Assembly: GCA_034189125.1 (NCBI GenBank)
Contig: JAXHVB010000068.1
Coordinates: 1 to 62,563 of the forward strand
From: Pseudomonadota bacterium
Lineage (GTDB): Bacteria; Pseudomonadota; Gammaproteobacteria; Pseudomonadales; UBA5862
DNA: 62,563 nucleotides
Direction: 5' to 3'
Within the stretch, counting starts at the first letter, position 1. Every line of letters starts with the position of its first letter. Made by a program: the position numbers and the translations under genes. A model generated the notes under the pieces. It saw only the letters and a program-made list of their open reading frames with translations. It was not told the origin of the DNA and searched no databases. Shown in pieces: positions 1-62,563 of this stretch.

Positions 1-1
1 G

Positions 2-1297
2 GGTCATGTCATTCCGCACTGGATTTCTAGGTTCGAGATCTGGCCGTACCTCGAACGCTTCTCCATGGACGTTGAGCGGGATCTACTCGCCGAGCTCGGA
101 GGGCGACCCGATTTCATCATTGGCAACTATTCGGACGGCAACCTCGTGGCGTCCCTGCTTGCCCAGCGGTTGCACGTCACCCAGTGCAACATCGCGCACG
201 CGCTGGAGAAAACCAAGTACCTGTACTCGGATGTGTTTTGGCAGCAGAACGACGCCCACTACCACTTTTCCAGCCAGTTCACCGCCGACCTGATCGCGAT
301 GAACTACGCGGATTTCATCATCACCAGCACCTACCAGGAAATCGCCGGAACCCCACTGAGTGTCGGTCAGTATGAAAGCTACTCATCCTTCACGATGCCG
401 GGGCTGTACCGCGTCGTGAATGGGGTCGACGTGTTTGACCCGAAGTTCAACATCGTCTCTCCGGGAGCGGACGCAGACATTTATTTCCCCTACACCCAGG
501 CCGAACGCCGCTTGCCGAGCGTCGCGGCGGAGTTGCGTGAACTGGTGTTTGGCCGTGGCGGCAAAGTGGAGGCACGCGGTCACTTGCGTGATCCAGACAA
601 GCCATTGCTGTTTACCATGGCGCGGCTGGACCGCATCAAGAACATCACTGGACTGGTGGAGTGGTATGCAGGGAGCGAGGCGCTGCGCGAACGGGCCAAC
701 CTGCTGGTGATCGCTGGCCATGTGGATGCCGAAAAATCGGGCGACCAGGAGGAGCGCGAGGAGATCCACAAGATGCACCGCCTGTTCGAAGCGCAGGGCT
801 TGGATCAGTCGGTGCGCTGGTTGGGCTTTCGGCTCGACAAGGTGGCCTCGGGTGAGTTGTACCGGGTGGTGGCCGATACCCGCGGTGCCTTTTGCCAGCC
901 AGCATTGTTTGAAGCCTTTGGCCTGACCGTGATCGAGGCCATGTCCTCAGGGCTCCCCACCTTTGCCACTTGCTTTGGAGGCCCAGCGGAGATCATCGAG
1001 CCCGGTCGGTCAGGCTTTCACATCGATCCGAACCAGGGCGCCGCTGCGGCCGCGGCCATGGCGGACTTCTTCGCCCGTTCGGCAGAATCGCCGGACCACT
1101 GGGAGCGGGTCTCGCAGGGTGCGCTGGAGCGGGTCGCGGCGCGCTATACCTGGACCCACTACGCGGAGCGGGTGCTGACGCTCAGCCGCGTGTATGGCTT
1201 CTGGAAGTACGTCACCAACCTGGAGCGCGATGAGACCCGCCGTTACCTCGAGTCGTTGTACTCGCTGCTGCTGCGCCGGCTGAACCGGCTGGATTGA
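2..1297 (+). CDS. sucrose synthase, C-terminal ~430 aa (5' end lies upstream of the window)
   Basis: Frame 2 is open from the window edge. The translation has blocks typical of GT4 sucrose synthases: [72 protein letters not shown] and [21 protein letters not shown]. Confidence 0.85.
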
Positions 1298-1372
1298 ACC
1301 CGAACGGTGGAACCCCGAGTGTCGGGAAGGGACTAACCCAGTCTACCCCACTGCACCTCGAACGGAGGGCAC

Positions 1373-1639
1373 ATGACCCACAATAAGCCCATCGACTTCG
1401 ACCAAGCCTGCCTTGACCCGGCGGCGGTGTTTGATTCGCCGCAGGATGTACTGCACCACAGCGCGCTGAGCGAGTCCCAGCGCCGCGAGATTCTCGAGCG
1501 CTGGATGCAGGACGCAGAAGAACTCGCAGTGGCCTCGGGCGAAGGCATGGAGTTGCGCGGCGACACCCACCCGGGCACCGACGAAGCGGCGTTGCTCGAA
1601 GCCGTCTCTGAGGCACTGCGGGCACTGGACAACCGCTGA
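1373..1639 (+). CDS. hypothetical protein (88 aa, acidic)
   Basis: ATG is preceded by GGAGGG 5 nt upstream. Third codon positions are GC-rich as in neighbouring genes. No family recognised. Confidence 0.5.
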   Translation: MTHNKPIDFDQACLDPAAVFDSPQDVLHHSALSESQRREILERWMQDAEELAVASGEGMELRGDTHPGTDEAALLEAVSEALRALDNR

Positions 1640-1667
1640 CGGTTGCCCCGCCAGCCTGCACCGAGGG

Positions 1668-2576
1668 CTAACCTGAGTCGTTCGAGTCTCTTCGGGGCGC
1701 GGGGCGGGGGGCGTTGTCCGTTGCGGGTTGCGGTTCACGCAACTGCTCCAGGCTGTCGCGCAGCGCCGCCAGGTGCTCGGTGAGTGCCGGGCCGCGGCTT
1801 GCAGCCACGCCCGTTGCCAGCACGTCGATCACCACCAGGTGCGCAATCCGGGAGGTGAGGGGCGTGTACATGTCATTGTGCTGGGAGGCATTGATGTGAA
1901 TCGCCACAGTTGCCACTTCAGCCAGCGGTGAGCGCGATGGCGCGATTGCGATCACCGAAGTCCCGGCTTTCAGTGCCAGGCGCACCGAATGCAGCAGGGC
2001 CTGGGTGCGGCCGGTTTGTGAGATGGCAACCACCACATCGCCGGGGTCCAGGGACTGGGCCGACATGTGCTGAATGTGGGGGTCGGAATAGGCGGTGCTT
2101 GCCACCCGCAGGCGGAAGAATTTGTCCTGGGCGTCGGCTGCCACTGCGCCTGAGGCGCCGAACCCATAAAACTCGATCCGCCGGGCCGCGGCCAACAACA
2201 GGATGGCTTGCTCCAGCGCGGAAGGATCGATTTCATCGCGCAGGGTGATCAGTGCACCGATGGTGGCATCGAAGACTTTTTGGCTGAGCCGGGCTGTGGT
2301 GTCATCAGCGGCGGCTTCGAAACGCCCGAAGCGGGCGTCGGTGGCGATGTGGCGGGCCAGGCGCAGTTTGAAATCCTGGAACCCGCTGCAGCCGATCGCG
2401 CGGCAGAAGCGGATCACCGTGGGTTCGCTGACGTGGGCCTCCTGCGCCAGGTCCACGATGCGCATGTGCACAATGTCCTTGGGGTTGGCGAGCACATAGG
2501 CAGCCACTTTCTGCTCCGATTTGCGCAGCCGGTTCTGCACGTCCTGAATGGCGCTCAGCAGGTTTTGGAGTTGCAT
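1668..2576 (-). CDS. hexR: RpiR/HexR-family transcriptional regulator (HTH + SIS domain)
   Basis: Internal ATG of the 501-aa ORF gives MQLQNLLSAIQDVQNRLRKSEQKVAAYVLANP...VSEPTVIRFCRAIGCSGFQDFKL followed by a SIS domain (FYGFGASGAVAADAQDKF). The upstream part of the ORF track entry overlaps uvrD in antisense and has no homology signal. Confidence 0.8.
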   Translation of the reverse strand: MQLQNLLSAIQDVQNRLRKSEQKVAAYVLANPKDIVHMRIVDLAQEAHVSEPTVIRFCRAIGCSGFQDFKLRLARHIATDARFGRFEAAADDTTARLSQKVFDATIGALITLRDEIDPSALEQAILLLAAARRIEFYGFGASGAVAADAQDKFFRLRVASTAYSDPHIQHMSAQSLDPGDVVVAISQTGRTQALLHSVRLALKAGTSVIAIAPSRSPLAEVATVAIHINASQHNDMYTPLTSRIAHLVVIDVLATGVAASRGPALTEHLAALRDSLEQLREPQPATDNAPRPAPRRDSNDSG

Positions 2577-2649
2577 GGACAGCGGTTGGTGGCGGCCGGC
2601 GGGACCCTTTGCCGGCATCATAGCACCTGCCGTGCGGCCCCACGGCGGC

Positions 2650-2658
2650 TGGTATAAT
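2650..2658 (+). promoter_or_regulatory. candidate extended -10 promoter element (TGgTATAAT) for uvrD
   Basis: Perfect TATAAT at 2653-2658 with TG at 2650-2651. The last T is 7 nt from the A of the uvrD ATG (2665). No Shine-Dalgarno sequence lies in between. Confidence 0.4.
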
Positions 2659-2664
2659 CGCGCG

Positions 2665-4839
2665 ATGGATGTGTCGCGGATACTGAGTGGCCTCAACGAG
2701 GCCCAGCGCGAAGCGGTGGCCGCGCCGCTTGGCAACCAGTTGGTGTTGGCCGGGGCCGGCAGCGGCAAGACCCGGGTGTTGGTGCATCGAATCGCTTGGT
2801 TGATCCACACTGAGCAGCTTTCCCCGCAGAGTATTCTCGCGGTCACCTTCACCAACAAAGCGGCCCGAGAGATGCGGGAGCGCATCGAGTCCCTGCTGGG
2901 CATCTCCACCCGCCACCTCTGGGTGGGCACCTTCCATGGCATTGCACACCGCTTGCTCCGCACGCACTGGCATGCTGCCGGGTTGCCGCAGGCCTTCAAT
3001 GTTCTGGATGCCGACGACCAGTTGCGCCTGGTCAAGCGCGTCCACTCCGAACTGAATCTGGATGAAGAGCGTTGGCCCGCAAAGCAGACCCGCTGGTTCA
3101 TCAACGCACAGAAGGACGAGGGCCGGCGGCCAGAGCACATTGAAGCGGCCGGCGACCTCTTCCTAACCACCATGGTCGAGGTGTACCGGGCCTACGAAGC
3201 GGCCTGCGCACGCACTGGGCTGGTCGACTTCGCCGAGCTTCTGTTGCGCTCGCATGAGCTGTGGCTGCGCCATCCCGACCTGCTGCATCACTACCAAGGG
3301 CGGTTCCGACACCTGTTGGTCGATGAGTTCCAGGATACCAACGCCGTACAGTACGCTTGGCTTCGGGTATTGGCCGGTGAGGTGCTCAGCGTGACCGCCG
3401 TGGGCGACGACGACCAGTCGATTTACGGTTGGCGCGGCGCTCGCATTGAGAACATCCACCGCTACTGTGATGACTTCGCACAGGTGCAGACGGTCAGATT
3501 GGAGCAAAACTACCGCTCCACCGGCACGATTTTGGGCGCGGCCAACGCATTGATTGCCCGCAACGCCGACCGGCTTGGCAAGGAGTTGTGGACGGCCGGG
3601 GAGGAGGGCACGCCAATTTCCCTGTTTGCCGGCTTCAATGAACAGGACGAAGCCGGCTACGTGATCGAGCGGATCGAACACCACTTGAACCAGGGCTTTC
3701 AGCGCAGCGACATCGGTGTGCTCTACCGCTCCAATGCCCAATCCAGGGTGTTGGAGGAGGCACTTTTGCGTGCGGCGATTCCCTATCGAATCTACGGTGG
3801 CCAACGGTTCTACGAGCGGCTTGAGATTCGCAATGCCCTGGCCTACCTGCGCCTACTGGTGCACCGGCAGGACGACGCTGCGCTTGAGCGTGTCATCAAT
3901 ACACCGAGCCGGGGGGTGGGTGCCAAGACACTCGAATCCCTGCGTGAACGGGCCCGAGCCGATGGGGTGCCGCTGTGGGATGCCATGCACACCTGCGTCA
4001 CATCAGGCGGGCTGCCGGCACGCGCGCGGAGCAGCCTGGCGGCGTTTATCGAGTTGATCGATGACCTGCAAGTGTCTGTTCAAGGGCTGCCCCTCGGCAC
4101 CCTCGTGGATGTGGTATTGGAGCGCAGCGGCCTTTTGGCCCACCACGGTGCTGAAAAGGGTGAGAAGGGACAAGCTCGCATCGACAACCTGCGTGAACTG
4201 GTCAGTGCCAGCCGTCAGTTCGACACGCTCTTGTGGGCGGACGAAGAAATGCGTGCCGAGGTGGAAGGCTCCTCGCCGTTGGCGATGTTTCTGGACGTAG
4301 CAGCCCTCGAAGCCGGTGATGCACAGGCCCATGAAGACGAGGATTCGGTGCAACTGATGACCTTGCATTCAGCGAAAGGGTTGGAGTTTCCTGTGGTGTT
4401 CCTTACCGGGGTCGAGGAAGGCCTGTTTCCCCATAAAATGTCGCTGGAGGAGCCAGGGCGCCTGGAGGAAGAGCGCCGCCTGTGCTACGTGGGCGTGACC
4501 CGCGCGATGCAACACCTGTACCTGACCTACGCCGAGATGCGCCGCCTGCACGGCAGCGACCATTTTCATAAGATCTCCCGCTTCGTGCGTGAGATCCCGC
4601 CTGAGTTCATTCAGGAGGTGCGCATGAACCATGCAGTAGAGCGCCCGTTCACCGGAGCCGATTCCCTGGGGGGCGACGCGGTGTACCAGCTGGGACAGCG
4701 GGTGCGTCATGGCACCTTCGGTGAAGGGGTCATCCTCAACGCCGAGGGTGCCGGTAGGCAGGCCCGTGTTGAAGTGCAGTTCGACGCGGAAGGCAGCAAG
4801 TGGCTGGTGCTCGCCTACGCCAAGTTGCAGCCGATCTAG
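2665..4839 (+). CDS. uvrD: ATP-dependent DNA helicase II (UvrD)
   Basis: MDVSRILSGLNEAQREAVAAPLGNQLVLAGAGSGKT is near-identical to the E. coli UvrD N-terminus. Full-length SF1 helicase motifs are present (LVDEFQDTN, VGDDDQSIYGWRGA, YRSN, LMTLHSAKGLEFP, VGVTRA). 724 aa. Confidence 0.95.
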   Translation: MDVSRILSGLNEAQREAVAAPLGNQLVLAGAGSGKTRVLVHRIAWLIHTEQLSPQSILAVTFTNKAAREMRERIESLLGISTRHLWVGTFHGIAHRLLRTHWHAAGLPQAFNVLDADDQLRLVKRVHSELNLDEERWPAKQTRWFINAQKDEGRRPEHIEAAGDLFLTTMVEVYRAYEAACARTGLVDFAELLLRSHELWLRHPDLLHHYQGRFRHLLVDEFQDTNAVQYAWLRVLAGEVLSVTAVGDDDQSIYGWRGARIENIHRYCDDFAQVQTVRLEQNYRSTGTILGAANALIARNADRLGKELWTAGEEGTPISLFAGFNEQDEAGYVIERIEHHLNQGFQRSDIGVLYRSNAQSRVLEEALLRAAIPYRIYGGQRFYERLEIRNALAYLRLLVHRQDDAALERVINTPSRGVGAKTLESLRERARADGVPLWDAMHTCVTSGGLPARARSSLAAFIELIDDLQVSVQGLPLGTLVDVVLERSGLLAHHGAEKGEKGQARIDNLRELVSASRQFDTLLWADEEMRAEVEGSSPLAMFLDVAALEAGDAQAHEDEDSVQLMTLHSAKGLEFPVVFLTGVEEGLFPHKMSLEEPGRLEEERRLCYVGVTRAMQHLYLTYAEMRRLHGSDHFHKISRFVREIPPEFIQEVRMNHAVERPFTGADSLGGDAVYQLGQRVRHGTFGEGVILNAEGAGRQARVEVQFDAEGSKWLVLAYAKLQPI

Positions 4840-4898
4840 CGGCGTGGCGCTGTGCCCGCCTTTCCACCCGTACGCAATAACAAGAAAAGGTCTTTTCT

Positions 4899-6011
4899 AT
4901 GTCCATCCCGTATCGCAGATTCCGGTCTCTGCTTCTGGCGCTGGCCGCTGCACTGTTGGTCGCTTGCGGCGAAACCGAGACCGGAGAGTCCACCGAGCCC
5001 TTGGCCAGTGCGAAGACCTACCGGTGGAAGCTGGTCACCTCCTGGCCGAAGAACTTTCCGGGCCTTGGAACCGCACCTGAGCGCTTTGCCGAGCAAGTCG
5101 ATGCGATGAGCGGTGGGCGCCTCAAGATCAAGGTGTACGGGGCGGGCGAGCTGGTGCCGGCCCTTGAAGTTTTCGATGCGGTCTCGCGCGGTACGGCAGA
5201 AATGGGCCACAGCGGCGCCTACTACTGGAAGGGAAAGGTACCCGCCGCTCAGTTTTTTTCGGCGGTGCCCTTTGGTCTCAACGCGCAGGAGATGAATGGC
5301 TGGATTCACGAGGGGGGCGGGCTCGACCTCTGGCGTGAGCTGTACGCTCCATTTGGGGTCATTCCATTCGCGGGCGGCAACAGCGGCGTACAGATGGCCG
5401 GCTGGTTCAACCGCGAAATTCTCGCTGTCGAAGACCTGAAAGGGCTGAAAATGCGCATTCCAGGGCTTGGTGGCGAAGTGATGGAGCGCCTGGGGGTCAT
5501 TTCTGTGACCCTGGCCGGCGGTGAGATTTTTACTGCACTGCAGACCGGGGCCATCGACGCCACCGAGTGGGTGGGCCCATACAACGACTTGGCCTTTGGC
5601 CTCAACCGAGTCGGCAAATACTACTATTATCCGGGGTGGCACGAGCCGGGCACAACCCTCGAGCTGCTGGCCAACCAGGCGGCGTTCGAGTCGCTGCCGA
5701 GCGATCTGCAAGCGATCGTCGAGAACGCCGCCCGCGCCGTCAACCAGTCGATGCTGGACGAATACACCGCGCGCAACAACGCCGCCTTGCAGGAACTGGT
5801 GCAGGTCCATGGGGTACAACTGCGCCAGTTTCCAGAAGCGGTCCTTGCCCGCATCCGTGCGGTCTCTGCGCAGGTGGTCGAGGAGCTCGGCGCCAGCAGC
5901 CCAGAGGCGCAGCGGGTATACGACAGCTACCAGGCATTTCGTGAACAGGCAACTGCCTACCACGCGATTTCCGAGCAAGCCTATATCAACGCCCGACACC
6001 CTGTGGATTGA
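4899..6011 (+). CDS. TRAP transporter substrate-binding protein (DctP family, COG4663-like), probable lipoprotein
   Basis: Signal peptide plus lipobox LLVAC. WKLVTSWPKNFPGLGTAPERFAEQV...GRLKIKVYGAGELVPALEVFDAVSRGTAEMGH is typical of this TRAP SBP family. Confidence 0.9.
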   Translation: MSIPYRRFRSLLLALAAALLVACGETETGESTEPLASAKTYRWKLVTSWPKNFPGLGTAPERFAEQVDAMSGGRLKIKVYGAGELVPALEVFDAVSRGTAEMGHSGAYYWKGKVPAAQFFSAVPFGLNAQEMNGWIHEGGGLDLWRELYAPFGVIPFAGGNSGVQMAGWFNREILAVEDLKGLKMRIPGLGGEVMERLGVISVTLAGGEIFTALQTGAIDATEWVGPYNDLAFGLNRVGKYYYYPGWHEPGTTLELLANQAAFESLPSDLQAIVENAARAVNQSMLDEYTARNNAALQELVQVHGVQLRQFPEAVLARIRAVSAQVVEELGASSPEAQRVYDSYQAFREQATAYHAISEQAYINARHPVD

Positions 6012-6135
6012 ACGGAACCGCCGGGTGGTTGTCTGATCCCTCGCGATTGCGCAAACTGGACCCTGGACCCAAACGGGTCCAGACCTGGGCAGGGGCCGCA
6101 CCGCGGCTCCGCATGGATTCTTAGGAGAATTAGGT

Positions 6136-6612
6136 ATGAAAAAGGCTCTGATTGGCGCAGCGATGCTGAGTGTTTCTTCTGCGAGCTTCGCGGTGGCGCC
6201 GGGCGGTCCTGGTTGTGGTTGGGGCAACATGCTGTTCGAAGGAAAGTCCGGTATGGGGTATCACCTTCTTGCCACGATTGTGAACGGTACCTCTGGCAAC
6301 GCCACCTTCGGCATGACGAGCGGGACCAATGGCTGTGACGTCGATGGAGAGCTCACCTACGCTGGAGAAAACATGATCGGCGCAGTCATGGACGAGTTCT
6401 CCGAAGACGTCGCCCGTGGCGAAGGCGAGGCGCTCGATGCCGTTGCCGTCACCCTGAATGTTGCCCCGCAGGACCGCCCACACTTCGCCGCGGTGATGCA
6501 CCAACACTTCGCTCAGCTGTTTCCCAGTGCTGAAGTGACAGCCGCTGAAGTGACCACTCAGGTTCTGGCCATCATGCAAGCCGATGCACGCTTGGCACAG
6601 TATGTGAGCTGA
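6136..6612 (+). CDS. DUF3015-family secreted protein
   Basis: Signal peptide MKKALIGAAMLSVSSASFA, then the APGGPGCGWGNMLFEG block characteristic of DUF3015. RBS is AGGAGAA. Confidence 0.8.
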   Translation: MKKALIGAAMLSVSSASFAVAPGGPGCGWGNMLFEGKSGMGYHLLATIVNGTSGNATFGMTSGTNGCDVDGELTYAGENMIGAVMDEFSEDVARGEGEALDAVAVTLNVAPQDRPHFAAVMHQHFAQLFPSAEVTAAEVTTQVLAIMQADARLAQYVS

Positions 6613-6632
6613 CCGCGTCGCGGTTTGAGGTT

Positions 6633-6662
6633 AAAGGCCCCGCCACGCGCGGGGCCTTTTTT
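6633..6662 (+). terminator. Rho-independent terminator after the DUF3015 gene
   Basis: 8-bp GC stem GGCCCCGC (6636-6643) / GCGGGGCC (6649-6656), 5-nt loop, then TTTTTT (6657-6662). A flanking AAA can extend the stem. Confidence 0.7.
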
Positions 6663-8573
6663 ATGGAGTTTCGAGACTTGTTCCCACGCTGGATCCCATG
6701 GTTGGTGGTTGTTTGGTGGTTCGCATGGTCCCCAGTTGCAGCAGAACCGGTCGAATCAGAAGAAGCGCCATGGGCGCTTGAGACGCTGCTGCAGCAGGCG
6801 GACGAGCAGCGGCTTTGGGAGGCGCGTCACTGGCTGAGTTTGCTGCACTACGAGCAGTTGCCGGGTGACCTCCTGTCCGCCAGCCAGGTTGATGACCCGA
6901 GGTTCTTTCTCTCGATGGACGGGCGCACCAATCCCCGCGCCGAGTTGATCGCAACATTGGAAGCGCTGTTCGACCCGACAGGGTCAGACGCCGATCGCCA
7001 TGCACAGTGCAGATTTCCCGCGCGCTTCTCGTGGCTTGAGGCCAGGCTGGGCTGGCCGGACATGAAGCGACCCCGGGTTCGCTGTGCCGCCTATCTGCAG
7101 TGGCGTGAACAGGTCCAGGCGGCGCGGATGACCCTGGTGTTTCCCGCGGCTTATCTGAACAGTCCGTCCTCCATGTTTGGGCATACGCTGCTGCGGCTCG
7201 ACCCTGACGAGGACGGTGAGGGTTCCCGCTGGCTTTCATCTGCGGTGAACTATGGTGCCCAAGTCTCGCCTGACGACAATTCGCTGCTGTACATGTACAA
7301 GGGCTTGACCGGCGGCTATCCGGGTCAGTTCGTGGTGATGCCGTACTTTAAGAAAATTCAAGAGTACAACCGCATCGAAAACCGTGACATCTGGGAGTAC
7401 CAACTCGGGTTTTCAGTAACCGAAACCGATCGCCTGGTTGCCCACCTGTGGGAGCTGCAAGCGGTTAACTTCGACTACTATTTTTTCCGAGAAAACTGCT
7501 CGTTTAGGTTGCTGGAGCTGCTGGAAGTGGCGCGGCCAGGTCTTGAGCTGACTCAACGATTTGATTGGATTGCGATTCCAGTCGACACCGTGCGCGTCGT
7601 AGAAGAAGCCGGTCTGGTGGACGCCGTGCATTACCGACCGTCGGAAATGAGTCGGGTGCAGGCGCTGCTTGATGGCATGAGCCCGCAGGAACTGGACGCA
7701 GTGGAGCGCTTGCACAGGGAACCGAAGGTAGGCTCCGGCTTTTCCGATCTGCCCCTGGCCAGCCGGCGCGATGTCGCCGAGGCGGCCTATACGCTCAGCC
7801 GCATCGCGCAATCGGGCCAACCGCGCGACCCGCAGGCCGCTGCTCACAGCCATGCACTGCTGGCGCTCAGGCACCAGAATGCTGGCGGCATCGATCCCCC
7901 GCTGACCACGCCGACGCGCCCCGAGCATGGCCACGATTCTGCCCGCGTGCTGTTGGAGTCTGGAACGCTTGGTGATGACCCGTTCCTCGGCATTGCAGTG
8001 CGGCCGGCCTACCACAGCCACGAGGACCCCCAGCCGGGCTTCCCGCCCGGCGCACAGATCAACATGGGCAATCTGTGGATCCGAGCCATCGAGGGAGAAG
8101 GCGCTGAACTCTGGCGGTTGGATTTGGTCGACATTTTCTCACTCACCCCGAGAACCCGGTTCGTTAAAAGCTGGTCCTGGCAGGTGCGCACCGGAGTCGA
8201 GCGGGCATGGATCCATACTGAGGACCGGTTGGTTGGCCACCTTTCCGGCGGGGGCGGCTGGACCTGGCACCTAGGCCCTGGGGCGCGGTGGTATGGTCTG
8301 GGTACCTTAAGGCTCGAAGGGCACCGCGAACATGACTCCAACCTGACATTGCAGCCGGGCGCCCAAGTGGGCGCGCAGTTTGTGGCGGGTGGCATCAGTG
8401 TCTTCGCCGATTCAAGCCTGTGGTGGGTTCCGGGGGAACGGCGGCGCATCCAGGCCCAAGCGCAGCTGCAGTACGCGTTGGGTCGCAACCACTCGATCGG
8501 TGCTGGTGTGCAGCGGCAGTGGGAGCAAGAGGCTCGAACCAGCATCAACTTCAATTACCGGTTGTATTTCTAA
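6663..8573 (+). CDS. DUF4105 (Lnb N-terminal periplasmic domain) protein with probable C-terminal outer-membrane barrel
   Basis: N-terminal hydrophobic signal. Conserved blocks WLSLLHYE, RFFL, HAQCRFPARFSWL and LVFPAAYLNSPSSMFGHTLLRLDP. The C-terminus NFNYRLYF ends in an aromatic residue, as in OMPs. The start (ATG 6663 or TTG 6678) abuts the terminator T-tract. Confidence 0.8.
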   Translation: MEFRDLFPRWIPWLVVVWWFAWSPVAAEPVESEEAPWALETLLQQADEQRLWEARHWLSLLHYEQLPGDLLSASQVDDPRFFLSMDGRTNPRAELIATLEALFDPTGSDADRHAQCRFPARFSWLEARLGWPDMKRPRVRCAAYLQWREQVQAARMTLVFPAAYLNSPSSMFGHTLLRLDPDEDGEGSRWLSSAVNYGAQVSPDDNSLLYMYKGLTGGYPGQFVVMPYFKKIQEYNRIENRDIWEYQLGFSVTETDRLVAHLWELQAVNFDYYFFRENCSFRLLELLEVARPGLELTQRFDWIAIPVDTVRVVEEAGLVDAVHYRPSEMSRVQALLDGMSPQELDAVERLHREPKVGSGFSDLPLASRRDVAEAAYTLSRIAQSGQPRDPQAAAHSHALLALRHQNAGGIDPPLTTPTRPEHGHDSARVLLESGTLGDDPFLGIAVRPAYHSHEDPQPGFPPGAQINMGNLWIRAIEGEGAELWRLDLVDIFSLTPRTRFVKSWSWQVRTGVERAWIHTEDRLVGHLSGGGGWTWHLGPGARWYGLGTLRLEGHREHDSNLTLQPGAQVGAQFVAGGISVFADSSLWWVPGERRRIQAQAQLQYALGRNHSIGAGVQRQWEQEARTSINFNYRLYF

Positions 8574-8679
8574 AGTCACCGTAACGTTCCGGCCAGAAAA
8601 CCATCCAAACCCGAGTGGGCCATCCGTTGCCTTTGGGAAGGCAGGTGCCCAAGGCCCGGAAATGGGAGGAGAAGGTTCC

Positions 8680-9213
8680 ATGCAGCGACGCAGGTTTCTG
8701 GCAGTGACAGCGGGCGCGCTCGGCTTGGCCGTTGGTCCATCAGCTTGGCTTTGGGCAAAGCCGCCGACGCATCGCCACCCCACGGAGTTTGGATTGCTGC
8801 AGCTCGACGAGGCGCAGTGGCGCGAGCTTCTCGCGCCTGAGCGGTACGCAGTGTTGCGAGAGGAGGCCACCGAGCCTGCCGGAAGCAGCCCCTTGAACCG
8901 GGAAGAGCGGGCCGGCACATTCATTTGCGCTGGGTGCAATCTCAGCCTATTTGCCGCTTCCGCCAAGTATGACAGTGGCACCGGTTGGCCCAGCTTTTGG
9001 CAGCCGATTTCGGCAAAGCACGTTGGGACCAAACGGGATTTCAAATTGTTCTGGCCGCGCACTGAATACCACTGTGCACGCTGCGGTGGACACCAGGGAC
9101 ATGTCTTTGATGATGGCCCGCCGCCGACCGGCAAACGGTACTGCAACAATGGGTTGGCGCTGGCGTTTGTGCCAGCGGACCAACCCTTGCCGCCACTGAG
9201 GGAAGCGCCATGA
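8680..9213 (+). CDS. msrB: peptide-methionine (R)-S-oxide reductase MsrB with twin-arginine signal peptide
   Basis: MQRRRFLAVTAGALGLAV matches the RRxFL Tat motif. Two CxxC zinc motifs (CAGC, CARC), GTGWPSF, and catalytic RYCNNG. RBS is GGGAGGAGAAGG. Confidence 0.9.
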   Translation: MQRRRFLAVTAGALGLAVGPSAWLWAKPPTHRHPTEFGLLQLDEAQWRELLAPERYAVLREEATEPAGSSPLNREERAGTFICAGCNLSLFAASAKYDSGTGWPSFWQPISAKHVGTKRDFKLFWPRTEYHCARCGGHQGHVFDDGPPPTGKRYCNNGLALAFVPADQPLPPLREAP

Positions 9214-9824
9214 AGGGCCATCGTTTCACCGCTGCTGTGCTGCTGATGCTGGCTCTGGCTTTGATCGGTGCGGCGCGTGCAGAGGAGAATGAACCACTCG
9301 CCAGCGCGGTCTTTGCGGGTGGATGTTTTTGGTGCATGGAGCCGCCTTTTGATCGCCTGGAAGGTGTGGTGCGCACCACTTCGGGATACGCAGGTGGCGC
9401 AGAATCCAACCCGACCTACAAGCAAGTGGCATCCGGTGGCACCGGACACGCCGAGGTGGTGGAAGTGGTCTATGACCCCAAGCGGTTGACCTACGCGGAT
9501 TTGCTGGCCGTCTTCTGGAGGCAGGTGGATCCTCTGGATGGTGGCGGGCAGTTTTGCGACCGGGGCCGCCAATATCGTCCCGCAATTTTTGTGGCCAACG
9601 CGCAGCAGCGGCGGACCGCTGAGGCTTCACTGAAAGAGTTGGTGGACAGTGGCCGATTTGCAGCCCCGATCGCGGTCACCATCGAGCCACTGGACCGATT
9701 TTGGCCGGCGGAGCAGGAGCACCAGGACTACTACCGGCGCAATCCGGTGCGCTACAAATTCTACCGCTGGAACTGCGGTCGGGATGCGCGCCTCGAGTCA
9801 CTCTGGGGCACACCGGCGGATTGA
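9210..9824 (+). CDS. msrA: peptide-methionine (S)-S-oxide reductase MsrA with Sec-type signal peptide
   Basis: Signal MKGHRFTAAVLLMLALALIGAARA, then the GGCFWCME active-site block and GHAEVVEVVYDP. The ATG overlaps the msrB stop (ATGA). Confidence 0.9.
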   Translation: MKGHRFTAAVLLMLALALIGAARAEENEPLASAVFAGGCFWCMEPPFDRLEGVVRTTSGYAGGAESNPTYKQVASGGTGHAEVVEVVYDPKRLTYADLLAVFWRQVDPLDGGGQFCDRGRQYRPAIFVANAQQRRTAEASLKELVDSGRFAAPIAVTIEPLDRFWPAEQEHQDYYRRNPVRYKFYRWNCGRDARLESLWGTPAD

Positions 9825-9836
9825 GGTGGTGGGCTG

Positions 9837-10757
9837 GTGGGATGTCGGTTGAACCCGCTTTGGATCCCCATGGGATTGCGATGGGCCTGGTTGCCGGCTG
9901 TGCTGCTGCTTGCAGGCTGCAGCGGGTTGTTTTTCTTTCCTGAACCGGGCCTTCGCCGCACGCCAGCGGAGCTCGGGCTGCACCATGAGGATGTCCGAAT
10001 CCCGACCACCGAGGACCGAGAGGTGCATGGCTGGTGGCTACCGGCCGCGACCGAAGCACCGCTTGGTGCGGTGTTTTATTTGCACGGCAACGCGGAGAAC
10101 ATCAGCACCCACATCCACAACGTCGCTTGGCTCCCGGAGCAGGGCTATGGGGTGTTTCTCATGGACTACCGGGGGTTTGGTTTGTCTACCGGTCGCCCCA
10201 GTGTCGAGGGTGCAATCGAAGATGCCCGCTTTGGGCTGCGTTGGCTGCTGGCTCAACCCGGTGTGGCGCAAGGCCCCGTGTTCCTATTGGGCCAGAGCAT
10301 TGGTGGCGCGGTCGCACTCTACCTGGTCGGCACCGAGGCGGACCTCAATGGGGCGGTCACCGCGGTGGTCAGCGATGGTGCTTTCAGCCAATACAGCCAA
10401 ATCGCGCGTGAGGCGAGTGCGCGCAGCTGGCTTTTGTGGCCGCTGCAATGGCCGATTGGCTGGGCCATGGCGAACCCGGCGGATCCGGTGGAGGTGGTCG
10501 AGCGGGTGAGTCCGACGCCCTTGTTGCTCATCCACAGTGGCCAGGATCCGGTGATTCCAGTCCACCATGGTGCGAGACTCTTTGCTCGAGCGCTCGCCCC
10601 CAAATGCTGGTTGCAGACCCGTGGTCCCCACACCGCGACCTTTGCCTATGCACCCTACCGTGCAGCACTGCTGGAGTTCTTTGCATGTGCTGTTTCCGCG
10701 CCGGGTCTTGGCGGTTGCATCCCGGCTGGAGCACAGTGCAGCGTGGTCGAACCTTAA
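9837..10757 (+). CDS. alpha/beta-fold hydrolase, probable lipoprotein
   Basis: Lipobox LLLAGCSG. HGNAENIS, MDYRGFGLSTG and the nucleophile elbow GQSIGG. The start could instead be the ATG at 9870. Confidence 0.8.
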   Translation: MGCRLNPLWIPMGLRWAWLPAVLLLAGCSGLFFFPEPGLRRTPAELGLHHEDVRIPTTEDREVHGWWLPAATEAPLGAVFYLHGNAENISTHIHNVAWLPEQGYGVFLMDYRGFGLSTGRPSVEGAIEDARFGLRWLLAQPGVAQGPVFLLGQSIGGAVALYLVGTEADLNGAVTAVVSDGAFSQYSQIAREASARSWLLWPLQWPIGWAMANPADPVEVVERVSPTPLLLIHSGQDPVIPVHHGARLFARALAPKCWLQTRGPHTATFAYAPYRAALLEFFACAVSAPGLGGCIPAGAQCSVVEP

Positions 10758-10783
10758 GGTTTCGCGCCTAAGTGGGTGCTTAC

Positions 10784-11479
10784 TCAGGGTGCCCAGTAGA
10801 CGTGGAGCGGTGCGCTGCTCTGCTCCAACAAGGCGCGCACTGGATACTGTTCGACCGGGCCCTGTTGGCGTGCCTCCAGGTACCGTTGCCACTTGTCTGC
10901 ACCTTCAATGTGCAGGTAGACGCCCCGGGCATTGAGGAGGGTGCGCAGGGTCATGCTCACGCGCAGGTGTGGGACCCCGGCAGGCGGCGTCACCGGGATG
11001 GTCAGGTCGGCTTCGCTGGAGAGGCCTCGGTGGAGGTCGGGGCTGCCGGGAAACAGCGAGGCAGTGTGGCCATCACCACCCATACCGAGTACCACCGCAT
11101 CGAACGGCTGGTTGAGGCGCGCCACGGCGGCCTCGGAATCAATGTGGCCCTGGCGGGGGTCCGGCGCCGTGCTGGTGAGCCCCACCAGTTCAGCTTCGGA
11201 TGCCCGGCCCACCAACAACTCACGGCGCACCAGTCCTTCGTTGCTGTCGGGGTGGTGGGCCGGCACCCAGCGGTCATCAGCCAGGCTGACCTGAATGCGG
11301 TTCCAGGGGATAGGCTGTTGCCGCAGGGCGTGAAACAGCGGGATCGGCGTACGCCCGCCTGACACCACCAGGGTGGCGCTGCCGCGGCGTTCGGCGCCAT
11401 TGACCAGGGCGCTGGCCAGCTGCTCTGCCAGGCTGAGGTGCAGGGTGCTGGCATCTTCGAAGCGGTGCACCTCATGCAT
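10784..11479 (-). CDS. pgl: 6-phosphogluconolactonase
   Basis: LVVSGGRTPIPLF, DDRWVP and VVLGMGGDGHTASLFPG. RBS GAGGGG lies 5 nt upstream. Lies 47 nt downstream of zwf. Confidence 0.9.
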   Translation of the reverse strand: MHEVHRFEDASTLHLSLAEQLASALVNGAERRGSATLVVSGGRTPIPLFHALRQQPIPWNRIQVSLADDRWVPAHHPDSNEGLVRRELLVGRASEAELVGLTSTAPDPRQGHIDSEAAVARLNQPFDAVVLGMGGDGHTASLFPGSPDLHRGLSSEADLTIPVTPPAGVPHLRVSMTLRTLLNARGVYLHIEGADKWQRYLEARQQGPVEQYPVRALLEQSSAPLHVYWAP

Positions 11480-11526
11480 ATCGGCCCCTCTGCAGCCGAG
11501 CTGCTGCCTTGGCGAATGGGTGAGAG

Positions 11527-12990
11527 TCAGTCTTCATGCCAGGTGAATCCATCCCGTTCAATAAGGGCAATGGCTGAACTGGGTCCCCAGGAGCCGGCGA
11601 TGTAGTGCTTCAACTGGTGGGGGTTTTGTTCCCAGCCTTCCAGAATCGCATCGCACCATTTCCACGCTGACTCCAGCTCGTCGCGGCGCATGAACAGTGT
11701 AGGGCGGCCCCGGATGACATCGATCAGCAGGCGTTCGTAGGCATCCGGCAGCCGGCCCTTGAAGGTCTCGGCGAAGTCCAGATTGAGATTGACCGGCCGC
11801 AGTTGCATGCCAGGCCCAGGTGTTTTGGCCATCATGGTCAGGCGCACACCCTCCTCGGGCTGAAGCCGCAGCACCAGGCGGTTGTTCACCAGCTGGCCGG
11901 AGTCGGTTGCAAAGATCGAATGGGGGACCGGGCGAAAGTTGAGGATGATCTCCGACATCCGCTCGGGCAACCGCTTGCCTGTGCGCAAGTAGAAGGGCAC
12001 ATCCGCCCAGCGCCAATTGTCCACGTAGGTCTTGATGGCCACGAAGGTTTCGGTGTTGCTCTCTCCACCCGTCCCGGATTCCTCCAGGTAACCGGGGACG
12101 GGGGCGCCGTTCACTGCTCCGGCGCGGTACTGGCCGCGCACCGTGGCCTGATTGACGTTGCCATCGGAGATGGGACGCAGTGCCCGCAAGACCTTGAGCT
12201 TTTCGTCCCGCACCTCATCGGCGTCCAGGTCGGATGGCGGCTCCATGGCCACCAGGCACAGCAACTGAAGCATGTGGTTCTGCACCATGTCCCGCAGTGC
12301 CCCGGCGTTGTCGTAGTATCCTCCCCGGCCCTCTACGCCCACCTGCTCGGCCACGGTGATCTGCACGTGGTCGATGTAGCCTGCACGCCAGACCGGCTCG
12401 AAAAACGCGTTGCCAAAGCGCAACACCATGAGGTTCTGGACGGTTTCCTTGCCCAAGTAGTGGTCGATCCGATAGATCTGGTGTTCGGCGAATACGGCGC
12501 CCACGGCATCGTTGATGGCGCGGGATGACTCCAAGTTGTGGCCCAGTGGCTTCTCGAGCACCACCCGGGCCTGGTCGTGCACCAGGCCCACCGCATTGAG
12601 GTGCTGGCAAATGGCTCCGAACAGCGCTGGCGCGACTGCCAGATAAAACACGCGTGGGCAGGAGTTGTCACCAAGGGAGCCTTTGAGCCGCTGGTAGTCT
12701 TCGAGCCGATTGGCGTCCAGCTCAATGTAGTCGATGAACTGGGTGAAGGACTCGAAGCTCTCCGCCTCAAAGTGGGATTCCTTCACGTGATCCCTGAACG
12801 CGGCGCGCAGCAGGTCAAGGTAGGCGTCGCGCGACATGGCCTTGCGTGACAGCCCGATGATGCGACAGCGGTCGGGCAGCTGGCCTTCCTGATGGCGGTG
12901 GTAGAGCGCCGGCATGAGCTTGCGCAGGGTCAGGTCTCCGGTGCCACCGAACACCAGGATTTCGAATGGACAGATTGGATCTAGCGCCAT
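11527..12990 (-). CDS. zwf: glucose-6-phosphate 1-dehydrogenase
   Basis: FGGTGDLTLRKLMPALY and RIDHYLGKE motifs, full length. ATG at 12990 has AGGAG 7 nt upstream (the ORF-track start at 12993 is a GTG one codon earlier). Confidence 0.95.
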   Translation of the reverse strand: MALDPICPFEILVFGGTGDLTLRKLMPALYHRHQEGQLPDRCRIIGLSRKAMSRDAYLDLLRAAFRDHVKESHFEAESFESFTQFIDYIELDANRLEDYQRLKGSLGDNSCPRVFYLAVAPALFGAICQHLNAVGLVHDQARVVLEKPLGHNLESSRAINDAVGAVFAEHQIYRIDHYLGKETVQNLMVLRFGNAFFEPVWRAGYIDHVQITVAEQVGVEGRGGYYDNAGALRDMVQNHMLQLLCLVAMEPPSDLDADEVRDEKLKVLRALRPISDGNVNQATVRGQYRAGAVNGAPVPGYLEESGTGGESNTETFVAIKTYVDNWRWADVPFYLRTGKRLPERMSEIILNFRPVPHSIFATDSGQLVNNRLVLRLQPEEGVRLTMMAKTPGPGMQLRPVNLNLDFAETFKGRLPDAYERLLIDVIRGRPTLFMRRDELESAWKWCDAILEGWEQNPHQLKHYIAGSWGPSSAIALIERDGFTWHED

Positions 12991-13171
12991 CACCAGGCTC
13001 CTGACAGTTCACCGCTGCGCTGCGTGCGTGGAAGAAGGGGTAACGCAGGAAGCGTTCCAACTCTTGGGTTCTGGATGGCATGGTTCTTCCATCCGTTGCA
13101 TTGCTCCAAGCCACTGCGTAGCTTGAGGTTCCCAATGCGCCCGCACGCGCCCTGAACGAGGTTCATTCATC

Positions 13172-15070
13172 ATGGCCATGCTCAATGCGACCGTCAACGC
13201 AGTCACCGAGCGCATTCGCTCGCGCAGCCGCGGTTCTAGGCAAGAGTACCTGCAGCGGCTCCAGGGTGCCCGCCAGCATGGGCTGGCACGCACCAGTCTG
13301 TCTTGTACCAATTTGGCGCACGCAATCGCCGCCTGCCCCGGTGCTGAGAAGGATGCGCTCAAGGGCGAGCGTGCCCCGAACGTTGGCATTGTGTCGGCCT
13401 ACAATGACATGCTGTCCGCCCACCAGCCCTACGCCAGTTTCCCCGCAGTGATCAAGCAAGCGGCTCAGGCAGCCGGTGGGGCCGCGCAATTCGCCGGCGG
13501 GGTGCCAGCGATGTGCGATGGCGTCACCCAGGGTCAACCAGGAATGGAGTTGTCGCTGTTCAGTCGCGACGTCATTGCCCTGTCGACCGCGGTGGCCCTG
13601 TCCCACAACGTGTTTGACGGGGTGCTTTACCTGGGTGTGTGCGACAAGATCGTACCTGGCCTCTTGATCGGAGCGATCAGTTTTGGCCACCTGCCGGGGA
13701 TATTCGTGCCCGCCGGTCCCATGCCGTCGGGCATTTCCAATACCGAGAAGTCCGAGGCGCGCCAACGCTTTGCCGAGGGCAAGATTGACGTGCGAGACCT
13801 GCTCGAGGTGGAGTCCCAGGCCTACCATGCCCCGGGCACCTGCACGTTCTACGGGACTGCCAACTCCAATCAGATGCTCATGGAGGTGATGGGCCTGCAC
13901 CTTCCGGGTGCATCCTTTGTTCCACCCGGCACCCCCCTACGTGACGCACTCACTGCCGAGGCCACGCGGCGGGTGCTGGCCCTGCATGCCGAGGGCGGTC
14001 CCGGGCTCGGTGAAGTGGTCGACGAGCGTGCGATTGTCAACGGTGTCGTTGGCCTCTTGGCAACGGGTGGATCGACCAACCACTGCATCCACCTGGTCGC
14101 CATCGCGCGCGCAGCGGGGATCGCGCTCGATTGGGATGACTTCGCTGAGCTTTCCGCAGTGGTTCCCCTGCTGACGCGCATGTACCCCAATGGCAAAGCC
14201 GATGTGAACGAGTTTCATCAAGCCGGAGGAATGGCGGTTTTGATCGGAGAGTTGCTCGATGCCGGGCTCCTGCACGGTGACATTCGCACCGTGTTCGGCA
14301 ACGGGGGCCTGCAGGACTATGTGCGAGCGCCCGCCTTGGTCGACGACACCCTGTACTGGAAGGAGCACCGTGGTGTCAGCACCGATGGCCAGGTTTTGCG
14401 TGGCTGGCAGGACCCCTTTGCTCCGACTGGCGGGCTGCGGCTATTGCAGGGCAACCTGGGTCGCGCGGTCATCAAGGTCTCCGCCGTGCCTGAGTCCCAT
14501 TGGCGCATCCACGCGCCAGCGCGGGTGTTTGACAGTCAAGCGGCATTGCTCGCGGCTTTTGAGCGTGGAGAGCTGGACCGTGACCTTGTGGCGGTGGTGC
14601 GCTTTCAGGGTCCGCGAGCGAACGGCATGCCTGAACTGCACAAGTTGACCCCAGCACTCACTGTGCTGCAGTCACGGGGACACCAGGTGGCGCTCATTAC
14701 AGACGGGCGCATGTCGGGCGCGTCCGGCAAAATCCCGGCGGCCATCCACGTGACCCCGGAATGCGCAAGAGGTGGCCCATTGGCCAAGGTCCGCGATGGT
14801 GACCTGGTGATTGTCGATGCGGTTGAAGGCCGCCTTGAAGCCTGTGTGGATGCCGAAGATTGGGCCGAACGTGACCCTGCGACCCATGACCTCGGCGGCT
14901 ATCAGCATGGCCTTGGTCGAGAGCTGTTTGCGCTGTTTCGGCGGGCGGCAGGGGATGCTGAGGCCGGTGGCAGCCCGCTGTTTGGTGCTGGTGCGCACCG
15001 CGAGTTGGACACAGGTGCTTCGGTTCCCGACGAGTCCTGGCACGAGCTGGTGCGCGCCATCGATGCCTGA
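13172..15070 (+). CDS. edd: phosphogluconate dehydratase (Entner-Doudoroff)
   Basis: IlvD/Edd family: [41 protein letters not shown]. Divergent from zwf. Confidence 0.95.
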
Positions 15071-15096
15071 GGTATGTCTGGATCGAGCGCGGTGGC

Positions 15097-15723
15097 TCAA
15101 CCCCGTGCCGTTTTGCAGGCCGCAGTGGCGAGTCGGGTGACGCTGTCCCAGTCCCCCTGGGCAAGCGCTTGTCCGGGTGCCACCCAGGAGCCGCCGACAC
15201 AGAGGACGTTGGGCAGCGCTAGGTAGTCTTGCAGGTTCGCTGGGCTGACCCCGCCAGTGGGGCAAAAGGTGACGTCTGGGATGGGCGCGGCGATGGCGCG
15301 CAGAAACGCCGTGCCACCCGCTTGCTCGGCCGGGAACAGCTTGAGGGTTTGGAAGCCGAGGTCCCGCGCCTGAAGGATTTCTGTGGGCGTCATCGCGCCC
15401 GGTAGCAGGGGCACGGGGCCATCCTTGACGGCGCTTGCCAGGTCCGAGGGCAAACCCGGGCTGACCGCAAAGGCGCCACCGACGGCGCACACTTGCTCAT
15501 ATTCCTGCGGGCGGGTCACTGTGCCCGCCCCGGCAATCCACCCCTCCGAATCTTGCGCCAGCCGTCGCAGCGCCTCGAAACCGGCGGGCGTGCGCAGCGT
15601 GATTTCCAGCACCGAGAGGCCCCCGGCCAGCAGCGCCCGTGCCAAGGGCAGGGCCTGGTCGACGTCATGCAGGGTCAAAACCGGGATCACCGGTGCCTGC
15701 TGCAAAATCGCGTGGATCTCCAT
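15097..15723 (-). CDS. eda: 2-dehydro-3-deoxy-6-phosphogluconate (KDPG) aldolase
   Basis: The internal ATG gives MEIHAILQQAPVIPVLTLHDVDQALPLARALLAGGLSVLEITLRTP... and LKLFPAE, GGV. GAGG lies 8 nt upstream. The longer ORF-track N-terminus has no support. Confidence 0.9.
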   Translation of the reverse strand: MEIHAILQQAPVIPVLTLHDVDQALPLARALLAGGLSVLEITLRTPAGFEALRRLAQDSEGWIAGAGTVTRPQEYEQVCAVGGAFAVSPGLPSDLASAVKDGPVPLLPGAMTPTEILQARDLGFQTLKLFPAEQAGGTAFLRAIAAPIPDVTFCPTGGVSPANLQDYLALPNVLCVGGSWVAPGQALAQGDWDSVTRLATAACKTARG

Positions 15724-15770
15724 CGCCGTGCCTCGCGTACCCGTTGGATTCGGTGTTGAGCAAGCAATGC

Positions 15771-16613
15771 CTATGCCGTCTGCTGGACGCCGCGCCGCTG
15801 TTGCGGGCGGTGGCACCATTCAGCGGTCTGCTCCCACAGCTTCGTGCAAAGTGCTGCGTCATAGGTACACCGCGCGCTGCGCCGGGGCTTGCAGTCGACA
15901 AAATAGGCTCCGGTGGTGTCCTGCACCTCTGCTGAACTTGCCAGGTAGATGGACGTCGTCGCCCCTGCTTCCGGGGTGCGCAGCCACCGCCGCAACCAGC
16001 CCGGGTAGTCGGTGATGTCGGTGCTCACGCCGCCTGGGTGCAGGGCATTGACCCGCAGGTCGGGGCGCCGTCGCGCCAATTCGTACGTGAACAGGATCAA
16101 CGCGAGTTTGGCGGTGCCGTAGGCGCGCCACGGCCGGTAGTGGTCTGGGCGGGCCATGGTCGCAAAGTCGCGCAGTCCGAGTCGGTGCATCATCGAGCTT
16201 ACGTTGACGATTCGTGGGAACGCCTGACTCCCGTTCAGGAGCGGCAGCAGCCCCCAGGTCCAATGGGCTGTGCCCAGGTAGTTCACTGCGAAGCTGAGCT
16301 CGAATCCGTCCGCAGAGGTTTCCCACGAGCTGGGCATGACGCCGGCGTTGTTGATGAGCACGTCGATGCGATCGAATTGGGTTCGGCAGCAATCCACAGC
16401 CGCGTCGATTGCGTCCAGACTGGACAGGTCCAGGTGCACCAGGTCGACCTGCATCGCTGGACACCGCGCCAGCAACTGGTCCTTGGCGACCTGGGCGCGA
16501 TCCAGGTTGCGACAGGCGAGGATCAGGTGGACGTCGGGACCGGACAGCCCCTGGGCAGTGGCCAAACCGATGCCGGTGTTGGCGCCGGTGATCAAGATGG
16601 TGCGCGGGCTCAT
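15771..16613 (-). CDS. SDR-family oxidoreductase
   Basis: The internal ATG gives MSPRTILITGANTGIGLATA (TGxxxGxG), NNAG and YGTAKLAL (YxxxK). GGAG lies 9 nt upstream. Confidence 0.85.
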   Translation of the reverse strand: MSPRTILITGANTGIGLATAQGLSGPDVHLILACRNLDRAQVAKDQLLARCPAMQVDLVHLDLSSLDAIDAAVDCCRTQFDRIDVLINNAGVMPSSWETSADGFELSFAVNYLGTAHWTWGLLPLLNGSQAFPRIVNVSSMMHRLGLRDFATMARPDHYRPWRAYGTAKLALILFTYELARRRPDLRVNALHPGGVSTDITDYPGWLRRWLRTPEAGATTSIYLASSAEVQDTTGAYFVDCKPRRSARCTYDAALCTKLWEQTAEWCHRPQQRRGVQQTA

Positions 16614-16683
16614 GGCACTTGCTCCGTGGAACACCTGGCCCCATGGAAGGGTGGGTGTGAGGTGACGCTGCGGCGATTGCCCC

Positions 16684-17142
16684 TCAGGGAAATGGAAACG
16701 GCATGCGAATCGAAACCCCGATGACCACGAACACCACCGCCACTGCAGTGACCGCATAGACGTGGTAGGCAAGAGAGCGGAGCCGACCCGCGTCGAGTTT
16801 CGGAATGACCCGCAGGCGGGCGTCGATCGCAAGCACGACGGTGATCAGCATGAGGATCAGCTTGGTGCTGACCAGGGTATTGGTGCGGTTGCTGAATGAA
16901 AACAGGTCATAAACGTTTTCCAGCAGAAAATGCGCCATCCAAAAACCGGTGACCAGCTGCACGATCAGTGCGGGAATCCCAAGGCGCTCGTAGAGGTGCT
17001 CAAACTCGCTGATCACCGTGGGGTCATTCTCGCGCAGTGCCTTGGGGACCACGCTCAGCGAGAGCACCAAGTGCCCGCCCGCCCATACGGTGGCGCCGAG
17101 TACATGAAGGGTGAGGACATAGGGGTAGATGGCAGCGGTCAT
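16684..17142 (-). CDS. integral membrane protein (about 4 TM helices), CopD/DUF2269-like (tentative)
   Basis: Strongly hydrophobic 152-aa product (HVLGATVWAGGHLVL...). Family assignment is by resemblance only. No clear RBS. Confidence 0.6.
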   Translation of the reverse strand: MTAAIYPYVLTLHVLGATVWAGGHLVLSLSVVPKALRENDPTVISEFEHLYERLGIPALIVQLVTGFWMAHFLLENVYDLFSFSNRTNTLVSTKLILMLITVVLAIDARLRVIPKLDAGRLRSLAYHVYAVTAVAVVFVVIGVSIRMPFPFP

Positions 17143-17219
17143 GGTGTCGTTCGAAACCCGTGCGTGGTTGGTCGATGGGCCGGCCGTTTCGGGTTGCAGC
17201 GCGTGCGGTCCATGCCGTG

Positions 17220-17621
17220 TCAGCGCGGCAGGCGTTTTACGGCCCGGGTGCGACCTGAGCCGTCGATGGAGACCAGCACGAACTCTCCTTCGGTGATCTT
17301 GTTGGGCTGCGCATCGCTCGGCAGGCGGGTCCAGACTTCCACCAGGATGCGCACTGAACTGCGGCCGATTTCCAGGACCTCAACGTAACAGCCCACGGTG
17401 GCCCCCACGTAGACCGGCTGCATGAACGCCAGTTCCTCAATCGCCACTGTCACCACGCGCCCGCCGGCGATTCGTGCCGCGACGATCTCGGCCGCCAAGT
17501 CCATTTGCGACACCAGCCAGCCCGCCGAAATGTCGCCAAAGGCGTTGACGTCGCCGGGCATGGCGACGACTTGCAGTGCCAATTCACCCTGGGGGGTCGG
17601 GTCGATTTCGTCGTCGTTCAT
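17220..17621 (-). CDS. acyl-CoA thioesterase (hotdog fold, YciA-like)
   Basis: MPGDVNAFGDISAGWLVSQMDLAA...FMQPVYVGATVGCYVEV is typical of YciA-type thioesterases. Confidence 0.85.
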   Translation of the reverse strand: MNDDEIDPTPQGELALQVVAMPGDVNAFGDISAGWLVSQMDLAAEIVAARIAGGRVVTVAIEELAFMQPVYVGATVGCYVEVLEIGRSSVRILVEVWTRLPSDAQPNKITEGEFVLVSIDGSGRTRAVKRLPR

Positions 17622-17667
17622 GGCAATTTGTGGTTGTTATGGCCGGTGGCTGTGTTTGGGGCGTGGT

Positions 17668-19044
17668 TCAGCTGCCGTACAGTTGCTGCGGGAGCCAAGT
17701 GGCAAGCTGTGGCCAAACCGCGAGCAGTCCCAGGAGCGCCAGCTGCAGCGCGATAAAGGGTATCACGCCACGGTAGATGGCCGCGGTTTCCACGCTGGCC
17801 GGGGTGACTCCACGCAGGTAGAACAGCGCGAACCCGAACGGCGGGGTCAGGAAGGACGTCTGCAGGTTGATGGCGATCATGATGCCGAGCCAGACTGGGT
17901 CCAGTCCCAGGGTGAGCAGAATGGGCGCGACAATGGGCACCACCACGAAGATGATCTCGATGAAATCGAGGATGAACCCCAGCAGAAAGATTACAGCCAT
18001 CACCAACAGCGTGGCGCTGACGACGCCCCCTGGCATGGTGGCGAAGAGCTCGGTGATCAACTCATCCCCGCCGAAGCCCCGAAAGACCAAGGAAAACAGC
18101 GAGGCGCCGATCAGGATCATAAACACCATGGCCGTCACTTCGAGGGTGGCGCGGCCGATTTCGCCCATCTGGGTGCGGGTCAGGCCGGCCGGTTGCAGTA
18201 CAGCCAGCAGGGTTGCCCCAAAGGCACCAACGCCAGCGGCTTCGGTGGGCGTCGCCCAGCCGAGCAGAATCGACCCGAGTACGCCGGCAATGAGCACCAG
18301 TGGCGGCAGCAGCTCCGCCAGCAGGCGCAAAACTGGCCGTGAAGCCTGGTCGGTGGCAGCGACACGCGGTACGCGGTCAGGGTGGCGCCAACCAATCCAG
18401 GCGATGTAGCCCAGGTACAGCATCACCAGAATCACCCCCGGAACCAGGGCGCCGACGAACAGGTCACCCACCGACACGGTTTTCGGGTTGAAGATGCCGA
18501 GGTCCAACTGGGCCTGCTGGTAGGCGCTCGAGAGCACGTCGCCAAGCAGCACCAGGGCAATGGAGGGCGGAATGATCTGGCCCAGGGTTCCGGTGGCGCA
18601 GATGGTGCCGGTGGCAAAGGATGGCTGGTAGCCACGCTCCAGCATGCTCGGGAGGGACATGAGCCCCATGGTCACCACCGTGGCCCCGACAATGCCGGTA
18701 CTGGCTGCGAGCAACGCACCGACCAACACCACTGAGAACCCGAGGCCACCGCGGATTCCCCCGAACAACTCGGCCATGGTTTTGAGCAACCGCTCGGCAA
18801 GGCGGGACTTTTCCAGCACCACGCCCATCAGCACGAACAGGGGCACCGCAATCAGGGTGGTGTTGGAGAGGGTGCCAAAGACGCGGTTTGGAAAGGCGGT
18901 TAGGAAAGCTGGGTCGAATAGGCCGGCGAGCGTGCCCCCCAAGGCAAACAGCAGGGCGGTTCCAGCGAGGCTAAAGGCCACCGGGTAGCCGGCCATCAAC
19001 ACGAAGCACACCACGGCGAACATCACCAGGGACAGGGCCTGCAT
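17668..19044 (-). CDS. TRAP transporter large permease (DctM, COG4664-like)
   Basis: 458-aa polytopic membrane protein with a DctM-like sequence throughout. The start ATG overlaps the stop of the upstream small permease gene (TGATG). Confidence 0.9.
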   Translation of the reverse strand: MQALSLVMFAVVCFVLMAGYPVAFSLAGTALLFALGGTLAGLFDPAFLTAFPNRVFGTLSNTTLIAVPLFVLMGVVLEKSRLAERLLKTMAELFGGIRGGLGFSVVLVGALLAASTGIVGATVVTMGLMSLPSMLERGYQPSFATGTICATGTLGQIIPPSIALVLLGDVLSSAYQQAQLDLGIFNPKTVSVGDLFVGALVPGVILVMLYLGYIAWIGWRHPDRVPRVAATDQASRPVLRLLAELLPPLVLIAGVLGSILLGWATPTEAAGVGAFGATLLAVLQPAGLTRTQMGEIGRATLEVTAMVFMILIGASLFSLVFRGFGGDELITELFATMPGGVVSATLLVMAVIFLLGFILDFIEIIFVVVPIVAPILLTLGLDPVWLGIMIAINLQTSFLTPPFGFALFYLRGVTPASVETAAIYRGVIPFIALQLALLGLLAVWPQLATWLPQQLYGS

Positions 19045-19604
19045 CAGAGGCGCGCCTCGTCTTCGACCGCGGTGGGCGCGGGCAGCCGCTTGCCTTGCAG
19101 TACGGCCAGGTTGCGCAGGGCCTCTGCAATGCCTTGCAGCCCCAAGGTCAACGCCAAGCCCAGCAGCAACAGCTTCAGGAGGAACACCGCGGGCAGCCCC
19201 CCAGCGGCAGAAGAACGCTCTTTAAGGCTCCACGAAACCGCCACATAGTCCCAACTGATCCAGAACAGAAACGCCATGAACGGCAACAGGAACACCAAGG
19301 TGCCGAGCAGGTCGATTGCGGCTCGGGCACGTGGTGACAGGCGCTGATAGAAGATGTCCACGCGCACGTGAGCCCCCACTTTCAGTGCGTAGCCGGCGCC
19401 CAGCATGAAGAGTGCGCTGTGCAGGTAGCTCAGGCTTTCCTGCAGTGCAATCGAGCCAATCTGAAACAGTTCGCGCAGCACCACCACGAGAACCGCTACA
19501 GCGACCAACGCCCATGTGAGCCACGCAAGGGAGCGGCCGAGCAACTCGCTGAGTCGGTCGATGCTGTCGATGAGGGGGGTCATGGCCGGGTTCGCGGGCC
19601 GCAC
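19044..19604 (-). CDS. TRAP transporter small permease (DctQ, COG4665-like)
   Basis: 186 aa with 4 TM helices. VRVDIFYQRLSPRARA block. Immediately upstream of DctM. Confidence 0.85.
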   Translation of the reverse strand: MRPANPAMTPLIDSIDRLSELLGRSLAWLTWALVAVAVLVVVLRELFQIGSIALQESLSYLHSALFMLGAGYALKVGAHVRVDIFYQRLSPRARAAIDLLGTLVFLLPFMAFLFWISWDYVAVSWSLKERSSAAGGLPAVFLLKLLLLGLALTLGLQGIAEALRNLAVLQGKRLPAPTAVEDEARL

Positions 19605-19670
19605 AAAAGCGCGACATTATAGGGCCCTGACCCTGGCGCGGCCATGCTCCGCCTGGGCGACACCTTGGGT

Positions 19671-20570
19671 TCAGCTGGTCCGCAGTTTCTTGTCTGCGGC
19701 GTTGGTTTGCTGGATGGCCTCGCGAATCGCCTGCCATTCGGCATCGCCGAGTGATGCGAGGTGGCCGCTGTGACCATTTCCCGCGAGCCACTGGCCACCG
19801 TCGATGGCGATGATTTCCCCGGTGAGGTAATCGCAGCCGTCGGCCATCAGAAAGGTCGCAAGGTTGGTTAACTCGCGCATCTGTCCGATCCGGCCGAGGG
19901 GCACGCGCACTGCCGGGGTCTGCTCCGCGGGGTCTTGGCTGTCCTGTCCGCGAATGGTGGAGAGGTTGAGCCGCTTGCTGGCCCCCTCGGTGGGGAAGGG
20001 TCCCGGGGCGATTCCGTTGATGCGGATGCCGCGGTTGCCCCACTCCACCGCCAGGCTCTTGGTCATGGCCGCGAGGCCGGCCTTGGACATGGCAGAGGGC
20101 ACGGTGAAGGGGCCGCCCGTCCAGATCCAGGTGACCAGTATGTTGATGATGCTGCCCGGCAGCCCGGCCTCCAGCCAGCGGCGCCCGACCGACTGGGTCA
20201 CGTAGAAGGTCCCGTGCAGCACAATGTTGGTGATCGCATTGAAGCCGTTCACCGACAAGTCTTCTGTGCGGGACAGGAAGTTGCCGGCGGCATTGTTGAC
20301 CAGCCCGGTCAGTGGGCCCTGTTGCCAAATGGTGTCGATCATTGCGTCAACCGCCTGGTGGTCGCGGATGTCGACGCTGTGTACGGTCACTGTGCCGCCG
20401 TGTTGGGCCATCAGCCCTTCTGCAGTTTCGCGGAGCACAGGCTCGCGGCGTCCGCAGATGGCGACCTCTGCGCCGAGTTCGAGGTAGTGGCCGGCGATCT
20501 CTTTACCAAGGCCGGTACCGCCGCCTGTGACCAGGATCTTTTTGTTCTTGAGTAGCTCTGGGTGAAACAT
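19671..20570 (-). CDS. SDR-family oxidoreductase (2,4-dienoyl-CoA reductase-like)
   Basis: KKILVTGGGTGLGKEIA, NNAAGNF, SKAGLAAMTKSLAVEW. Confidence 0.85.
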   Translation of the reverse strand: MFHPELLKNKKILVTGGGTGLGKEIAGHYLELGAEVAICGRREPVLRETAEGLMAQHGGTVTVHSVDIRDHQAVDAMIDTIWQQGPLTGLVNNAAGNFLSRTEDLSVNGFNAITNIVLHGTFYVTQSVGRRWLEAGLPGSIINILVTWIWTGGPFTVPSAMSKAGLAAMTKSLAVEWGNRGIRINGIAPGPFPTEGASKRLNLSTIRGQDSQDPAEQTPAVRVPLGRIGQMRELTNLATFLMADGCDYLTGEIIAIDGGQWLAGNGHSGHLASLGDAEWQAIREAIQQTNAADKKLRTS

Positions 20571-20667
20571 GGGGGTCTGTCCGTTTAGGCGTTGAATGGG
20601 TGCACAGCTTGGGGGGGGAGGCTACCATAGTGGCCCCGCTCTTGTTCCCCGAGGACCCCGCTGCACC

Positions 20668-21444
20668 ATGCTGATACTCCTTTCCCCGGCCAAGAGCCTT
20701 GATTTCGACACCCAGGCACCCGCGACCAAGTGCAGCGAACCTGCGCTCCTTGAGGGCAGCCAAGAACTGGTCCAGGGCTTGCGGAAACTTGGCCCGTCCG
20801 GCCTCAAGTCGCTGATGTCGATCAGCGATTCACTGGCCGATCTCAACGCAGCCCGCTTTGCTGACTGGCAACCGACCTGTCACCTTGGCCCATGTAAGCA
20901 GGCCATGTTCGCCTTCACTGGGGACGTCTATCAGGGTTTGGATGCAACAAGCCTCGGTAAGGACGACATCGACCAGGCGCAGGACCGGCTGCGAATTCTG
21001 TCCGGGCTCTACGGCGTGCTGCGCCCGCTGGACCTGATTCGTCCGTACCGGTTGGAAATGGGCAGCCGCTACGCGAACCCACGCGGCAAGGACCTCTACG
21101 CCTATTGGGGTGACGAAATCACCGAACAGCTGAACACGGCCCTGGCGGCACTCGGCGCGGACCGGGTCGTCAATTTGGCCTCCAACGAGTACTTTCGGGC
21201 GGTTCGGCCAAAACAGCTCGCCGCCGAGGTGATCAGCCCGGTTTTCAAGGACCTGAAAAACGGGGCGTACAAGGTGGTCAGTTTTTATGCAAAGCGGGCG
21301 CGCGGCGCCATGGCCCGGTTTCTGATCCAGCAACGGGTGAGGGCCCCGGAAGGCATGGCAGCGTTTGACTGGGCGGGTTACCGCTACGTGCCCGATGTGT
21401 CGACCCCGGCGCAGCCGGTGTTCCTGCGCGACGCGCCGCCTTGA
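20668..21444 (+). CDS. yaaA: peroxide stress protein YaaA (DUF328)
   Basis: The internal ATG gives MLILLSPAKSLDF... with RILSGLYGVLRPLD, YRLEM and YAKRARG. Confidence 0.9.
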   Translation: MLILLSPAKSLDFDTQAPATKCSEPALLEGSQELVQGLRKLGPSGLKSLMSISDSLADLNAARFADWQPTCHLGPCKQAMFAFTGDVYQGLDATSLGKDDIDQAQDRLRILSGLYGVLRPLDLIRPYRLEMGSRYANPRGKDLYAYWGDEITEQLNTALAALGADRVVNLASNEYFRAVRPKQLAAEVISPVFKDLKNGAYKVVSFYAKRARGAMARFLIQQRVRAPEGMAAFDWAGYRYVPDVSTPAQPVFLRDAPP

Positions 21445-22031
21445 CCGATGGTCCCCGCTGGCCGGTCACCCCACCGGTGCTGACAGGTGCACGCGTGCGC
21501 ATGGCACCGCTGCTTAGGGAGCACGCCGCACCCTTGGCGGCCCTGATCGAGTCGGGGGCACTGTACCCGCACCCCCACACCAGCATCCCCGCCCCGGCTG
21601 ATGTGCCGGCCTATATCGAGGAGGCGCTGGAAGAACAGCGCCAGGGCAGGGCGCTTCCCTTTGTGACCTGCGTCGGGTCCGAGGTCGTCGGCACCACCCG
21701 GTTTTGCCGCGTGGCCTGGCCGCATCGGCGGGTGGAGATCGGCTACACCTGGCTGGCACCGAAATACCAGGGCCGTGGGATCAACCGAGCCGCGAAACAC
21801 TTGATGCTCGACTATGCATTCGAGACCTTGGGGATGCAGCGGGTTGAGTTCATCACCGATCTATTGAACCTCCAGTCCCAGCGGGCGCTGGAGCGCATCG
21901 GGGCGCGCCGAGAGGGCCTGCTGCGCCGACACATGCGGATGGCGGATGGTCGGGTCCGTGACTCAGTGGTCTACAGCATCGTCGATACCGACCGCCGCTC
22001 CAAGGCGCCGCAGCGCTCAGCCGGCGAGTGA
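21441..22031 (+). CDS. GNAT-family N-acetyltransferase (RimJ/RimL-like)
   Basis: EIGYTWLAPKYQGRGINRAAKHLMLDYAFETLGMQRVEF...NLQSQRALERIGARREGLLR. The start is uncertain: TTG 21441 overlapping the yaaA stop as TTGA, or GTG 21477. Confidence 0.8.
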   Translation: MTDGPRWPVTPPVLTGARVRMAPLLREHAAPLAALIESGALYPHPHTSIPAPADVPAYIEEALEEQRQGRALPFVTCVGSEVVGTTRFCRVAWPHRRVEIGYTWLAPKYQGRGINRAAKHLMLDYAFETLGMQRVEFITDLLNLQSQRALERIGARREGLLRRHMRMADGRVRDSVVYSIVDTDRRSKAPQRSAGE

Positions 22032-23438
22032 GAACTTCAGCAGGTTGTCGACCATGGCCTCCAACTGCTTGATGGTGCTGCATTCACGCACCAGGTGGCA
22101 GTAGGGTCGATACTGGTTGACCACCGAGTCCCCGGTGTTCCAGGTGACCTGGGGTTCGGGATTGAGCCAAATCACCCGCTTGGCGCGCTGGTACACCAAC
22201 TTGAGGATGTCGGTGCGCGGGTCGCCATAGTTGTTGCGGGCGTCGCCGAGGATCAGCACGGTGGTTCGGTGGTCAATGTTGCGGAGGTTGTCTGCGTGTT
22301 CGATGCGGGTCGACTTCAGGTCCTCGAACATCTGCCCGTAATCGGTGGAGCCGCCACCGCCTTCCTTGAGGGCAACTTCAATGGCTGCCTCGACCGGGTA
22401 CTCGTCGAAAATCTCGTTGATGTCCACCAGATGGCTCGAAAACGCGAAGCTGTCGATCTGCGCCAGCACGTCCTTCAGGCTGTAGAGAAACAGCAGCAAA
22501 AACCGCGAGTAGTCGGCGACCGAGCCCGAAACATCGCAAATGCAAACGATGCGCGGGCGGTCCATGTTTTTGGTCTTCCAGAAAGTCTCGAACAGCACCC
22601 CGTCGTAGGCCACGTTTTTGCGCAGGGTCTTGCGGAAGTCCAACACCCCGCGTTGCACCTGCTTGCGCTTCTTGGCGTGGGTGTCGCTGAGTTTCTTGGC
22701 CAGGCGGCGAACGATTTCGTGCATGCGGTGGAAGTCGCGCCGCTCAACGTTGGATAGCCGGGCGTTCATCAGGAACTCTTCCCGCAGGCGCTTGCTGGTC
22801 CCGCTGCCATAGAGAGACAGCTGCTGTTCGACGAAATTCTGCACCTGTTGCATCAAGTGCTTGCGCACCCGTCGCAGCAAGTTCGCTTGCGCCGCGGCAC
22901 GGGGGCAGTCGCGGTCGGCGAGGCCGGCGATCTCCTCATTGATCTGTTGGGCGCCCATCTCACGCAGGATCTTCTGCGTGTAGATGCCTTTCTGGGTGAA
23001 CAGCCAAATGTCGGTGACGCCGACCTCTTGGGCGGCGCGCTGCATCTCATTGGCGAGGCTGACCCGGTCGTTGTTGAGGACCATGCGGACGAGTTCGGAC
23101 TCGCCCTCGTATTCAGCCGGTGCATCGCCGTCGGCCGCGTCCGGTGTGCCCGCCTCACTGGATGGCTGGGCATCACTGTCGGTGGCTGCCTCCGGGCGAT
23201 TGGCTTCACTGTCCGATTGAAAGCTGTCGAAGGTGAAAAACGCCTCGAAACACTCATCGAAGCGCTGTTTCTCATCCCAGGACTTGGCCAGCGTGGTTCC
23301 AAGTGCTGCCTTCAAAACCTTCCGGTCGGCAAAACCGACCAGGTCGAGGGTGCGGCTCGCCTCGATGCTCTCGGCCGCCGAGATGGTGATGTCTCGGCTG
23401 CGCACTGCCTTGAAGAAGTCCTGCAGCACCTGTTGCAT
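22017..23438 (-). CDS. VWA domain protein, CoxE-like
   Basis: The C-terminal VWA domain has the MIDAS motif CDVSGSV, plus ILGDARNNYGDP and WLNPEP, typical of VWA_CoxE. The N-terminal half contains an acidic low-complexity stretch. Lies 6 nt downstream of the MoxR gene. Confidence 0.85.
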   Translation of the reverse strand: MQQVLQDFFKAVRSRDITISAAESIEASRTLDLVGFADRKVLKAALGTTLAKSWDEKQRFDECFEAFFTFDSFQSDSEANRPEAATDSDAQPSSEAGTPDAADGDAPAEYEGESELVRMVLNNDRVSLANEMQRAAQEVGVTDIWLFTQKGIYTQKILREMGAQQINEEIAGLADRDCPRAAAQANLLRRVRKHLMQQVQNFVEQQLSLYGSGTSKRLREEFLMNARLSNVERRDFHRMHEIVRRLAKKLSDTHAKKRKQVQRGVLDFRKTLRKNVAYDGVLFETFWKTKNMDRPRIVCICDVSGSVADYSRFLLLFLYSLKDVLAQIDSFAFSSHLVDINEIFDEYPVEAAIEVALKEGGGGSTDYGQMFEDLKSTRIEHADNLRNIDHRTTVLILGDARNNYGDPRTDILKLVYQRAKRVIWLNPEPQVTWNTGDSVVNQYRPYCHLVRECSTIKQLEAMVDNLLKFSLAG

Positions 23439-23444
23439 GGTCGC

Positions 23445-24401
23445 TTACCCCGCTTTGCGCCCGGCCTCTTTGTCACCCGCCAGCAGTGTGCCTGTGAGCT
23501 CCTTGACCGCGTCGATGTCCTCTTGGAACTTGAGGATCGTGTTCAGCGTGGTGTGGACCAGCTGCTCATCGAGGTGTTGGGCATGGAGCAGCACCAGAAC
23601 CCGGGCCCAGTCGATGGTCTCGCTGGTGGAGGGCGCTTTTTTCAACTCGAGCGCGCGCACCTGGTGGACGAAATCGACCAGCTGATCGCGCAGGTTGTCC
23701 TCGAGCTCGGGCACCCGCGTCCGCAGGATTTGGGATTCCAGTTCCGGCTCGGGGTAGGGAATGCTGAGGTGCAGGCAGCGCCGTTTGAGGGCGTCGCTCA
23801 TCTCACGGTTGTTGTTGGAAGTCAGGAACACCAGTGGTTTGGTTTTCGAGACGATGGTGCCGATTTCGGGAATGGACACTTGAAAATCGGACAGCACCTC
23901 AAGCAGGAACGCCTCGAATTCATGGTCCGACTTATCGACTTCGTCGATCAGCAGCACGCAACCATGCTCTTCGTGCAGGGCCTTGAACAGCGGGCGCGGC
24001 TCGAGGAAGTCTTCGGAAAAGAACAGGTCTTCGTGGGAGTGCAGCTTTTCCATGGCGCCGCCCAGGGTGTCGGCGTCGCCGAGCAGCTCGTTGAGCTTGT
24101 CTTTGAGCAACTGCGTGTAGAGCAGCTGCTTGCCATACTTCCACTCGTAGAGTGCCTTGGATTCGTCGAGCCCTTCATAACATTGCAGGCGAATCAGCGG
24201 GACCCCAAGCATCGCTGCGGTGGTCTTGGCCATCTCGGTTTTTCCGACCCCGGCAGGGCCTTCGACCAAGATGGGTTTCTGCAAGTTGTGGGCAATGAAG
24301 ACCGCGGTGGCAATCTCCGTGCTTGCGATGTAGCCAGCATCCAAAAATTCTTTTTGGATGTCTTCCACTGAGCCAAAACGGTCGGCATAAAGGTCTTTCA
24401 T
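23445..24401 (-). CDS. MoxR-family AAA+ ATPase (CoxD-like, AAA_5)
   Basis: Walker A VEGPAGVGKTEMAK, Walker B LLIDEVDK, and LQCYEGLDESKALYEWKY. ATG at 24401 with an AGGA RBS. The ORF-track N-terminal extension is not supported. Confidence 0.9.
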   Translation of the reverse strand: MKDLYADRFGSVEDIQKEFLDAGYIASTEIATAVFIAHNLQKPILVEGPAGVGKTEMAKTTAAMLGVPLIRLQCYEGLDESKALYEWKYGKQLLYTQLLKDKLNELLGDADTLGGAMEKLHSHEDLFFSEDFLEPRPLFKALHEEHGCVLLIDEVDKSDHEFEAFLLEVLSDFQVSIPEIGTIVSKTKPLVFLTSNNNREMSDALKRRCLHLSIPYPEPELESQILRTRVPELEDNLRDQLVDFVHQVRALELKKAPSTSETIDWARVLVLLHAQHLDEQLVHTTLNTILKFQEDIDAVKELTGTLLAGDKEAGRKAG

Positions 24402-24515
24402 GGCGCTACCTGAATCCTTTGGCGCGCCGGCGCGCGCGGGAGAGCGAAAGCCTGACATTCTCGCCGATGCATCCGGCGTGCCGCAACTCAGGGGGCGGGC
24501 GCGCCCGCAATGCGC

Positions 24516-24833
24516 TCAGCGGGCTGCGTTCTCGATGGCCTGGCGATAGGGGGCGGCCTTGCGGTGTTGGCGCATCACCTCCAATAGGCTCTGCCCCTGG
24601 GGGCCTGGGGCGTGCAAGTTGCGCCCTTCGGCCACGAAGAACGCCACCAGACGCTCGAAATCCTCCGGGCGCATGCTGCGGTAGGCCTTTTCGAGTACGT
24701 TGTAGTCGGGGTCTATACCGGCGGGTGGCTCGGCGCTCAAAAAACCCCGAACACGGTCGTCGGACCAGACTTCATCAAAGACCTTTTGCTTGTCTTTGCG
24801 CGGTGGCGTGGGGGGTTGGGGGCTGGATGGCAT
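24516..24833 (-). CDS. small conserved hypothetical protein (105 aa)
   Basis: GGAG lies 6 nt upstream of the ATG. Coding-like GC3. The sequence feels familiar from gammaproteobacterial hypotheticals, but I cannot name the family with confidence. Confidence 0.55.
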   Translation of the reverse strand: MPSSPQPPTPPRKDKQKVFDEVWSDDRVRGFLSAEPPAGIDPDYNVLEKAYRSMRPEDFERLVAFFVAEGRNLHAPGPQGQSLLEVMRQHRKAAPYRQAIENAAR

Positions 24834-24903
24834 CCGGAACTCCTGAGCGGCTCATAACCTGGGTGCGTGCATTGTAAGCCTGAGGGCCGGCGGGCCAAGG
24901 GGG

Positions 24904-25614
24904 TCAGTCACCGGGACGTGGGGCCCATTTGCTGCGCAACCAACCCCAGAGGCTGTTGTCCTTCAAGAGATAGCGGTCGATGCGCTCCAGTTCGTGCTCC
25001 AGGGCCTCGGGGTCACGAAACAGCCGAGCGCGGGTGACGATGGCCTGCTCGGGGTCCAATTCCTTGACCACCCGGGCGGGGTTGCCGGCGGCGATCGAGT
25101 TGGGGGGTACATCGCGGGTGACCACCGATCCCGCACCGACGATGCTGTTCTCTCCGACCCGGACGCCCTTGCAAACGATCGCGCTGTCGCCAATCCACAC
25201 ATTGTCCTCCAGCACGACGGGCGCGTTGCCGCCGATGTGTTGGGTGCGGTCGTAGAGGTCGTGCCAGTCTGCGTCGGTGATGTAGGCGTTGTTCGCGAAC
25301 ATGCAATTGTCGCCCACCTCAATGGCGCTGGCCGACGACATCCGCACGCCAGGACAGATGAGCGCGTGGTTGCCGATTTGAATGCGGCCCGGGCCGATCA
25401 CGCTGAGGCGCACCTTGCCCTCTGGGGTACAGATGATGTGGGCAAAGTCGCCGATCTGGATCGGACCGCCGTACAGCACCAGGTGCCATGGCTTGAGCAC
25501 CGATGTGTCGCGGCCCAGGTCCGTCAACTGCGGTCGGATCCAACGGTTTACGTACCAGCGCTGGGCCCGCATGTGCCAGCGCTTCAGGTAGTAGGGTCGG
25601 TGTTCCTTGAGCAC
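24904..25614 (-). CDS. hexapeptide-repeat (LbH) acyl/acetyltransferase
   Basis: Left-handed beta-helix repeats (IGNHALICPGVRM, IEVGDNCMFANNAYI, VLEDNVWIGDSAIVCKGVRVGENSIVGAGSVV). GTG 25614 has AAGGA 6-7 nt upstream. Alternative starts are 25710 and 25572. Confidence 0.8.
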   Translation of the reverse strand: MLKEHRPYYLKRWHMRAQRWYVNRWIRPQLTDLGRDTSVLKPWHLVLYGGPIQIGDFAHIICTPEGKVRLSVIGPGRIQIGNHALICPGVRMSSASAIEVGDNCMFANNAYITDADWHDLYDRTQHIGGNAPVVLEDNVWIGDSAIVCKGVRVGENSIVGAGSVVTRDVPPNSIAAGNPARVVKELDPEQAIVTRARLFRDPEALEHELERIDRYLLKDNSLWGWLRSKWAPRPGD

Positions 25615-25726
25615 GCGTGTTCCTTGGGTGCGGTGCGTGGCGGCGCGGCCATCATACGCAAGCCCCGGCCTCCAATACAGTGCCCGCGCAGGCGCGCGAG
25701 CTTGGCGCATGCCACTGGGGGCTGGT

Positions 25727-25732
25727 TATAAT
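25727..25732 (+). promoter_or_regulatory. candidate -10 box (TATAAT) upstream of the MFS gene
   Basis: GGCTGGTTATAATCGCGCG is nearly identical to the uvrD upstream element GGCTGGTATAATCGCGCG. It lies 50 nt upstream of ATG 25782. No convincing -35. Confidence 0.3.
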
Positions 25733-25781
25733 CGCGCGGCTTTTAATTCTTCCGCCCCAGGGCGCGCGTCGGAGACTACAC

Positions 25782-27035
25782 ATGTTTTATGGCTGGATTC
25801 TGCTGGGCGCGCTGTCCTTCATTTACTTTTTGTCCATCGGTTCGATTTTCTATGGCTTTTCGGTGGTCATCCCACAGATCATCGAAAATACCGGCTGGAC
25901 GCGCGCCGAGGTCGGCGCCGGGTTTTCCATTGTGACCCTCACCCTCGGGCTTTCCGGCCCAGTGGTCGCTGTGTTGCTGCGCCGCTTCGGTGCCCGCGGC
26001 ACCATGACACTGGGTGGTGGTGTCATCGCCGGGGGCTGCGCGCTGGTGTACACGGGCCAGTCATTGCTCCCCTTCTACTTGGGGCTGGGGGTGGTCGGCG
26101 CGGGCATGGCCATGCAGACCGTGTTGCCCGGAACCCATTTGCTCGCCCACTGGTTCGAGCGGCGCCGGGCACTGGCCATTGGGGTGTTCATGGCTTCGGC
26201 GGGCCTTGGCGCCTTTGTGGCCGCGCCTATTTTTGCCGCGATTTCCGAGTCGACCGGGAGCTGGCGCATCGTGATGCCGATCATGGGGGGCAGCGCACTG
26301 TTGTCGAGCGTCTTGGCGTTTTTTGTGGTCCGAGAAACCCCGGCAGCGATCGGAGAAGTTGCAGACGGGCGCGCCGCCCAAGCGGCGAACGCCGGCGCCG
26401 CGCGAAAGCCCACCCGCGTGCACCAGACCACCGACACATGGACGGTCGGAGAAGCCCTGCGTACCCGCGCGTTCTGGCTAATCGTTTTGGGCGCTGCCCT
26501 GGCAGTTGTCGGTACGACCATCGTGAACAGCCAGTCGGTGCTGCACATGGAAGACCTCGGGTTGTCGCGGGTGTTGGCGGCGAGTGCTTTGGGGATCACC
26601 GGACTGCTCAGCACGCTCGGCCGCCTGTTTTCCGGGGGCATGGGCGACCGGGTGGATCCCAAGTTCCTGCTCGGCTGCGGCTTGGCGCTGGAACTGATGA
26701 GTGTCGTCATCCTGCAGTTTGCCGGGACCGCCGTGATCGCGTACACCTTCGCGGTGCTGTTCGGCCTCGGCTACGGCCTGGCTTCGGTGGCGAGTCCCGC
26801 ACTGATCGCGAACTACTTTGGTTCGGGAAGCTATGCGCCTCTGTTTGCTACCCGAGGTGTGCTGGTGACGGTCCTGGGGGCCGCGGGCCCCATACTGGCG
26901 GGGTTGGTCTACGACGCGTCCGGCTCGTACAGTTTGGTGTTCTACGCCTACGCCGCGCTTTCTGCCGTGGGTGTTTTTCTGGTTTTGTCGATTCGGCCGC
27001 CACTCAAGGCGCACGCGACTACGCCTTCGGTGTGA
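25782..27035 (+). CDS. MFS transporter (oxalate/formate antiporter-like subfamily, tentative)
   Basis: The internal ATG with a GGAG RBS gives MFYGWILLGALSFIYF.... About 12 TM segments over 417 aa. Confidence 0.85.
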   Translation: MFYGWILLGALSFIYFLSIGSIFYGFSVVIPQIIENTGWTRAEVGAGFSIVTLTLGLSGPVVAVLLRRFGARGTMTLGGGVIAGGCALVYTGQSLLPFYLGLGVVGAGMAMQTVLPGTHLLAHWFERRRALAIGVFMASAGLGAFVAAPIFAAISESTGSWRIVMPIMGGSALLSSVLAFFVVRETPAAIGEVADGRAAQAANAGAARKPTRVHQTTDTWTVGEALRTRAFWLIVLGAALAVVGTTIVNSQSVLHMEDLGLSRVLAASALGITGLLSTLGRLFSGGMGDRVDPKFLLGCGLALELMSVVILQFAGTAVIAYTFAVLFGLGYGLASVASPALIANYFGSGSYAPLFATRGVLVTVLGAAGPILAGLVYDASGSYSLVFYAYAALSAVGVFLVLSIRPPLKAHATTPSV

Positions 27036-28182
27036 TTGCGTGCGAGGGAGCCGTGCGAAAAGGCGATTTTTCCTCAGCCGCTGCTGCATAAGCGCGCACG
27101 TGCGGGGTTTCTTCGGCCAAAAACTGGGCAATCGCATCGCGAAAGCCCGGATGCTCGACCCAGTGCACCGAGTGGGTGGTGGTCGGCAGGAACCCGCGTT
27201 GAATCTTGTGTTCTCCCTGTGCACCTGGGTCAAATCGGGTTAACCCCTGTTCGATGCAGTGTTCGATGCCTTGGTAATAGCAGGCCTCGAAGTGCAAACA
27301 CTCGTATTCCTGGTCGCAGCCCCAATAGCGGCCGTAGAGCGCGTCGGCCCCTTGAAAGCTGAGCGCTGCGCCTACTGGCTGGTCGCCCAGCCGTGCGACC
27401 ACCATCATCAGCTGCTCGGGCATGGACTCGGCCAGGCGCAGAAAGAACTCCAGGTTTAGGTAGGGCGTCTGGCCCCGCTTGTGGTAGGTCAGGGCGTAAA
27501 AGTCGAAAAACTGTGACCAGGTTGGCTGGTCGATGTCCGGCCCCGTCAGGCGCTCCAATACAATGCCCTGGTCCGCGACCCGCTTGCGCTCCTTGCGCAG
27601 GTTCTTGCGCTTGCGGGATGCGAGTGCATCCAGGAACCCCTCGAAGCTTTCGTAGCCCTGATTGACCCAGTGAAACTGGGTGCCTTCTCGCACCAGTGCG
27701 CCTTTGCGCTTCCAAGCGGCAACTTCATCGGGCTCGGCAAACAGGCCGTGCCAACTGGAGGCGGGCAGTTGCGCGCACAGCTGTTGCAGCTCCTCCCAGA
27801 TGGCGGTCAAAACGGTGCCCTCGTCGACCCCAGGGGCCCGCGCCAAGCGAGGTCCGGTTGCTGGTGTGAAGGGGACGGCCGAGAGCAGTTTGGGATAGTA
27901 CTCCAGGCCGTGACGCTGGTACGCGTGGGCCCAGGACCAATCGAACACATATTCCCCGTAGGAGTGGCCCTTCAGGTACAGGGGCAGCAGGGCGAGCAGC
28001 TCGTTCGTGTCGCTGCGGACTCGCACATGCAAGGGTTGCCAGCCGGTGTCGGGGCAGACCGCACCTGAGGCTTCAAGGGCCGACAGGAATTCGTGTCGGA
28101 GGAAGGGGTACGCGGTGCCTGTCAGCCCATTCCATTGTGCACTTGGGACGTCTTCGATGTGGGTGACAAGGTCAAGGTTCAC
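27019..28182 (-). CDS. DUF482 / FemAB-like GNAT-fold protein (COG3146)
   Basis: YPFLRHEFLSALEASGAV, GWQPLHV, LKGHSYGEYVFDWSWA, YYPKLLSAVPFTPATGPR, FDFYALTYHKRG, YGRYWGC, LHFEACYYQGIEHCI, FDPGAQGEHKIQRGF. The GTG start overlaps the ubiA stop (GTGA). The rest of the 668-aa ORF-track entry is an out-of-frame read over ubiA. Confidence 0.8.
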   Translation of the reverse strand: MNLDLVTHIEDVPSAQWNGLTGTAYPFLRHEFLSALEASGAVCPDTGWQPLHVRVRSDTNELLALLPLYLKGHSYGEYVFDWSWAHAYQRHGLEYYPKLLSAVPFTPATGPRLARAPGVDEGTVLTAIWEELQQLCAQLPASSWHGLFAEPDEVAAWKRKGALVREGTQFHWVNQGYESFEGFLDALASRKRKNLRKERKRVADQGIVLERLTGPDIDQPTWSQFFDFYALTYHKRGQTPYLNLEFFLRLAESMPEQLMMVVARLGDQPVGAALSFQGADALYGRYWGCDQEYECLHFEACYYQGIEHCIEQGLTRFDPGAQGEHKIQRGFLPTTTHSVHWVEHPGFRDAIAQFLAEETPHVRAYAAAAEEKSPFRTAPSHAITPKA

Positions 28183-29093
28183 GACAGGATGGTGTCGGCA
28201 AAGATGCCCAGAAAAACGACCATCCCCACCCAACGGTTGTGGACAAAGGCAAGGAAGCAGGCTTCGCGCTCGCGGGTGCGCATGATCCAGTGCTGGTGGG
28301 CGAACAGCGTGGCGGCTGCCACCAATCCGGCATAGTAGGCAACCCCCAGTTCGAAGCGCACCCCGACCAGCACCAAAGTGAACAGCATCAAGCCTTGCAG
28401 AACGGCAATCATCGCCAGATCCGCAGCGCCGAACAAGATGGCGATCGACTTCACTCCGATGACCAGATCGTCGTCCCGGTCCACCATCGCGTATTGGGTG
28501 TCGTAGGCGACCGTCCAGAGCAAGGTGGCGCAATACACCAGCCAGGACTCGGGCGGCAGTGTGCCACGTTCCGCTGCAAACGCCATGGGCACCGCCCACG
28601 CGAATGCGGCGCCAAGAAACAACTGCGGCAAGTGGGTGACACGTTTGGTGAAGGGGTACAGCACCGCCAGTGCCACAGCGGGGATGGCCAACAGTTGGGT
28701 CAAGCGGTTGGTCGCCAGCAGCAACAGCCCAGCGAGCCCGGCGAGCACAGCCGCCGCAATCAGTGCCTGCGCGGCGGTAACCCGGCCGGTCACCAGCGGG
28801 CGGTCGCGGGTGCGTCGGACGAAGCCGTCGAAATCGCGGTCGGCGAAGTCGTTCACCATGCAGCCCGCCGAGCGGGTGAGGACGGTTCCCACCACGAACA
28901 CCAGGATGTGGGCGCCGCTTGGGTGCCCGTCCGCCGCCAACCACAGCGCCCAAAGGGCTGGCCAGAGCAACAGATAAATGCCGATGGGGCGGTTGATGCG
29001 CGCGAGCTCGGCGAGGGCGATCCAAAAATCCCGGGATCGGTACGAAGGGCCATCGAGCATAGAGGGACTCAGCCTGCTTGGGGTGGCTGCCAT
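28179..29093 (-). CDS. ubiA: 4-hydroxybenzoate polyprenyltransferase
   Basis: RINRPIGIYLLLWPALWALWLA, and NDFADRDFD with RTRDRPLVTG (UbiA Asp-rich motifs). The start may be the ATG at 29060. Confidence 0.9.
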   Translation of the reverse strand: MAATPSRLSPSMLDGPSYRSRDFWIALAELARINRPIGIYLLLWPALWALWLAADGHPSGAHILVFVVGTVLTRSAGCMVNDFADRDFDGFVRRTRDRPLVTGRVTAAQALIAAAVLAGLAGLLLLATNRLTQLLAIPAVALAVLYPFTKRVTHLPQLFLGAAFAWAVPMAFAAERGTLPPESWLVYCATLLWTVAYDTQYAMVDRDDDLVIGVKSIAILFGAADLAMIAVLQGLMLFTLVLVGVRFELGVAYYAGLVAAATLFAHQHWIMRTREREACFLAFVHNRWVGMVVFLGIFADTILS

Positions 29094-29298
29094 TCTACCC
29101 GCACCGCCGAACCGAGGTCATCCTTGCTGTGCGTGGACGCCGGCGCATTCGAGCGGTCGCAATCTCTGCAAAAACATGGACTTGCCGCGGTGTCTTCGGT
29201 TGCCCGGCAGTGGCCGATGTTCTAAGGTGGCCGTTGATTGAATGACGCGCAATGGCGCTCCAGGGTGTGCGCCATCTGCCAGCCTAGGTGTTGGGGCC

Positions 29299-29472
29299 AT
29301 GAGCGATTGGAAAAAGTACGAGTGCATCGTCTGTGGCTGGGTCTACGACGAAGCTCTTGGCTGTCCCGAGGAGGGCGTGCCGCCGGGTACCCGGTGGGCC
29401 GATGTGCCGGATGACTTCATCTGTCCACTCTGTGCAGTGGACAAGACGCTGTTTGAAGCGCTAGACCCCTAG
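29299..29472 (+). CDS. rubredoxin
   Basis: 57 aa: KKYECIVCGWVYDE...PDDFICPLCAVDK, with two CxxC iron ligand pairs. Confidence 0.9.
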   Translation: MSDWKKYECIVCGWVYDEALGCPEEGVPPGTRWADVPDDFICPLCAVDKTLFEALDP

Positions 29473-29518
29473 CCGGGCAGGCCGATCGAATTGCCTGCCC
29501 AGAACCCACAACCCCTCT

Positions 29519-29800
29519 ATGAGGCGACGGATGCACAAACCGGAACTGGCAGCGGCAATGGCGGCGCGTTTGGGGTGCCGGCGTGCGGAAATGGACTGGG
29601 CGCTCAACGCCATCCTTGATCAACTCACCCTGGCACTGGTCCGAGGGGAGTCGGTGAGCCTGCCAGGGTTCGGGCGCTTTGTGTTGCGAGAGCGCGCGGC
29701 CCGACAAGGCCGCCACCCCGGTACCGGAGTGGCCCTGGACCTTCCGGCACGGCGCAGCCTGGCCTTCAAGCCCGGCAAGACGCTGCGCGAAGCGCTTTAG
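29519..29800 (+). CDS. HU/IHF-family DNA-binding protein
   Basis: KPELAAAMAARLG...VSLPGFGRFVLRERAARQGRHPGTGVALDLPARRSLAFKPGKTLREAL (beta-arm motif RNPxTG-like). The start may be 29531. Confidence 0.8.
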   Translation: MRRRMHKPELAAAMAARLGCRRAEMDWALNAILDQLTLALVRGESVSLPGFGRFVLRERAARQGRHPGTGVALDLPARRSLAFKPGKTLREAL

Positions 29801-29835
29801 CAGGCCTCGCTGGGGCGACCTCGAAGGATGCACAG

Positions 29836-31140
29836 ATGAGCACGGCCCCCGACCACAGTTTGACGGTGCGCATTCTATGGGGCATGGGCGGCGGCATGCT
29901 TGCCGGCGCCTTGTTTCACGCCCTGGTGACCTCTCAACTTCTGCCCCAGCCGCTCGCAGAGGTGCTTGGCAACTGGGTGTTTGCAGGGTTGTTCGACATC
30001 GGCGGTGCGGTTTTTGTCGCCTCCTTGAAATTGTTGGTTGTACCCCTGGTGCTGTTTTCGTTGATCCTCGGTGTCGCTAACCTCGGGGCCGACTCGGCGA
30101 AGATGGGCCGTGTGGCCATCAAGACCCTTGGGCTCTACATGCTGACCACTGCGGTGGCGATTGCCTTGGCGTTGGCGGTGGCGTCGGTGGTGGACCCGGG
30201 CAAGGGCATGTCGCTCACCACAGAGGCCAGCTTCGAGCCGGCACCGCCCCCCGGCCTCAAGCAGGTGCTGATCAACATCTTCCCCACCAACCCGATCAAT
30301 GCCATGGCTGAAGGCAACATGCTGCAGGTGATCGTGTTTGCCGTGCTGTTTGGTTTCGCGCTCACCCGCCTGGACGCGCCGGGCGTCCGGTTGGTGCAGT
30401 TGTTCTCCGACCTCGATCAGGCAGTCATGAAGCTGGTGGTGTTGCTGATGTGGGTCGCGCCTTATGGCGTGTTCTGTCTGCTCGCGAGCCTCTTCGCCAG
30501 CGAGGGCATCGCCGTTCTCGGCGACATGGCGCGCTACGTGTTTACCGTGCTGGGGGTATTGCTTGCCCACCTGGTGATTGGCTATGGGGGGATGCTGCTG
30601 GTGGTTGGACGGCTCAACCCCTGGACCTTCTTCACCAAGATGCGCCCGGCCATGCTGTTTGGGTTCAGCACCGCCTCCAGCAATGCAACCCTGCCGGTGA
30701 CCTTGAACCTGGTGGAGACCCGGCTTGGCGTCAACAATTCGATCGCGGCGTTCAGTGTCCCCCTCGGGGCGACGATCAACATGGATGGTACTGCCATCAT
30801 GCAAGGCGTCGCCACGGTGTTTATCGCCCAGGCCTATGGAATCGAGGTGGGCTTCGCTGGATACCTGATGGTGGTCCTCACTGCGACCCTAGCGTCGGTG
30901 GGGACCGCTGGGGTGCCGGGCGTGGGTCTGGTCACTTTGGCGATGGTATTGACCCAGGCCGGGTTGCCGGTCGAGGGCATTGCCTTGATCATCGGCGTTG
31001 ACCGACTGCTCGACATGGTGCGCACTGCCGTCAACATTGCGGGCGACGCCGCGGTCTCCACAGTGGTCGCCCGCAGCGAGGGTGAGCTGGATGTGGCGCG
31101 TTTTGTCGACCGTGAGGCTGGCCAATCCGCTGAGTTTTGA
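29836..31140 (+). CDS. dicarboxylate/amino acid:cation symporter (DAACS / GltP family)
   Basis: SSNATLPVT, INMDGTA and VDRLLDMVRTAVNIAGDA signature blocks. Confidence 0.9.
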   Translation: MSTAPDHSLTVRILWGMGGGMLAGALFHALVTSQLLPQPLAEVLGNWVFAGLFDIGGAVFVASLKLLVVPLVLFSLILGVANLGADSAKMGRVAIKTLGLYMLTTAVAIALALAVASVVDPGKGMSLTTEASFEPAPPPGLKQVLINIFPTNPINAMAEGNMLQVIVFAVLFGFALTRLDAPGVRLVQLFSDLDQAVMKLVVLLMWVAPYGVFCLLASLFASEGIAVLGDMARYVFTVLGVLLAHLVIGYGGMLLVVGRLNPWTFFTKMRPAMLFGFSTASSNATLPVTLNLVETRLGVNNSIAAFSVPLGATINMDGTAIMQGVATVFIAQAYGIEVGFAGYLMVVLTATLASVGTAGVPGVGLVTLAMVLTQAGLPVEGIALIIGVDRLLDMVRTAVNIAGDAAVSTVVARSEGELDVARFVDREAGQSAEF

Positions 31141-31155
31141 GGTGCGCGCCGCAGC

Positions 31156-32538
31156 CTAGTCCAGTTGCCGGAGGATTTCGTCCAGTTGGTCGCGTTGCTC
31201 CATCAGGGTATCAAGGGCAGCCCAGGCGGTGGGTGCGTCGATCCCGAGGCGATCCAGCAGGGCCTCGTCGATGGGCTCCAGGGGCGCATCTCCGAAGCCC
31301 CGGTGCCGCAGCAATCGCGTGCTGAGCCAGAGCAAGTTGGCGAATGCGTGGTGTTCGCCGGCATACTCCGGGTCGTTCTGGTGGTGCACTGCCAGGGTGA
31401 CCTCGCTCGGCAGGTGCCACATGTCCAGCAGCCAGGCCGCCATTTCCTCGCGGGTCATTTGCAGCAGGTGATTCTCGATCCGGGCGCGGCCCAGGTCGGG
31501 ATTGACCTCCAGGTGTCTGCAGACCAGTGAAAAGTGCGGTGCGAACACATGCGCCAACACCAGGTGGCCATAATTGTGCAGTAGCCCTGCGAGGTAGGCG
31601 GTGCCATGCATGGGCCGTAGGGTGCGGGGCATCGCGCCCGCCAGCGCGCCGGTAAGGGCTGCCGTGTAGAGCGACTGTCCCAGGTAACGACAAAATCCGA
31701 CGGGTTGGTCCTGCGGGGTTTCGATGCTTTCAGTAAGTGACAGGCCGAGCGCCAGGTTCATGACCAGGTCGAATCCGAGGACCCGTATGATCGCTTCTTG
31801 CACCGACTTGACCGGGTACTTCGCGCCATAGAAGGGTGACGAAGCCCAGCCCACAACCTGGGCGGCCAAACTTGCGTCGGCTTCAACGATTTGTGCCAAC
31901 TCTGCGGTGGACGCGGTGGGGTCGGCCTGTAGCTGCATGATGGCCCGTGCGGTATGGCTGAGCGGCGGAATCGACAGCGTGTCCTCCAACCGCTGCTGAA
32001 CCCGCAGTTCGGTGAATTTGCGGGTCGCGGCCAACAGCCGGGTTTCATCGAAGGGAGGCGGCAAGCCTCCTGCCGGTTCCGGCAAGTCATCGATGGGGGT
32101 GCTGTAGGTGTCGATCAGCGCCTCGTGCAGGTGGGTGTGGTAGCAGTTGCGCGGCGCGAGCACCATCTGGTCAGCGAAGCCTGCGTCCACGTAAATCTCG
32201 GTTTTCTCCAACACTTCGGAGTCAATCAACAGCGGCAGGCCGCTGATGCGCGGCAGTGCCGGCAGCGATTCGAGCCGCATGTCCGCCAGCAGTTCGCGCG
32301 TGACCTCCGGCGGTGCGCCGCGCAGGTTGCGGCTGGTCACGGCCTGTATCCGCTGCAGGTCAACGAAGCGGTCGGCGCCTGCGTACAACAGCACACGCCC
32401 GATGTCGTCTTCCAGCACGAGGGCGCGCACGACCTGCCTGGCATCGACTTCCGATCGTGCTCGGGTTTGGGGCGTGGACAGGTCGCTGCCCGACGCACGG
32501 GCGAGCCCGAGGGCGTTCAGCACTTGTTCTGAGATCAC
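31156..32538 (-). CDS. fusion protein: YbaK/ProX-like (aminoacyl-tRNA deacylase-like) N-terminal domain + HDOD domain
   Basis: The N-terminal ~150 aa resemble YbaK-type deacylase domains (VRALVLEDDIGRVLLYAGADRFVDL...IYVDAG). The C-terminal half has HDOD features (IPPLSHTARAIMQL, LAAQVVGWASSPFYG, AGLLHNYGHLVLAHVFP). GTG start with a GAGG RBS. Confidence 0.7.
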   Translation of the reverse strand: MISEQVLNALGLARASGSDLSTPQTRARSEVDARQVVRALVLEDDIGRVLLYAGADRFVDLQRIQAVTSRNLRGAPPEVTRELLADMRLESLPALPRISGLPLLIDSEVLEKTEIYVDAGFADQMVLAPRNCYHTHLHEALIDTYSTPIDDLPEPAGGLPPPFDETRLLAATRKFTELRVQQRLEDTLSIPPLSHTARAIMQLQADPTASTAELAQIVEADASLAAQVVGWASSPFYGAKYPVKSVQEAIIRVLGFDLVMNLALGLSLTESIETPQDQPVGFCRYLGQSLYTAALTGALAGAMPRTLRPMHGTAYLAGLLHNYGHLVLAHVFAPHFSLVCRHLEVNPDLGRARIENHLLQMTREEMAAWLLDMWHLPSEVTLAVHHQNDPEYAGEHHAFANLLWLSTRLLRHRGFGDAPLEPIDEALLDRLGIDAPTAWAALDTLMEQRDQLDEILRQLD

Positions 32539-32635
32539 GGTAGGCCTCGCTATTCACCGGTTGTACACCTCAAGTGTAGAAGAACTCGGATCAACTCAGC
32601 GCGTGGCGGTGCGTTGCTGGGATCGGGTTGGTGGC

Positions 32636-34717
32636 CTACGCATGCACCAGCTCAGTGCGCCCACCGAGCCAGCGGTCAATGAGGCAGTGAACCGCCGCTG
32701 GGCGGTGTTCGACCAACTGCGCGGCGAGGTCCCGCGCTGTGGGCAACAGTTCGCGGTCGCCTTGGAGGTCCGCCACCCGCAGCTGGGCAAGACCCGTTTG
32801 ACGGTCGCCAAGCAACTCGCCGGGCCCACGCAGTCGCAGGTCCTCTTCGGCGATCAGAAAGCCATCCTGGTGGTCGCGAATGACCTGGAGGCGGGCCTTG
32901 CCGAGGGCGCTGAGGGGCGGGTGGTACAGCAACAGGCAGTGACTCTGCGCGGCACCACGCCCAACCCGGCCGCGCAACTGGTGCAGCTGGGCAAGACCCA
33001 ATCGTTCGGGATTTTCGATCACCATGAGGCTGGCGTTCGGTACGTCCACACCCACCTCGATCACGGTGGTGGCCACCAGCAGTTGCAGGTCCCCGGCCTT
33101 GAACGCCGCCATCACCTGTTGTTTGTTCCGCTCGTCCAGCCGGCCGTGCAAGAGCCCAATGCGCGCTTCTGGAATGCACGCTTTCAAATCTTCCGCTGTG
33201 GTCTCTGCGGCCTGCGCAGTCAAGGTCTCTGAGGCCTCGATTAGGGTACAGACCCAGTACGCCTGACGTCCGGCGCGCAGGGCCTCGGCCACCCGCCCAA
33301 CCACTTGGTCACGCCGCGCATTGCTGAGCACGCGGGTGGTGACAGGCTGTCTGCCGGGCGGCAGCTCGTCGATGACCGAAAGGTCCAGATCGGCGTACCA
33401 GCTCATCGCCAATGTCCGCGGGATGGGTGTGGCCGTCAGCACCAGCTGGTGCGGCAGGCCAGCGGAGGTGCCCTTTTCCGTCAGGCGCAAGCGCTGGCGC
33501 ACACCAAATCGGTGCTGCTCGTCCACAACCGTCAAACCAAGGGCTGCAAACTCCACCGGGTCTTGCACCAACGCGTGGGTGCCGACCAGCAGGTCGATCG
33601 CTCCACCGGCTGTGTCGGCGTAGGTTTGTTGACGACATGCCCTGGACTGGCTGCCAGTGAGCAGCTCGACGCGAAAGCCCAAGGGGCCGAGCCAGGCGGC
33701 AAACGTTTGGTGGTGCTGCTCGGCAAGCAGCTCGGTTGGCGCCATCACCGCCACCTGATGGCGGTTGCTCACCACCTGCAGGGCCGCCAAGGCCGCGACC
33801 AGGGTTTTTCCCGAACCGACATCCCCCTGCAGCAGGCGGTGCATCGGCTGGGGCCGCGCGAGGTCCGCGCTGATCTCTTCCATTGCCCGGCGTTGGGCAC
33901 CGGTCGGGTGCAAGTGCACCCGGTCAAGAAACTGGCGGCGCAGGTTCACGGCGGGTGACAGGACTGGTGCGCGTTGCGTGCGGCGGGCGCGGCGCGCCTG
34001 GAGCATCCCGAGGTGGTGCGCGCACAGCTCTTCCAGGGCCAGTCGCTGCCGGGCCTGCTCCAGGTCGGCCCTGCGTGTGGTCGTTGGGTGGTGCAGACAA
34101 CGCAAAGCCTCAGCAAGTGACATGGCGCGGGCCAGCGGATGATCGCCGATGGGGTCGGGCAAGGACGCGGTCTGCAAGGCGCTCTCAAGCGCTGCATCGA
34201 CCCAGGTTCGCAGGCGCTGTTGTGATACACCCTCGGTGATTGGATAGACCGGCGTCAGCCGTTCTTGTGGGGTTGGGGTGGTCCCGGGTGGCACCAGCTC
34301 GTGGTCTGGGTGGACCAGTTCCAGGCCGCCGGGTCCAGAGCGCACTTCGCCAAATGCGGTCAGCTGACAACCGGGTGCAAGGCGCCGCTGCAGGTGGGCC
34401 GAGAAGTGGAACCAGCGCAGCCACAGATGGCCGGTTCCGTCTTCGATGCGGCACACGAGTGTGCGGCGCCGGCCCTGTACCTGATCACAGGCCACGAGTC
34501 GTCCGGTAACCAGCGCGCGCTGACCGGCCTGGAGCGACCCGAGCGCAATGAACCGGGTGCGGTCTTCGTAGCGTGTGGGCAGGTGAAACAGCAGGTCTTG
34601 TACGGTATGCAGTCCCAACCGAGCGAGCTTGTCGGCGGTTTGGGCGCCCAGTCCATGCAGTGTGGTCAGGGGCCGCCTCGGTGAATCCGAGCTTGTCGGC
34701 GGTGTGTTACTTTGCAT
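32636..34717 (-). CDS. recG: ATP-dependent DNA helicase RecG
   Basis: Wedge domain plus SF2 helicase: LLQGDVGSGKT, VVDEQHRFGV, LTATPIPRTLA, QLHQLRGRVGRG. 693 aa. Confidence 0.95.
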   Translation of the reverse strand: MQSNTPPTSSDSPRRPLTTLHGLGAQTADKLARLGLHTVQDLLFHLPTRYEDRTRFIALGSLQAGQRALVTGRLVACDQVQGRRRTLVCRIEDGTGHLWLRWFHFSAHLQRRLAPGCQLTAFGEVRSGPGGLELVHPDHELVPPGTTPTPQERLTPVYPITEGVSQQRLRTWVDAALESALQTASLPDPIGDHPLARAMSLAEALRCLHHPTTTRRADLEQARQRLALEELCAHHLGMLQARRARRTQRAPVLSPAVNLRRQFLDRVHLHPTGAQRRAMEEISADLARPQPMHRLLQGDVGSGKTLVAALAALQVVSNRHQVAVMAPTELLAEQHHQTFAAWLGPLGFRVELLTGSQSRACRQQTYADTAGGAIDLLVGTHALVQDPVEFAALGLTVVDEQHRFGVRQRLRLTEKGTSAGLPHQLVLTATPIPRTLAMSWYADLDLSVIDELPPGRQPVTTRVLSNARRDQVVGRVAEALRAGRQAYWVCTLIEASETLTAQAAETTAEDLKACIPEARIGLLHGRLDERNKQQVMAAFKAGDLQLLVATTVIEVGVDVPNASLMVIENPERLGLAQLHQLRGRVGRGAAQSHCLLLYHPPLSALGKARLQVIRDHQDGFLIAEEDLRLRGPGELLGDRQTGLAQLRVADLQGDRELLPTARDLAAQLVEHRPAAVHCLIDRWLGGRTELVHA

Positions 34718-34728
34718 GGACAGGGGAC

Positions 34729-35634
34729 ATGAGGAACGTTGAGATGGCCGCAGACTCGAACCGAGGCCGGGTACTGATCGCTGGTTGTGGTGACCTGGGA
34801 AATCGGCTCGGCACGCGCTTGGTGCGAGCGGGTTTCGAGGTGTGGGGGCTGCGGCGCAGCTCGGCGCGAATTGCCGATGGAATCACCCCGGTTGGCGCGG
34901 ACCTGGGCTCACCCCGCCAGTTGATCGACAACCTGCCCGAGTGCATTGAGTACTTGGTGTTTGCTGCAGCCGCTGATCGGTTCGATGCCGCAGCTTACCA
35001 AAGCCTGTACGTCCAGGGCAGCGAACACCTGCTCGCTGCCTGCGCCGAGCGCGGCATTGTTCCGCATTGGGCTGGATTTGTCTCCAGCACCAGCGTGTAT
35101 GGCCAGCGTGACGGGGAGTGGGTGGATGAAACGAGCGCCACAGCCCCGGAGGGATTTTCCGGGCGCGCGCTGCTGCAGGCAGAGTCGGTCTGGGAACAGG
35201 CACCCTTTGCCACCACCCGGGTGCGCTTTGCCGGCCTGTACGGGCCGGGTCGTACACGGCTCATCGAGCGGGTGCGGAGCGGTCAACGCACCCCGCCGGA
35301 ACCACCCAAATACAGCAACCGCATCCACATCGACGACGCGGCACGGCTGCTGCAGCATCTGGTGCAGGCTGTTGCGGGTGGCGTGGCGCTGGATGACCTC
35401 TACATCGGTGTGGACGATACCCCCGCGCCACTCCACGAGGTTGAAGCCCACCTTGCTGCGCTGCTTGGGGCACAGGGCCCAGTGAAGATGCAGGCGGATG
35501 CCTCCCGGGTGGGCAGCAAGCGCTGCACGAATCAGCGCATTCGGAATCTTGGTTTTGCGCCCCTGTACCCGAGCTATCGTGAGGGCTATGCCGCCTTGCT
35601 TGCGTCCGGTGGGCAAAGCGCTCCGTCAGAGTGA
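34729..35634 (+). CDS. NAD(P)-dependent SDR / epimerase-dehydratase-fold protein
   Basis: VLIAGCGDLGNRLG Rossmann motif, with SSTSVYG. The ATG at 34729 is only 11 nt from the divergent recG ATG (alternative ATG at 34744). Confidence 0.8.
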   Translation: MRNVEMAADSNRGRVLIAGCGDLGNRLGTRLVRAGFEVWGLRRSSARIADGITPVGADLGSPRQLIDNLPECIEYLVFAAAADRFDAAAYQSLYVQGSEHLLAACAERGIVPHWAGFVSSTSVYGQRDGEWVDETSATAPEGFSGRALLQAESVWEQAPFATTRVRFAGLYGPGRTRLIERVRSGQRTPPEPPKYSNRIHIDDAARLLQHLVQAVAGGVALDDLYIGVDDTPAPLHEVEAHLAALLGAQGPVKMQADASRVGSKRCTNQRIRNLGFAPLYPSYREGYAALLASGGQSAPSE

Positions 35635-36009
35635 CAGGATCGCATCGGCTTCCACCCGCGCGCCCTTGGGCAGTGAGGCGACGCCCACCGCCGCGCGGGC
35701 TGGATATGGTGCTTGGAATAGGCTCTCCATCACCTCGTTTACGGTAGCGAAGTGGTTGAGGTCGGTGAGGTACAGGGTCAACTTCACTGCCGATTGAAGC
35801 GAACCCCCGGCTGCTTCCGCCACTGCCTGCAGGTTGGCGAACACCTGGCGCACTTCGGCCTCAACACTGGATTGTTCAAGGGCCATGGAGTCGGGGCGGA
35901 GCGCGATCTGGCCGGAGAGGAACACCAACCCCCCCACTTGTACGGCCTGCGAGTAGGTGCCGATCGCCGCCGGCGCTTGGTCGGTCTGAATGGGGGTGCG
36001 GTCGCTCAT
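35626..36009 (-). CDS. ridA: RidA-family reactive-intermediate deaminase
   Basis: APAAIGTYSQAVQVGGLVFLSGQI...PARAAVGVASLPKGARVEADAI. The ATG overlaps the spoT stop (ATGA). Confidence 0.9.
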   Translation of the reverse strand: MSDRTPIQTDQAPAAIGTYSQAVQVGGLVFLSGQIALRPDSMALEQSSVEAEVRQVFANLQAVAEAAGGSLQSAVKLTLYLTDLNHFATVNEVMESLFQAPYPARAAVGVASLPKGARVEADAILSL

Positions 36010-38246
36010 CGTAAGGGGGGGTCCTGTTCGTTCTGTTCGCTGCGCCGGTGGGCACTGTTTTTGATGCGGTGCACTCGGCTGACCTCGGGGATGGCGCGGA
36101 GCCGGCGTAGGATGCGGGCCATGTGTTGCCGGTCGTGGACACTGACTTCCAGGGTCAGGATGGTGAGGCGGCCATCGCGGTCTGCCGTATTGATTTTCTC
36201 GATGTTGCCCTGCGACGCCGCAACGGCAGTGGCCACGGTGGCCAGCATGCCGCGCTTGTTTTCCATTTCGACCCTCAGAGCGCCGACGAAATCCTGGTTG
36301 AGGGCGTTGTCCCAACGCAGTGCGATACAGCGGTCTGGATCACTGAGCAGGCCGACCACGTTGCGGCAGCCTTCAAGGTGGACCGTGATGCCTCGACCGC
36401 TGCTGAGGTGACCGACCACCGCATCTCCCGGGATCGGGTAGCAGCAACGTGCATAGTTGAGCAGCAGGCCCTCGGTGCCGCTGATCGCCAGAGGCGTATC
36501 CAGCCCCGGTGTGCCTTGACCAACCCCAATCCCGTGCGCTGAAGCGTCCACCGGCTGCAGTCGGTGAGCAATGATGTGGGCCATGCGGTTGCCGAGGCCA
36601 ATCTCCCCCAGCAAAGCGTCGAAATCGGGCAGTTGGTACTCGGTGAGCAACGCGACGATGCGGGCCTCGGGAATGTCTTGCGAACCCAGTCCCAAGGCCA
36701 GCAGGGACTTGTCCAATAGTTTGCGGCCGAGCGCAACCGACTCCGATTTCCGCTGGTGCTTGAGGTAATGCCGGATGCTGGTGCGGGCCTTGGCAGACAC
36801 CGCGTAGTTGAGCCAGGCGATGTTGGGTTTTGCCCCGGGTGCGGTGATGATTTTCACCGACTGCCCGCTTTGGAGCGGTTCGCTCAGGGGGGCCAAGCGG
36901 CCGTTGATTCTACAGGCGACGCAGGTGTTGCCGACGTCGGTGTGGACTGCGTAGGCGAAGTCCACGGCCGTGGCCCCCTTGGGCAACTCCAAGATCTCGC
37001 CCTTGGGTGTGAACACGTACACTTCGTCCGGAAACAGGTCGAGCTTGACGTTTTCAATGAACTCCAGTGAGTCGCCCGCGGTTTGCTGAATCTCGAGAAG
37101 CCCTTCCACCCAGGCCTGCGTGCGTGTTGCGTTGCGGTGGGCGAGCTCGGGATTGGCTTTGTACAGCCAATGGGCCGCGATGCCGTGTCGTGCCATTGCG
37201 TCCATCTGGTGGGTGCGCATTTGCAATTCGACGGGCATGCCCTGGGTTGCGATCAGCGTTGTGTGTAGGGATTGGTAGCCGTTTACTTTGGGAATGGCTA
37301 TGTAGTCTTTGAATCTGCCAGGAATCGGCTTGTACAGGTTATGCAGCACCCCGAGCACGCGGTAACAGGTGTCGACCCCATCGACCAGGATCCGCACCCC
37401 CACGAGGTCCATGATCTCGTGGAACGGTTTTCTCTGGAGGCGCATTTTTTGGTAGACGCTGTACGGGCGCTTTTCGCGGCCAATCACTTTGGCGGCAATC
37501 TGTTCTTGCTCCAGGCGTGCTTCAATCGCGCGAACCACGCCGCCGAGGGCTTCGTGTCGCCCGCCCTTGGCGGCCTCGATCGCCGCGCGGATGCGCCGAG
37601 CGCGCATCGGATGCAGGGCATGAAAGCCGAGCTCTTCCAGCTCCACGCACAGACTGCGCATGCCGAGGCGGTTGGCGATGGGTGCGTAGATTTCGAGGGT
37701 CTCTCGGGCGATGCGGCGGCGCTTTTCCGGTTGCAGTACCCCCAGGGTGCGCATGTTGTGGAGGCGGTCGGCCAGTTTGACGAGAATGACCCGGATGTCC
37801 CGGGCCATGGCCATGGTCATTTTCAGAAAGTTTTCGGCTTGGGCTTCGGCCCGAGAAGCGAACTGGATTTGTGTGAGCTTGCTGACCCCGTCGACCAGTT
37901 CGGCGACCTCATTCCCGAACTCATGACGCAACTCCTCTTTGCTCGCGCAGGTGTCCTCGATGACATCGTGCAGCAGCGCGGCGACCACGGTGTGGTGGTC
38001 CATGTGCATTTCGGCGAGGATGCAGGCCGCGGCCACCGGGTGGGTGATGTAGGGTTCGCCGCTCTTGCGGATCTGCTCCGCATGGGCATTGGCTGCAAAA
38101 TGAAACGCCCGGGTGATGGTGTCGAGCTGGGGGGAATCCAAATACGTGCTGGTGAGGGCACGCAGCTGCTGAAAAGCCGGCAGATTGCTGTCGACTCTGG
38201 CAGGGTCCGCGGGGGACGTTGAGGTTTCGAGCGCCTGCTCAGCCAT
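36006..38246 (-). CDS. spoT: bifunctional (p)ppGpp synthetase/hydrolase
   Basis: HD domain HPVAAACILAEMHMDHHTVVAALLHDVIEDT, synthetase block YQSLHTTL, plus TGS and ACT regions. Position downstream of rpoZ. Confidence 0.95.
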   Translation of the reverse strand: MAEQALETSTSPADPARVDSNLPAFQQLRALTSTYLDSPQLDTITRAFHFAANAHAEQIRKSGEPYITHPVAAACILAEMHMDHHTVVAALLHDVIEDTCASKEELRHEFGNEVAELVDGVSKLTQIQFASRAEAQAENFLKMTMAMARDIRVILVKLADRLHNMRTLGVLQPEKRRRIARETLEIYAPIANRLGMRSLCVELEELGFHALHPMRARRIRAAIEAAKGGRHEALGGVVRAIEARLEQEQIAAKVIGREKRPYSVYQKMRLQRKPFHEIMDLVGVRILVDGVDTCYRVLGVLHNLYKPIPGRFKDYIAIPKVNGYQSLHTTLIATQGMPVELQMRTHQMDAMARHGIAAHWLYKANPELAHRNATRTQAWVEGLLEIQQTAGDSLEFIENVKLDLFPDEVYVFTPKGEILELPKGATAVDFAYAVHTDVGNTCVACRINGRLAPLSEPLQSGQSVKIITAPGAKPNIAWLNYAVSAKARTSIRHYLKHQRKSESVALGRKLLDKSLLALGLGSQDIPEARIVALLTEYQLPDFDALLGEIGLGNRMAHIIAHRLQPVDASAHGIGVGQGTPGLDTPLAISGTEGLLLNYARCCYPIPGDAVVGHLSSGRGITVHLEGCRNVVGLLSDPDRCIALRWDNALNQDFVGALRVEMENKRGMLATVATAVAASQGNIEKINTADRDGRLTILTLEVSVHDRQHMARILRRLRAIPEVSRVHRIKNSAHRRSEQNEQDPPLR

Positions 38247-38276
38247 GATTTTGGGGGCTACATCTCCGCTGGGCCA

Positions 38277-38522
38277 TTACACGAGCAGGTCTTCCGTGAA
38301 CATGTCTGCCGTCGGCTTGTCTTCCGCGTCGACTTTGTCCTTGTCGATGAGGCCTTCGGCGATCTCGCGCAGGGCCACCACGGTCGGCTTGTCGTTCTCC
38401 CAGTCCACCAAAGGCTCCTTGCCCTTCACGGCGAGCTGTCGGGCGCGCTTGGCCGCCAGCATCACCAGCGAAAAGCGGTTGTCTACGTGGTCCAAGCAGT
38501 CTTCAACGGTCACGCGTGCCAT
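38277..38522 (-). CDS. rpoZ: DNA-directed RNA polymerase subunit omega
   Basis: [30 protein letters not shown]. Confidence 0.95.
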
Positions 38523-38651
38523 TGGATTTCCTCTCGTTTACTGGTGTTGATCGCATGTGCGGTTGAGTTCTAAGGGCGCCACACGGGCCCCGCTGGCCGG
38601 TGTTAAATCGCACCAAAAACAAAGCCCTGCGTTTGATTCTACTCTTCACGG

Positions 38652-40165
<1,514 letters not shown>

Positions 40166-40334
40166 GGAGTCGGGGAGCCTTGGGTGCCGGTGGTTTGGGC
40201 GTCGATCAGCCGGCGAATGTACTGGAGGTGCCCTGGCCACTGCAAGGTGACCCACATCTCGGCGTGGGCGGCAGCCGACGAGTGGTCTGGAGGTATACTG
40301 CGCAGGGTCAGTCACAGGTTGTTTTGGAGTTTGT

Positions 40335-41075
40335 ATGCGAGCCAGCGGTCGCCAAGCGCACGAGTTGCGTCCCGTCCAGATTACCCGCCACTACACCCGG
40401 CACGCCGAAGGTGCGGTATTGGTGGAGTTCGGCAGCACCAAGGTGATCTGCACGGCGAGTGTGGAGACCGGCGTACCCCGGTTTTTGCGGGGACGCGGAC
40501 AGGGTTGGGTGACGGCAGAGTACGGCATGCTGCCCCGGGCGACCGGAAGCCGCAATGCGCGCGAAGCGGTGCGCGGAAAACAAGGTGGGCGCACCTTAGA
40601 AATCCAGCGCCTGATCGGAAGATCGCTGCGGGCAGCGGTGGACCTGCGCGGTCTGGGTGAACACACCATCACGGTGGATTGCGACGTGATCCAAGCCGAT
40701 GGCGGTACGCGAACCGCATCGATCACCGGGGCCTGTGTGGCCCTGGTGGATGCCATTCGTTACCTGCAGCGGCGCCGGCTGATCGCGGGTGACCCGCTGC
40801 GCTTTCTGGTTGCTTCGGTTTCCGTGGGGGTGGTGGGTGGCCGGCCCCTCTTGGACCTCGACTACGCAGAGGACTCGACCGCTGAAACCGACATGAACGT
40901 GGTCATGGCACAAGACGGTCGTTTCATCGAAGTGCAGGGCACTGCCGAAGGCGCGCCCTACAACCGAGAGGAACTCGACCAAATGCTCCACTTGGCGGAG
41001 GGGGCGGTTGCCTCTCTGGTGGCCGCTCAACGCGACGCACTGGCGCAGGACGACGCCCCGAGCCAGGCAGGGTAA
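40335..41075 (+). CDS. rph: ribonuclease PH
   Basis: [41 protein letters not shown]...[14 protein letters not shown]...[19 protein letters not shown]. Confidence 0.95.
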
Positions 41076-41084
41076 CCAAGCGGA

Positions 41085-41864
41085 TTAAAGCTCGAGGTCG
41101 TATTCGACCACCAACGGACGGTGGTCAGAGAACACCGCATCCTCGGCGATCCAGGCGCTGCGCACACGCCGGCGCAGGCTTGAAGTCACGATCTGGTAGT
41201 CCACCCGCCAGGCATCGCGCTGGTGCTCGGGGCGCTCGGGCTGGGCGGGAAACCAAGTGTAGTGGTCCGGGTCCATGTCGATTTCGCGGAACGCGTCGGC
41301 ATAGCCCGCCCCGTCCAACAGGTCGTCCATCCAGTCTTGCAGCGCCGGGTCGAGGCAGCGGTTGTCGGCGCCAGCCGCAGAGTTGAGTGAATCGATGTCC
41401 AGGTGGGCCACCTGCCAATCACCGCAGAGGATGAATTCGCGCCGTTTGTTGCGCACCTTGCCCAATTGCGCCAGCAGTTTACGGCGCATCGCGGGCGCAG
41501 CGGCCACCGCTTCGTCCGAGTCGTCGAACACAGAGGGGATCGCGAGGGAAACCACGCTGATGCGGTCGTAGTCGGCCTGCATGTACCGACCCATTGCATC
41601 GGCCTCCATTTGCCCAATGCCCCGCATCACGGCTTTGGGCTGTTTGCGCACGTAGATCGCGGCGCCGCCCCAGGCCTTTTCATAGGCATCAAAAAAGTGC
41701 GCGTGGTAGCCCTGGGGAAAGAACACGGGATCGGTGAGTTCGTGCTCCCACGCCAGGGTTTGTTGTACACAGACAACGTCCGCTGCCTGATTGAGCATCC
41801 AGTCGAAGAACCCTCGCTTTGCAGCGTTTTCGATTCCTTCGAGGTTGAGCGTGATTATTTTCAT
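41085..41864 (-). CDS. xth: exodeoxyribonuclease III family (EEP) nuclease
   Basis: MKIITLNLEGI...DVVCVQQT...GDWQVAH...DAWRVDYQ...SDHRPLVV. Confidence 0.85.
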   Translation of the reverse strand: MKIITLNLEGIENAAKRGFFDWMLNQAADVVCVQQTLAWEHELTDPVFFPQGYHAHFFDAYEKAWGGAAIYVRKQPKAVMRGIGQMEADAMGRYMQADYDRISVVSLAIPSVFDDSDEAVAAAPAMRRKLLAQLGKVRNKRREFILCGDWQVAHLDIDSLNSAAGADNRCLDPALQDWMDDLLDGAGYADAFREIDMDPDHYTWFPAQPERPEHQRDAWRVDYQIVTSSLRRRVRSAWIAEDAVFSDHRPLVVEYDLEL

Positions 41865-41935
41865 AATGGTCCCTGATTCTGGGTACCGGTATGATACCGG
41901 AGCGCCACCGACCCGTTAACCGGCTGATTTGCTTG

Positions 41936-42595
41936 ATGAACAACTACCAAGAAGCCTTTTTGCGCTTCGCCATTGCCGCGCGGGCACTGGAGTTTGGAAA
42001 CTTCACGCTCAAGTCAGGACGGCGCAGCCCCTATTTCTTCAATGCTGGACGCTTTTGCTCGGGGGCGGATTTCGCGGAATTTGGGGGGTACTACGCGGCG
42101 GCCATTGAAGCCGAAGCGCCGGAGTTCGACCTGTTGTTCGGTCCGGCCTACAAGGGCATTCCCTTGTCTGTGGCCGCTGCCATCGCCCTCTATCAAGAAA
42201 CGGGCCGGTCGGTGCCGTTGGCCTATAACCGCAAAGAGGCCAAGGGCCATGGCGAAGGAGGGCAGCTGGTGGGTGCACCTTTGCGCGGGCGGGTGTTGAT
42301 CGTCGATGACGTGATCACGGCCGGGACTGCGGTGCGCGAAGTGGTGGACCTGGTCCGATCGGCCGGTGCCGAGCCCGTTGGGGTCGTGGTTGCCCTGGAC
42401 CGCATGGAGCGGGGCAACGGGGCGCGGTCCGCGATTCAAGAGGTCGAGGACGAGTTGGGGCTGAAAGCGGTTGCCATTGCCAGCCTCGATGACCTGGTGC
42501 GCCTGCTGGAGGCCACGCCCGAATTTCGCGACGCCTTACCACGCATGCTCGATTACCGCGCGACCTATGGCGTGCGGGCGGACTCCGCCGATTAG
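41936..42595 (+). CDS. pyrE: orotate phosphoribosyltransferase
   Basis: The internal ATG gives MNNYQEAFLRFAI...LEFGNFTLKSGRRSPYFFNAG...GPAYKGIPL...VLIVDDVITAGTA. Confidence 0.95.
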   Translation: MNNYQEAFLRFAIAARALEFGNFTLKSGRRSPYFFNAGRFCSGADFAEFGGYYAAAIEAEAPEFDLLFGPAYKGIPLSVAAAIALYQETGRSVPLAYNRKEAKGHGEGGQLVGAPLRGRVLIVDDVITAGTAVREVVDLVRSAGAEPVGVVVALDRMERGNGARSAIQEVEDELGLKAVAIASLDDLVRLLEATPEFRDALPRMLDYRATYGVRADSAD

Positions 42596-42648
42596 TCTTT
42601 GTGCGGCGGGTGACATTGTCCCGCGCGGATTGGCGCTACACTTCGACG

Positions 42649-43374
42649 ATGAGTCATACACCGAACCGGCTTGGTGCCATGCAGTCTGGCTGCGTGGCGC
42701 TCGTTCTTCTCATGGCCCTGTGCTGCTCTTCGGTTGCCGCCGAGAAGCCGCAGCCGTTGCCGGCGGGCGCGATGTATCGATACGAAAATGCCCAGGGGGT
42801 GACGGTGCTGGATGACCACATCCCTCCGGAGTTCGTGGGGAATGGCTACGCGGTCCTTGCCCCCAGCGGCCGCGTGCTCCAGGAAGTACCCCCAGCGCTG
42901 ACCCCAGAGGAAGTCGCGGAGCGCGAACGCGAACAGCATGCTCAGGCCATGGAAAACGCGCGCGCGCGTGCTCAGCTCGAATACGACCGCGACCTGTTGA
43001 TTCGGTACAGCTCGGTGGCGGACATTCGCGCCGTGCAAAAGCGACGGCGCTCGGCCCTGGAGTCTCGAATCATCATCGAAGACCGCAACCGCGACACCTT
43101 GGAAGCCGAGTTGGAGCGCCAGTTGCAGCAGGCAGCCAGGATGGAGCGTGCGGGAGAGGATGTACCGGCGTTGACGCGGCGCAACGTGGAAAACATGCGC
43201 CTGCAAATTGCCGAAAGTGAGGCGCTTGTGGCCAAGTACCGCCAGGACATTGAGCGCACCGACCAAGAGTTTGCGGCGGCGATCGCGCGCTTTCGTGAGT
43301 TGAAAGGCGAGGAGGTGGCTGTGCAGGACGAAGAGCCGGTCTCTGCCCCGCCTGCCCCCCTGCTACTGCGTTGA
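42649..43374 (+). CDS. DUF4124-like secreted coiled-coil protein
   Basis: Signal-like CVALVLLMALCCSSVAA, then MYRYENAQGVTVLDDHIP (DUF4124-type) and a long charged coiled-coil region. Start ambiguous: GTG 42601, ATG 42649 or ATG 42679. Confidence 0.6.
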   Translation: MSHTPNRLGAMQSGCVALVLLMALCCSSVAAEKPQPLPAGAMYRYENAQGVTVLDDHIPPEFVGNGYAVLAPSGRVLQEVPPALTPEEVAEREREQHAQAMENARARAQLEYDRDLLIRYSSVADIRAVQKRRRSALESRIIIEDRNRDTLEAELERQLQQAARMERAGEDVPALTRRNVENMRLQIAESEALVAKYRQDIERTDQEFAAAIARFRELKGEEVAVQDEEPVSAPPAPLLLR

Positions 43375-43386
43375 CCGGCGCTGCCG

Positions 43387-47481
<4,095 letters not shown>

Positions 47482-47556
47482 GGGTGCGTTGACGGTTCCA
47501 TGCGTGGTTGCAACAGTGACCGCAGGCGTGCGCAGCGCCCTAAGCGGACAACGGAG

Positions 47557-48030
47557 TCAGTGGCTGCCGGTGTGCCCAAACCCACCGGTGCCTCGGGCGC
47601 TGGGTGCAAATTCGGCCACCAGGTCCCATTCGGCTTGTACCACCGGGACGATCACCAGTTGGGCAATGCGCTCAGCCGGTGCAATGGTGAAAGGGTCCTG
47701 CCCGCGGTTCCAGCATGAGATGAGCAGCTCGCCCTGGTAGTCGGAGTCGATCAGACCCACCAGGTTGCCGAGCACGATGCCGTGTTTGCTGCCAAGGCCG
47801 GATCGTGGCAGCACGAGTGCTGCCAGGCCTGGGTCATCCAGATGCACGGCGATTCCGGTCGAAATCATTTCCACCTGGCCCGGCGCCAGCAGCAGGGGTG
47901 TGTCCAACAGCGCGCGCAAGTCCACGCCGGCCGACCCCGGGGTGCCATGGGTCGGGAGTGGAATCTCTGTGCCGACACGCGGATCCAAGATCTTCAAGCG
48001 CACCCGCTGCGGCGCAGTTTCACTTGGCAC
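47557..48030 (-). CDS. dut: dUTP diphosphatase
   Basis: LKILDPRVG...GSAGVDLRA...[28 protein letters not shown]...[10 protein letters not shown]. The start is GTG 48030 (11-nt overlap with coaBC) or GTG 48003. Confidence 0.9.
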
Positions 48031-49231
48031 GTTGTTGTTCCAGGTACAGGGTCGTGAGTTGTTCCATGACGAGGCGGGCCAGGGTGGTTTTGGTGGTCAG
48101 CGGCAGTTTTTCATGCCCTTCAGCATGCACCAGGGTGATTTCGTTTTGGTCGCTGTTGAAGCCGATGTGGCCTTGAGAGACATCGTTTACGCAGATTAAA
48201 TCGAGCTTTTTGTCGACGATTTTTTTTCGAGCGTGGTCCAACAGGTGTTCGGTTTCGGCCGCGAAACCCACCATGAACGGGGCCGGGTCGAGCCGGGCGA
48301 TCGTGGCGATGATGTCGGGGTTGCGCACCAAATCCATTTGCAGTTGCTCGGCGGACTTTTTGATTTTCTGCGGTGATTTCCAGGCTGGCCGGTAGTCCGC
48401 CACCGCCGCAGTGCCGACAAAAATGTCGCAATCGGTGCTGGACTCCAGAGCGGCTGCGAGCATGTCCTCTGCAGTGACCACGTCAACGCGGGTGACGCCG
48501 GGGGGGGTCTCCAGGTGCACTGGGCCGGTGATCAGAATGACCTCGGCGCCTGCTTCCCAGGCGGCTGCCGCCATGGCGAACCCCATTTTCCCTGAACTGT
48601 GGTTGCTTAGAAAGCGAACCGGGTCCAGCGGTTCTCGGGTGGGTCCTGCGGTGACGACCACCTTGCGCCCGGCAAGGGCCTGGCTGCTGAAGCCGTCTAC
48701 GGTTTCGCTGATCAAGGCCGGGACCTCGAGCATGCGGCCGAGGCCGTTGTCGCCGCAGGCTTGTTCGCCGCTGCCAGGCCCAAGCACGCGCACGCCGCGC
48801 GCCACCAGCAAACGGATGTTGTCCTGGGTGGCGTCGCTGCGCCACATGCCTTGGTTCATTGCTGGAGCCACGGCAATGGGGGCGGGCGTTGCCAGGCACA
48901 GCGTGGTCAGCAGGTCATCGCCACGCCCTTGCGCCAACCGGGCCAGAAAATCCGCTGACGCTGGCGCCACCAGAACGAGGTCCGCCCATCGGGCCAGTTC
49001 GATGTGTCCCATCGCCGCCTCGGCAGCGGGGTCAAGAAGGCTGGTGTGTACCGGCAGCCCCGAGAGGGCCTGCAGGGTCAAGGGGGTGATGAATTCCTGT
49101 GCGGCGTCGGTCATCACAACACGAACCTTGGCGCCTTCTTTGCGCAGGCTGCGGACCAACTCGGCGCCCTTGTAGGCAGCGATTCCGCCCGTGATGCCGA
49201 GCAGGATCTGCTTGCCGCGCAATCGATTCAT
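48020..49231 (-). CDS. coaBC: bifunctional phosphopantothenoylcysteine decarboxylase / phosphopantothenate-cysteine ligase
   Basis: The internal ATG gives [29 protein letters not shown]...PAMNQGMW...[10 protein letters not shown].... Confidence 0.95.
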
Positions 49232-49373
49232 CGGGCGGGTTTCCGTGTCTGGTAAAAGCTGAGGATCGACTGGTGTTCCATGGGTGAATGATAGTCGAAG
49301 GCTGCTGTGCGCTGTACCTTGGGCTTGTGCGGCCGCACAATGGTACCGCCATGGTTGGCTGCAAGGAGGCGGC

Positions 49374-50048
49374 ATGGCGATCAAGGACTGGCCGAAACTG
49401 GAACGGCCGAGAGAAAAACTGCTGGCGCGCGGCGCTCATGCACTTTCCGACTCGGAGCTGCTGGCGATTTTCCTGCGCACTGGACTGCCTGGCCGCAGTG
49501 CAGTGGACCTGGCCAGAGAGTTGCTCGCCGAGTATGGCGGATTGCGGGCGCTGTTGGCCGCCGATGAACGCACGTTTTGCCGGGGGCCCGGCCTCGGCGC
49601 TGCCAAGTACGCGCAGTTGCAGGCGTGCCTTGAAATGGCGCGGCGCCACCTGGGTGAGCAACTGCAACGGGGTGACGTGCTCGAAAACCCAGACGCCACC
49701 TGTGCGTACTTGAGTGCTCACCTGCGTCACCGCAACCAGGAAGTGTTTGCAGTGTTGTTTCTGAACAACCGCCACCAGGTGCTGGCGTTCGAAGAATTGT
49801 TTTTCGGGACCATTGATGGCGCAGCGGTGCACCCGCGGGAGCTGGTTCGCAGGTCGCTGCACCACAACGCCGCGGCGGTGATCGCGGCCCACAACCATCC
49901 TTCGGGCGTCGCCGAACCCAGCCGTGCCGACCGTGACATCACTGCACGGCTCAAGGCCGCCCTGGCGTTGGTTGATGTGCGCCTGCTGGACCACCTGGTG
50001 ATTGGCGAGGGCGCCCCGTACTCTTTCGCTTCCCATGGACTGTTGTAG
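49374..50048 (+). CDS. radC: RadC-family (JAMM-like) protein
   Basis: The internal ATG gives [37 protein letters not shown]... and [15 protein letters not shown]. Confidence 0.9.
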
Positions 50049-50080
50049 CGCTGAATGGTCCGCAACCGCATGTTTGGCAT

Positions 50081-50109
50081 TGAGAAACCGAGCCGTCTCT
50101 GGTATAAAG
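50081..50109 (+). promoter_or_regulatory. candidate sigma70 promoter for rpmB-rpmG
   Basis: TTGAGA (50081-50086), a 17-nt spacer ending in TGg, then TATAAA (50104-50109). This predicts a leader of about 160 nt before rpmB. Confidence 0.5.
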
Positions 50110-50278
50110 CTGCGCCTTTCGGTTCAAGGGCGACGCCCTGCTGATTGCGGCTGTGGGGGCGCGGTGAGGTGCAGCGCGTCCCTTATAAAGCAGATCGGGT
50201 GCGCGGGGCGAGCCCGTACGGAATGGGGTCGCGGGCCCTCAACGTCAGGTACGCGCTGAGGCGCAGAGGTGAACAAGC

Positions 50279-50515
50279 ATGTCTAAAGTCTGTCAAGTGA
50301 CCGGCAAGCGGCCGGTTACGGGAAACAACGTTTCCCACGCCAACAACAAAACCAAGCGGCGTTTCATGCCCAATCTTCAGTACCACAGGTTTTGGGTGGA
50401 GTCGGAGAAGCGCTTCGTGCGGCTGCGTATCTCCACCAAGGGGATGCGAGTCATCGACAAACGCGGCATCGACACGGTGCTGGCGGATTTGCGTGCTCGG
50501 GGCGAAAAGGTCTAG
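50279..50515 (+). CDS. rpmB: 50S ribosomal protein L28
   Basis: [34 protein letters not shown].... Confidence 0.97.
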
Positions 50516-50554
50516 TTCGTATTCACCGAAGGATTGCGAAGATAGGGGCACATC

Positions 50555-50710
50555 ATGCGAGACAAGATTCGATTGGTATCGAGCGCTGGAACCGGTCATT
50601 TTTATACGACCAGCAAAAACAAGCGCACCATGCCGGAAAAGATGGAGATCAAAAAGTTCGACCCAGTGGCGCGCAAGCACGTCCTGTATAAGGAAGCCAA
50701 GATCAAGTAG
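50555..50710 (+). CDS. rpmG: 50S ribosomal protein L33 (51 aa, below the ORF-track length cutoff)
   Basis: Hand translation: [51 protein letters not shown], near-identical to E. coli L33. Confidence 0.95.
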
Positions 50711-50734
50711 TGGCCGTGGCTGGCGCTCGGCGCC

Positions 50735-50762
50735 AAAAAGCCCCGCTTCGGCGGGGTTTTTT
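50735..50762 (+). terminator. Rho-independent terminator after rpmG
   Basis: AAAAAGCCCCGC-TTCG-GCGGGGTTTTTT: GC stem with a UUCG tetraloop and T-tract. A second small hairpin TGGCGC-TCG-GCGCCA lies at 50721-50735. Confidence 0.75.
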
Positions 50763-50830
50763 GTGTCTGTTCCTTTGGGATGCTCGGTGTGCTTGCCCGA
50801 ATGCCTTGACGGGGCCGAGACATCCTCTGC

Positions 50831-52393
50831 ATGCTTTGCGCTGCGCGCGAGCGCCACAATGATATTTGTTCACAGCTGCGAGCGCTTTTGACCCACCGCC
50901 CCACACCCCGAACTTGCGCGCCGCATTGCCACCGACCACAGTTGTCGTGGATTGTCGGGGTTCTGCTGCTGGCCGCGGCGGTGGTTGTTCCCCACGCCCA
51001 AGCGGGACCTTGGATCGCGCCAGGCAACCCGCAGCTGCGCCATCACCTCCAACTCCTGGCCGACCACGGATACCTTAAGATTCCCCTCACCACCTGGCCC
51101 CTTGCCTGGGGCGACGTGATGGGTGCCATGCGCCGCCCCGGACCTGATGCAACGCCGGCCGTGCATGCTGCGTTTCGAGCGGTCACCCGGTCGGCGCGCG
51201 CTGCCAAGCGTGGTGGGCTGGATCGCAAACTAAAGCTGCAAGCGGCGTCGACCGCACCTTTGTACCGTGACTTTGGCCAAGGCGCCCGTGAGCAGTTTGA
51301 ATCCCAGGCGGAGCTTGAAGTGACTGGCAACCGCTGGGCGGCGCGCCTTTCGGTGACCGCGGTGGCGGACCCATCCGACGATGAGGCGGTGCGGCTGGAT
51401 GGTTCCTATATTGGCGCAGCGTTGGGGAACTGGATGGTCGTGGCCGGCGCGATGGACCGCTGGTGGGGGCCGGCGTGGGAAGGGGGTGCCATACTGGGCC
51501 ACAATGCGCGGCCCGTGCCTGCCGTGGTTATCCAGCGCAACCGGTCGGAGGCGTTCGAGCTGCCGGTGCTGCGCTGGTTCGGGCCATGGACCATGACACT
51601 CTTCAATGGCTGGCTTGAAGAGGACCGGGACTACTCGCGGGTGATGCTCTTTGGCATGCGAGTCGCTTTCAAGCCTACCCAGTACCTTGAAGTGGGGCTT
51701 TCGCGCACCGCGCAATGGGGTGGCGAGGGTCGGCCCGACGGCCTGGACACCGCGGTCGACATGTTGCTCGGGCGCGACAATTTTGGTGATGGGGACATCA
51801 CCATCACCAACCAGCCGGGCAACCAGCTTGCCGGCGGAGACGTTCGGCTGGCCTCCCCATGGCCCGCGGTGCCCGCAGCCATCTATGCTGAGGTCATTGG
51901 TGAGGACGAGGCGGGCTCCTTGCCATCGCGCTACTTGTTTACTTCCGGCATCGAGACCTGGGGGGCGTGGAGTGAGCAGGTGCCGTTTCGGTTCGTACTT
52001 GAATACAACAAGACGCGCGCCAGCGGCCACTACGACTATGCCTACAACCACCATGTGTACACGGATGGGTACCGCCACTATGGACGGTCCATGGGCCATG
52101 GCGCCGACAACGATGCAGAGCTGATTTCGGCCCACCTGAACCTGTTTGGGGCTTGGGGCTCCCGCACCGGTTTGCGCCTGGTGGCAGGGGAGTTGAACGA
52201 AAACGGGGTCGGCCAGCACGGATTTCTGAATGGCGCCGCGGACTTGCGAATGATCGAGCTGCAACAGTCCTGGACGCTGCGCGGCGCAGAGTTGGCCGTG
52301 CAGCTGGGCTGGACCGAGTTGACCGGAGCCGAGGTGCGGTCTGATTTCGAGGATGGCTTGCGGGTCGCGACCCGCTGGAGCCGGTTTTGGTAA
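50831..52393 (+). CDS. wzi: capsule assembly protein Wzi (outer-membrane)
   Basis: GPWIAPGNPQLRHHLQLLADHGYLKIPLTTWPLAWGDV is the characteristic Wzi N-terminal block. The C-terminus ends in aromatic ...RWSRFW. The true start is uncertain: 37 aa precede the signal peptide, and in-frame TTG codons at 50888 and 50942 are alternatives. Confidence 0.75.
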   Translation: MLCAARERHNDICSQLRALLTHRPTPRTCAPHCHRPQLSWIVGVLLLAAAVVVPHAQAGPWIAPGNPQLRHHLQLLADHGYLKIPLTTWPLAWGDVMGAMRRPGPDATPAVHAAFRAVTRSARAAKRGGLDRKLKLQAASTAPLYRDFGQGAREQFESQAELEVTGNRWAARLSVTAVADPSDDEAVRLDGSYIGAALGNWMVVAGAMDRWWGPAWEGGAILGHNARPVPAVVIQRNRSEAFELPVLRWFGPWTMTLFNGWLEEDRDYSRVMLFGMRVAFKPTQYLEVGLSRTAQWGGEGRPDGLDTAVDMLLGRDNFGDGDITITNQPGNQLAGGDVRLASPWPAVPAAIYAEVIGEDEAGSLPSRYLFTSGIETWGAWSEQVPFRFVLEYNKTRASGHYDYAYNHHVYTDGYRHYGRSMGHGADNDAELISAHLNLFGAWGSRTGLRLVAGELNENGVGQHGFLNGAADLRMIELQQSWTLRGAELAVQLGWTELTGAEVRSDFEDGLRVATRWSRFW

Positions 52394-52512
52394 CGCGGTC
52401 CCCTGGCCGCTGGATTCACAGAGTTGAGGAGCCTGAGCGCTTGCGTCCTTTCCCGTTTCGGCCTTGGTTGGGCTTGCTAGAACCCATGCATGGGCTGGCC
52501 AGAGTGCGCCTG

Positions 52513-55215
52513 ATGCGCCGGCGTTCGATGGTGTTGGGCGTGGTGGGCCTGGTGTTCGCCGCTTCCACCTGGGCGGTAGACCCGAGGTTGGAGCTGTTCC
52601 AGGGGTTGAGCGATGCGCAGCGTGCTGCCTTGCTCGAGGAATTTGGCGGCAACGGCAGTGGCGCCAATCGGCCACTGAGCTTCCCGGATGTGGTGCAGCG
52701 CGATTCCGAAGCTGACGCAGACCTGCAAGAAGTGGAGGACGTCGACGCGCCACCGCGATTCGCGCCGGGCGACAGCCTGCTGCTCTCGGTCTCGGAAACT
52801 CGCCCGGCCGACGCTGACCCTGAAGTGGTTGCCGACCGCGGCAGGGTTCCAGCACAGGGTCCCGCGCGCCTGCTGCTCGGGGAGCAGGTGTTGGAGCTTT
52901 CCGATTCCGGCACATTGGAGCTTCCGGGCTTTGAACCTGTGGTGCTGGCGGGGCTCACCGAGGCCCAGGCGGCGCGGCGCCTGCGGGCTGAGCCTGGGCT
53001 CGCCGGGCTTTACATTGGCATCGAAATACTGCCGGTCGCGCCCACCGGGGCGGAGGCGCTGGAGCCGTTTGGCTACGGCCTCTTCGCTGGCGCACCGACC
53101 ACCTTCGCACCGGCCACGGACATCCCGGTACCGGTCGACTATGTGATCGGGCCCGGTGACACCATCCTGTTGCAACTGTACGGCAACGAGAACCGCCTCG
53201 ACGAGTTGGTGGTGGGGAGAGACGGGCAAATCATGGTGCCCGACATTGGCCCCAAAACCGTCGCGGGCTTGAGCTTTGCCGCGTTGAGAGAGGAGCTTTC
53301 CCGCTGGATCGGGGAGCAAATGATCGGGGTGCAAACTTCGGTGACCTTGGGCGAACTGCGCTCGATTCGGGTGTTTGTGGTGGGCGACGCGGCCAACCCC
53401 GGCCCGTATACGGTGAGCAGCCTTTCCACCCTGACCCACGCCCTGTTTGTGGCCGGGGGGGTCGCCAAGAACGGTTCGCTGCGGTCGATTGAACTGCGCC
53501 GGCAGGGGGCGCTGGTCACCCGTTTTGACCTGTACGACCTGCTGCTGCGGGGCAACAGCGCGCAAGACGTGCGCCTGCAGCCTGGCGATGTGGTGCTGGT
53601 ACCGCCCGTGGGGCCGACCGTGGCCGTCTCTGGAGAAGTGCGTCGGCCGGCCATCTACGAATTGGGCGCAGAAGAAAACCTGCAGGGGGTGCTGGCGCTC
53701 GCGGGTGGGCTGCAGGCCAGGGCGGACACCAGTGCAATCCAGCTGCGCCGCATCGCTGGGCCGCGCCCGCAGCTACAAACCCTGGACTGGGCAGCCGCAG
53801 CCGGATTGTCACCGCAGGATGGCGACGCGGTGCACGTGCCTGCCGGATATCCACTGAAAGACGGCTACGTGGTCCTGCGCGGGCACGTGGAGCGTCCCAT
53901 CCAACGGGGCTGGTGGCCCGGGATGCGCCTTGTGGACCTGGTGAAGGATCCGGCCATTTTGCGCCCGGGCGCCGACATGGGCTACGTGCTGGTCCAGCGC
54001 TACCACCCCCCCAACGACCGCATCGAGGTCCTTGCGGCGCGGCTCGACCAGGCGCTGACCGCACCCGCGTCTAAGCACAACATTGCGCTGCAGTCCCGGG
54101 ACGAGGTGCTGGTGTTCGGCAACGAGAGCGACAGGCCATCCCTCGTTGCGCCACTCGTTGAACGGCTGCGCGAACAAGCAACCCAAGCAGCGCCCCAGCC
54201 GGTGGTTCAGGTGTCTGGCCCGGTTCGCTACCCAGGGTTCTATCCGTTGGCAACCGGCATGGACGTTGCGGGCTTGATTCGGGCCGCTGGAGGGCTCGCT
54301 GAATCGGCTTTTCCTGCTGCGGCGGAGTTGATTCATTACGAGGTCGCAGGGGGCGAGCGCCGCGAAGTCCGGCGCGATGAAGTGGATTTGCGCAGCCAAC
54401 TCACCGGGGGCATTGCGCCCGTGTTGCTGCGGCCTTTCGATGTGCTGGCGGTCAAGCAGGTGCCCGACTGGGGCGAGCAAGGAACGGTTCAGGTTTCAGG
54501 TGAGCTGGTGTTCCCGGGGACCTACGCGGTGAAAGAAGGTGAAACCCTTTCGCAGTTGGTCGAGCGGGCCGGTGGACTCACCGACCAGGCTTTCCCGCAA
54601 GGTGCGGTGTTTCTGCGTGTTGCGCTCAAGGCGCGCGAACAGGCGCAGATTGACCGGCTGCGTGACCAGTTGCGCACCGACCTTGCGGCAGCCGCGCTTG
54701 AGGGCGCGCAGCAGATTGATGCGAGCCCCGAGTCCTTTGCCATGTTGCAATCCCTGTTGCAGCAACTGGAAACACTGGAGGCGGCAGGCCGGTTGGTGAT
54801 CGACCTGCCTGCGGTGCTCGCGGGTCATGCCACCGACGTGGTGTTGAAGCCGGGTGACCGCCTGGTGGTGCCTGATCAACCGCAGTCGGTAACCGTGGTG
54901 GGCGAGGTGAACCACCCCACATCCCACTTGTTTGATGCCAACCTGGAACAGGGAGACTACATCGATCATTCGGGGGGGTTCACTTACAAGGCGGATCAAT
55001 CCCGCGTGTATGTGGTGAAGGCCAATGGCCAGGTGGAAACTCAGGGTGGCAGCCGCTGGTTTGCGACCACCCCCGTCATCGAGGCGGGCGACACCGTTGT
55101 GGTGCCGCTGGACGTGGACCGCATGCGGCCCATCACCCTGTGGGCCAATGTCACCCAGATCATGTACCAGCTTGGGCTGACAGTGGCCGCCTTCAACGCC
55201 GTGGGCGCGTTCTGA
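52513..55215 (+). CDS. outer-membrane polysaccharide export (OPX/Wza-family) protein, ~900 aa with multiple SLBB domains
   Basis: Signal MRRRSMVLGVVGLVFAASTWA (no lipobox Cys). Poly_export block GPGDTILLQLYGNENRLDELVVGRDGQIMVPDIGPKTVAGLS. Repeated soluble-ligand-binding beta-grasp-like units (GDVVLVP, GDRLVVP, GDTVVVP). The start is chosen among ATG 52486, 52513 and 52528. Confidence 0.8.
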   Translation: MRRRSMVLGVVGLVFAASTWAVDPRLELFQGLSDAQRAALLEEFGGNGSGANRPLSFPDVVQRDSEADADLQEVEDVDAPPRFAPGDSLLLSVSETRPADADPEVVADRGRVPAQGPARLLLGEQVLELSDSGTLELPGFEPVVLAGLTEAQAARRLRAEPGLAGLYIGIEILPVAPTGAEALEPFGYGLFAGAPTTFAPATDIPVPVDYVIGPGDTILLQLYGNENRLDELVVGRDGQIMVPDIGPKTVAGLSFAALREELSRWIGEQMIGVQTSVTLGELRSIRVFVVGDAANPGPYTVSSLSTLTHALFVAGGVAKNGSLRSIELRRQGALVTRFDLYDLLLRGNSAQDVRLQPGDVVLVPPVGPTVAVSGEVRRPAIYELGAEENLQGVLALAGGLQARADTSAIQLRRIAGPRPQLQTLDWAAAAGLSPQDGDAVHVPAGYPLKDGYVVLRGHVERPIQRGWWPGMRLVDLVKDPAILRPGADMGYVLVQRYHPPNDRIEVLAARLDQALTAPASKHNIALQSRDEVLVFGNESDRPSLVAPLVERLREQATQAAPQPVVQVSGPVRYPGFYPLATGMDVAGLIRAAGGLAESAFPAAAELIHYEVAGGERREVRRDEVDLRSQLTGGIAPVLLRPFDVLAVKQVPDWGEQGTVQVSGELVFPGTYAVKEGETLSQLVERAGGLTDQAFPQGAVFLRVALKAREQAQIDRLRDQLRTDLAAAALEGAQQIDASPESFAMLQSLLQQLETLEAAGRLVIDLPAVLAGHATDVVLKPGDRLVVPDQPQSVTVVGEVNHPTSHLFDANLEQGDYIDHSGGFTYKADQSRVYVVKANGQVETQGGSRWFATTPVIEAGDTVVVPLDVDRMRPITLWANVTQIMYQLGLTVAAFNAVGAF

Positions 55216-55248
55216 CGTGGTCCGGTTGGCAGTGAGGAAGCACCGCGA

Positions 55249-56205
55249 ATGACGCAAGACCCATCCACACCGCCCCGTGATGCGCCCGCCCCGACAGCCG
55301 GCTGGCCGGCGTACCCCCCACCGTACCTGCTGCCGGACGATGATGAAGAAGTCAGCCTGGGTGAGCTGGCGCGGTGGTTGTGGCGGCGCAAGTGGCTCAT
55401 TGGCGCCTGCTCTTTTGTCGGGGCGGTGCTCGCCGTGGTGCTGGTTTTGGTGACCGAACCGGTCTACCGAGTCGAGACACTGCTGGCGCCGATGCAGGCT
55501 GAGGAAGGCGGCACGCTCTCCCAGCTCGCAGGGCAGTTTGGCGGGTTGGCATCCATGGCGGGGATCAGCCTCGGGTCTGGGGGGGGCGGCGACACGGAAG
55601 TGGCGCTTGCACTGTTGCAATCCCACCAGTTTCTTGAGCGCTTCCTGCGCGAGCGCGCGCTGCTGCCGGCGCTGTTCGAAGAGGATTGGGACGCAGACGC
55701 GGGCGCCTGGCGGCTCGAAAACGAGGGCGATAAACCCCCGACTTACCGGCGCGGGGTACAGCGGTTTAGGAAGCACCTGCTCAGCGTGCGGCAGGACATC
55801 GACAGCGGCCTGGTTACTGTTGCCGTCGAATGGACCGACCGCGAGCAGGCGGCCGACTGGATCAGCGACCTGGTCCAGCGTGTCAACGAGGCCATGCGTG
55901 CGCGCGCGATCGCGGATGCGACCAGCAGCCTTGACTATTTGAATGCCCAACTGGAGCAGACCAGCGTGGTCGGCGTGCGCCAGGCCATCTACAGCCTGAT
56001 GGAAAGCCAAACCCAGGCGTTGATGCTGGCCCAGGTGCGTGACCAATATACATTCGAGGTCATTGATCCGCCGGCCATCCCCAGTGACGACGAAAAAATT
56101 CGGCCGAAAGGCGTTTTCAGCCTCGTGCTTGGTCTTCTTTGTGGGTTTTTATTCAGCATAGTGGTCGCTTACGTGATGGATCTATCACGGGGTTGCGATG
56201 ATTAA
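55249..56205 (+). CDS. polysaccharide co-polymerase (Wzz/PCP) without tyrosine-kinase domain
   Basis: TM1 LIGACSFVGAVLAVVLVLV with the Wzz block EPVYRVETLLAP, a central coiled region, the Pro-rich PCP motif IDPPAIPSDDEKIRPKG, then TM2 at the C-terminus. 318 aa, no Walker motifs. Confidence 0.8.
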   Translation: MTQDPSTPPRDAPAPTAGWPAYPPPYLLPDDDEEVSLGELARWLWRRKWLIGACSFVGAVLAVVLVLVTEPVYRVETLLAPMQAEEGGTLSQLAGQFGGLASMAGISLGSGGGGDTEVALALLQSHQFLERFLRERALLPALFEEDWDADAGAWRLENEGDKPPTYRRGVQRFRKHLLSVRQDIDSGLVTVAVEWTDREQAADWISDLVQRVNEAMRARAIADATSSLDYLNAQLEQTSVVGVRQAIYSLMESQTQALMLAQVRDQYTFEVIDPPAIPSDDEKIRPKGVFSLVLGLLCGFLFSIVVAYVMDLSRGCDD

Positions 56206-56277
56206 TGGGATGCTGGAAAACAAATGTCCCAATCGGAGCGACCCAAACGCTCTAAACGTGGAAAAGGAGTAAGTACC

Positions 56278-57492
56278 GTGAAAACGTTGATCCTTGGAGG
56301 TGACGGGTTTTGTGGCTGGCCCACAGCGCTGCACTTGTCGAGCTTGGGGCACGAGGTGGCCATCGTAGACAACCTTTCACGCCGCAAGATCGACATTGAG
56401 CTGGAATGTGAGTCCTTGACGCCCATCCGCCCGATCGGTGATCGGCTGCGCGCTTGGAAGGAGGTTTCCGGTCGCGATATCGCCTTCCACGATTTCAGTG
56501 TGGCCGTGAACTACCAGCGCTTACTGGACCTGCTGAAGGATTGGCGACCGAATGCCATCGTGCACTTCGCTGAGCAGCGCGCGGCGCCCTATTCCATGAA
56601 ATCGAGCCACCACAAGCGCTACACAGTGGACAACAATCTGAATGCGACCAACAACGTACTCGCCGCCGTGGTTGAAAGTGGACAAGACATTCACATTGCT
56701 CACCTCGGCACCATGGGGGTATATGGTTACGGCACTGCTGGAATGAAGATCCCTGAAGGCTATCTGCAGGTCAAAGTAGAAGCCGGTGACGGCCAGCTGG
56801 TGGACAATGAGATTCTCTACCCGGCGAACCCCGGCAGCATCTATCACATGACAAAGACCCAAGATCAGCTGTTGTTTTTTTTCTACAATAAAAACGACAG
56901 AGTTCGCATCACCGACCTGCATCAAGGCATTGTATGGGGCACTCAAACCGCTGAAACCAAGCGGGATGAGCGCCTAATCAACCGCTTCGACTACGATGGT
57001 GATTACGGGACGGTCCTTAACCGTTTCCTGATGCAGGCTGCCGTGGGCCATCCGCTCACCGTGCATGGAACAGGCGGGCAGACGAGAGCGTTTATTCACA
57101 TTCAGGACACCGTCCGCTGCATACAGATCGCCCTGGAAAATGCGCCCAAGCCGGGTGATCGCGTGCAGATTTTTAACCAAATGACTGAAACCCATCGGGT
57201 GCGCGACCTTGCCCAAATGATCGCCGATCGCACCGGCGCTCAAATCGATTATGTTTCCAACCCGCGCAACGAAGCCGACGAAAACGACCTGCACGTCCGC
57301 AACGACCGCTTCCTTTCCCTGGGACTGGAGCCCATCACCCTCGGCGCAGGATTGATGGAGGAGGTCACAGACATCGCCCGCAAGTACGCCCACCGTTGCG
57401 ACCACGGCAAGATCCCGTGCGTATCGCTTTGGCGACAGACCGGCCAAGCCGCGCAAGCACCGGCAGGATCGCGCGACGGGTCAGGAGCCTGA
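56278..57492 (+). CDS. sqdB: UDP-sulfoquinovose synthase (SqdB/SQD1-type SDR)
   Basis: ILGGDGFCGWPTALHLS..HEVAIVDNL.RR, VHFAEQRAAPYSM, LGTMGVYGYG, PANPGSIYHMTKTQD and ITDLHQGIVWG track cyanobacterial/plant SqdB/SQD1 along the whole length. GTG 56278 has AAGGAG 8 nt upstream. The ORF-track ATG 56224 would add 18 basic residues. Confidence 0.8.
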   Translation: MKTLILGGDGFCGWPTALHLSSLGHEVAIVDNLSRRKIDIELECESLTPIRPIGDRLRAWKEVSGRDIAFHDFSVAVNYQRLLDLLKDWRPNAIVHFAEQRAAPYSMKSSHHKRYTVDNNLNATNNVLAAVVESGQDIHIAHLGTMGVYGYGTAGMKIPEGYLQVKVEAGDGQLVDNEILYPANPGSIYHMTKTQDQLLFFFYNKNDRVRITDLHQGIVWGTQTAETKRDERLINRFDYDGDYGTVLNRFLMQAAVGHPLTVHGTGGQTRAFIHIQDTVRCIQIALENAPKPGDRVQIFNQMTETHRVRDLAQMIADRTGAQIDYVSNPRNEADENDLHVRNDRFLSLGLEPITLGAGLMEEVTDIARKYAHRCDHGKIPCVSLWRQTGQAAQAPAGSRDGSGA

Positions 57493-57645
57493 TTATTGAC
57501 AAGGCCGCCTAGCGAAACGCTGCTGGGCGGATGCGTCGCTGTCACTGGCCGGACACGCCGCGTGCAAGCACATCGGGGCTGAGGAGTTTGAACAGTCCAC
57601 GAGCGCTTGGCAGGTGCGCTGGATGGTCGAAAGGAATTCTTGCCC

Positions 57646-58941
57646 ATGGCGCGTAAGAGCGCATTCATCACCCTTGGCACCCAGGTCGGCATTCAGTCGA
57701 TCGGCCTCGTCACGGGGATTCTGGTCGCACGTTTCCTCGGGCCGGAGGGCCGGGGCGAATTGGCCGCGGTTGTCGTGTGGGTATCGATGATTGCCTATCT
57801 CGGCAACCTTGGCTTGCCAGCCGCCAGCGCCTACGCGGCGGCGCGCGACGCCGGTCGCGTCCGTACCCTGATGGGCAACGGCTTTGTTGCGGTGCTGGTG
57901 CAATGGCCGCTACTGGCTGGGGTGGGCCTGCTTGTGCTTTATCTGGCGCTGGACGGCTACACGGACCTCCTACAGCAGCTGGCGGTTGCTTATCTCTGCC
58001 TCTATATCCCACTGAATTTGTTGACGCTTTACGCCAATGCAACCCAGCAGGGTTTGGGCCACTATGCCCGCTTCAATGCCGTGCGCTTGTGTGTGCCTGT
58101 CAGCTATCTGGTCGGGCTCGGCATGCTGGTGTGGCTGGAGCAGTTCACGGTGGCAGGTGTGCTCGCCGCGAATCTGTTCAGCAACTTTGTAACGCTGTTG
58201 TTGGCCTTGGGTTTGCTGCTGCCACGTGCGCGGGTGGCGACGCGCCGACGGTGGATCGATCTGCCGGCGCTGAGGCGGGATCTTCGCTATGGCTTATCAG
58301 CCCATATCGGCATGTTGCAGCCCTTCACCGGTCTGCAGGTCGATGTCCTGCTGCTGACACTGCTCCTGCCTGCCCATGACCTTGGTCTCTACATGGCCGC
58401 GCTGGCCGGTGCCGGTTTGATTCGTGCCCAGGGCGTTGCATTGGGGATGGTCGCAATGCCGGAGGTCGCCCGGCAAAAAGAAAGCGCTGGCCAGTTCCGG
58501 ACGGTTGTGCGCTTTGCGAGCTTTGCCGCTTTGTTCGGTGGCGCAACCGCCCTTTTTTTGGCCTGGTGGGCACAACCGCTTGTTGCACTGGCCTATGGCG
58601 ATGCATTCAGCGGTGCGGCCAGCGCCTTGCGCCTGCTCGCCTTGGGTGCGCTGACCGCCTCGCTTAACCGTGTCCTCGCCGATGGCCTTCGCGGTATGGG
58701 GCGACCGCTCAGTGGCACCGCCGCCGAACTGGCCAGTCTTGCCGTGGGCGTGCCCGCCATCCTGGTGCTGGCGCCGTCCGGCGGCGCCGAAGGGGCCTCC
58801 TTGGCCACTGTACTAGCCTCCGCTAGCGCACTGGCCATCACCGCTTGGTCGTTGTACCGGCGGCGGGCGGCTGGCACCGACCCGGCCGCGCTATCGGTCA
58901 CCGCGCGGCCCTTGATTGCAAAACAGACAGATCGTCCATGA
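57646..58941 (+). CDS. wzx: oligosaccharide flippase (Wzx, MOP superfamily)
   Basis: Polytopic 431-aa membrane protein. N-terminus LVTGILVARFLGPEGRGELAAV is typical of polysaccharide biosynthesis flippases. ATG 57646 with an AAGGA RBS. Confidence 0.8.
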   Translation: MARKSAFITLGTQVGIQSIGLVTGILVARFLGPEGRGELAAVVVWVSMIAYLGNLGLPAASAYAAARDAGRVRTLMGNGFVAVLVQWPLLAGVGLLVLYLALDGYTDLLQQLAVAYLCLYIPLNLLTLYANATQQGLGHYARFNAVRLCVPVSYLVGLGMLVWLEQFTVAGVLAANLFSNFVTLLLALGLLLPRARVATRRRWIDLPALRRDLRYGLSAHIGMLQPFTGLQVDVLLLTLLLPAHDLGLYMAALAGAGLIRAQGVALGMVAMPEVARQKESAGQFRTVVRFASFAALFGGATALFLAWWAQPLVALAYGDAFSGAASALRLLALGALTASLNRVLADGLRGMGRPLSGTAAELASLAVGVPAILVLAPSGGAEGASLATVLASASALAITAWSLYRRRAAGTDPAALSVTARPLIAKQTDRP

Positions 58942-60407
58942 GATCGAACGTGGCGCCAGCAGCTGCCGCAGCCTACATCGCTGTGCTTGGCTTACTTTTC
59001 GTTTTCATTCTATATGTGGCTGGTATTTCCGTGCGCTTCCTGCTGCTTGCTGCAATTGTTGGCAGTCTGATTCTGCCGGTGATGCTGCGGGCCATCCGAG
59101 GCCGTCTGGATCTGTTAGAACCCGTCGTTCTGGCCAACGTTGCGCTCAGTATCATGTTCGTCGGCCGTCCGCTGCACCAACTGATCGCCGAGGAGACGAT
59201 CCACCTGGGGTACGACATTTCGCTCACCTTCAACGAAGCCTTGCTGGTTGCGCTAACCGGCATCTTTTGTTTCCAACTGGGCTACTTCCTCCGCCCCAAT
59301 GTCACCGCCTGGGCCCGGCGCTTGCCCGCGCCTCCCCCCCTGCGACCACAGCGAGCGGCTTTTGCAGGCTGGTTTTATCTGTTGCTGGGCGGGCTGTTGT
59401 TCGGCGCTTTCCTGGCCCAACAGGGCGGGCTGGGGTTGCTCGTCGTTCTGCTTGCCGGCCGCCAGCAATCCAACAACGATTTGTTTCTCGGCTCTACCGG
59501 TTATCTGTACAACGGTATCTTGATGTGGGGCGCGAGCGCATTGATCTTCTTTGTTATAGCGACTGTCGCGCGCCGTCGCCTTTATTGGCTGTGGTTTCTG
59601 CTGCCCGCCCTCTGCCTAGTGATTTTCTACGGCGCCCGAGGCACTCGATCCATGCTGCTCCCATTGGTGCTGGCCATCCCGGTTTTCTGGTATCTATGGA
59701 ACAATCGCCGGCCGGGTGCGCGGAGCTTGCTGCTCGCCGCCTTTGTTGGCGTGGCGCTGCTGGGCGCGCTCCGTGAGGTCCGAACCGTTGGGGAAAACCG
59801 GGATTTTGCCGGTACCTTGCTCGCCGCTCTGGGTTCGCCGGTCAGTGAGGCTTTGAATATCCTGGGTGGCGCGGATGCCGAGATGTTTGACTCTTTAGCC
59901 AGCGAACTGTTGGTGGTCCCGGAACGCACCCCTTTTCAGCACGGCGCGACCATCACCGACGTGTTGATCCGCGCTGTACCTCGCCCGCTGTGGCCCGACA
60001 AACCACTGGAATCGAACGATGCGATCGTCACTGCCCTTTGGCCGGATCATTACGCCGTGTCCCGGGCCTCGCCGGCCTTCTCTGTGCTTGGTCCCTTCTA
60101 TGCCGATAGCGGCCTCTTTACCGTTGCGCTGGGCATGTTTTCCATTGGCTGGGTGCTCGCCTTGTCTTGGCGCTGGCTGTGCCTCCACCGCGCTCAGCCG
60201 GTGGCCCAGATGATCTACGCCATGGGTCTGCCCTTCGTGGTCATCCTGATGCGGGGCACCATACCCGGCACCTTGACCCGCATGCTGTTTCTGTTTGTCC
60301 CGCTGGTGTTGCTCATGTGGTTGACGCGCCTGAGATTTAGAGCCCGACTTCGACCCGAGCGAATCTATCAGGGGCCCCAACTCAGTGAAGGACGTCACTC
60401 GAAATGA
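58938..60407 (+). CDS. O-antigen/EPS repeat-unit polymerase-like membrane protein (Wzy-like)
   Basis: About 11-12 TM helices with a large loop (RGTRSMLLPLVL...). The ATG overlaps the wzx stop (ATGA). The family call rests on topology and context. Confidence 0.65.
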   Translation: MRSNVAPAAAAAYIAVLGLLFVFILYVAGISVRFLLLAAIVGSLILPVMLRAIRGRLDLLEPVVLANVALSIMFVGRPLHQLIAEETIHLGYDISLTFNEALLVALTGIFCFQLGYFLRPNVTAWARRLPAPPPLRPQRAAFAGWFYLLLGGLLFGAFLAQQGGLGLLVVLLAGRQQSNNDLFLGSTGYLYNGILMWGASALIFFVIATVARRRLYWLWFLLPALCLVIFYGARGTRSMLLPLVLAIPVFWYLWNNRRPGARSLLLAAFVGVALLGALREVRTVGENRDFAGTLLAALGSPVSEALNILGGADAEMFDSLASELLVVPERTPFQHGATITDVLIRAVPRPLWPDKPLESNDAIVTALWPDHYAVSRASPAFSVLGPFYADSGLFTVALGMFSIGWVLALSWRWLCLHRAQPVAQMIYAMGLPFVVILMRGTIPGTLTRMLFLFVPLVLLMWLTRLRFRARLRPERIYQGPQLSEGRHSK

Positions 60408-61657
60408 TCTTAGCAGTCAATAGTTCGTCCAACGCGCTCAACTACATTTCGGCGGGACTTGCCGAAACGGGATTGCTTTCGACTTACGTGCGCCCGTATG
60501 TGAATCTCGATCGGCGTTGGGAAACGGTCTTGGCGGGATTGCCTGGTTTAGGCCAAACCTATGCCCGCACCTTTGGCCGGCGGCGGATGCCCGCCCCGCT
60601 GGACAAGACACACGTCAGCGAAGCCGGGATGCTGTGGGATTTGCTGATGGCTGCACACGGCCGGCTGCCGGCATCCAGTCCAGCATACCGGCCGCTACAG
60701 CGCTCGCTACTGCACGCGCGTACCCGGGCGCTGATGAAGGCGGCAGAGAGGCATTTTCAAAACGAGCCCACCGTGGTGGCGAGCTGGGGCTGCGCGGAGC
60801 CGGTTTTTCGCAAGGCGGAGGCGCGGGGGGCGCTGTGTGTGCTCAACTACCCGCTGGCCCACCACCGCTTCACAAGGCGCTACTTGGAGGACGAGGCGGC
60901 GCGGCAACCCGCGTTTGCCGAAACACTCAACAGCCATGACCGGCCAGGGTGGCAGGAGCGGCAACTGGATGCCGAGATCGAACTGGCCGATCGCATCCTG
61001 GTCGGTTCGAGCTTCGCGCGCGATTCCTTCATCGCGGAAGGGGTTCCCGCGCAGAAGCTGACGGTGATTCCCTATGGCGCCGATACGGAACTGTTCGAGC
61101 CGCCTGGGCGGAAAGCGCACGATTGCGGCGGGCTGAAGCTGCTGTTCGTTGGCCAGATCGGTCAGCGCAAGGGCATTTCCTACCTGCTGGATGCAGCGCG
61201 CCAGACGGCGGTGCAGGGTGACAGTCTGACCCTGGTCGGCCAGATTCAGGGCAGTGGCCGGGCGCTGGCGCCGTACCGCGATGGTTTTCGCCATCGCCCC
61301 CATGTGCCCCGCGCCGAGCTGCGGGCAATCTATCGCCAGGCGGACGTGTTCGTCTTTCCCACGTTGGTGGAAGGCTTGGGGCTGGTGGTGCTGGAGGCCA
61401 TGGCCAGCGGCCTGCCCGTGATCACCACACCCAATGGCCCCGGCGACATCGTGCGCGACGGGGTGGACGGCTTTCTGGTGCCCCCGCGGGATGTTGATGC
61501 CATTGTCGATCGGCTGGAGCGGCTGCGCGTGGATCCGCAATTGCGTCGCGAGATGGGGCGCAGTGCTAGGGAACGGGCATCGGAGTTTACTTGGCGAGCT
61601 TATCGGGAACAGGTCGTCGGATGGTTGCGGCAATGGACAGAGGAATGCGAGAGATGA
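60404..61657 (+). CDS. glycosyltransferase family 4 (GT-B, retaining)
   Basis: LLFVGQIGQRKGISYLLDA, VFVFPTLVEGLGLVVLEAMASGLPVITTPNGPGDIV.DGVDGFLVP (EX7E region). The ATG overlaps the upstream stop (ATGA). Confidence 0.9.
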   Translation: MILAVNSSSNALNYISAGLAETGLLSTYVRPYVNLDRRWETVLAGLPGLGQTYARTFGRRRMPAPLDKTHVSEAGMLWDLLMAAHGRLPASSPAYRPLQRSLLHARTRALMKAAERHFQNEPTVVASWGCAEPVFRKAEARGALCVLNYPLAHHRFTRRYLEDEAARQPAFAETLNSHDRPGWQERQLDAEIELADRILVGSSFARDSFIAEGVPAQKLTVIPYGADTELFEPPGRKAHDCGGLKLLFVGQIGQRKGISYLLDAARQTAVQGDSLTLVGQIQGSGRALAPYRDGFRHRPHVPRAELRAIYRQADVFVFPTLVEGLGLVVLEAMASGLPVITTPNGPGDIVRDGVDGFLVPPRDVDAIVDRLERLRVDPQLRREMGRSARERASEFTWRAYREQVVGWLRQWTEECER

Positions 61658-62331
61658 TGTTTCTTGAAAAACTCGTCAGGGCAGACGAATTGCGCCCCAG
61701 CCGGCTCCACACGCAAGCTGGCGAATTCTGCGGCTGGGGACAGCTCCCTAGGTTGTTGCCGTCGGCGTGGACTTGGTTAAATTTTCGGCTAACCGGACAT
61801 AGAGCCGTTGCGCCATGGTGGACCTGGGAGGCGATCAGGTTTGTTGAAAAAGAAGTGCGGAAAACCGACCGCATCCTGGAAGCCGGGGCGGGGTATTCAT
61901 CGCTATGGTTGGCCGAGCGCTGCCGAGCGATTCGGTCGATCGAAAGCTTAGCAGCCTGGAACCGGCGTCTTCGCTCGGAGGCAGCCGCACGGGGGCTGTT
62001 GAACCTCGAGATTGTCGAGGCTCAGGATACATCTGCCGCCTTTGCCCGCATGATGACAGAAGCAATCGCCGATGGTGAACCGTATGATGTGGTGGTCATC
62101 GATTCAGCGGGTGATCGAACCAGCATGTTCCGGATGCTCGGGGAGGTCGCGTTGACTATAGCGCCGAGGTTGATTGTCTATGACAACACCGACCGTATCG
62201 ATGATCGAAGCGCGGTGTCGGCGTTCCAAAATCCCTCTTACCAAAAGCACCTGTTCCGGGGCTTCGGTCCGCAACTGGTTCACGCCTGGGAGACGACGGT
62301 CTTGCTGAAACGCACGGATCAAAATGCCTGA
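61654..62331 (+). CDS. hypothetical protein, class I SAM-dependent methyltransferase-like fold (tentative)
   Basis: ILEAGAGYSSLWLA resembles SAM motif I, followed by an acidic VVVIDSAGDR block. The ATG overlaps the GT4 stop (ATGA). Confidence 0.45.
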   Translation: MMFLEKLVRADELRPSRLHTQAGEFCGWGQLPRLLPSAWTWLNFRLTGHRAVAPWWTWEAIRFVEKEVRKTDRILEAGAGYSSLWLAERCRAIRSIESLAAWNRRLRSEAAARGLLNLEIVEAQDTSAAFARMMTEAIADGEPYDVVVIDSAGDRTSMFRMLGEVALTIAPRLIVYDNTDRIDDRSAVSAFQNPSYQKHLFRGFGPQLVHAWETTVLLKRTDQNA

Positions 62332-62563
62332 AGTGAAGAAGAGGCCCCATGTCGTCTACTGGAACAACATCCCCGCGCCCTACATGGTCGAGCGCTTCAA
62401 TGCGCTGGCCGATCGCGACGCGTTCGAATTCGAGGCCTGGTTCAATGACCGCATCGAAGCCGACCGAAGCTGGGCGGTGGACGAAGCGGCGTGGCGGTTT
62501 CGACACCGCTATCTGCCCGCCACCCGCCTGTTTGGCCGCACCCGACACTGGCCGCTACCGGTG
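62324..62563 (+). CDS. probable glycosyltransferase, N-terminal 80 aa (3' end beyond the window)
   Basis: Hand translation: MPEVKKRPHVVYWNNIPAPYMVERFNALADRDAFEFEAWFNDRIEADRSWAVDE.... Open to the window edge, with an 8-nt overlap with the upstream gene. It resembles N-termini of EPS-cluster GT-B enzymes, judged by eye only. Confidence 0.45.
   Translation, partial: MPEVKKRPHVVYWNNIPAPYMVERFNALADRDAFEFEAWFNDRIEADRSWAVDEAAWRFRHRYLPATRLFGRTRHWPLPV

What the first reader, a model, noticed from the sequence alone, without database searches (positions are those of the whole stretch)
56278..57492. SqdB/SQD1-type UDP-sulfoquinovose synthase gene embedded in a Wzx/Wzy capsule/EPS export locus
**Enzyme evidence.** The 404-aa product has the GGDGFCGW Rossmann variant, LGTMGVYG, and the catalytic block YHMTK (Tyr-His-x-x-Lys). 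As far as I recall, the His next to the catalytic Tyr distinguishes SQD1/SqdB from ordinary YxxxK sugar epimerases and dehydratases. The protein can be aligned by eye with cyanobacterial SqdB over its full length.

**Context.** SqdB normally sits with sqdX/sqdD-type lipid glycosyltransferase genes and makes the membrane sulfolipid SQDG. Here it lies between a PCP/Wzz gene and wzx, a wzy-like gene, a GT4 gene, a methyltransferase-like gene and another glycosyltransferase gene. All are on one strand. Each of the downstream junctions from wzx through the methyltransferase-like gene is an ATGA start/stop overlap (the last junction is an 8-nt overlap). The block lies downstream of wzi and an OPX exporter.

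**Inference.** This context predicts a sulfonated sugar (sulfoquinovose) in a Wzy-polymerised surface polysaccharide. I know sulfoquinovose in glycans only from archaeal (Sulfolobus) N-glycans, not as a described feature of bacterial Wzy-dependent capsules.

**Alternative.** The GT4 at 60404 could be an SqdX-like SQDG synthase, making the pair a lipid pathway that merely sits in the locus.
Basis: partly seen in the sequence, partly recalled or inferred. Interest (0 to 1): 0.7.

Follow-up and report, generated by a model that had tools for sequence, protein, structure and literature searches.

The report
Sulfosugar synthase gene in capsule locus
A gene for the enzyme that makes the sulfur-bearing sugar sulfoquinovose, best known from a photosynthetic membrane lipid, sits inside a bacterial capsule-building gene cluster; the same pairing recurs in many unrelated bacteria, which predicts a sulfonated surface polysaccharide that I could not find described.

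Summary
Window 56278-57492(+) encodes a 404-aa protein that aligns end to end with Arabidopsis SQD1 (E 1.6e-95). It keeps every residue tested as functionally important. It is 70-89% identical to several hundred bacterial SqdB proteins, cyanobacterial ones included.

About 37 of its 120 best homologues are fused to a bona fide APS/PAPS reductase, the enzyme that makes sulfite. This is strong independent evidence that the clade uses sulfite.

The gene lies in a one-strand locus: wzi, OPX, PCP, sqdB, wzx, wzy, GT4, small ORF, GT4. A 99.8%-identical contig continues it with an FkbM methyltransferase and a further GT4.

The association is not an accident of this genome. Every locus I examined from the window's SqdB clade places sqdB among polysaccharide genes. 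These include Methylococcus, Salinisphaera, Algiphilus, Rhodanobacter, Nocardioidaceae and metagenomic contigs. Loci with a lipid-type (SqdX-like) GT4 directly after sqdB form a separate clade.

Two caveats apply. The same wzx-wzy-GT module also occurs without an adjacent sqdB, so sqdB behaves as a variable cassette. The sulfoquinovosyl transferase cannot be assigned.

No paper in the searchable library describes sulfoquinovose in a bacterial polysaccharide. Verdict: a well-supported prediction and a new variant of known kinds, still chemically unproven.

The parts
50734..50763 (+). Strong stem-loop terminator (13-bp stem followed by a T run) that closes the upstream unit and marks the left edge of the polysaccharide locus
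50831..52393 (+). wzi (outer-membrane capsule assembly protein)
   Evidence: Pfam PF14052 Caps_assemb_Wzi, E 3.4e-77
52387..55215 (+). Large OPX/Wza-type outer-membrane polysaccharide exporter (942 aa from the TTG; the true start is uncertain)
   Evidence: Poly_export E 1.9e-20, SLBB with five stretches, SLBB_2, weak GfcC_N; NCBIfam EpsE/PEP-CTERM export families below their cut-offs
55249..56205 (+). PCP/Wzz-type co-polymerase without a kinase domain (318 aa)
   Evidence: Wzz E 5e-12, GNVR E 7.8e-6; two hydrophobic segments at residues 50-68 and 292-310
56278..57492 (+). sqdB: UDP-sulfoquinovose synthase orthologue (404 aa). GC 0.55 against 0.61-0.68 for the locus genes upstream of it
57493..57645 (+). 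153-nt spacer between sqdB and wzx. Within the sqdB-to-GT4 run this is the only junction that is not an overlap
   Evidence: no Rfam match
57646..58941 (+). wzx flippase (431 aa)
   Evidence: Polysacc_synt E 1.4e-11 and Polysacc_synt_3; the same 431-aa product is called on contig L129; 50% identity to the Salinisphaera wzx that also follows sqdB
58938..60407 (+). wzy polymerase (489 aa)
   Evidence: TIGR04370 E 9e-6, below cut-off; homologues at 45-69% identity carry PF14296 O-ag_pol_Wzy and some are named Wzy or repeat-unit polymerase; about 10 hydrophobic segments with a long loop at residues 280-390
60404..61657 (+). GT4 glycosyltransferase 'GT4a' (417 aa)
   Evidence: Glycos_transf_1 E 5e-29; 57% identity to Salinisphaera and 82/72/66/65% to the L090/L132/L108/L133 counterparts
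61654..62331 (+). 225-aa soluble ORF of uncertain function, weakly class-I methyltransferase-like
   Evidence: Methyltransf_24 E 0.009; L090 homologue E 6.9e-6; conserved in L132 (62%) and L108 (60%)
62324..62563 (+). 5' part of a second GT4 ('gtC'), cut by the window end
   Evidence: 89% and 77% identity to the L005 and L003 GT4s; the full 380-aa gene, then an FkbM methyltransferase and a third GT4, are seen on the 99.8%-identical contig L129

Best explanation
The gene encodes a genuine UDP-sulfoquinovose synthase (SqdB). It converts UDP-glucose plus sulfite, from assimilatory sulfate reduction, into UDP-sulfoquinovose. In this organism the nucleotide sugar most likely feeds the surrounding Wzx/Wzy-dependent pathway.

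The proposed route is as follows. One of the locus's GT4 enzymes adds sulfoquinovose to an undecaprenyl-diphosphate-linked repeat unit. Wzx flips the unit, and Wzy polymerises it under PCP control. OPX exports the polymer and Wzi holds it on the surface. The result is a capsule or EPS bearing a permanently anionic C-S sulfonate, possibly O-methylated by the FkbM enzyme just beyond the window.

Shown: the enzyme family, the conserved residues, the locus architecture, and the recurrence of the association. Inferred: enzyme activity, which GT uses UDP-sulfoquinovose, and the presence of sulfoquinovose in the polymer.
For: **Enzyme.**
- Full-length phmmer match to the SQD1 structures 1qrr/1i24 (E 1.6e-95); the next PDB hit is at 2e-14.
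- Best NCBIfam family is UDP-sulfoquinovose synthase, E 4.7e-100.
- In a 90-sequence alignment these are invariant: GGDGxCGW, H and R of HFxEQR, T-M of GTMG, and S-x-Y-H-x-x-K. They correspond to SQD1 Thr145/Tyr182/Lys186 and to Agl3 residues whose Ala mutants are inactive (PMC4388408).
- 72-75% identity to cyanobacterial SqdB from Limnospira and a Xenococcaceae member.

**Sulfite link.**
- About 37 of the 120 best homologues (80-89% identity) carry an N-terminal PF01507 domain.
- In L005 that domain passes the curated cut-offs for phosphoadenylyl-sulfate reductase (249.7 vs 154) and thioredoxin-dependent APS reductase (241.1 vs 235.3). It has the ECGLH motif and the CC...CxxC cysteines.
- A separate reductase gene, or an APS kinase gene, lies next to sqdB in other loci.

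**Context in the window.** One strand, translationally coupled wzx-wzy-GT4-ORF-GT4, preceded by wzi-OPX-PCP.

**Recurrence.**
- sqdB is followed directly by wzx in Methylococcus, Salinisphaera, L087, L088 and L090.
- It lies among Wzc/OPX/Bac_transf/GT/methyltransferase/sulfotransferase genes in Algiphilus, L005, L007 and L009.
- It lies among GT2/Glf/acyltransferase-3/ABC exporter genes in Rhodanobacter.
- In an NJ tree these loci group with the window. Loci with an adjacent SqdX-like GT4 form another clade.
- Among loci fetched through the conserved GT4 'gtC', about half of those with at least 8 kb of upstream flank contain sqdB.
Against: - There is no chemical evidence.
- The same wzx-wzy-GT4a-ORF-gtC(-FkbM-GT4) module occurs without an adjacent sqdB. 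L108 has OPX-PCP-wzx with a 119-nt spacer. The same holds for L132 (72-79% identity, IS element upstream of wzx), L133 and L134. The glycosyltransferases therefore do not obviously depend on sqdB, and no GT can be assigned as the sulfoquinovosyl transferase.
- sqdB has lower GC (0.55) than its neighbours and is the only gene in the run flanked by spacers. That fits a recently acquired cassette.
- No sulfite-supplying gene and no initiating phosphoglycosyl transferase lie in the window.
- NF041015's curated cut-off is not reached (335 vs 575).
- Only 62.5 kb of the genome is visible, so an SqdX or SqdD gene elsewhere cannot be excluded.
- The tree is neighbour-joining without support values.
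Confidence: 0.65

Rival explanations
1. Lipid pathway that merely sits in the locus. SqdB supplies UDP-sulfoquinovose to an SQDG synthase that makes the membrane sulfolipid, for example as a phosphate-sparing lipid. The synthase would be one of the GT4s here, or an SqdX/SqdD encoded elsewhere.
For: All characterised bacterial SqdB enzymes serve SQDG synthesis (reviews read). GT4 is the family of SqdX/SQD2. The window protein is 72-75% identical to cyanobacterial SqdB. The wzx-wzy-GT module can exist without sqdB.
Against: - The GT4s of the locus are 29-36% identical, over the C-terminal half only, to the 381-aa GT4s that directly follow sqdB in L074/L077/L079/L085. Those are 65-68% identical to one another, and their best NCBIfam hits are lipid glycosyltransferases.
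- GT4a, gtC and the third GT4 are conserved in position across Wzx loci.
- No GT8 (SqdD-type) domain was found in the locus genes.
- sqdB-wzx adjacency recurs across distant taxa.
- From memory, not tested: Methylococcus, Salinisphaera and Nocardioides are not reported to contain SQDG.
Confidence: 0.12
2. Passenger cassette. sqdB was recently inserted between PCP and wzx by horizontal transfer, and its product is not used by the glycosyltransferases of this locus. It would be unused, or serve another glycoconjugate such as LPS or a glycoprotein.
For: GC 0.55 against 0.61-0.68 for the locus genes upstream of it. Spacers lie on both sides of sqdB while the downstream genes overlap. L108 has the syntenic OPX-PCP-wzx arrangement with no sqdB. 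Toxin-antitoxin and IS genes cluster just upstream of sqdB or wzx in related loci.
Against: The protein is intact with all functional residues and a good Shine-Dalgarno sequence. The 85-88%-identical locus L090 keeps sqdB in the same place. Nucleotide-sugar genes in variable polysaccharide loci are typically cassettes of exactly this kind and are normally used by the locus (established knowledge of O-antigen and capsule loci).
Confidence: 0.1
3. Different chemistry. The enzyme makes something other than UDP-sulfoquinovose, for example a 4-epimeric sulfosugar (sulfofucose), or only the 4-keto-5,6-ene intermediate that another enzyme then uses.
For: NF041015's cut-off is not reached. Activity has never been measured for this clade. 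Rare sulfosugars such as sulfofucose exist with no known biosynthesis.
Against: 70-89% identity across a family that includes cyanobacterial SqdB, with an invariant active site. The fusion to APS reductase argues for sulfite addition. NF041015 is labelled an equivalog model, and the window protein matches 350 of its 384 positions.
Confidence: 0.06

Closest known systems
SQD1 (Arabidopsis) / SqdB (cyanobacteria, Rhodobacter, Sinorhizobium): UDP-sulfoquinovose synthase of the SQDG sulfolipid pathway
   Same: Same enzyme family. Full-length alignment to the SQD1 crystal-structure sequence, the same NAD-binding motif variant, and the same catalytic Thr/Tyr/His/Lys and Arg/His/Met residues. 72-75% identity to cyanobacterial homologues.
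   Different: The partner genes are not sqdX or sqdD/C/A but wzi, OPX, PCP, wzx, wzy and several GT4s. The predicted acceptor is a lipid-linked glycan rather than diacylglycerol. Close homologues are fused to APS/PAPS reductase; I found no description of such a fusion in the papers I could search.
Agl3 of Sulfolobus acidocaldarius (UDP-sulfoquinovose synthase for the N-glycan of S-layer and archaellum proteins)
   Same: A precedent for sulfoquinovose in a lipid-carrier-assembled surface glycan rather than in a lipid. The best NCBIfam hit is the Agl3-type model (E 4.7e-100).
   Different: Archaeal; the glycan is transferred to protein by AglB and is not polymerised by Wzy. The curated cut-off of that model is not met (335 vs 575). 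The window protein belongs to the bacterial SqdB family.
Group 1-type Wzx/Wzy capsule systems (E. coli K30 / Klebsiella: wzi-wza-wzb-wzc plus a variable region)
   Same: A wzi plus OPX plus PCP block, followed by a variable region with wzx, wzy, GTs and a nucleotide-sugar gene, all on one strand.
   Different: The PCP lacks the tyrosine-kinase domain, and no Wzb or kinase gene is in the window. The OPX is unusually large (942 aa, multiple SLBB domains). The nucleotide-sugar gene is sqdB.
Sulfated bacterial capsular/O-polysaccharides (e.g. Cobetia marina KMM 1449, Vibrio sp. KMM 8419)
   Same: Anionic, sulfur-bearing surface polysaccharides encoded by Wzx/Wzy-type loci (titles and abstracts seen).
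   Different: Those carry sulfate esters (C-O-S) added by PAPS-dependent sulfotransferases. Here the predicted group is a sulfonate (C-S) built into the nucleotide sugar before polymerisation. Some related loci (Algiphilus, L007, L009) carry both sqdB and a sulfotransferase.

Membership tests
UDP-sulfoquinovose synthase (SQD1/SqdB/Agl3, EC 3.13.1.1) | Extended SDR fold with an N-terminal GxxGxxG NAD-binding motif | tested here: met
   GGDGFCGW at residues 7-14; Pfam Epimerase E 1.3e-19; the motif is invariant in 90 sequences
UDP-sulfoquinovose synthase (SQD1/SqdB/Agl3, EC 3.13.1.1) | Full-length similarity to a characterised enzyme, well separated from other sugar-nucleotide SDRs | tested here: met
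   SQD1 1qrr E 1.6e-95 over residues 2-390; the next PDB family (UDP-glucuronate decarboxylase) is at 2e-14
UDP-sulfoquinovose synthase (SQD1/SqdB/Agl3, EC 3.13.1.1) | Catalytic Thr, Tyr-His-x-x-Lys, and the His/Arg/Met residues essential in Agl3 | tested here: met
   GTMG, SIYHMTK and HFAEQR align with SQD1 and are invariant; residue roles are taken from PMC4388408. The role of the His next to Tyr is from memory of Mulichak et al. 1999
UDP-sulfoquinovose synthase (SQD1/SqdB/Agl3, EC 3.13.1.1) | Curated equivalog score (NCBIfam NF041015, cut-off 575 bits) | tested here: not met
   335.2 bits. The APS-reductase fusion homologue in L005 also scores only 338.6. NCBI-sourced names for the close homologues are generic ('NAD-dependent epimerase/dehydratase family protein') while JGI calls them UDP-sulfoquinovose synthase. 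The cut-off is therefore missed by at least these two members and may be tuned to Agl3-type sequences; that last point is inference
UDP-sulfoquinovose synthase (SQD1/SqdB/Agl3, EC 3.13.1.1) | Use of sulfite as the sulfur donor | tested here: inconclusive
   Indirect only. About 37 of 120 close homologues are fused to an APS/PAPS reductase that passes its curated cut-offs. Activity was not measurable here
Wzx/Wzy-dependent capsule/EPS locus | Wzx flippase and Wzy polymerase | tested here: met
   Wzx: Polysacc_synt E 1.4e-11. Wzy: family members carry PF14296 and some are named Wzy or repeat-unit polymerase; the window protein itself reaches only TIGR04370 at 24.9 bits, below the cut-off of 40
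Wzx/Wzy-dependent capsule/EPS locus | PCP, OPX and Wzi export/assembly proteins | tested here: met
Wzx/Wzy-dependent capsule/EPS locus | Initiating phosphoglycosyl transferase, and (for group 1) a tyrosine kinase and phosphatase | tested here: not met
   None is present in the window part of the locus. The related locus L132 has Bac_transf and CpsB downstream, so they may lie beyond the window end
SQDG sulfolipid operon (sqdB-sqdX or sqdBDC) | An SqdX-type lipid GT4 or SqdD-type GT8 next to sqdB | tested here: not met
   The locus GT4s are 29-36% identical, over the C-terminal half, to the SqdX-like GT4s of L074/L077/L079/L085. No GT8 domain was found. Caveat: no experimentally defined SqdX sequence was available, so 'SqdX-like' is inferred from adjacency and from NCBIfam lipid-GT hits
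SQDG sulfolipid operon (sqdB-sqdX or sqdBDC) | SQDG present in the membrane lipids | not testable with these tools
   Needs lipid MS

The most novel reading that the evidence does not exclude
Many non-photosynthetic bacteria from several phyla (Gamma- and Alphaproteobacteria, Actinomycetota and others) build sulfoquinovose into exported surface polysaccharides. Some use dedicated APS reductase-SqdB fusion enzymes that would hand sulfite directly to the synthase. This would be an unrecognised class of C-sulfonated bacterial glycans. It would also be a source of sulfoquinovose in soils, sediments and dark waters that current sulfur-cycle budgets, which attribute sulfoquinovose to phototroph sulfolipid, do not count.
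Probability: 0.5. Interest if true: 0.8.

Novelty: new variant of a known kind. Interest (0 to 1): 0.65.

Why it matters
The reviews I read present sulfoquinovose as a product of phototrophs (the sulfolipid SQDG), and other papers report it in a few archaeal N-glycans. The ecology of sulfoquinovose-degrading bacteria is interpreted on that basis.

If bacterial capsules or EPS contain it, three things follow:
- There is a new chemical class of bacterial surface polymer, with a pH-independent, hydrolysis-resistant sulfonate charge.
- There is a non-phototrophic source of sulfoquinovose for sulfoglycolytic bacteria.
- The widespread, previously purposeless sqdB homologues of heterotrophs gain an explanation.

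NCBI-sourced names for these homologues are only the generic 'NAD-dependent epimerase/dehydratase'.

The prediction is directly testable. Cultured carriers exist: Methylococcus, Salinisphaera hydrothermalis, Rhodanobacter, Nocardioides and Isoptericola.

Tried and rejected
1. Looking up the 404-aa product by exact sequence found nothing. The public gene call probably uses another start. The GT4 at 60404 did work and gave contig L129.
2. My first neighbourhood survey used a crude GC3-based gene caller and single-linkage clustering. It was noisy in high-GC DNA and lost wzx. I replaced it with seed-based HMM searches of six-frame ORFs.
3. The first APS-reductase HMM was contaminated by the fused SqdB domain and gave 110 false hits. 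I redid it with domain coordinates. There is no reductase in the window.
4. I hypothesised that the strongly conserved GT4 'gtC' (77-89% identity) is the dedicated sulfoquinovosyl transferase. I rejected this as unproven, because gtC-FkbM-GT4 modules are common without sqdB nearby.
5. A search for the JUMPstart/ops element GGCGGTAG gave 3 hits, none upstream of the locus and not above chance.
6. The sigma-70 scan found no promoter in 49900-58000.
7. Rfam and tRNA scans of the window were empty.
8. Ten literature searches found no bacterial sulfoquinovose polysaccharide and no description of the reductase-SqdB fusion. Sulfoquinovose mentions in Salmonella 'O-antigen capsule' papers appeared, from listing counts and my own knowledge of the yih genes, to concern catabolic genes; I did not open those papers.
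9. I did not run a structure prediction. With about 50% identity to a solved structure it would add nothing.
Full report
**1. Observation**

Translation of 56278-57492(+) gives 404 aa with GGDGFCGW, LGTMGVYG and YHMTK. The GTG start is preceded by AAGGAG 8 nt upstream, and the N-terminus coincides with that of its homologues. An in-frame ATG at 56224 is less likely.

Family scans confirm the neighbours:
- wzi, 50831-52393 (PF14052, E 3.4e-77)
- a 942-aa OPX, 52387-55215 (Poly_export plus five SLBB stretches)
- a kinase-less PCP, 55249-56205 (Wzz, GNVR)
- wzx, 57646-58941
- a polytopic membrane protein, 58938-60407
- a GT4, 60404-61657
- a 225-aa ORF, 61654-62331
- the start of another GT4, 62324-62563

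The ATGA overlaps at 58938, 60404 and 61654 and the 8-nt overlap at 62324-62331 are in the sequence. A strong terminator at 50734-50763 closes the preceding unit. Public contig L129 is 99.8% identical to window 56727-62563 and carries identical gene calls. It continues the locus with the complete 380-aa GT4 ('gtC'), a 297-aa FkbM-family methyltransferase (TIGR01444, E 2e-26) and a third GT4 of 404 aa.

**2. The enzyme**

Against all PDB sequences, the only strong hits are the Arabidopsis SQD1 structures. The match is E 1.6e-95 over residues 2-390, and the next family is at 2e-14. The best NCBIfam family is UDP-sulfoquinovose synthase (E 4.7e-100). The score of 335 bits is below that equivalog model's cut-off of 575. 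A close homologue fused to APS reductase misses the cut-off equally (338.6 bits). NCBI-sourced names for the close homologues are generic, while JGI calls them UDP-sulfoquinovose synthase.

I aligned 89 bacterial relatives with SQD1. The NAD motif, the His and Arg of HFxEQR, the Thr-Met of GTMG and Ser-x-Tyr-His-x-x-Lys are invariant. These match SQD1 Thr145/Tyr182/Lys186 and the Agl3 residues whose alanine mutants are inactive (PMC4388408).

A scan of one genome per species found at least 596 relatives. The best 80 are 70-87% identical and come from Gamma- and Alphaproteobacteria, Actinomycetota, Bacillota, Deinococcota and Cyanobacteria. My own tblastn puts the two cyanobacterial loci (Limnospira and a Xenococcaceae member) at 72-75%. 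The protein is therefore an ordinary member of a very conserved bacterial SqdB family.

**3. Independent evidence for sulfite use**

Among the 120 best database homologues (80-89% identity), about 37 are 650-700-aa proteins with an N-terminal PF01507 domain. In L005 this domain passes the curated cut-offs for phosphoadenylyl-sulfate reductase and for thioredoxin-dependent APS reductase. It has the ECGLH motif and the Fe-S cysteines, and an Ala/Gly/Pro-rich linker joins it to an SqdB domain that begins MKILVLGGDGFCGW. Elsewhere the reductase is a separate adjacent gene (Nocardioides), or an APS kinase gene lies nearby (Salinisphaera). A sulfite-making enzyme fused to this SDR is hard to explain unless the SDR consumes sulfite.

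**4. Is the capsule context meaningful?**

I examined the neighbourhoods of the closest homologues:
- Methylococcus: sqdB-wzx-Wzy_C.
- Salinisphaera hydrothermalis: APS kinase ... LMW phosphatase-OPX-Wzc-sqdB-wzx-GT4-GT4-FkbM.
- Algiphilus: GfcC/YjbH/YjbF-Wzc-OPX-epimerase-Bac_transf-sqdB-methyltransferase-sulfotransferase-GT4-FkbM-wzx-....
- Metagenomic L005: NusG-like gene, then sqdB, then reductase::sqdB, FkbM x2, wzx, GT, membrane protein, GT4.
- L087: sqdB-wzx-...-GT4::FkbM fusion.
- L088: Wzc-Bac_transf-toxin/antitoxin genes-sqdB-wzx-Wzy_C.
- L090: an 85-88%-identical syntenic copy of the window's sqdB-wzx-wzy-GT4.
- Rhodanobacter: acyltransferase-3, methyltransferase, GT2, UDP-galactopyranose mutase, ABC exporter.
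- Nocardioidaceae: reductase (fused or adjacent), GT2/GT4, FkbM.

In a neighbour-joining tree rooted on SQD1, all these loci group with the window.

A different clade (L074, L077, L079, L085; near a cyanobacterial and two Bacillota sequences) has sqdB followed within 35 nt or less by a 381-aa GT4. Those GT4s are 65-68% identical to one another. Their best NCBIfam hits are lipid glycosyltransferases: GlcNAc-phosphatidylglycerol synthase and monoglucosyl-diacylglycerol synthase. I take these as SqdX-like. The window's GT4 at 60404 is only 29% identical to them, over its C-terminal half. It is 57% identical over its full length to the Salinisphaera GT4 and 65-82% to GT4s in the same position in L090, L132, L108 and L133.

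The membrane protein at 58938-60407 is a Wzy. Its homologues at 45-69% identity carry PF14296 and some are named O-antigen polymerase. It has about ten hydrophobic segments and a long loop.

**5. What weakens the inference**

The module wzx-wzy-GT4a-ORF-gtC(-FkbM-GT4) is found without an adjacent sqdB:
- L108 has OPX-PCP-wzx with only a 119-nt spacer (63-68% identity).
- L132 (72-79% identity) has an ISL3 transposase upstream of wzx and no sqdB within 3.3 kb.
- L133 and L134 also lack it.

Of 40 metagenomic loci fetched through gtC, 8 contain sqdB. Of the 12 with at least 8 kb of upstream flank, about 6 do.

In the window, sqdB has GC 0.55 against 0.61-0.68 for the locus genes upstream of it, and it is the only gene in the run bounded by spacers. 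sqdB thus behaves as a variable nucleotide-sugar cassette in a widespread family of Wzx/Wzy loci. That is normal for such loci, but it means no glycosyltransferase can be named as the sulfoquinovosyl transferase. I first suspected gtC and withdrew that.

The window holds no cysH, no initiating transferase and no tyrosine kinase. In L132 a Bac_transf gene and a CpsB phosphatase lie further downstream.

**6. Mechanism proposed**

Glucose-1-phosphate would be converted to UDP-glucose; a phosphomannomutase/phosphoglucomutase gene lies 3.3 kb upstream of wzi on the other strand. SqdB adds sulfite to give UDP-sulfoquinovose. A GT4 adds the sugar to an Und-PP-linked repeat unit. Wzx flips the unit, Wzy polymerises it with PCP, OPX exports it and Wzi retains it.

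Shown: gene identities, order, coupling and recurrence. Inferred: the activities, the acceptor and the final polymer. I put 0.65 on this. The rivals are:
- a lipid pathway, 0.12
- an unused or otherwise-used passenger cassette, 0.10
- different chemistry, 0.06

**7. Comparison with what is known, and novelty**

The enzyme is a member of a known family. The export machinery is a known kind. The combination is what is new.

Ten full-text searches found no report of sulfoquinovose in a bacterial polysaccharide and no description of the reductase-SqdB fusion. A 2025 preprint from a sulfoquinovose laboratory and a 2026 review introduce the sugar only as the head group of the SQDG sulfolipid; the review does not use the word 'polysaccharide' at all. 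The 2015 Agl3 paper documents sulfoquinovose in archaeal glycoproteins. It includes sqdB homologues of non-phototrophic bacteria in its tree without assigning them a role. One metagenomic paper lists SQD in a generic nucleotide-sugar scheme for cyanobacterial EPS.

The library lacks most subscription journals, so prior description cannot be excluded.

I rate this a new variant of a known kind, with interest 0.65. It is a broad, testable prediction with cultured carriers available, but it has no chemical proof yet.

**8. The organism**

The rest of the window is ordinary chromosome: uvrD/rep, TRAP transporters, zwf, edd, recG, spoT, argB, a PMM/PGM gene, dfp and radC. The best named relatives of its SpoT are only about 60% identical. 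It is therefore a gammaproteobacterium-like lineage without a close cultured relative.

Noticed in passing
L005:10001-12091 (P0004), and about 37 of the 120 best homologues: Natural fusion proteins: an N-terminal thioredoxin-type APS/PAPS reductase (ECGLH motif, Fe-S cysteines) joined by an Ala/Gly/Pro-rich linker to a full SqdB. This suggests sulfite channelling. I found no description of it in the searchable literature.
   Followed up: partly
L005:8684-12091: Two sqdB copies in tandem on one contig: a stand-alone 408-aa gene directly followed by the reductase-fused 696-aa gene. Both are 87-89% identical to the window protein.
   Followed up: no
L087:17611-19323: A 570-aa fusion of a GT4 glycosyltransferase with an FkbM (Methyltransf_21) methyltransferase. 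The same two functions are adjacent separate genes (gtC-FkbM) in the window's own locus continuation (L129), Salinisphaera, L132 and many metagenomic loci. This suggests a glycosyl-then-methyl step.
   Followed up: partly
window 56278-57492 versus its flanks: sqdB has clearly lower GC (0.55) than the locus genes upstream of it (0.61-0.68). It is bounded by 72-nt and 153-nt spacers, while the downstream genes overlap. This fits cassette-like acquisition.
   Followed up: partly
L088:4472-7163; L087:1996-2639; L005:16-7125; L090:2640-3098; L132:1056-2660: Toxin-antitoxin genes (PIN, PhdYeFM, HicA, MazE, BrnT/CopG) or an IS element accumulate just upstream of sqdB or wzx in related loci. That position is the junction between the conserved export genes and the variable region.
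   Followed up: no
window 44941-47481 (-): The phosphomannomutase/phosphoglucomutase ORF is 846 aa. The four PGM/PMM domains start only at residue 394, after a hydrophobic N-terminus and a Pro/Ala/Thr-rich stretch with no Pfam match. It may be an extended protein or an over-long ORF.
   Followed up: no
window 65-1297 (+): A 3' part of a sucrose-synthase-type gene (GT-B_Sucrose_synth, E 8.7e-82) lies at the left edge of the window. By my recollection this is uncommon in heterotrophic proteobacteria.
   Followed up: no
window 52387-55215 (+): The OPX exporter is unusually long (942 aa) with five SLBB stretches and a weak GfcC_N-like region. Its start codon is uncertain: TTG, with a 7-nt overlap with wzi.
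   Followed up: no
L040, L044, L047 (TPR-sulfotransferases on both sides of sqdB); L022, L023, L084 (rmlD-rmlA-Asp/Arg hydroxylase-sqdB): In alphaproteobacterial and other more distant SqdB loci the neighbours are again glycan-type genes: sulfotransferases or dTDP-rhamnose genes, rather than lipid glycosyltransferases.
   Followed up: partly
NCBI-sourced names for this SqdB clade are only 'NAD-dependent epimerase/dehydratase family protein'. Both clade members I scored against the one NCBIfam model for UDP-sulfoquinovose synthase (NF041015, cut-off 575) reach about 335-339 bits. The family is therefore easy to overlook in genome annotations.
   Followed up: partly
window 22017-24458 (-): An adjacent pair: an AAA ATPase (MoxR-like) and a VWA CoxE-like protein. 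It is unrelated to the finding.
   Followed up: no
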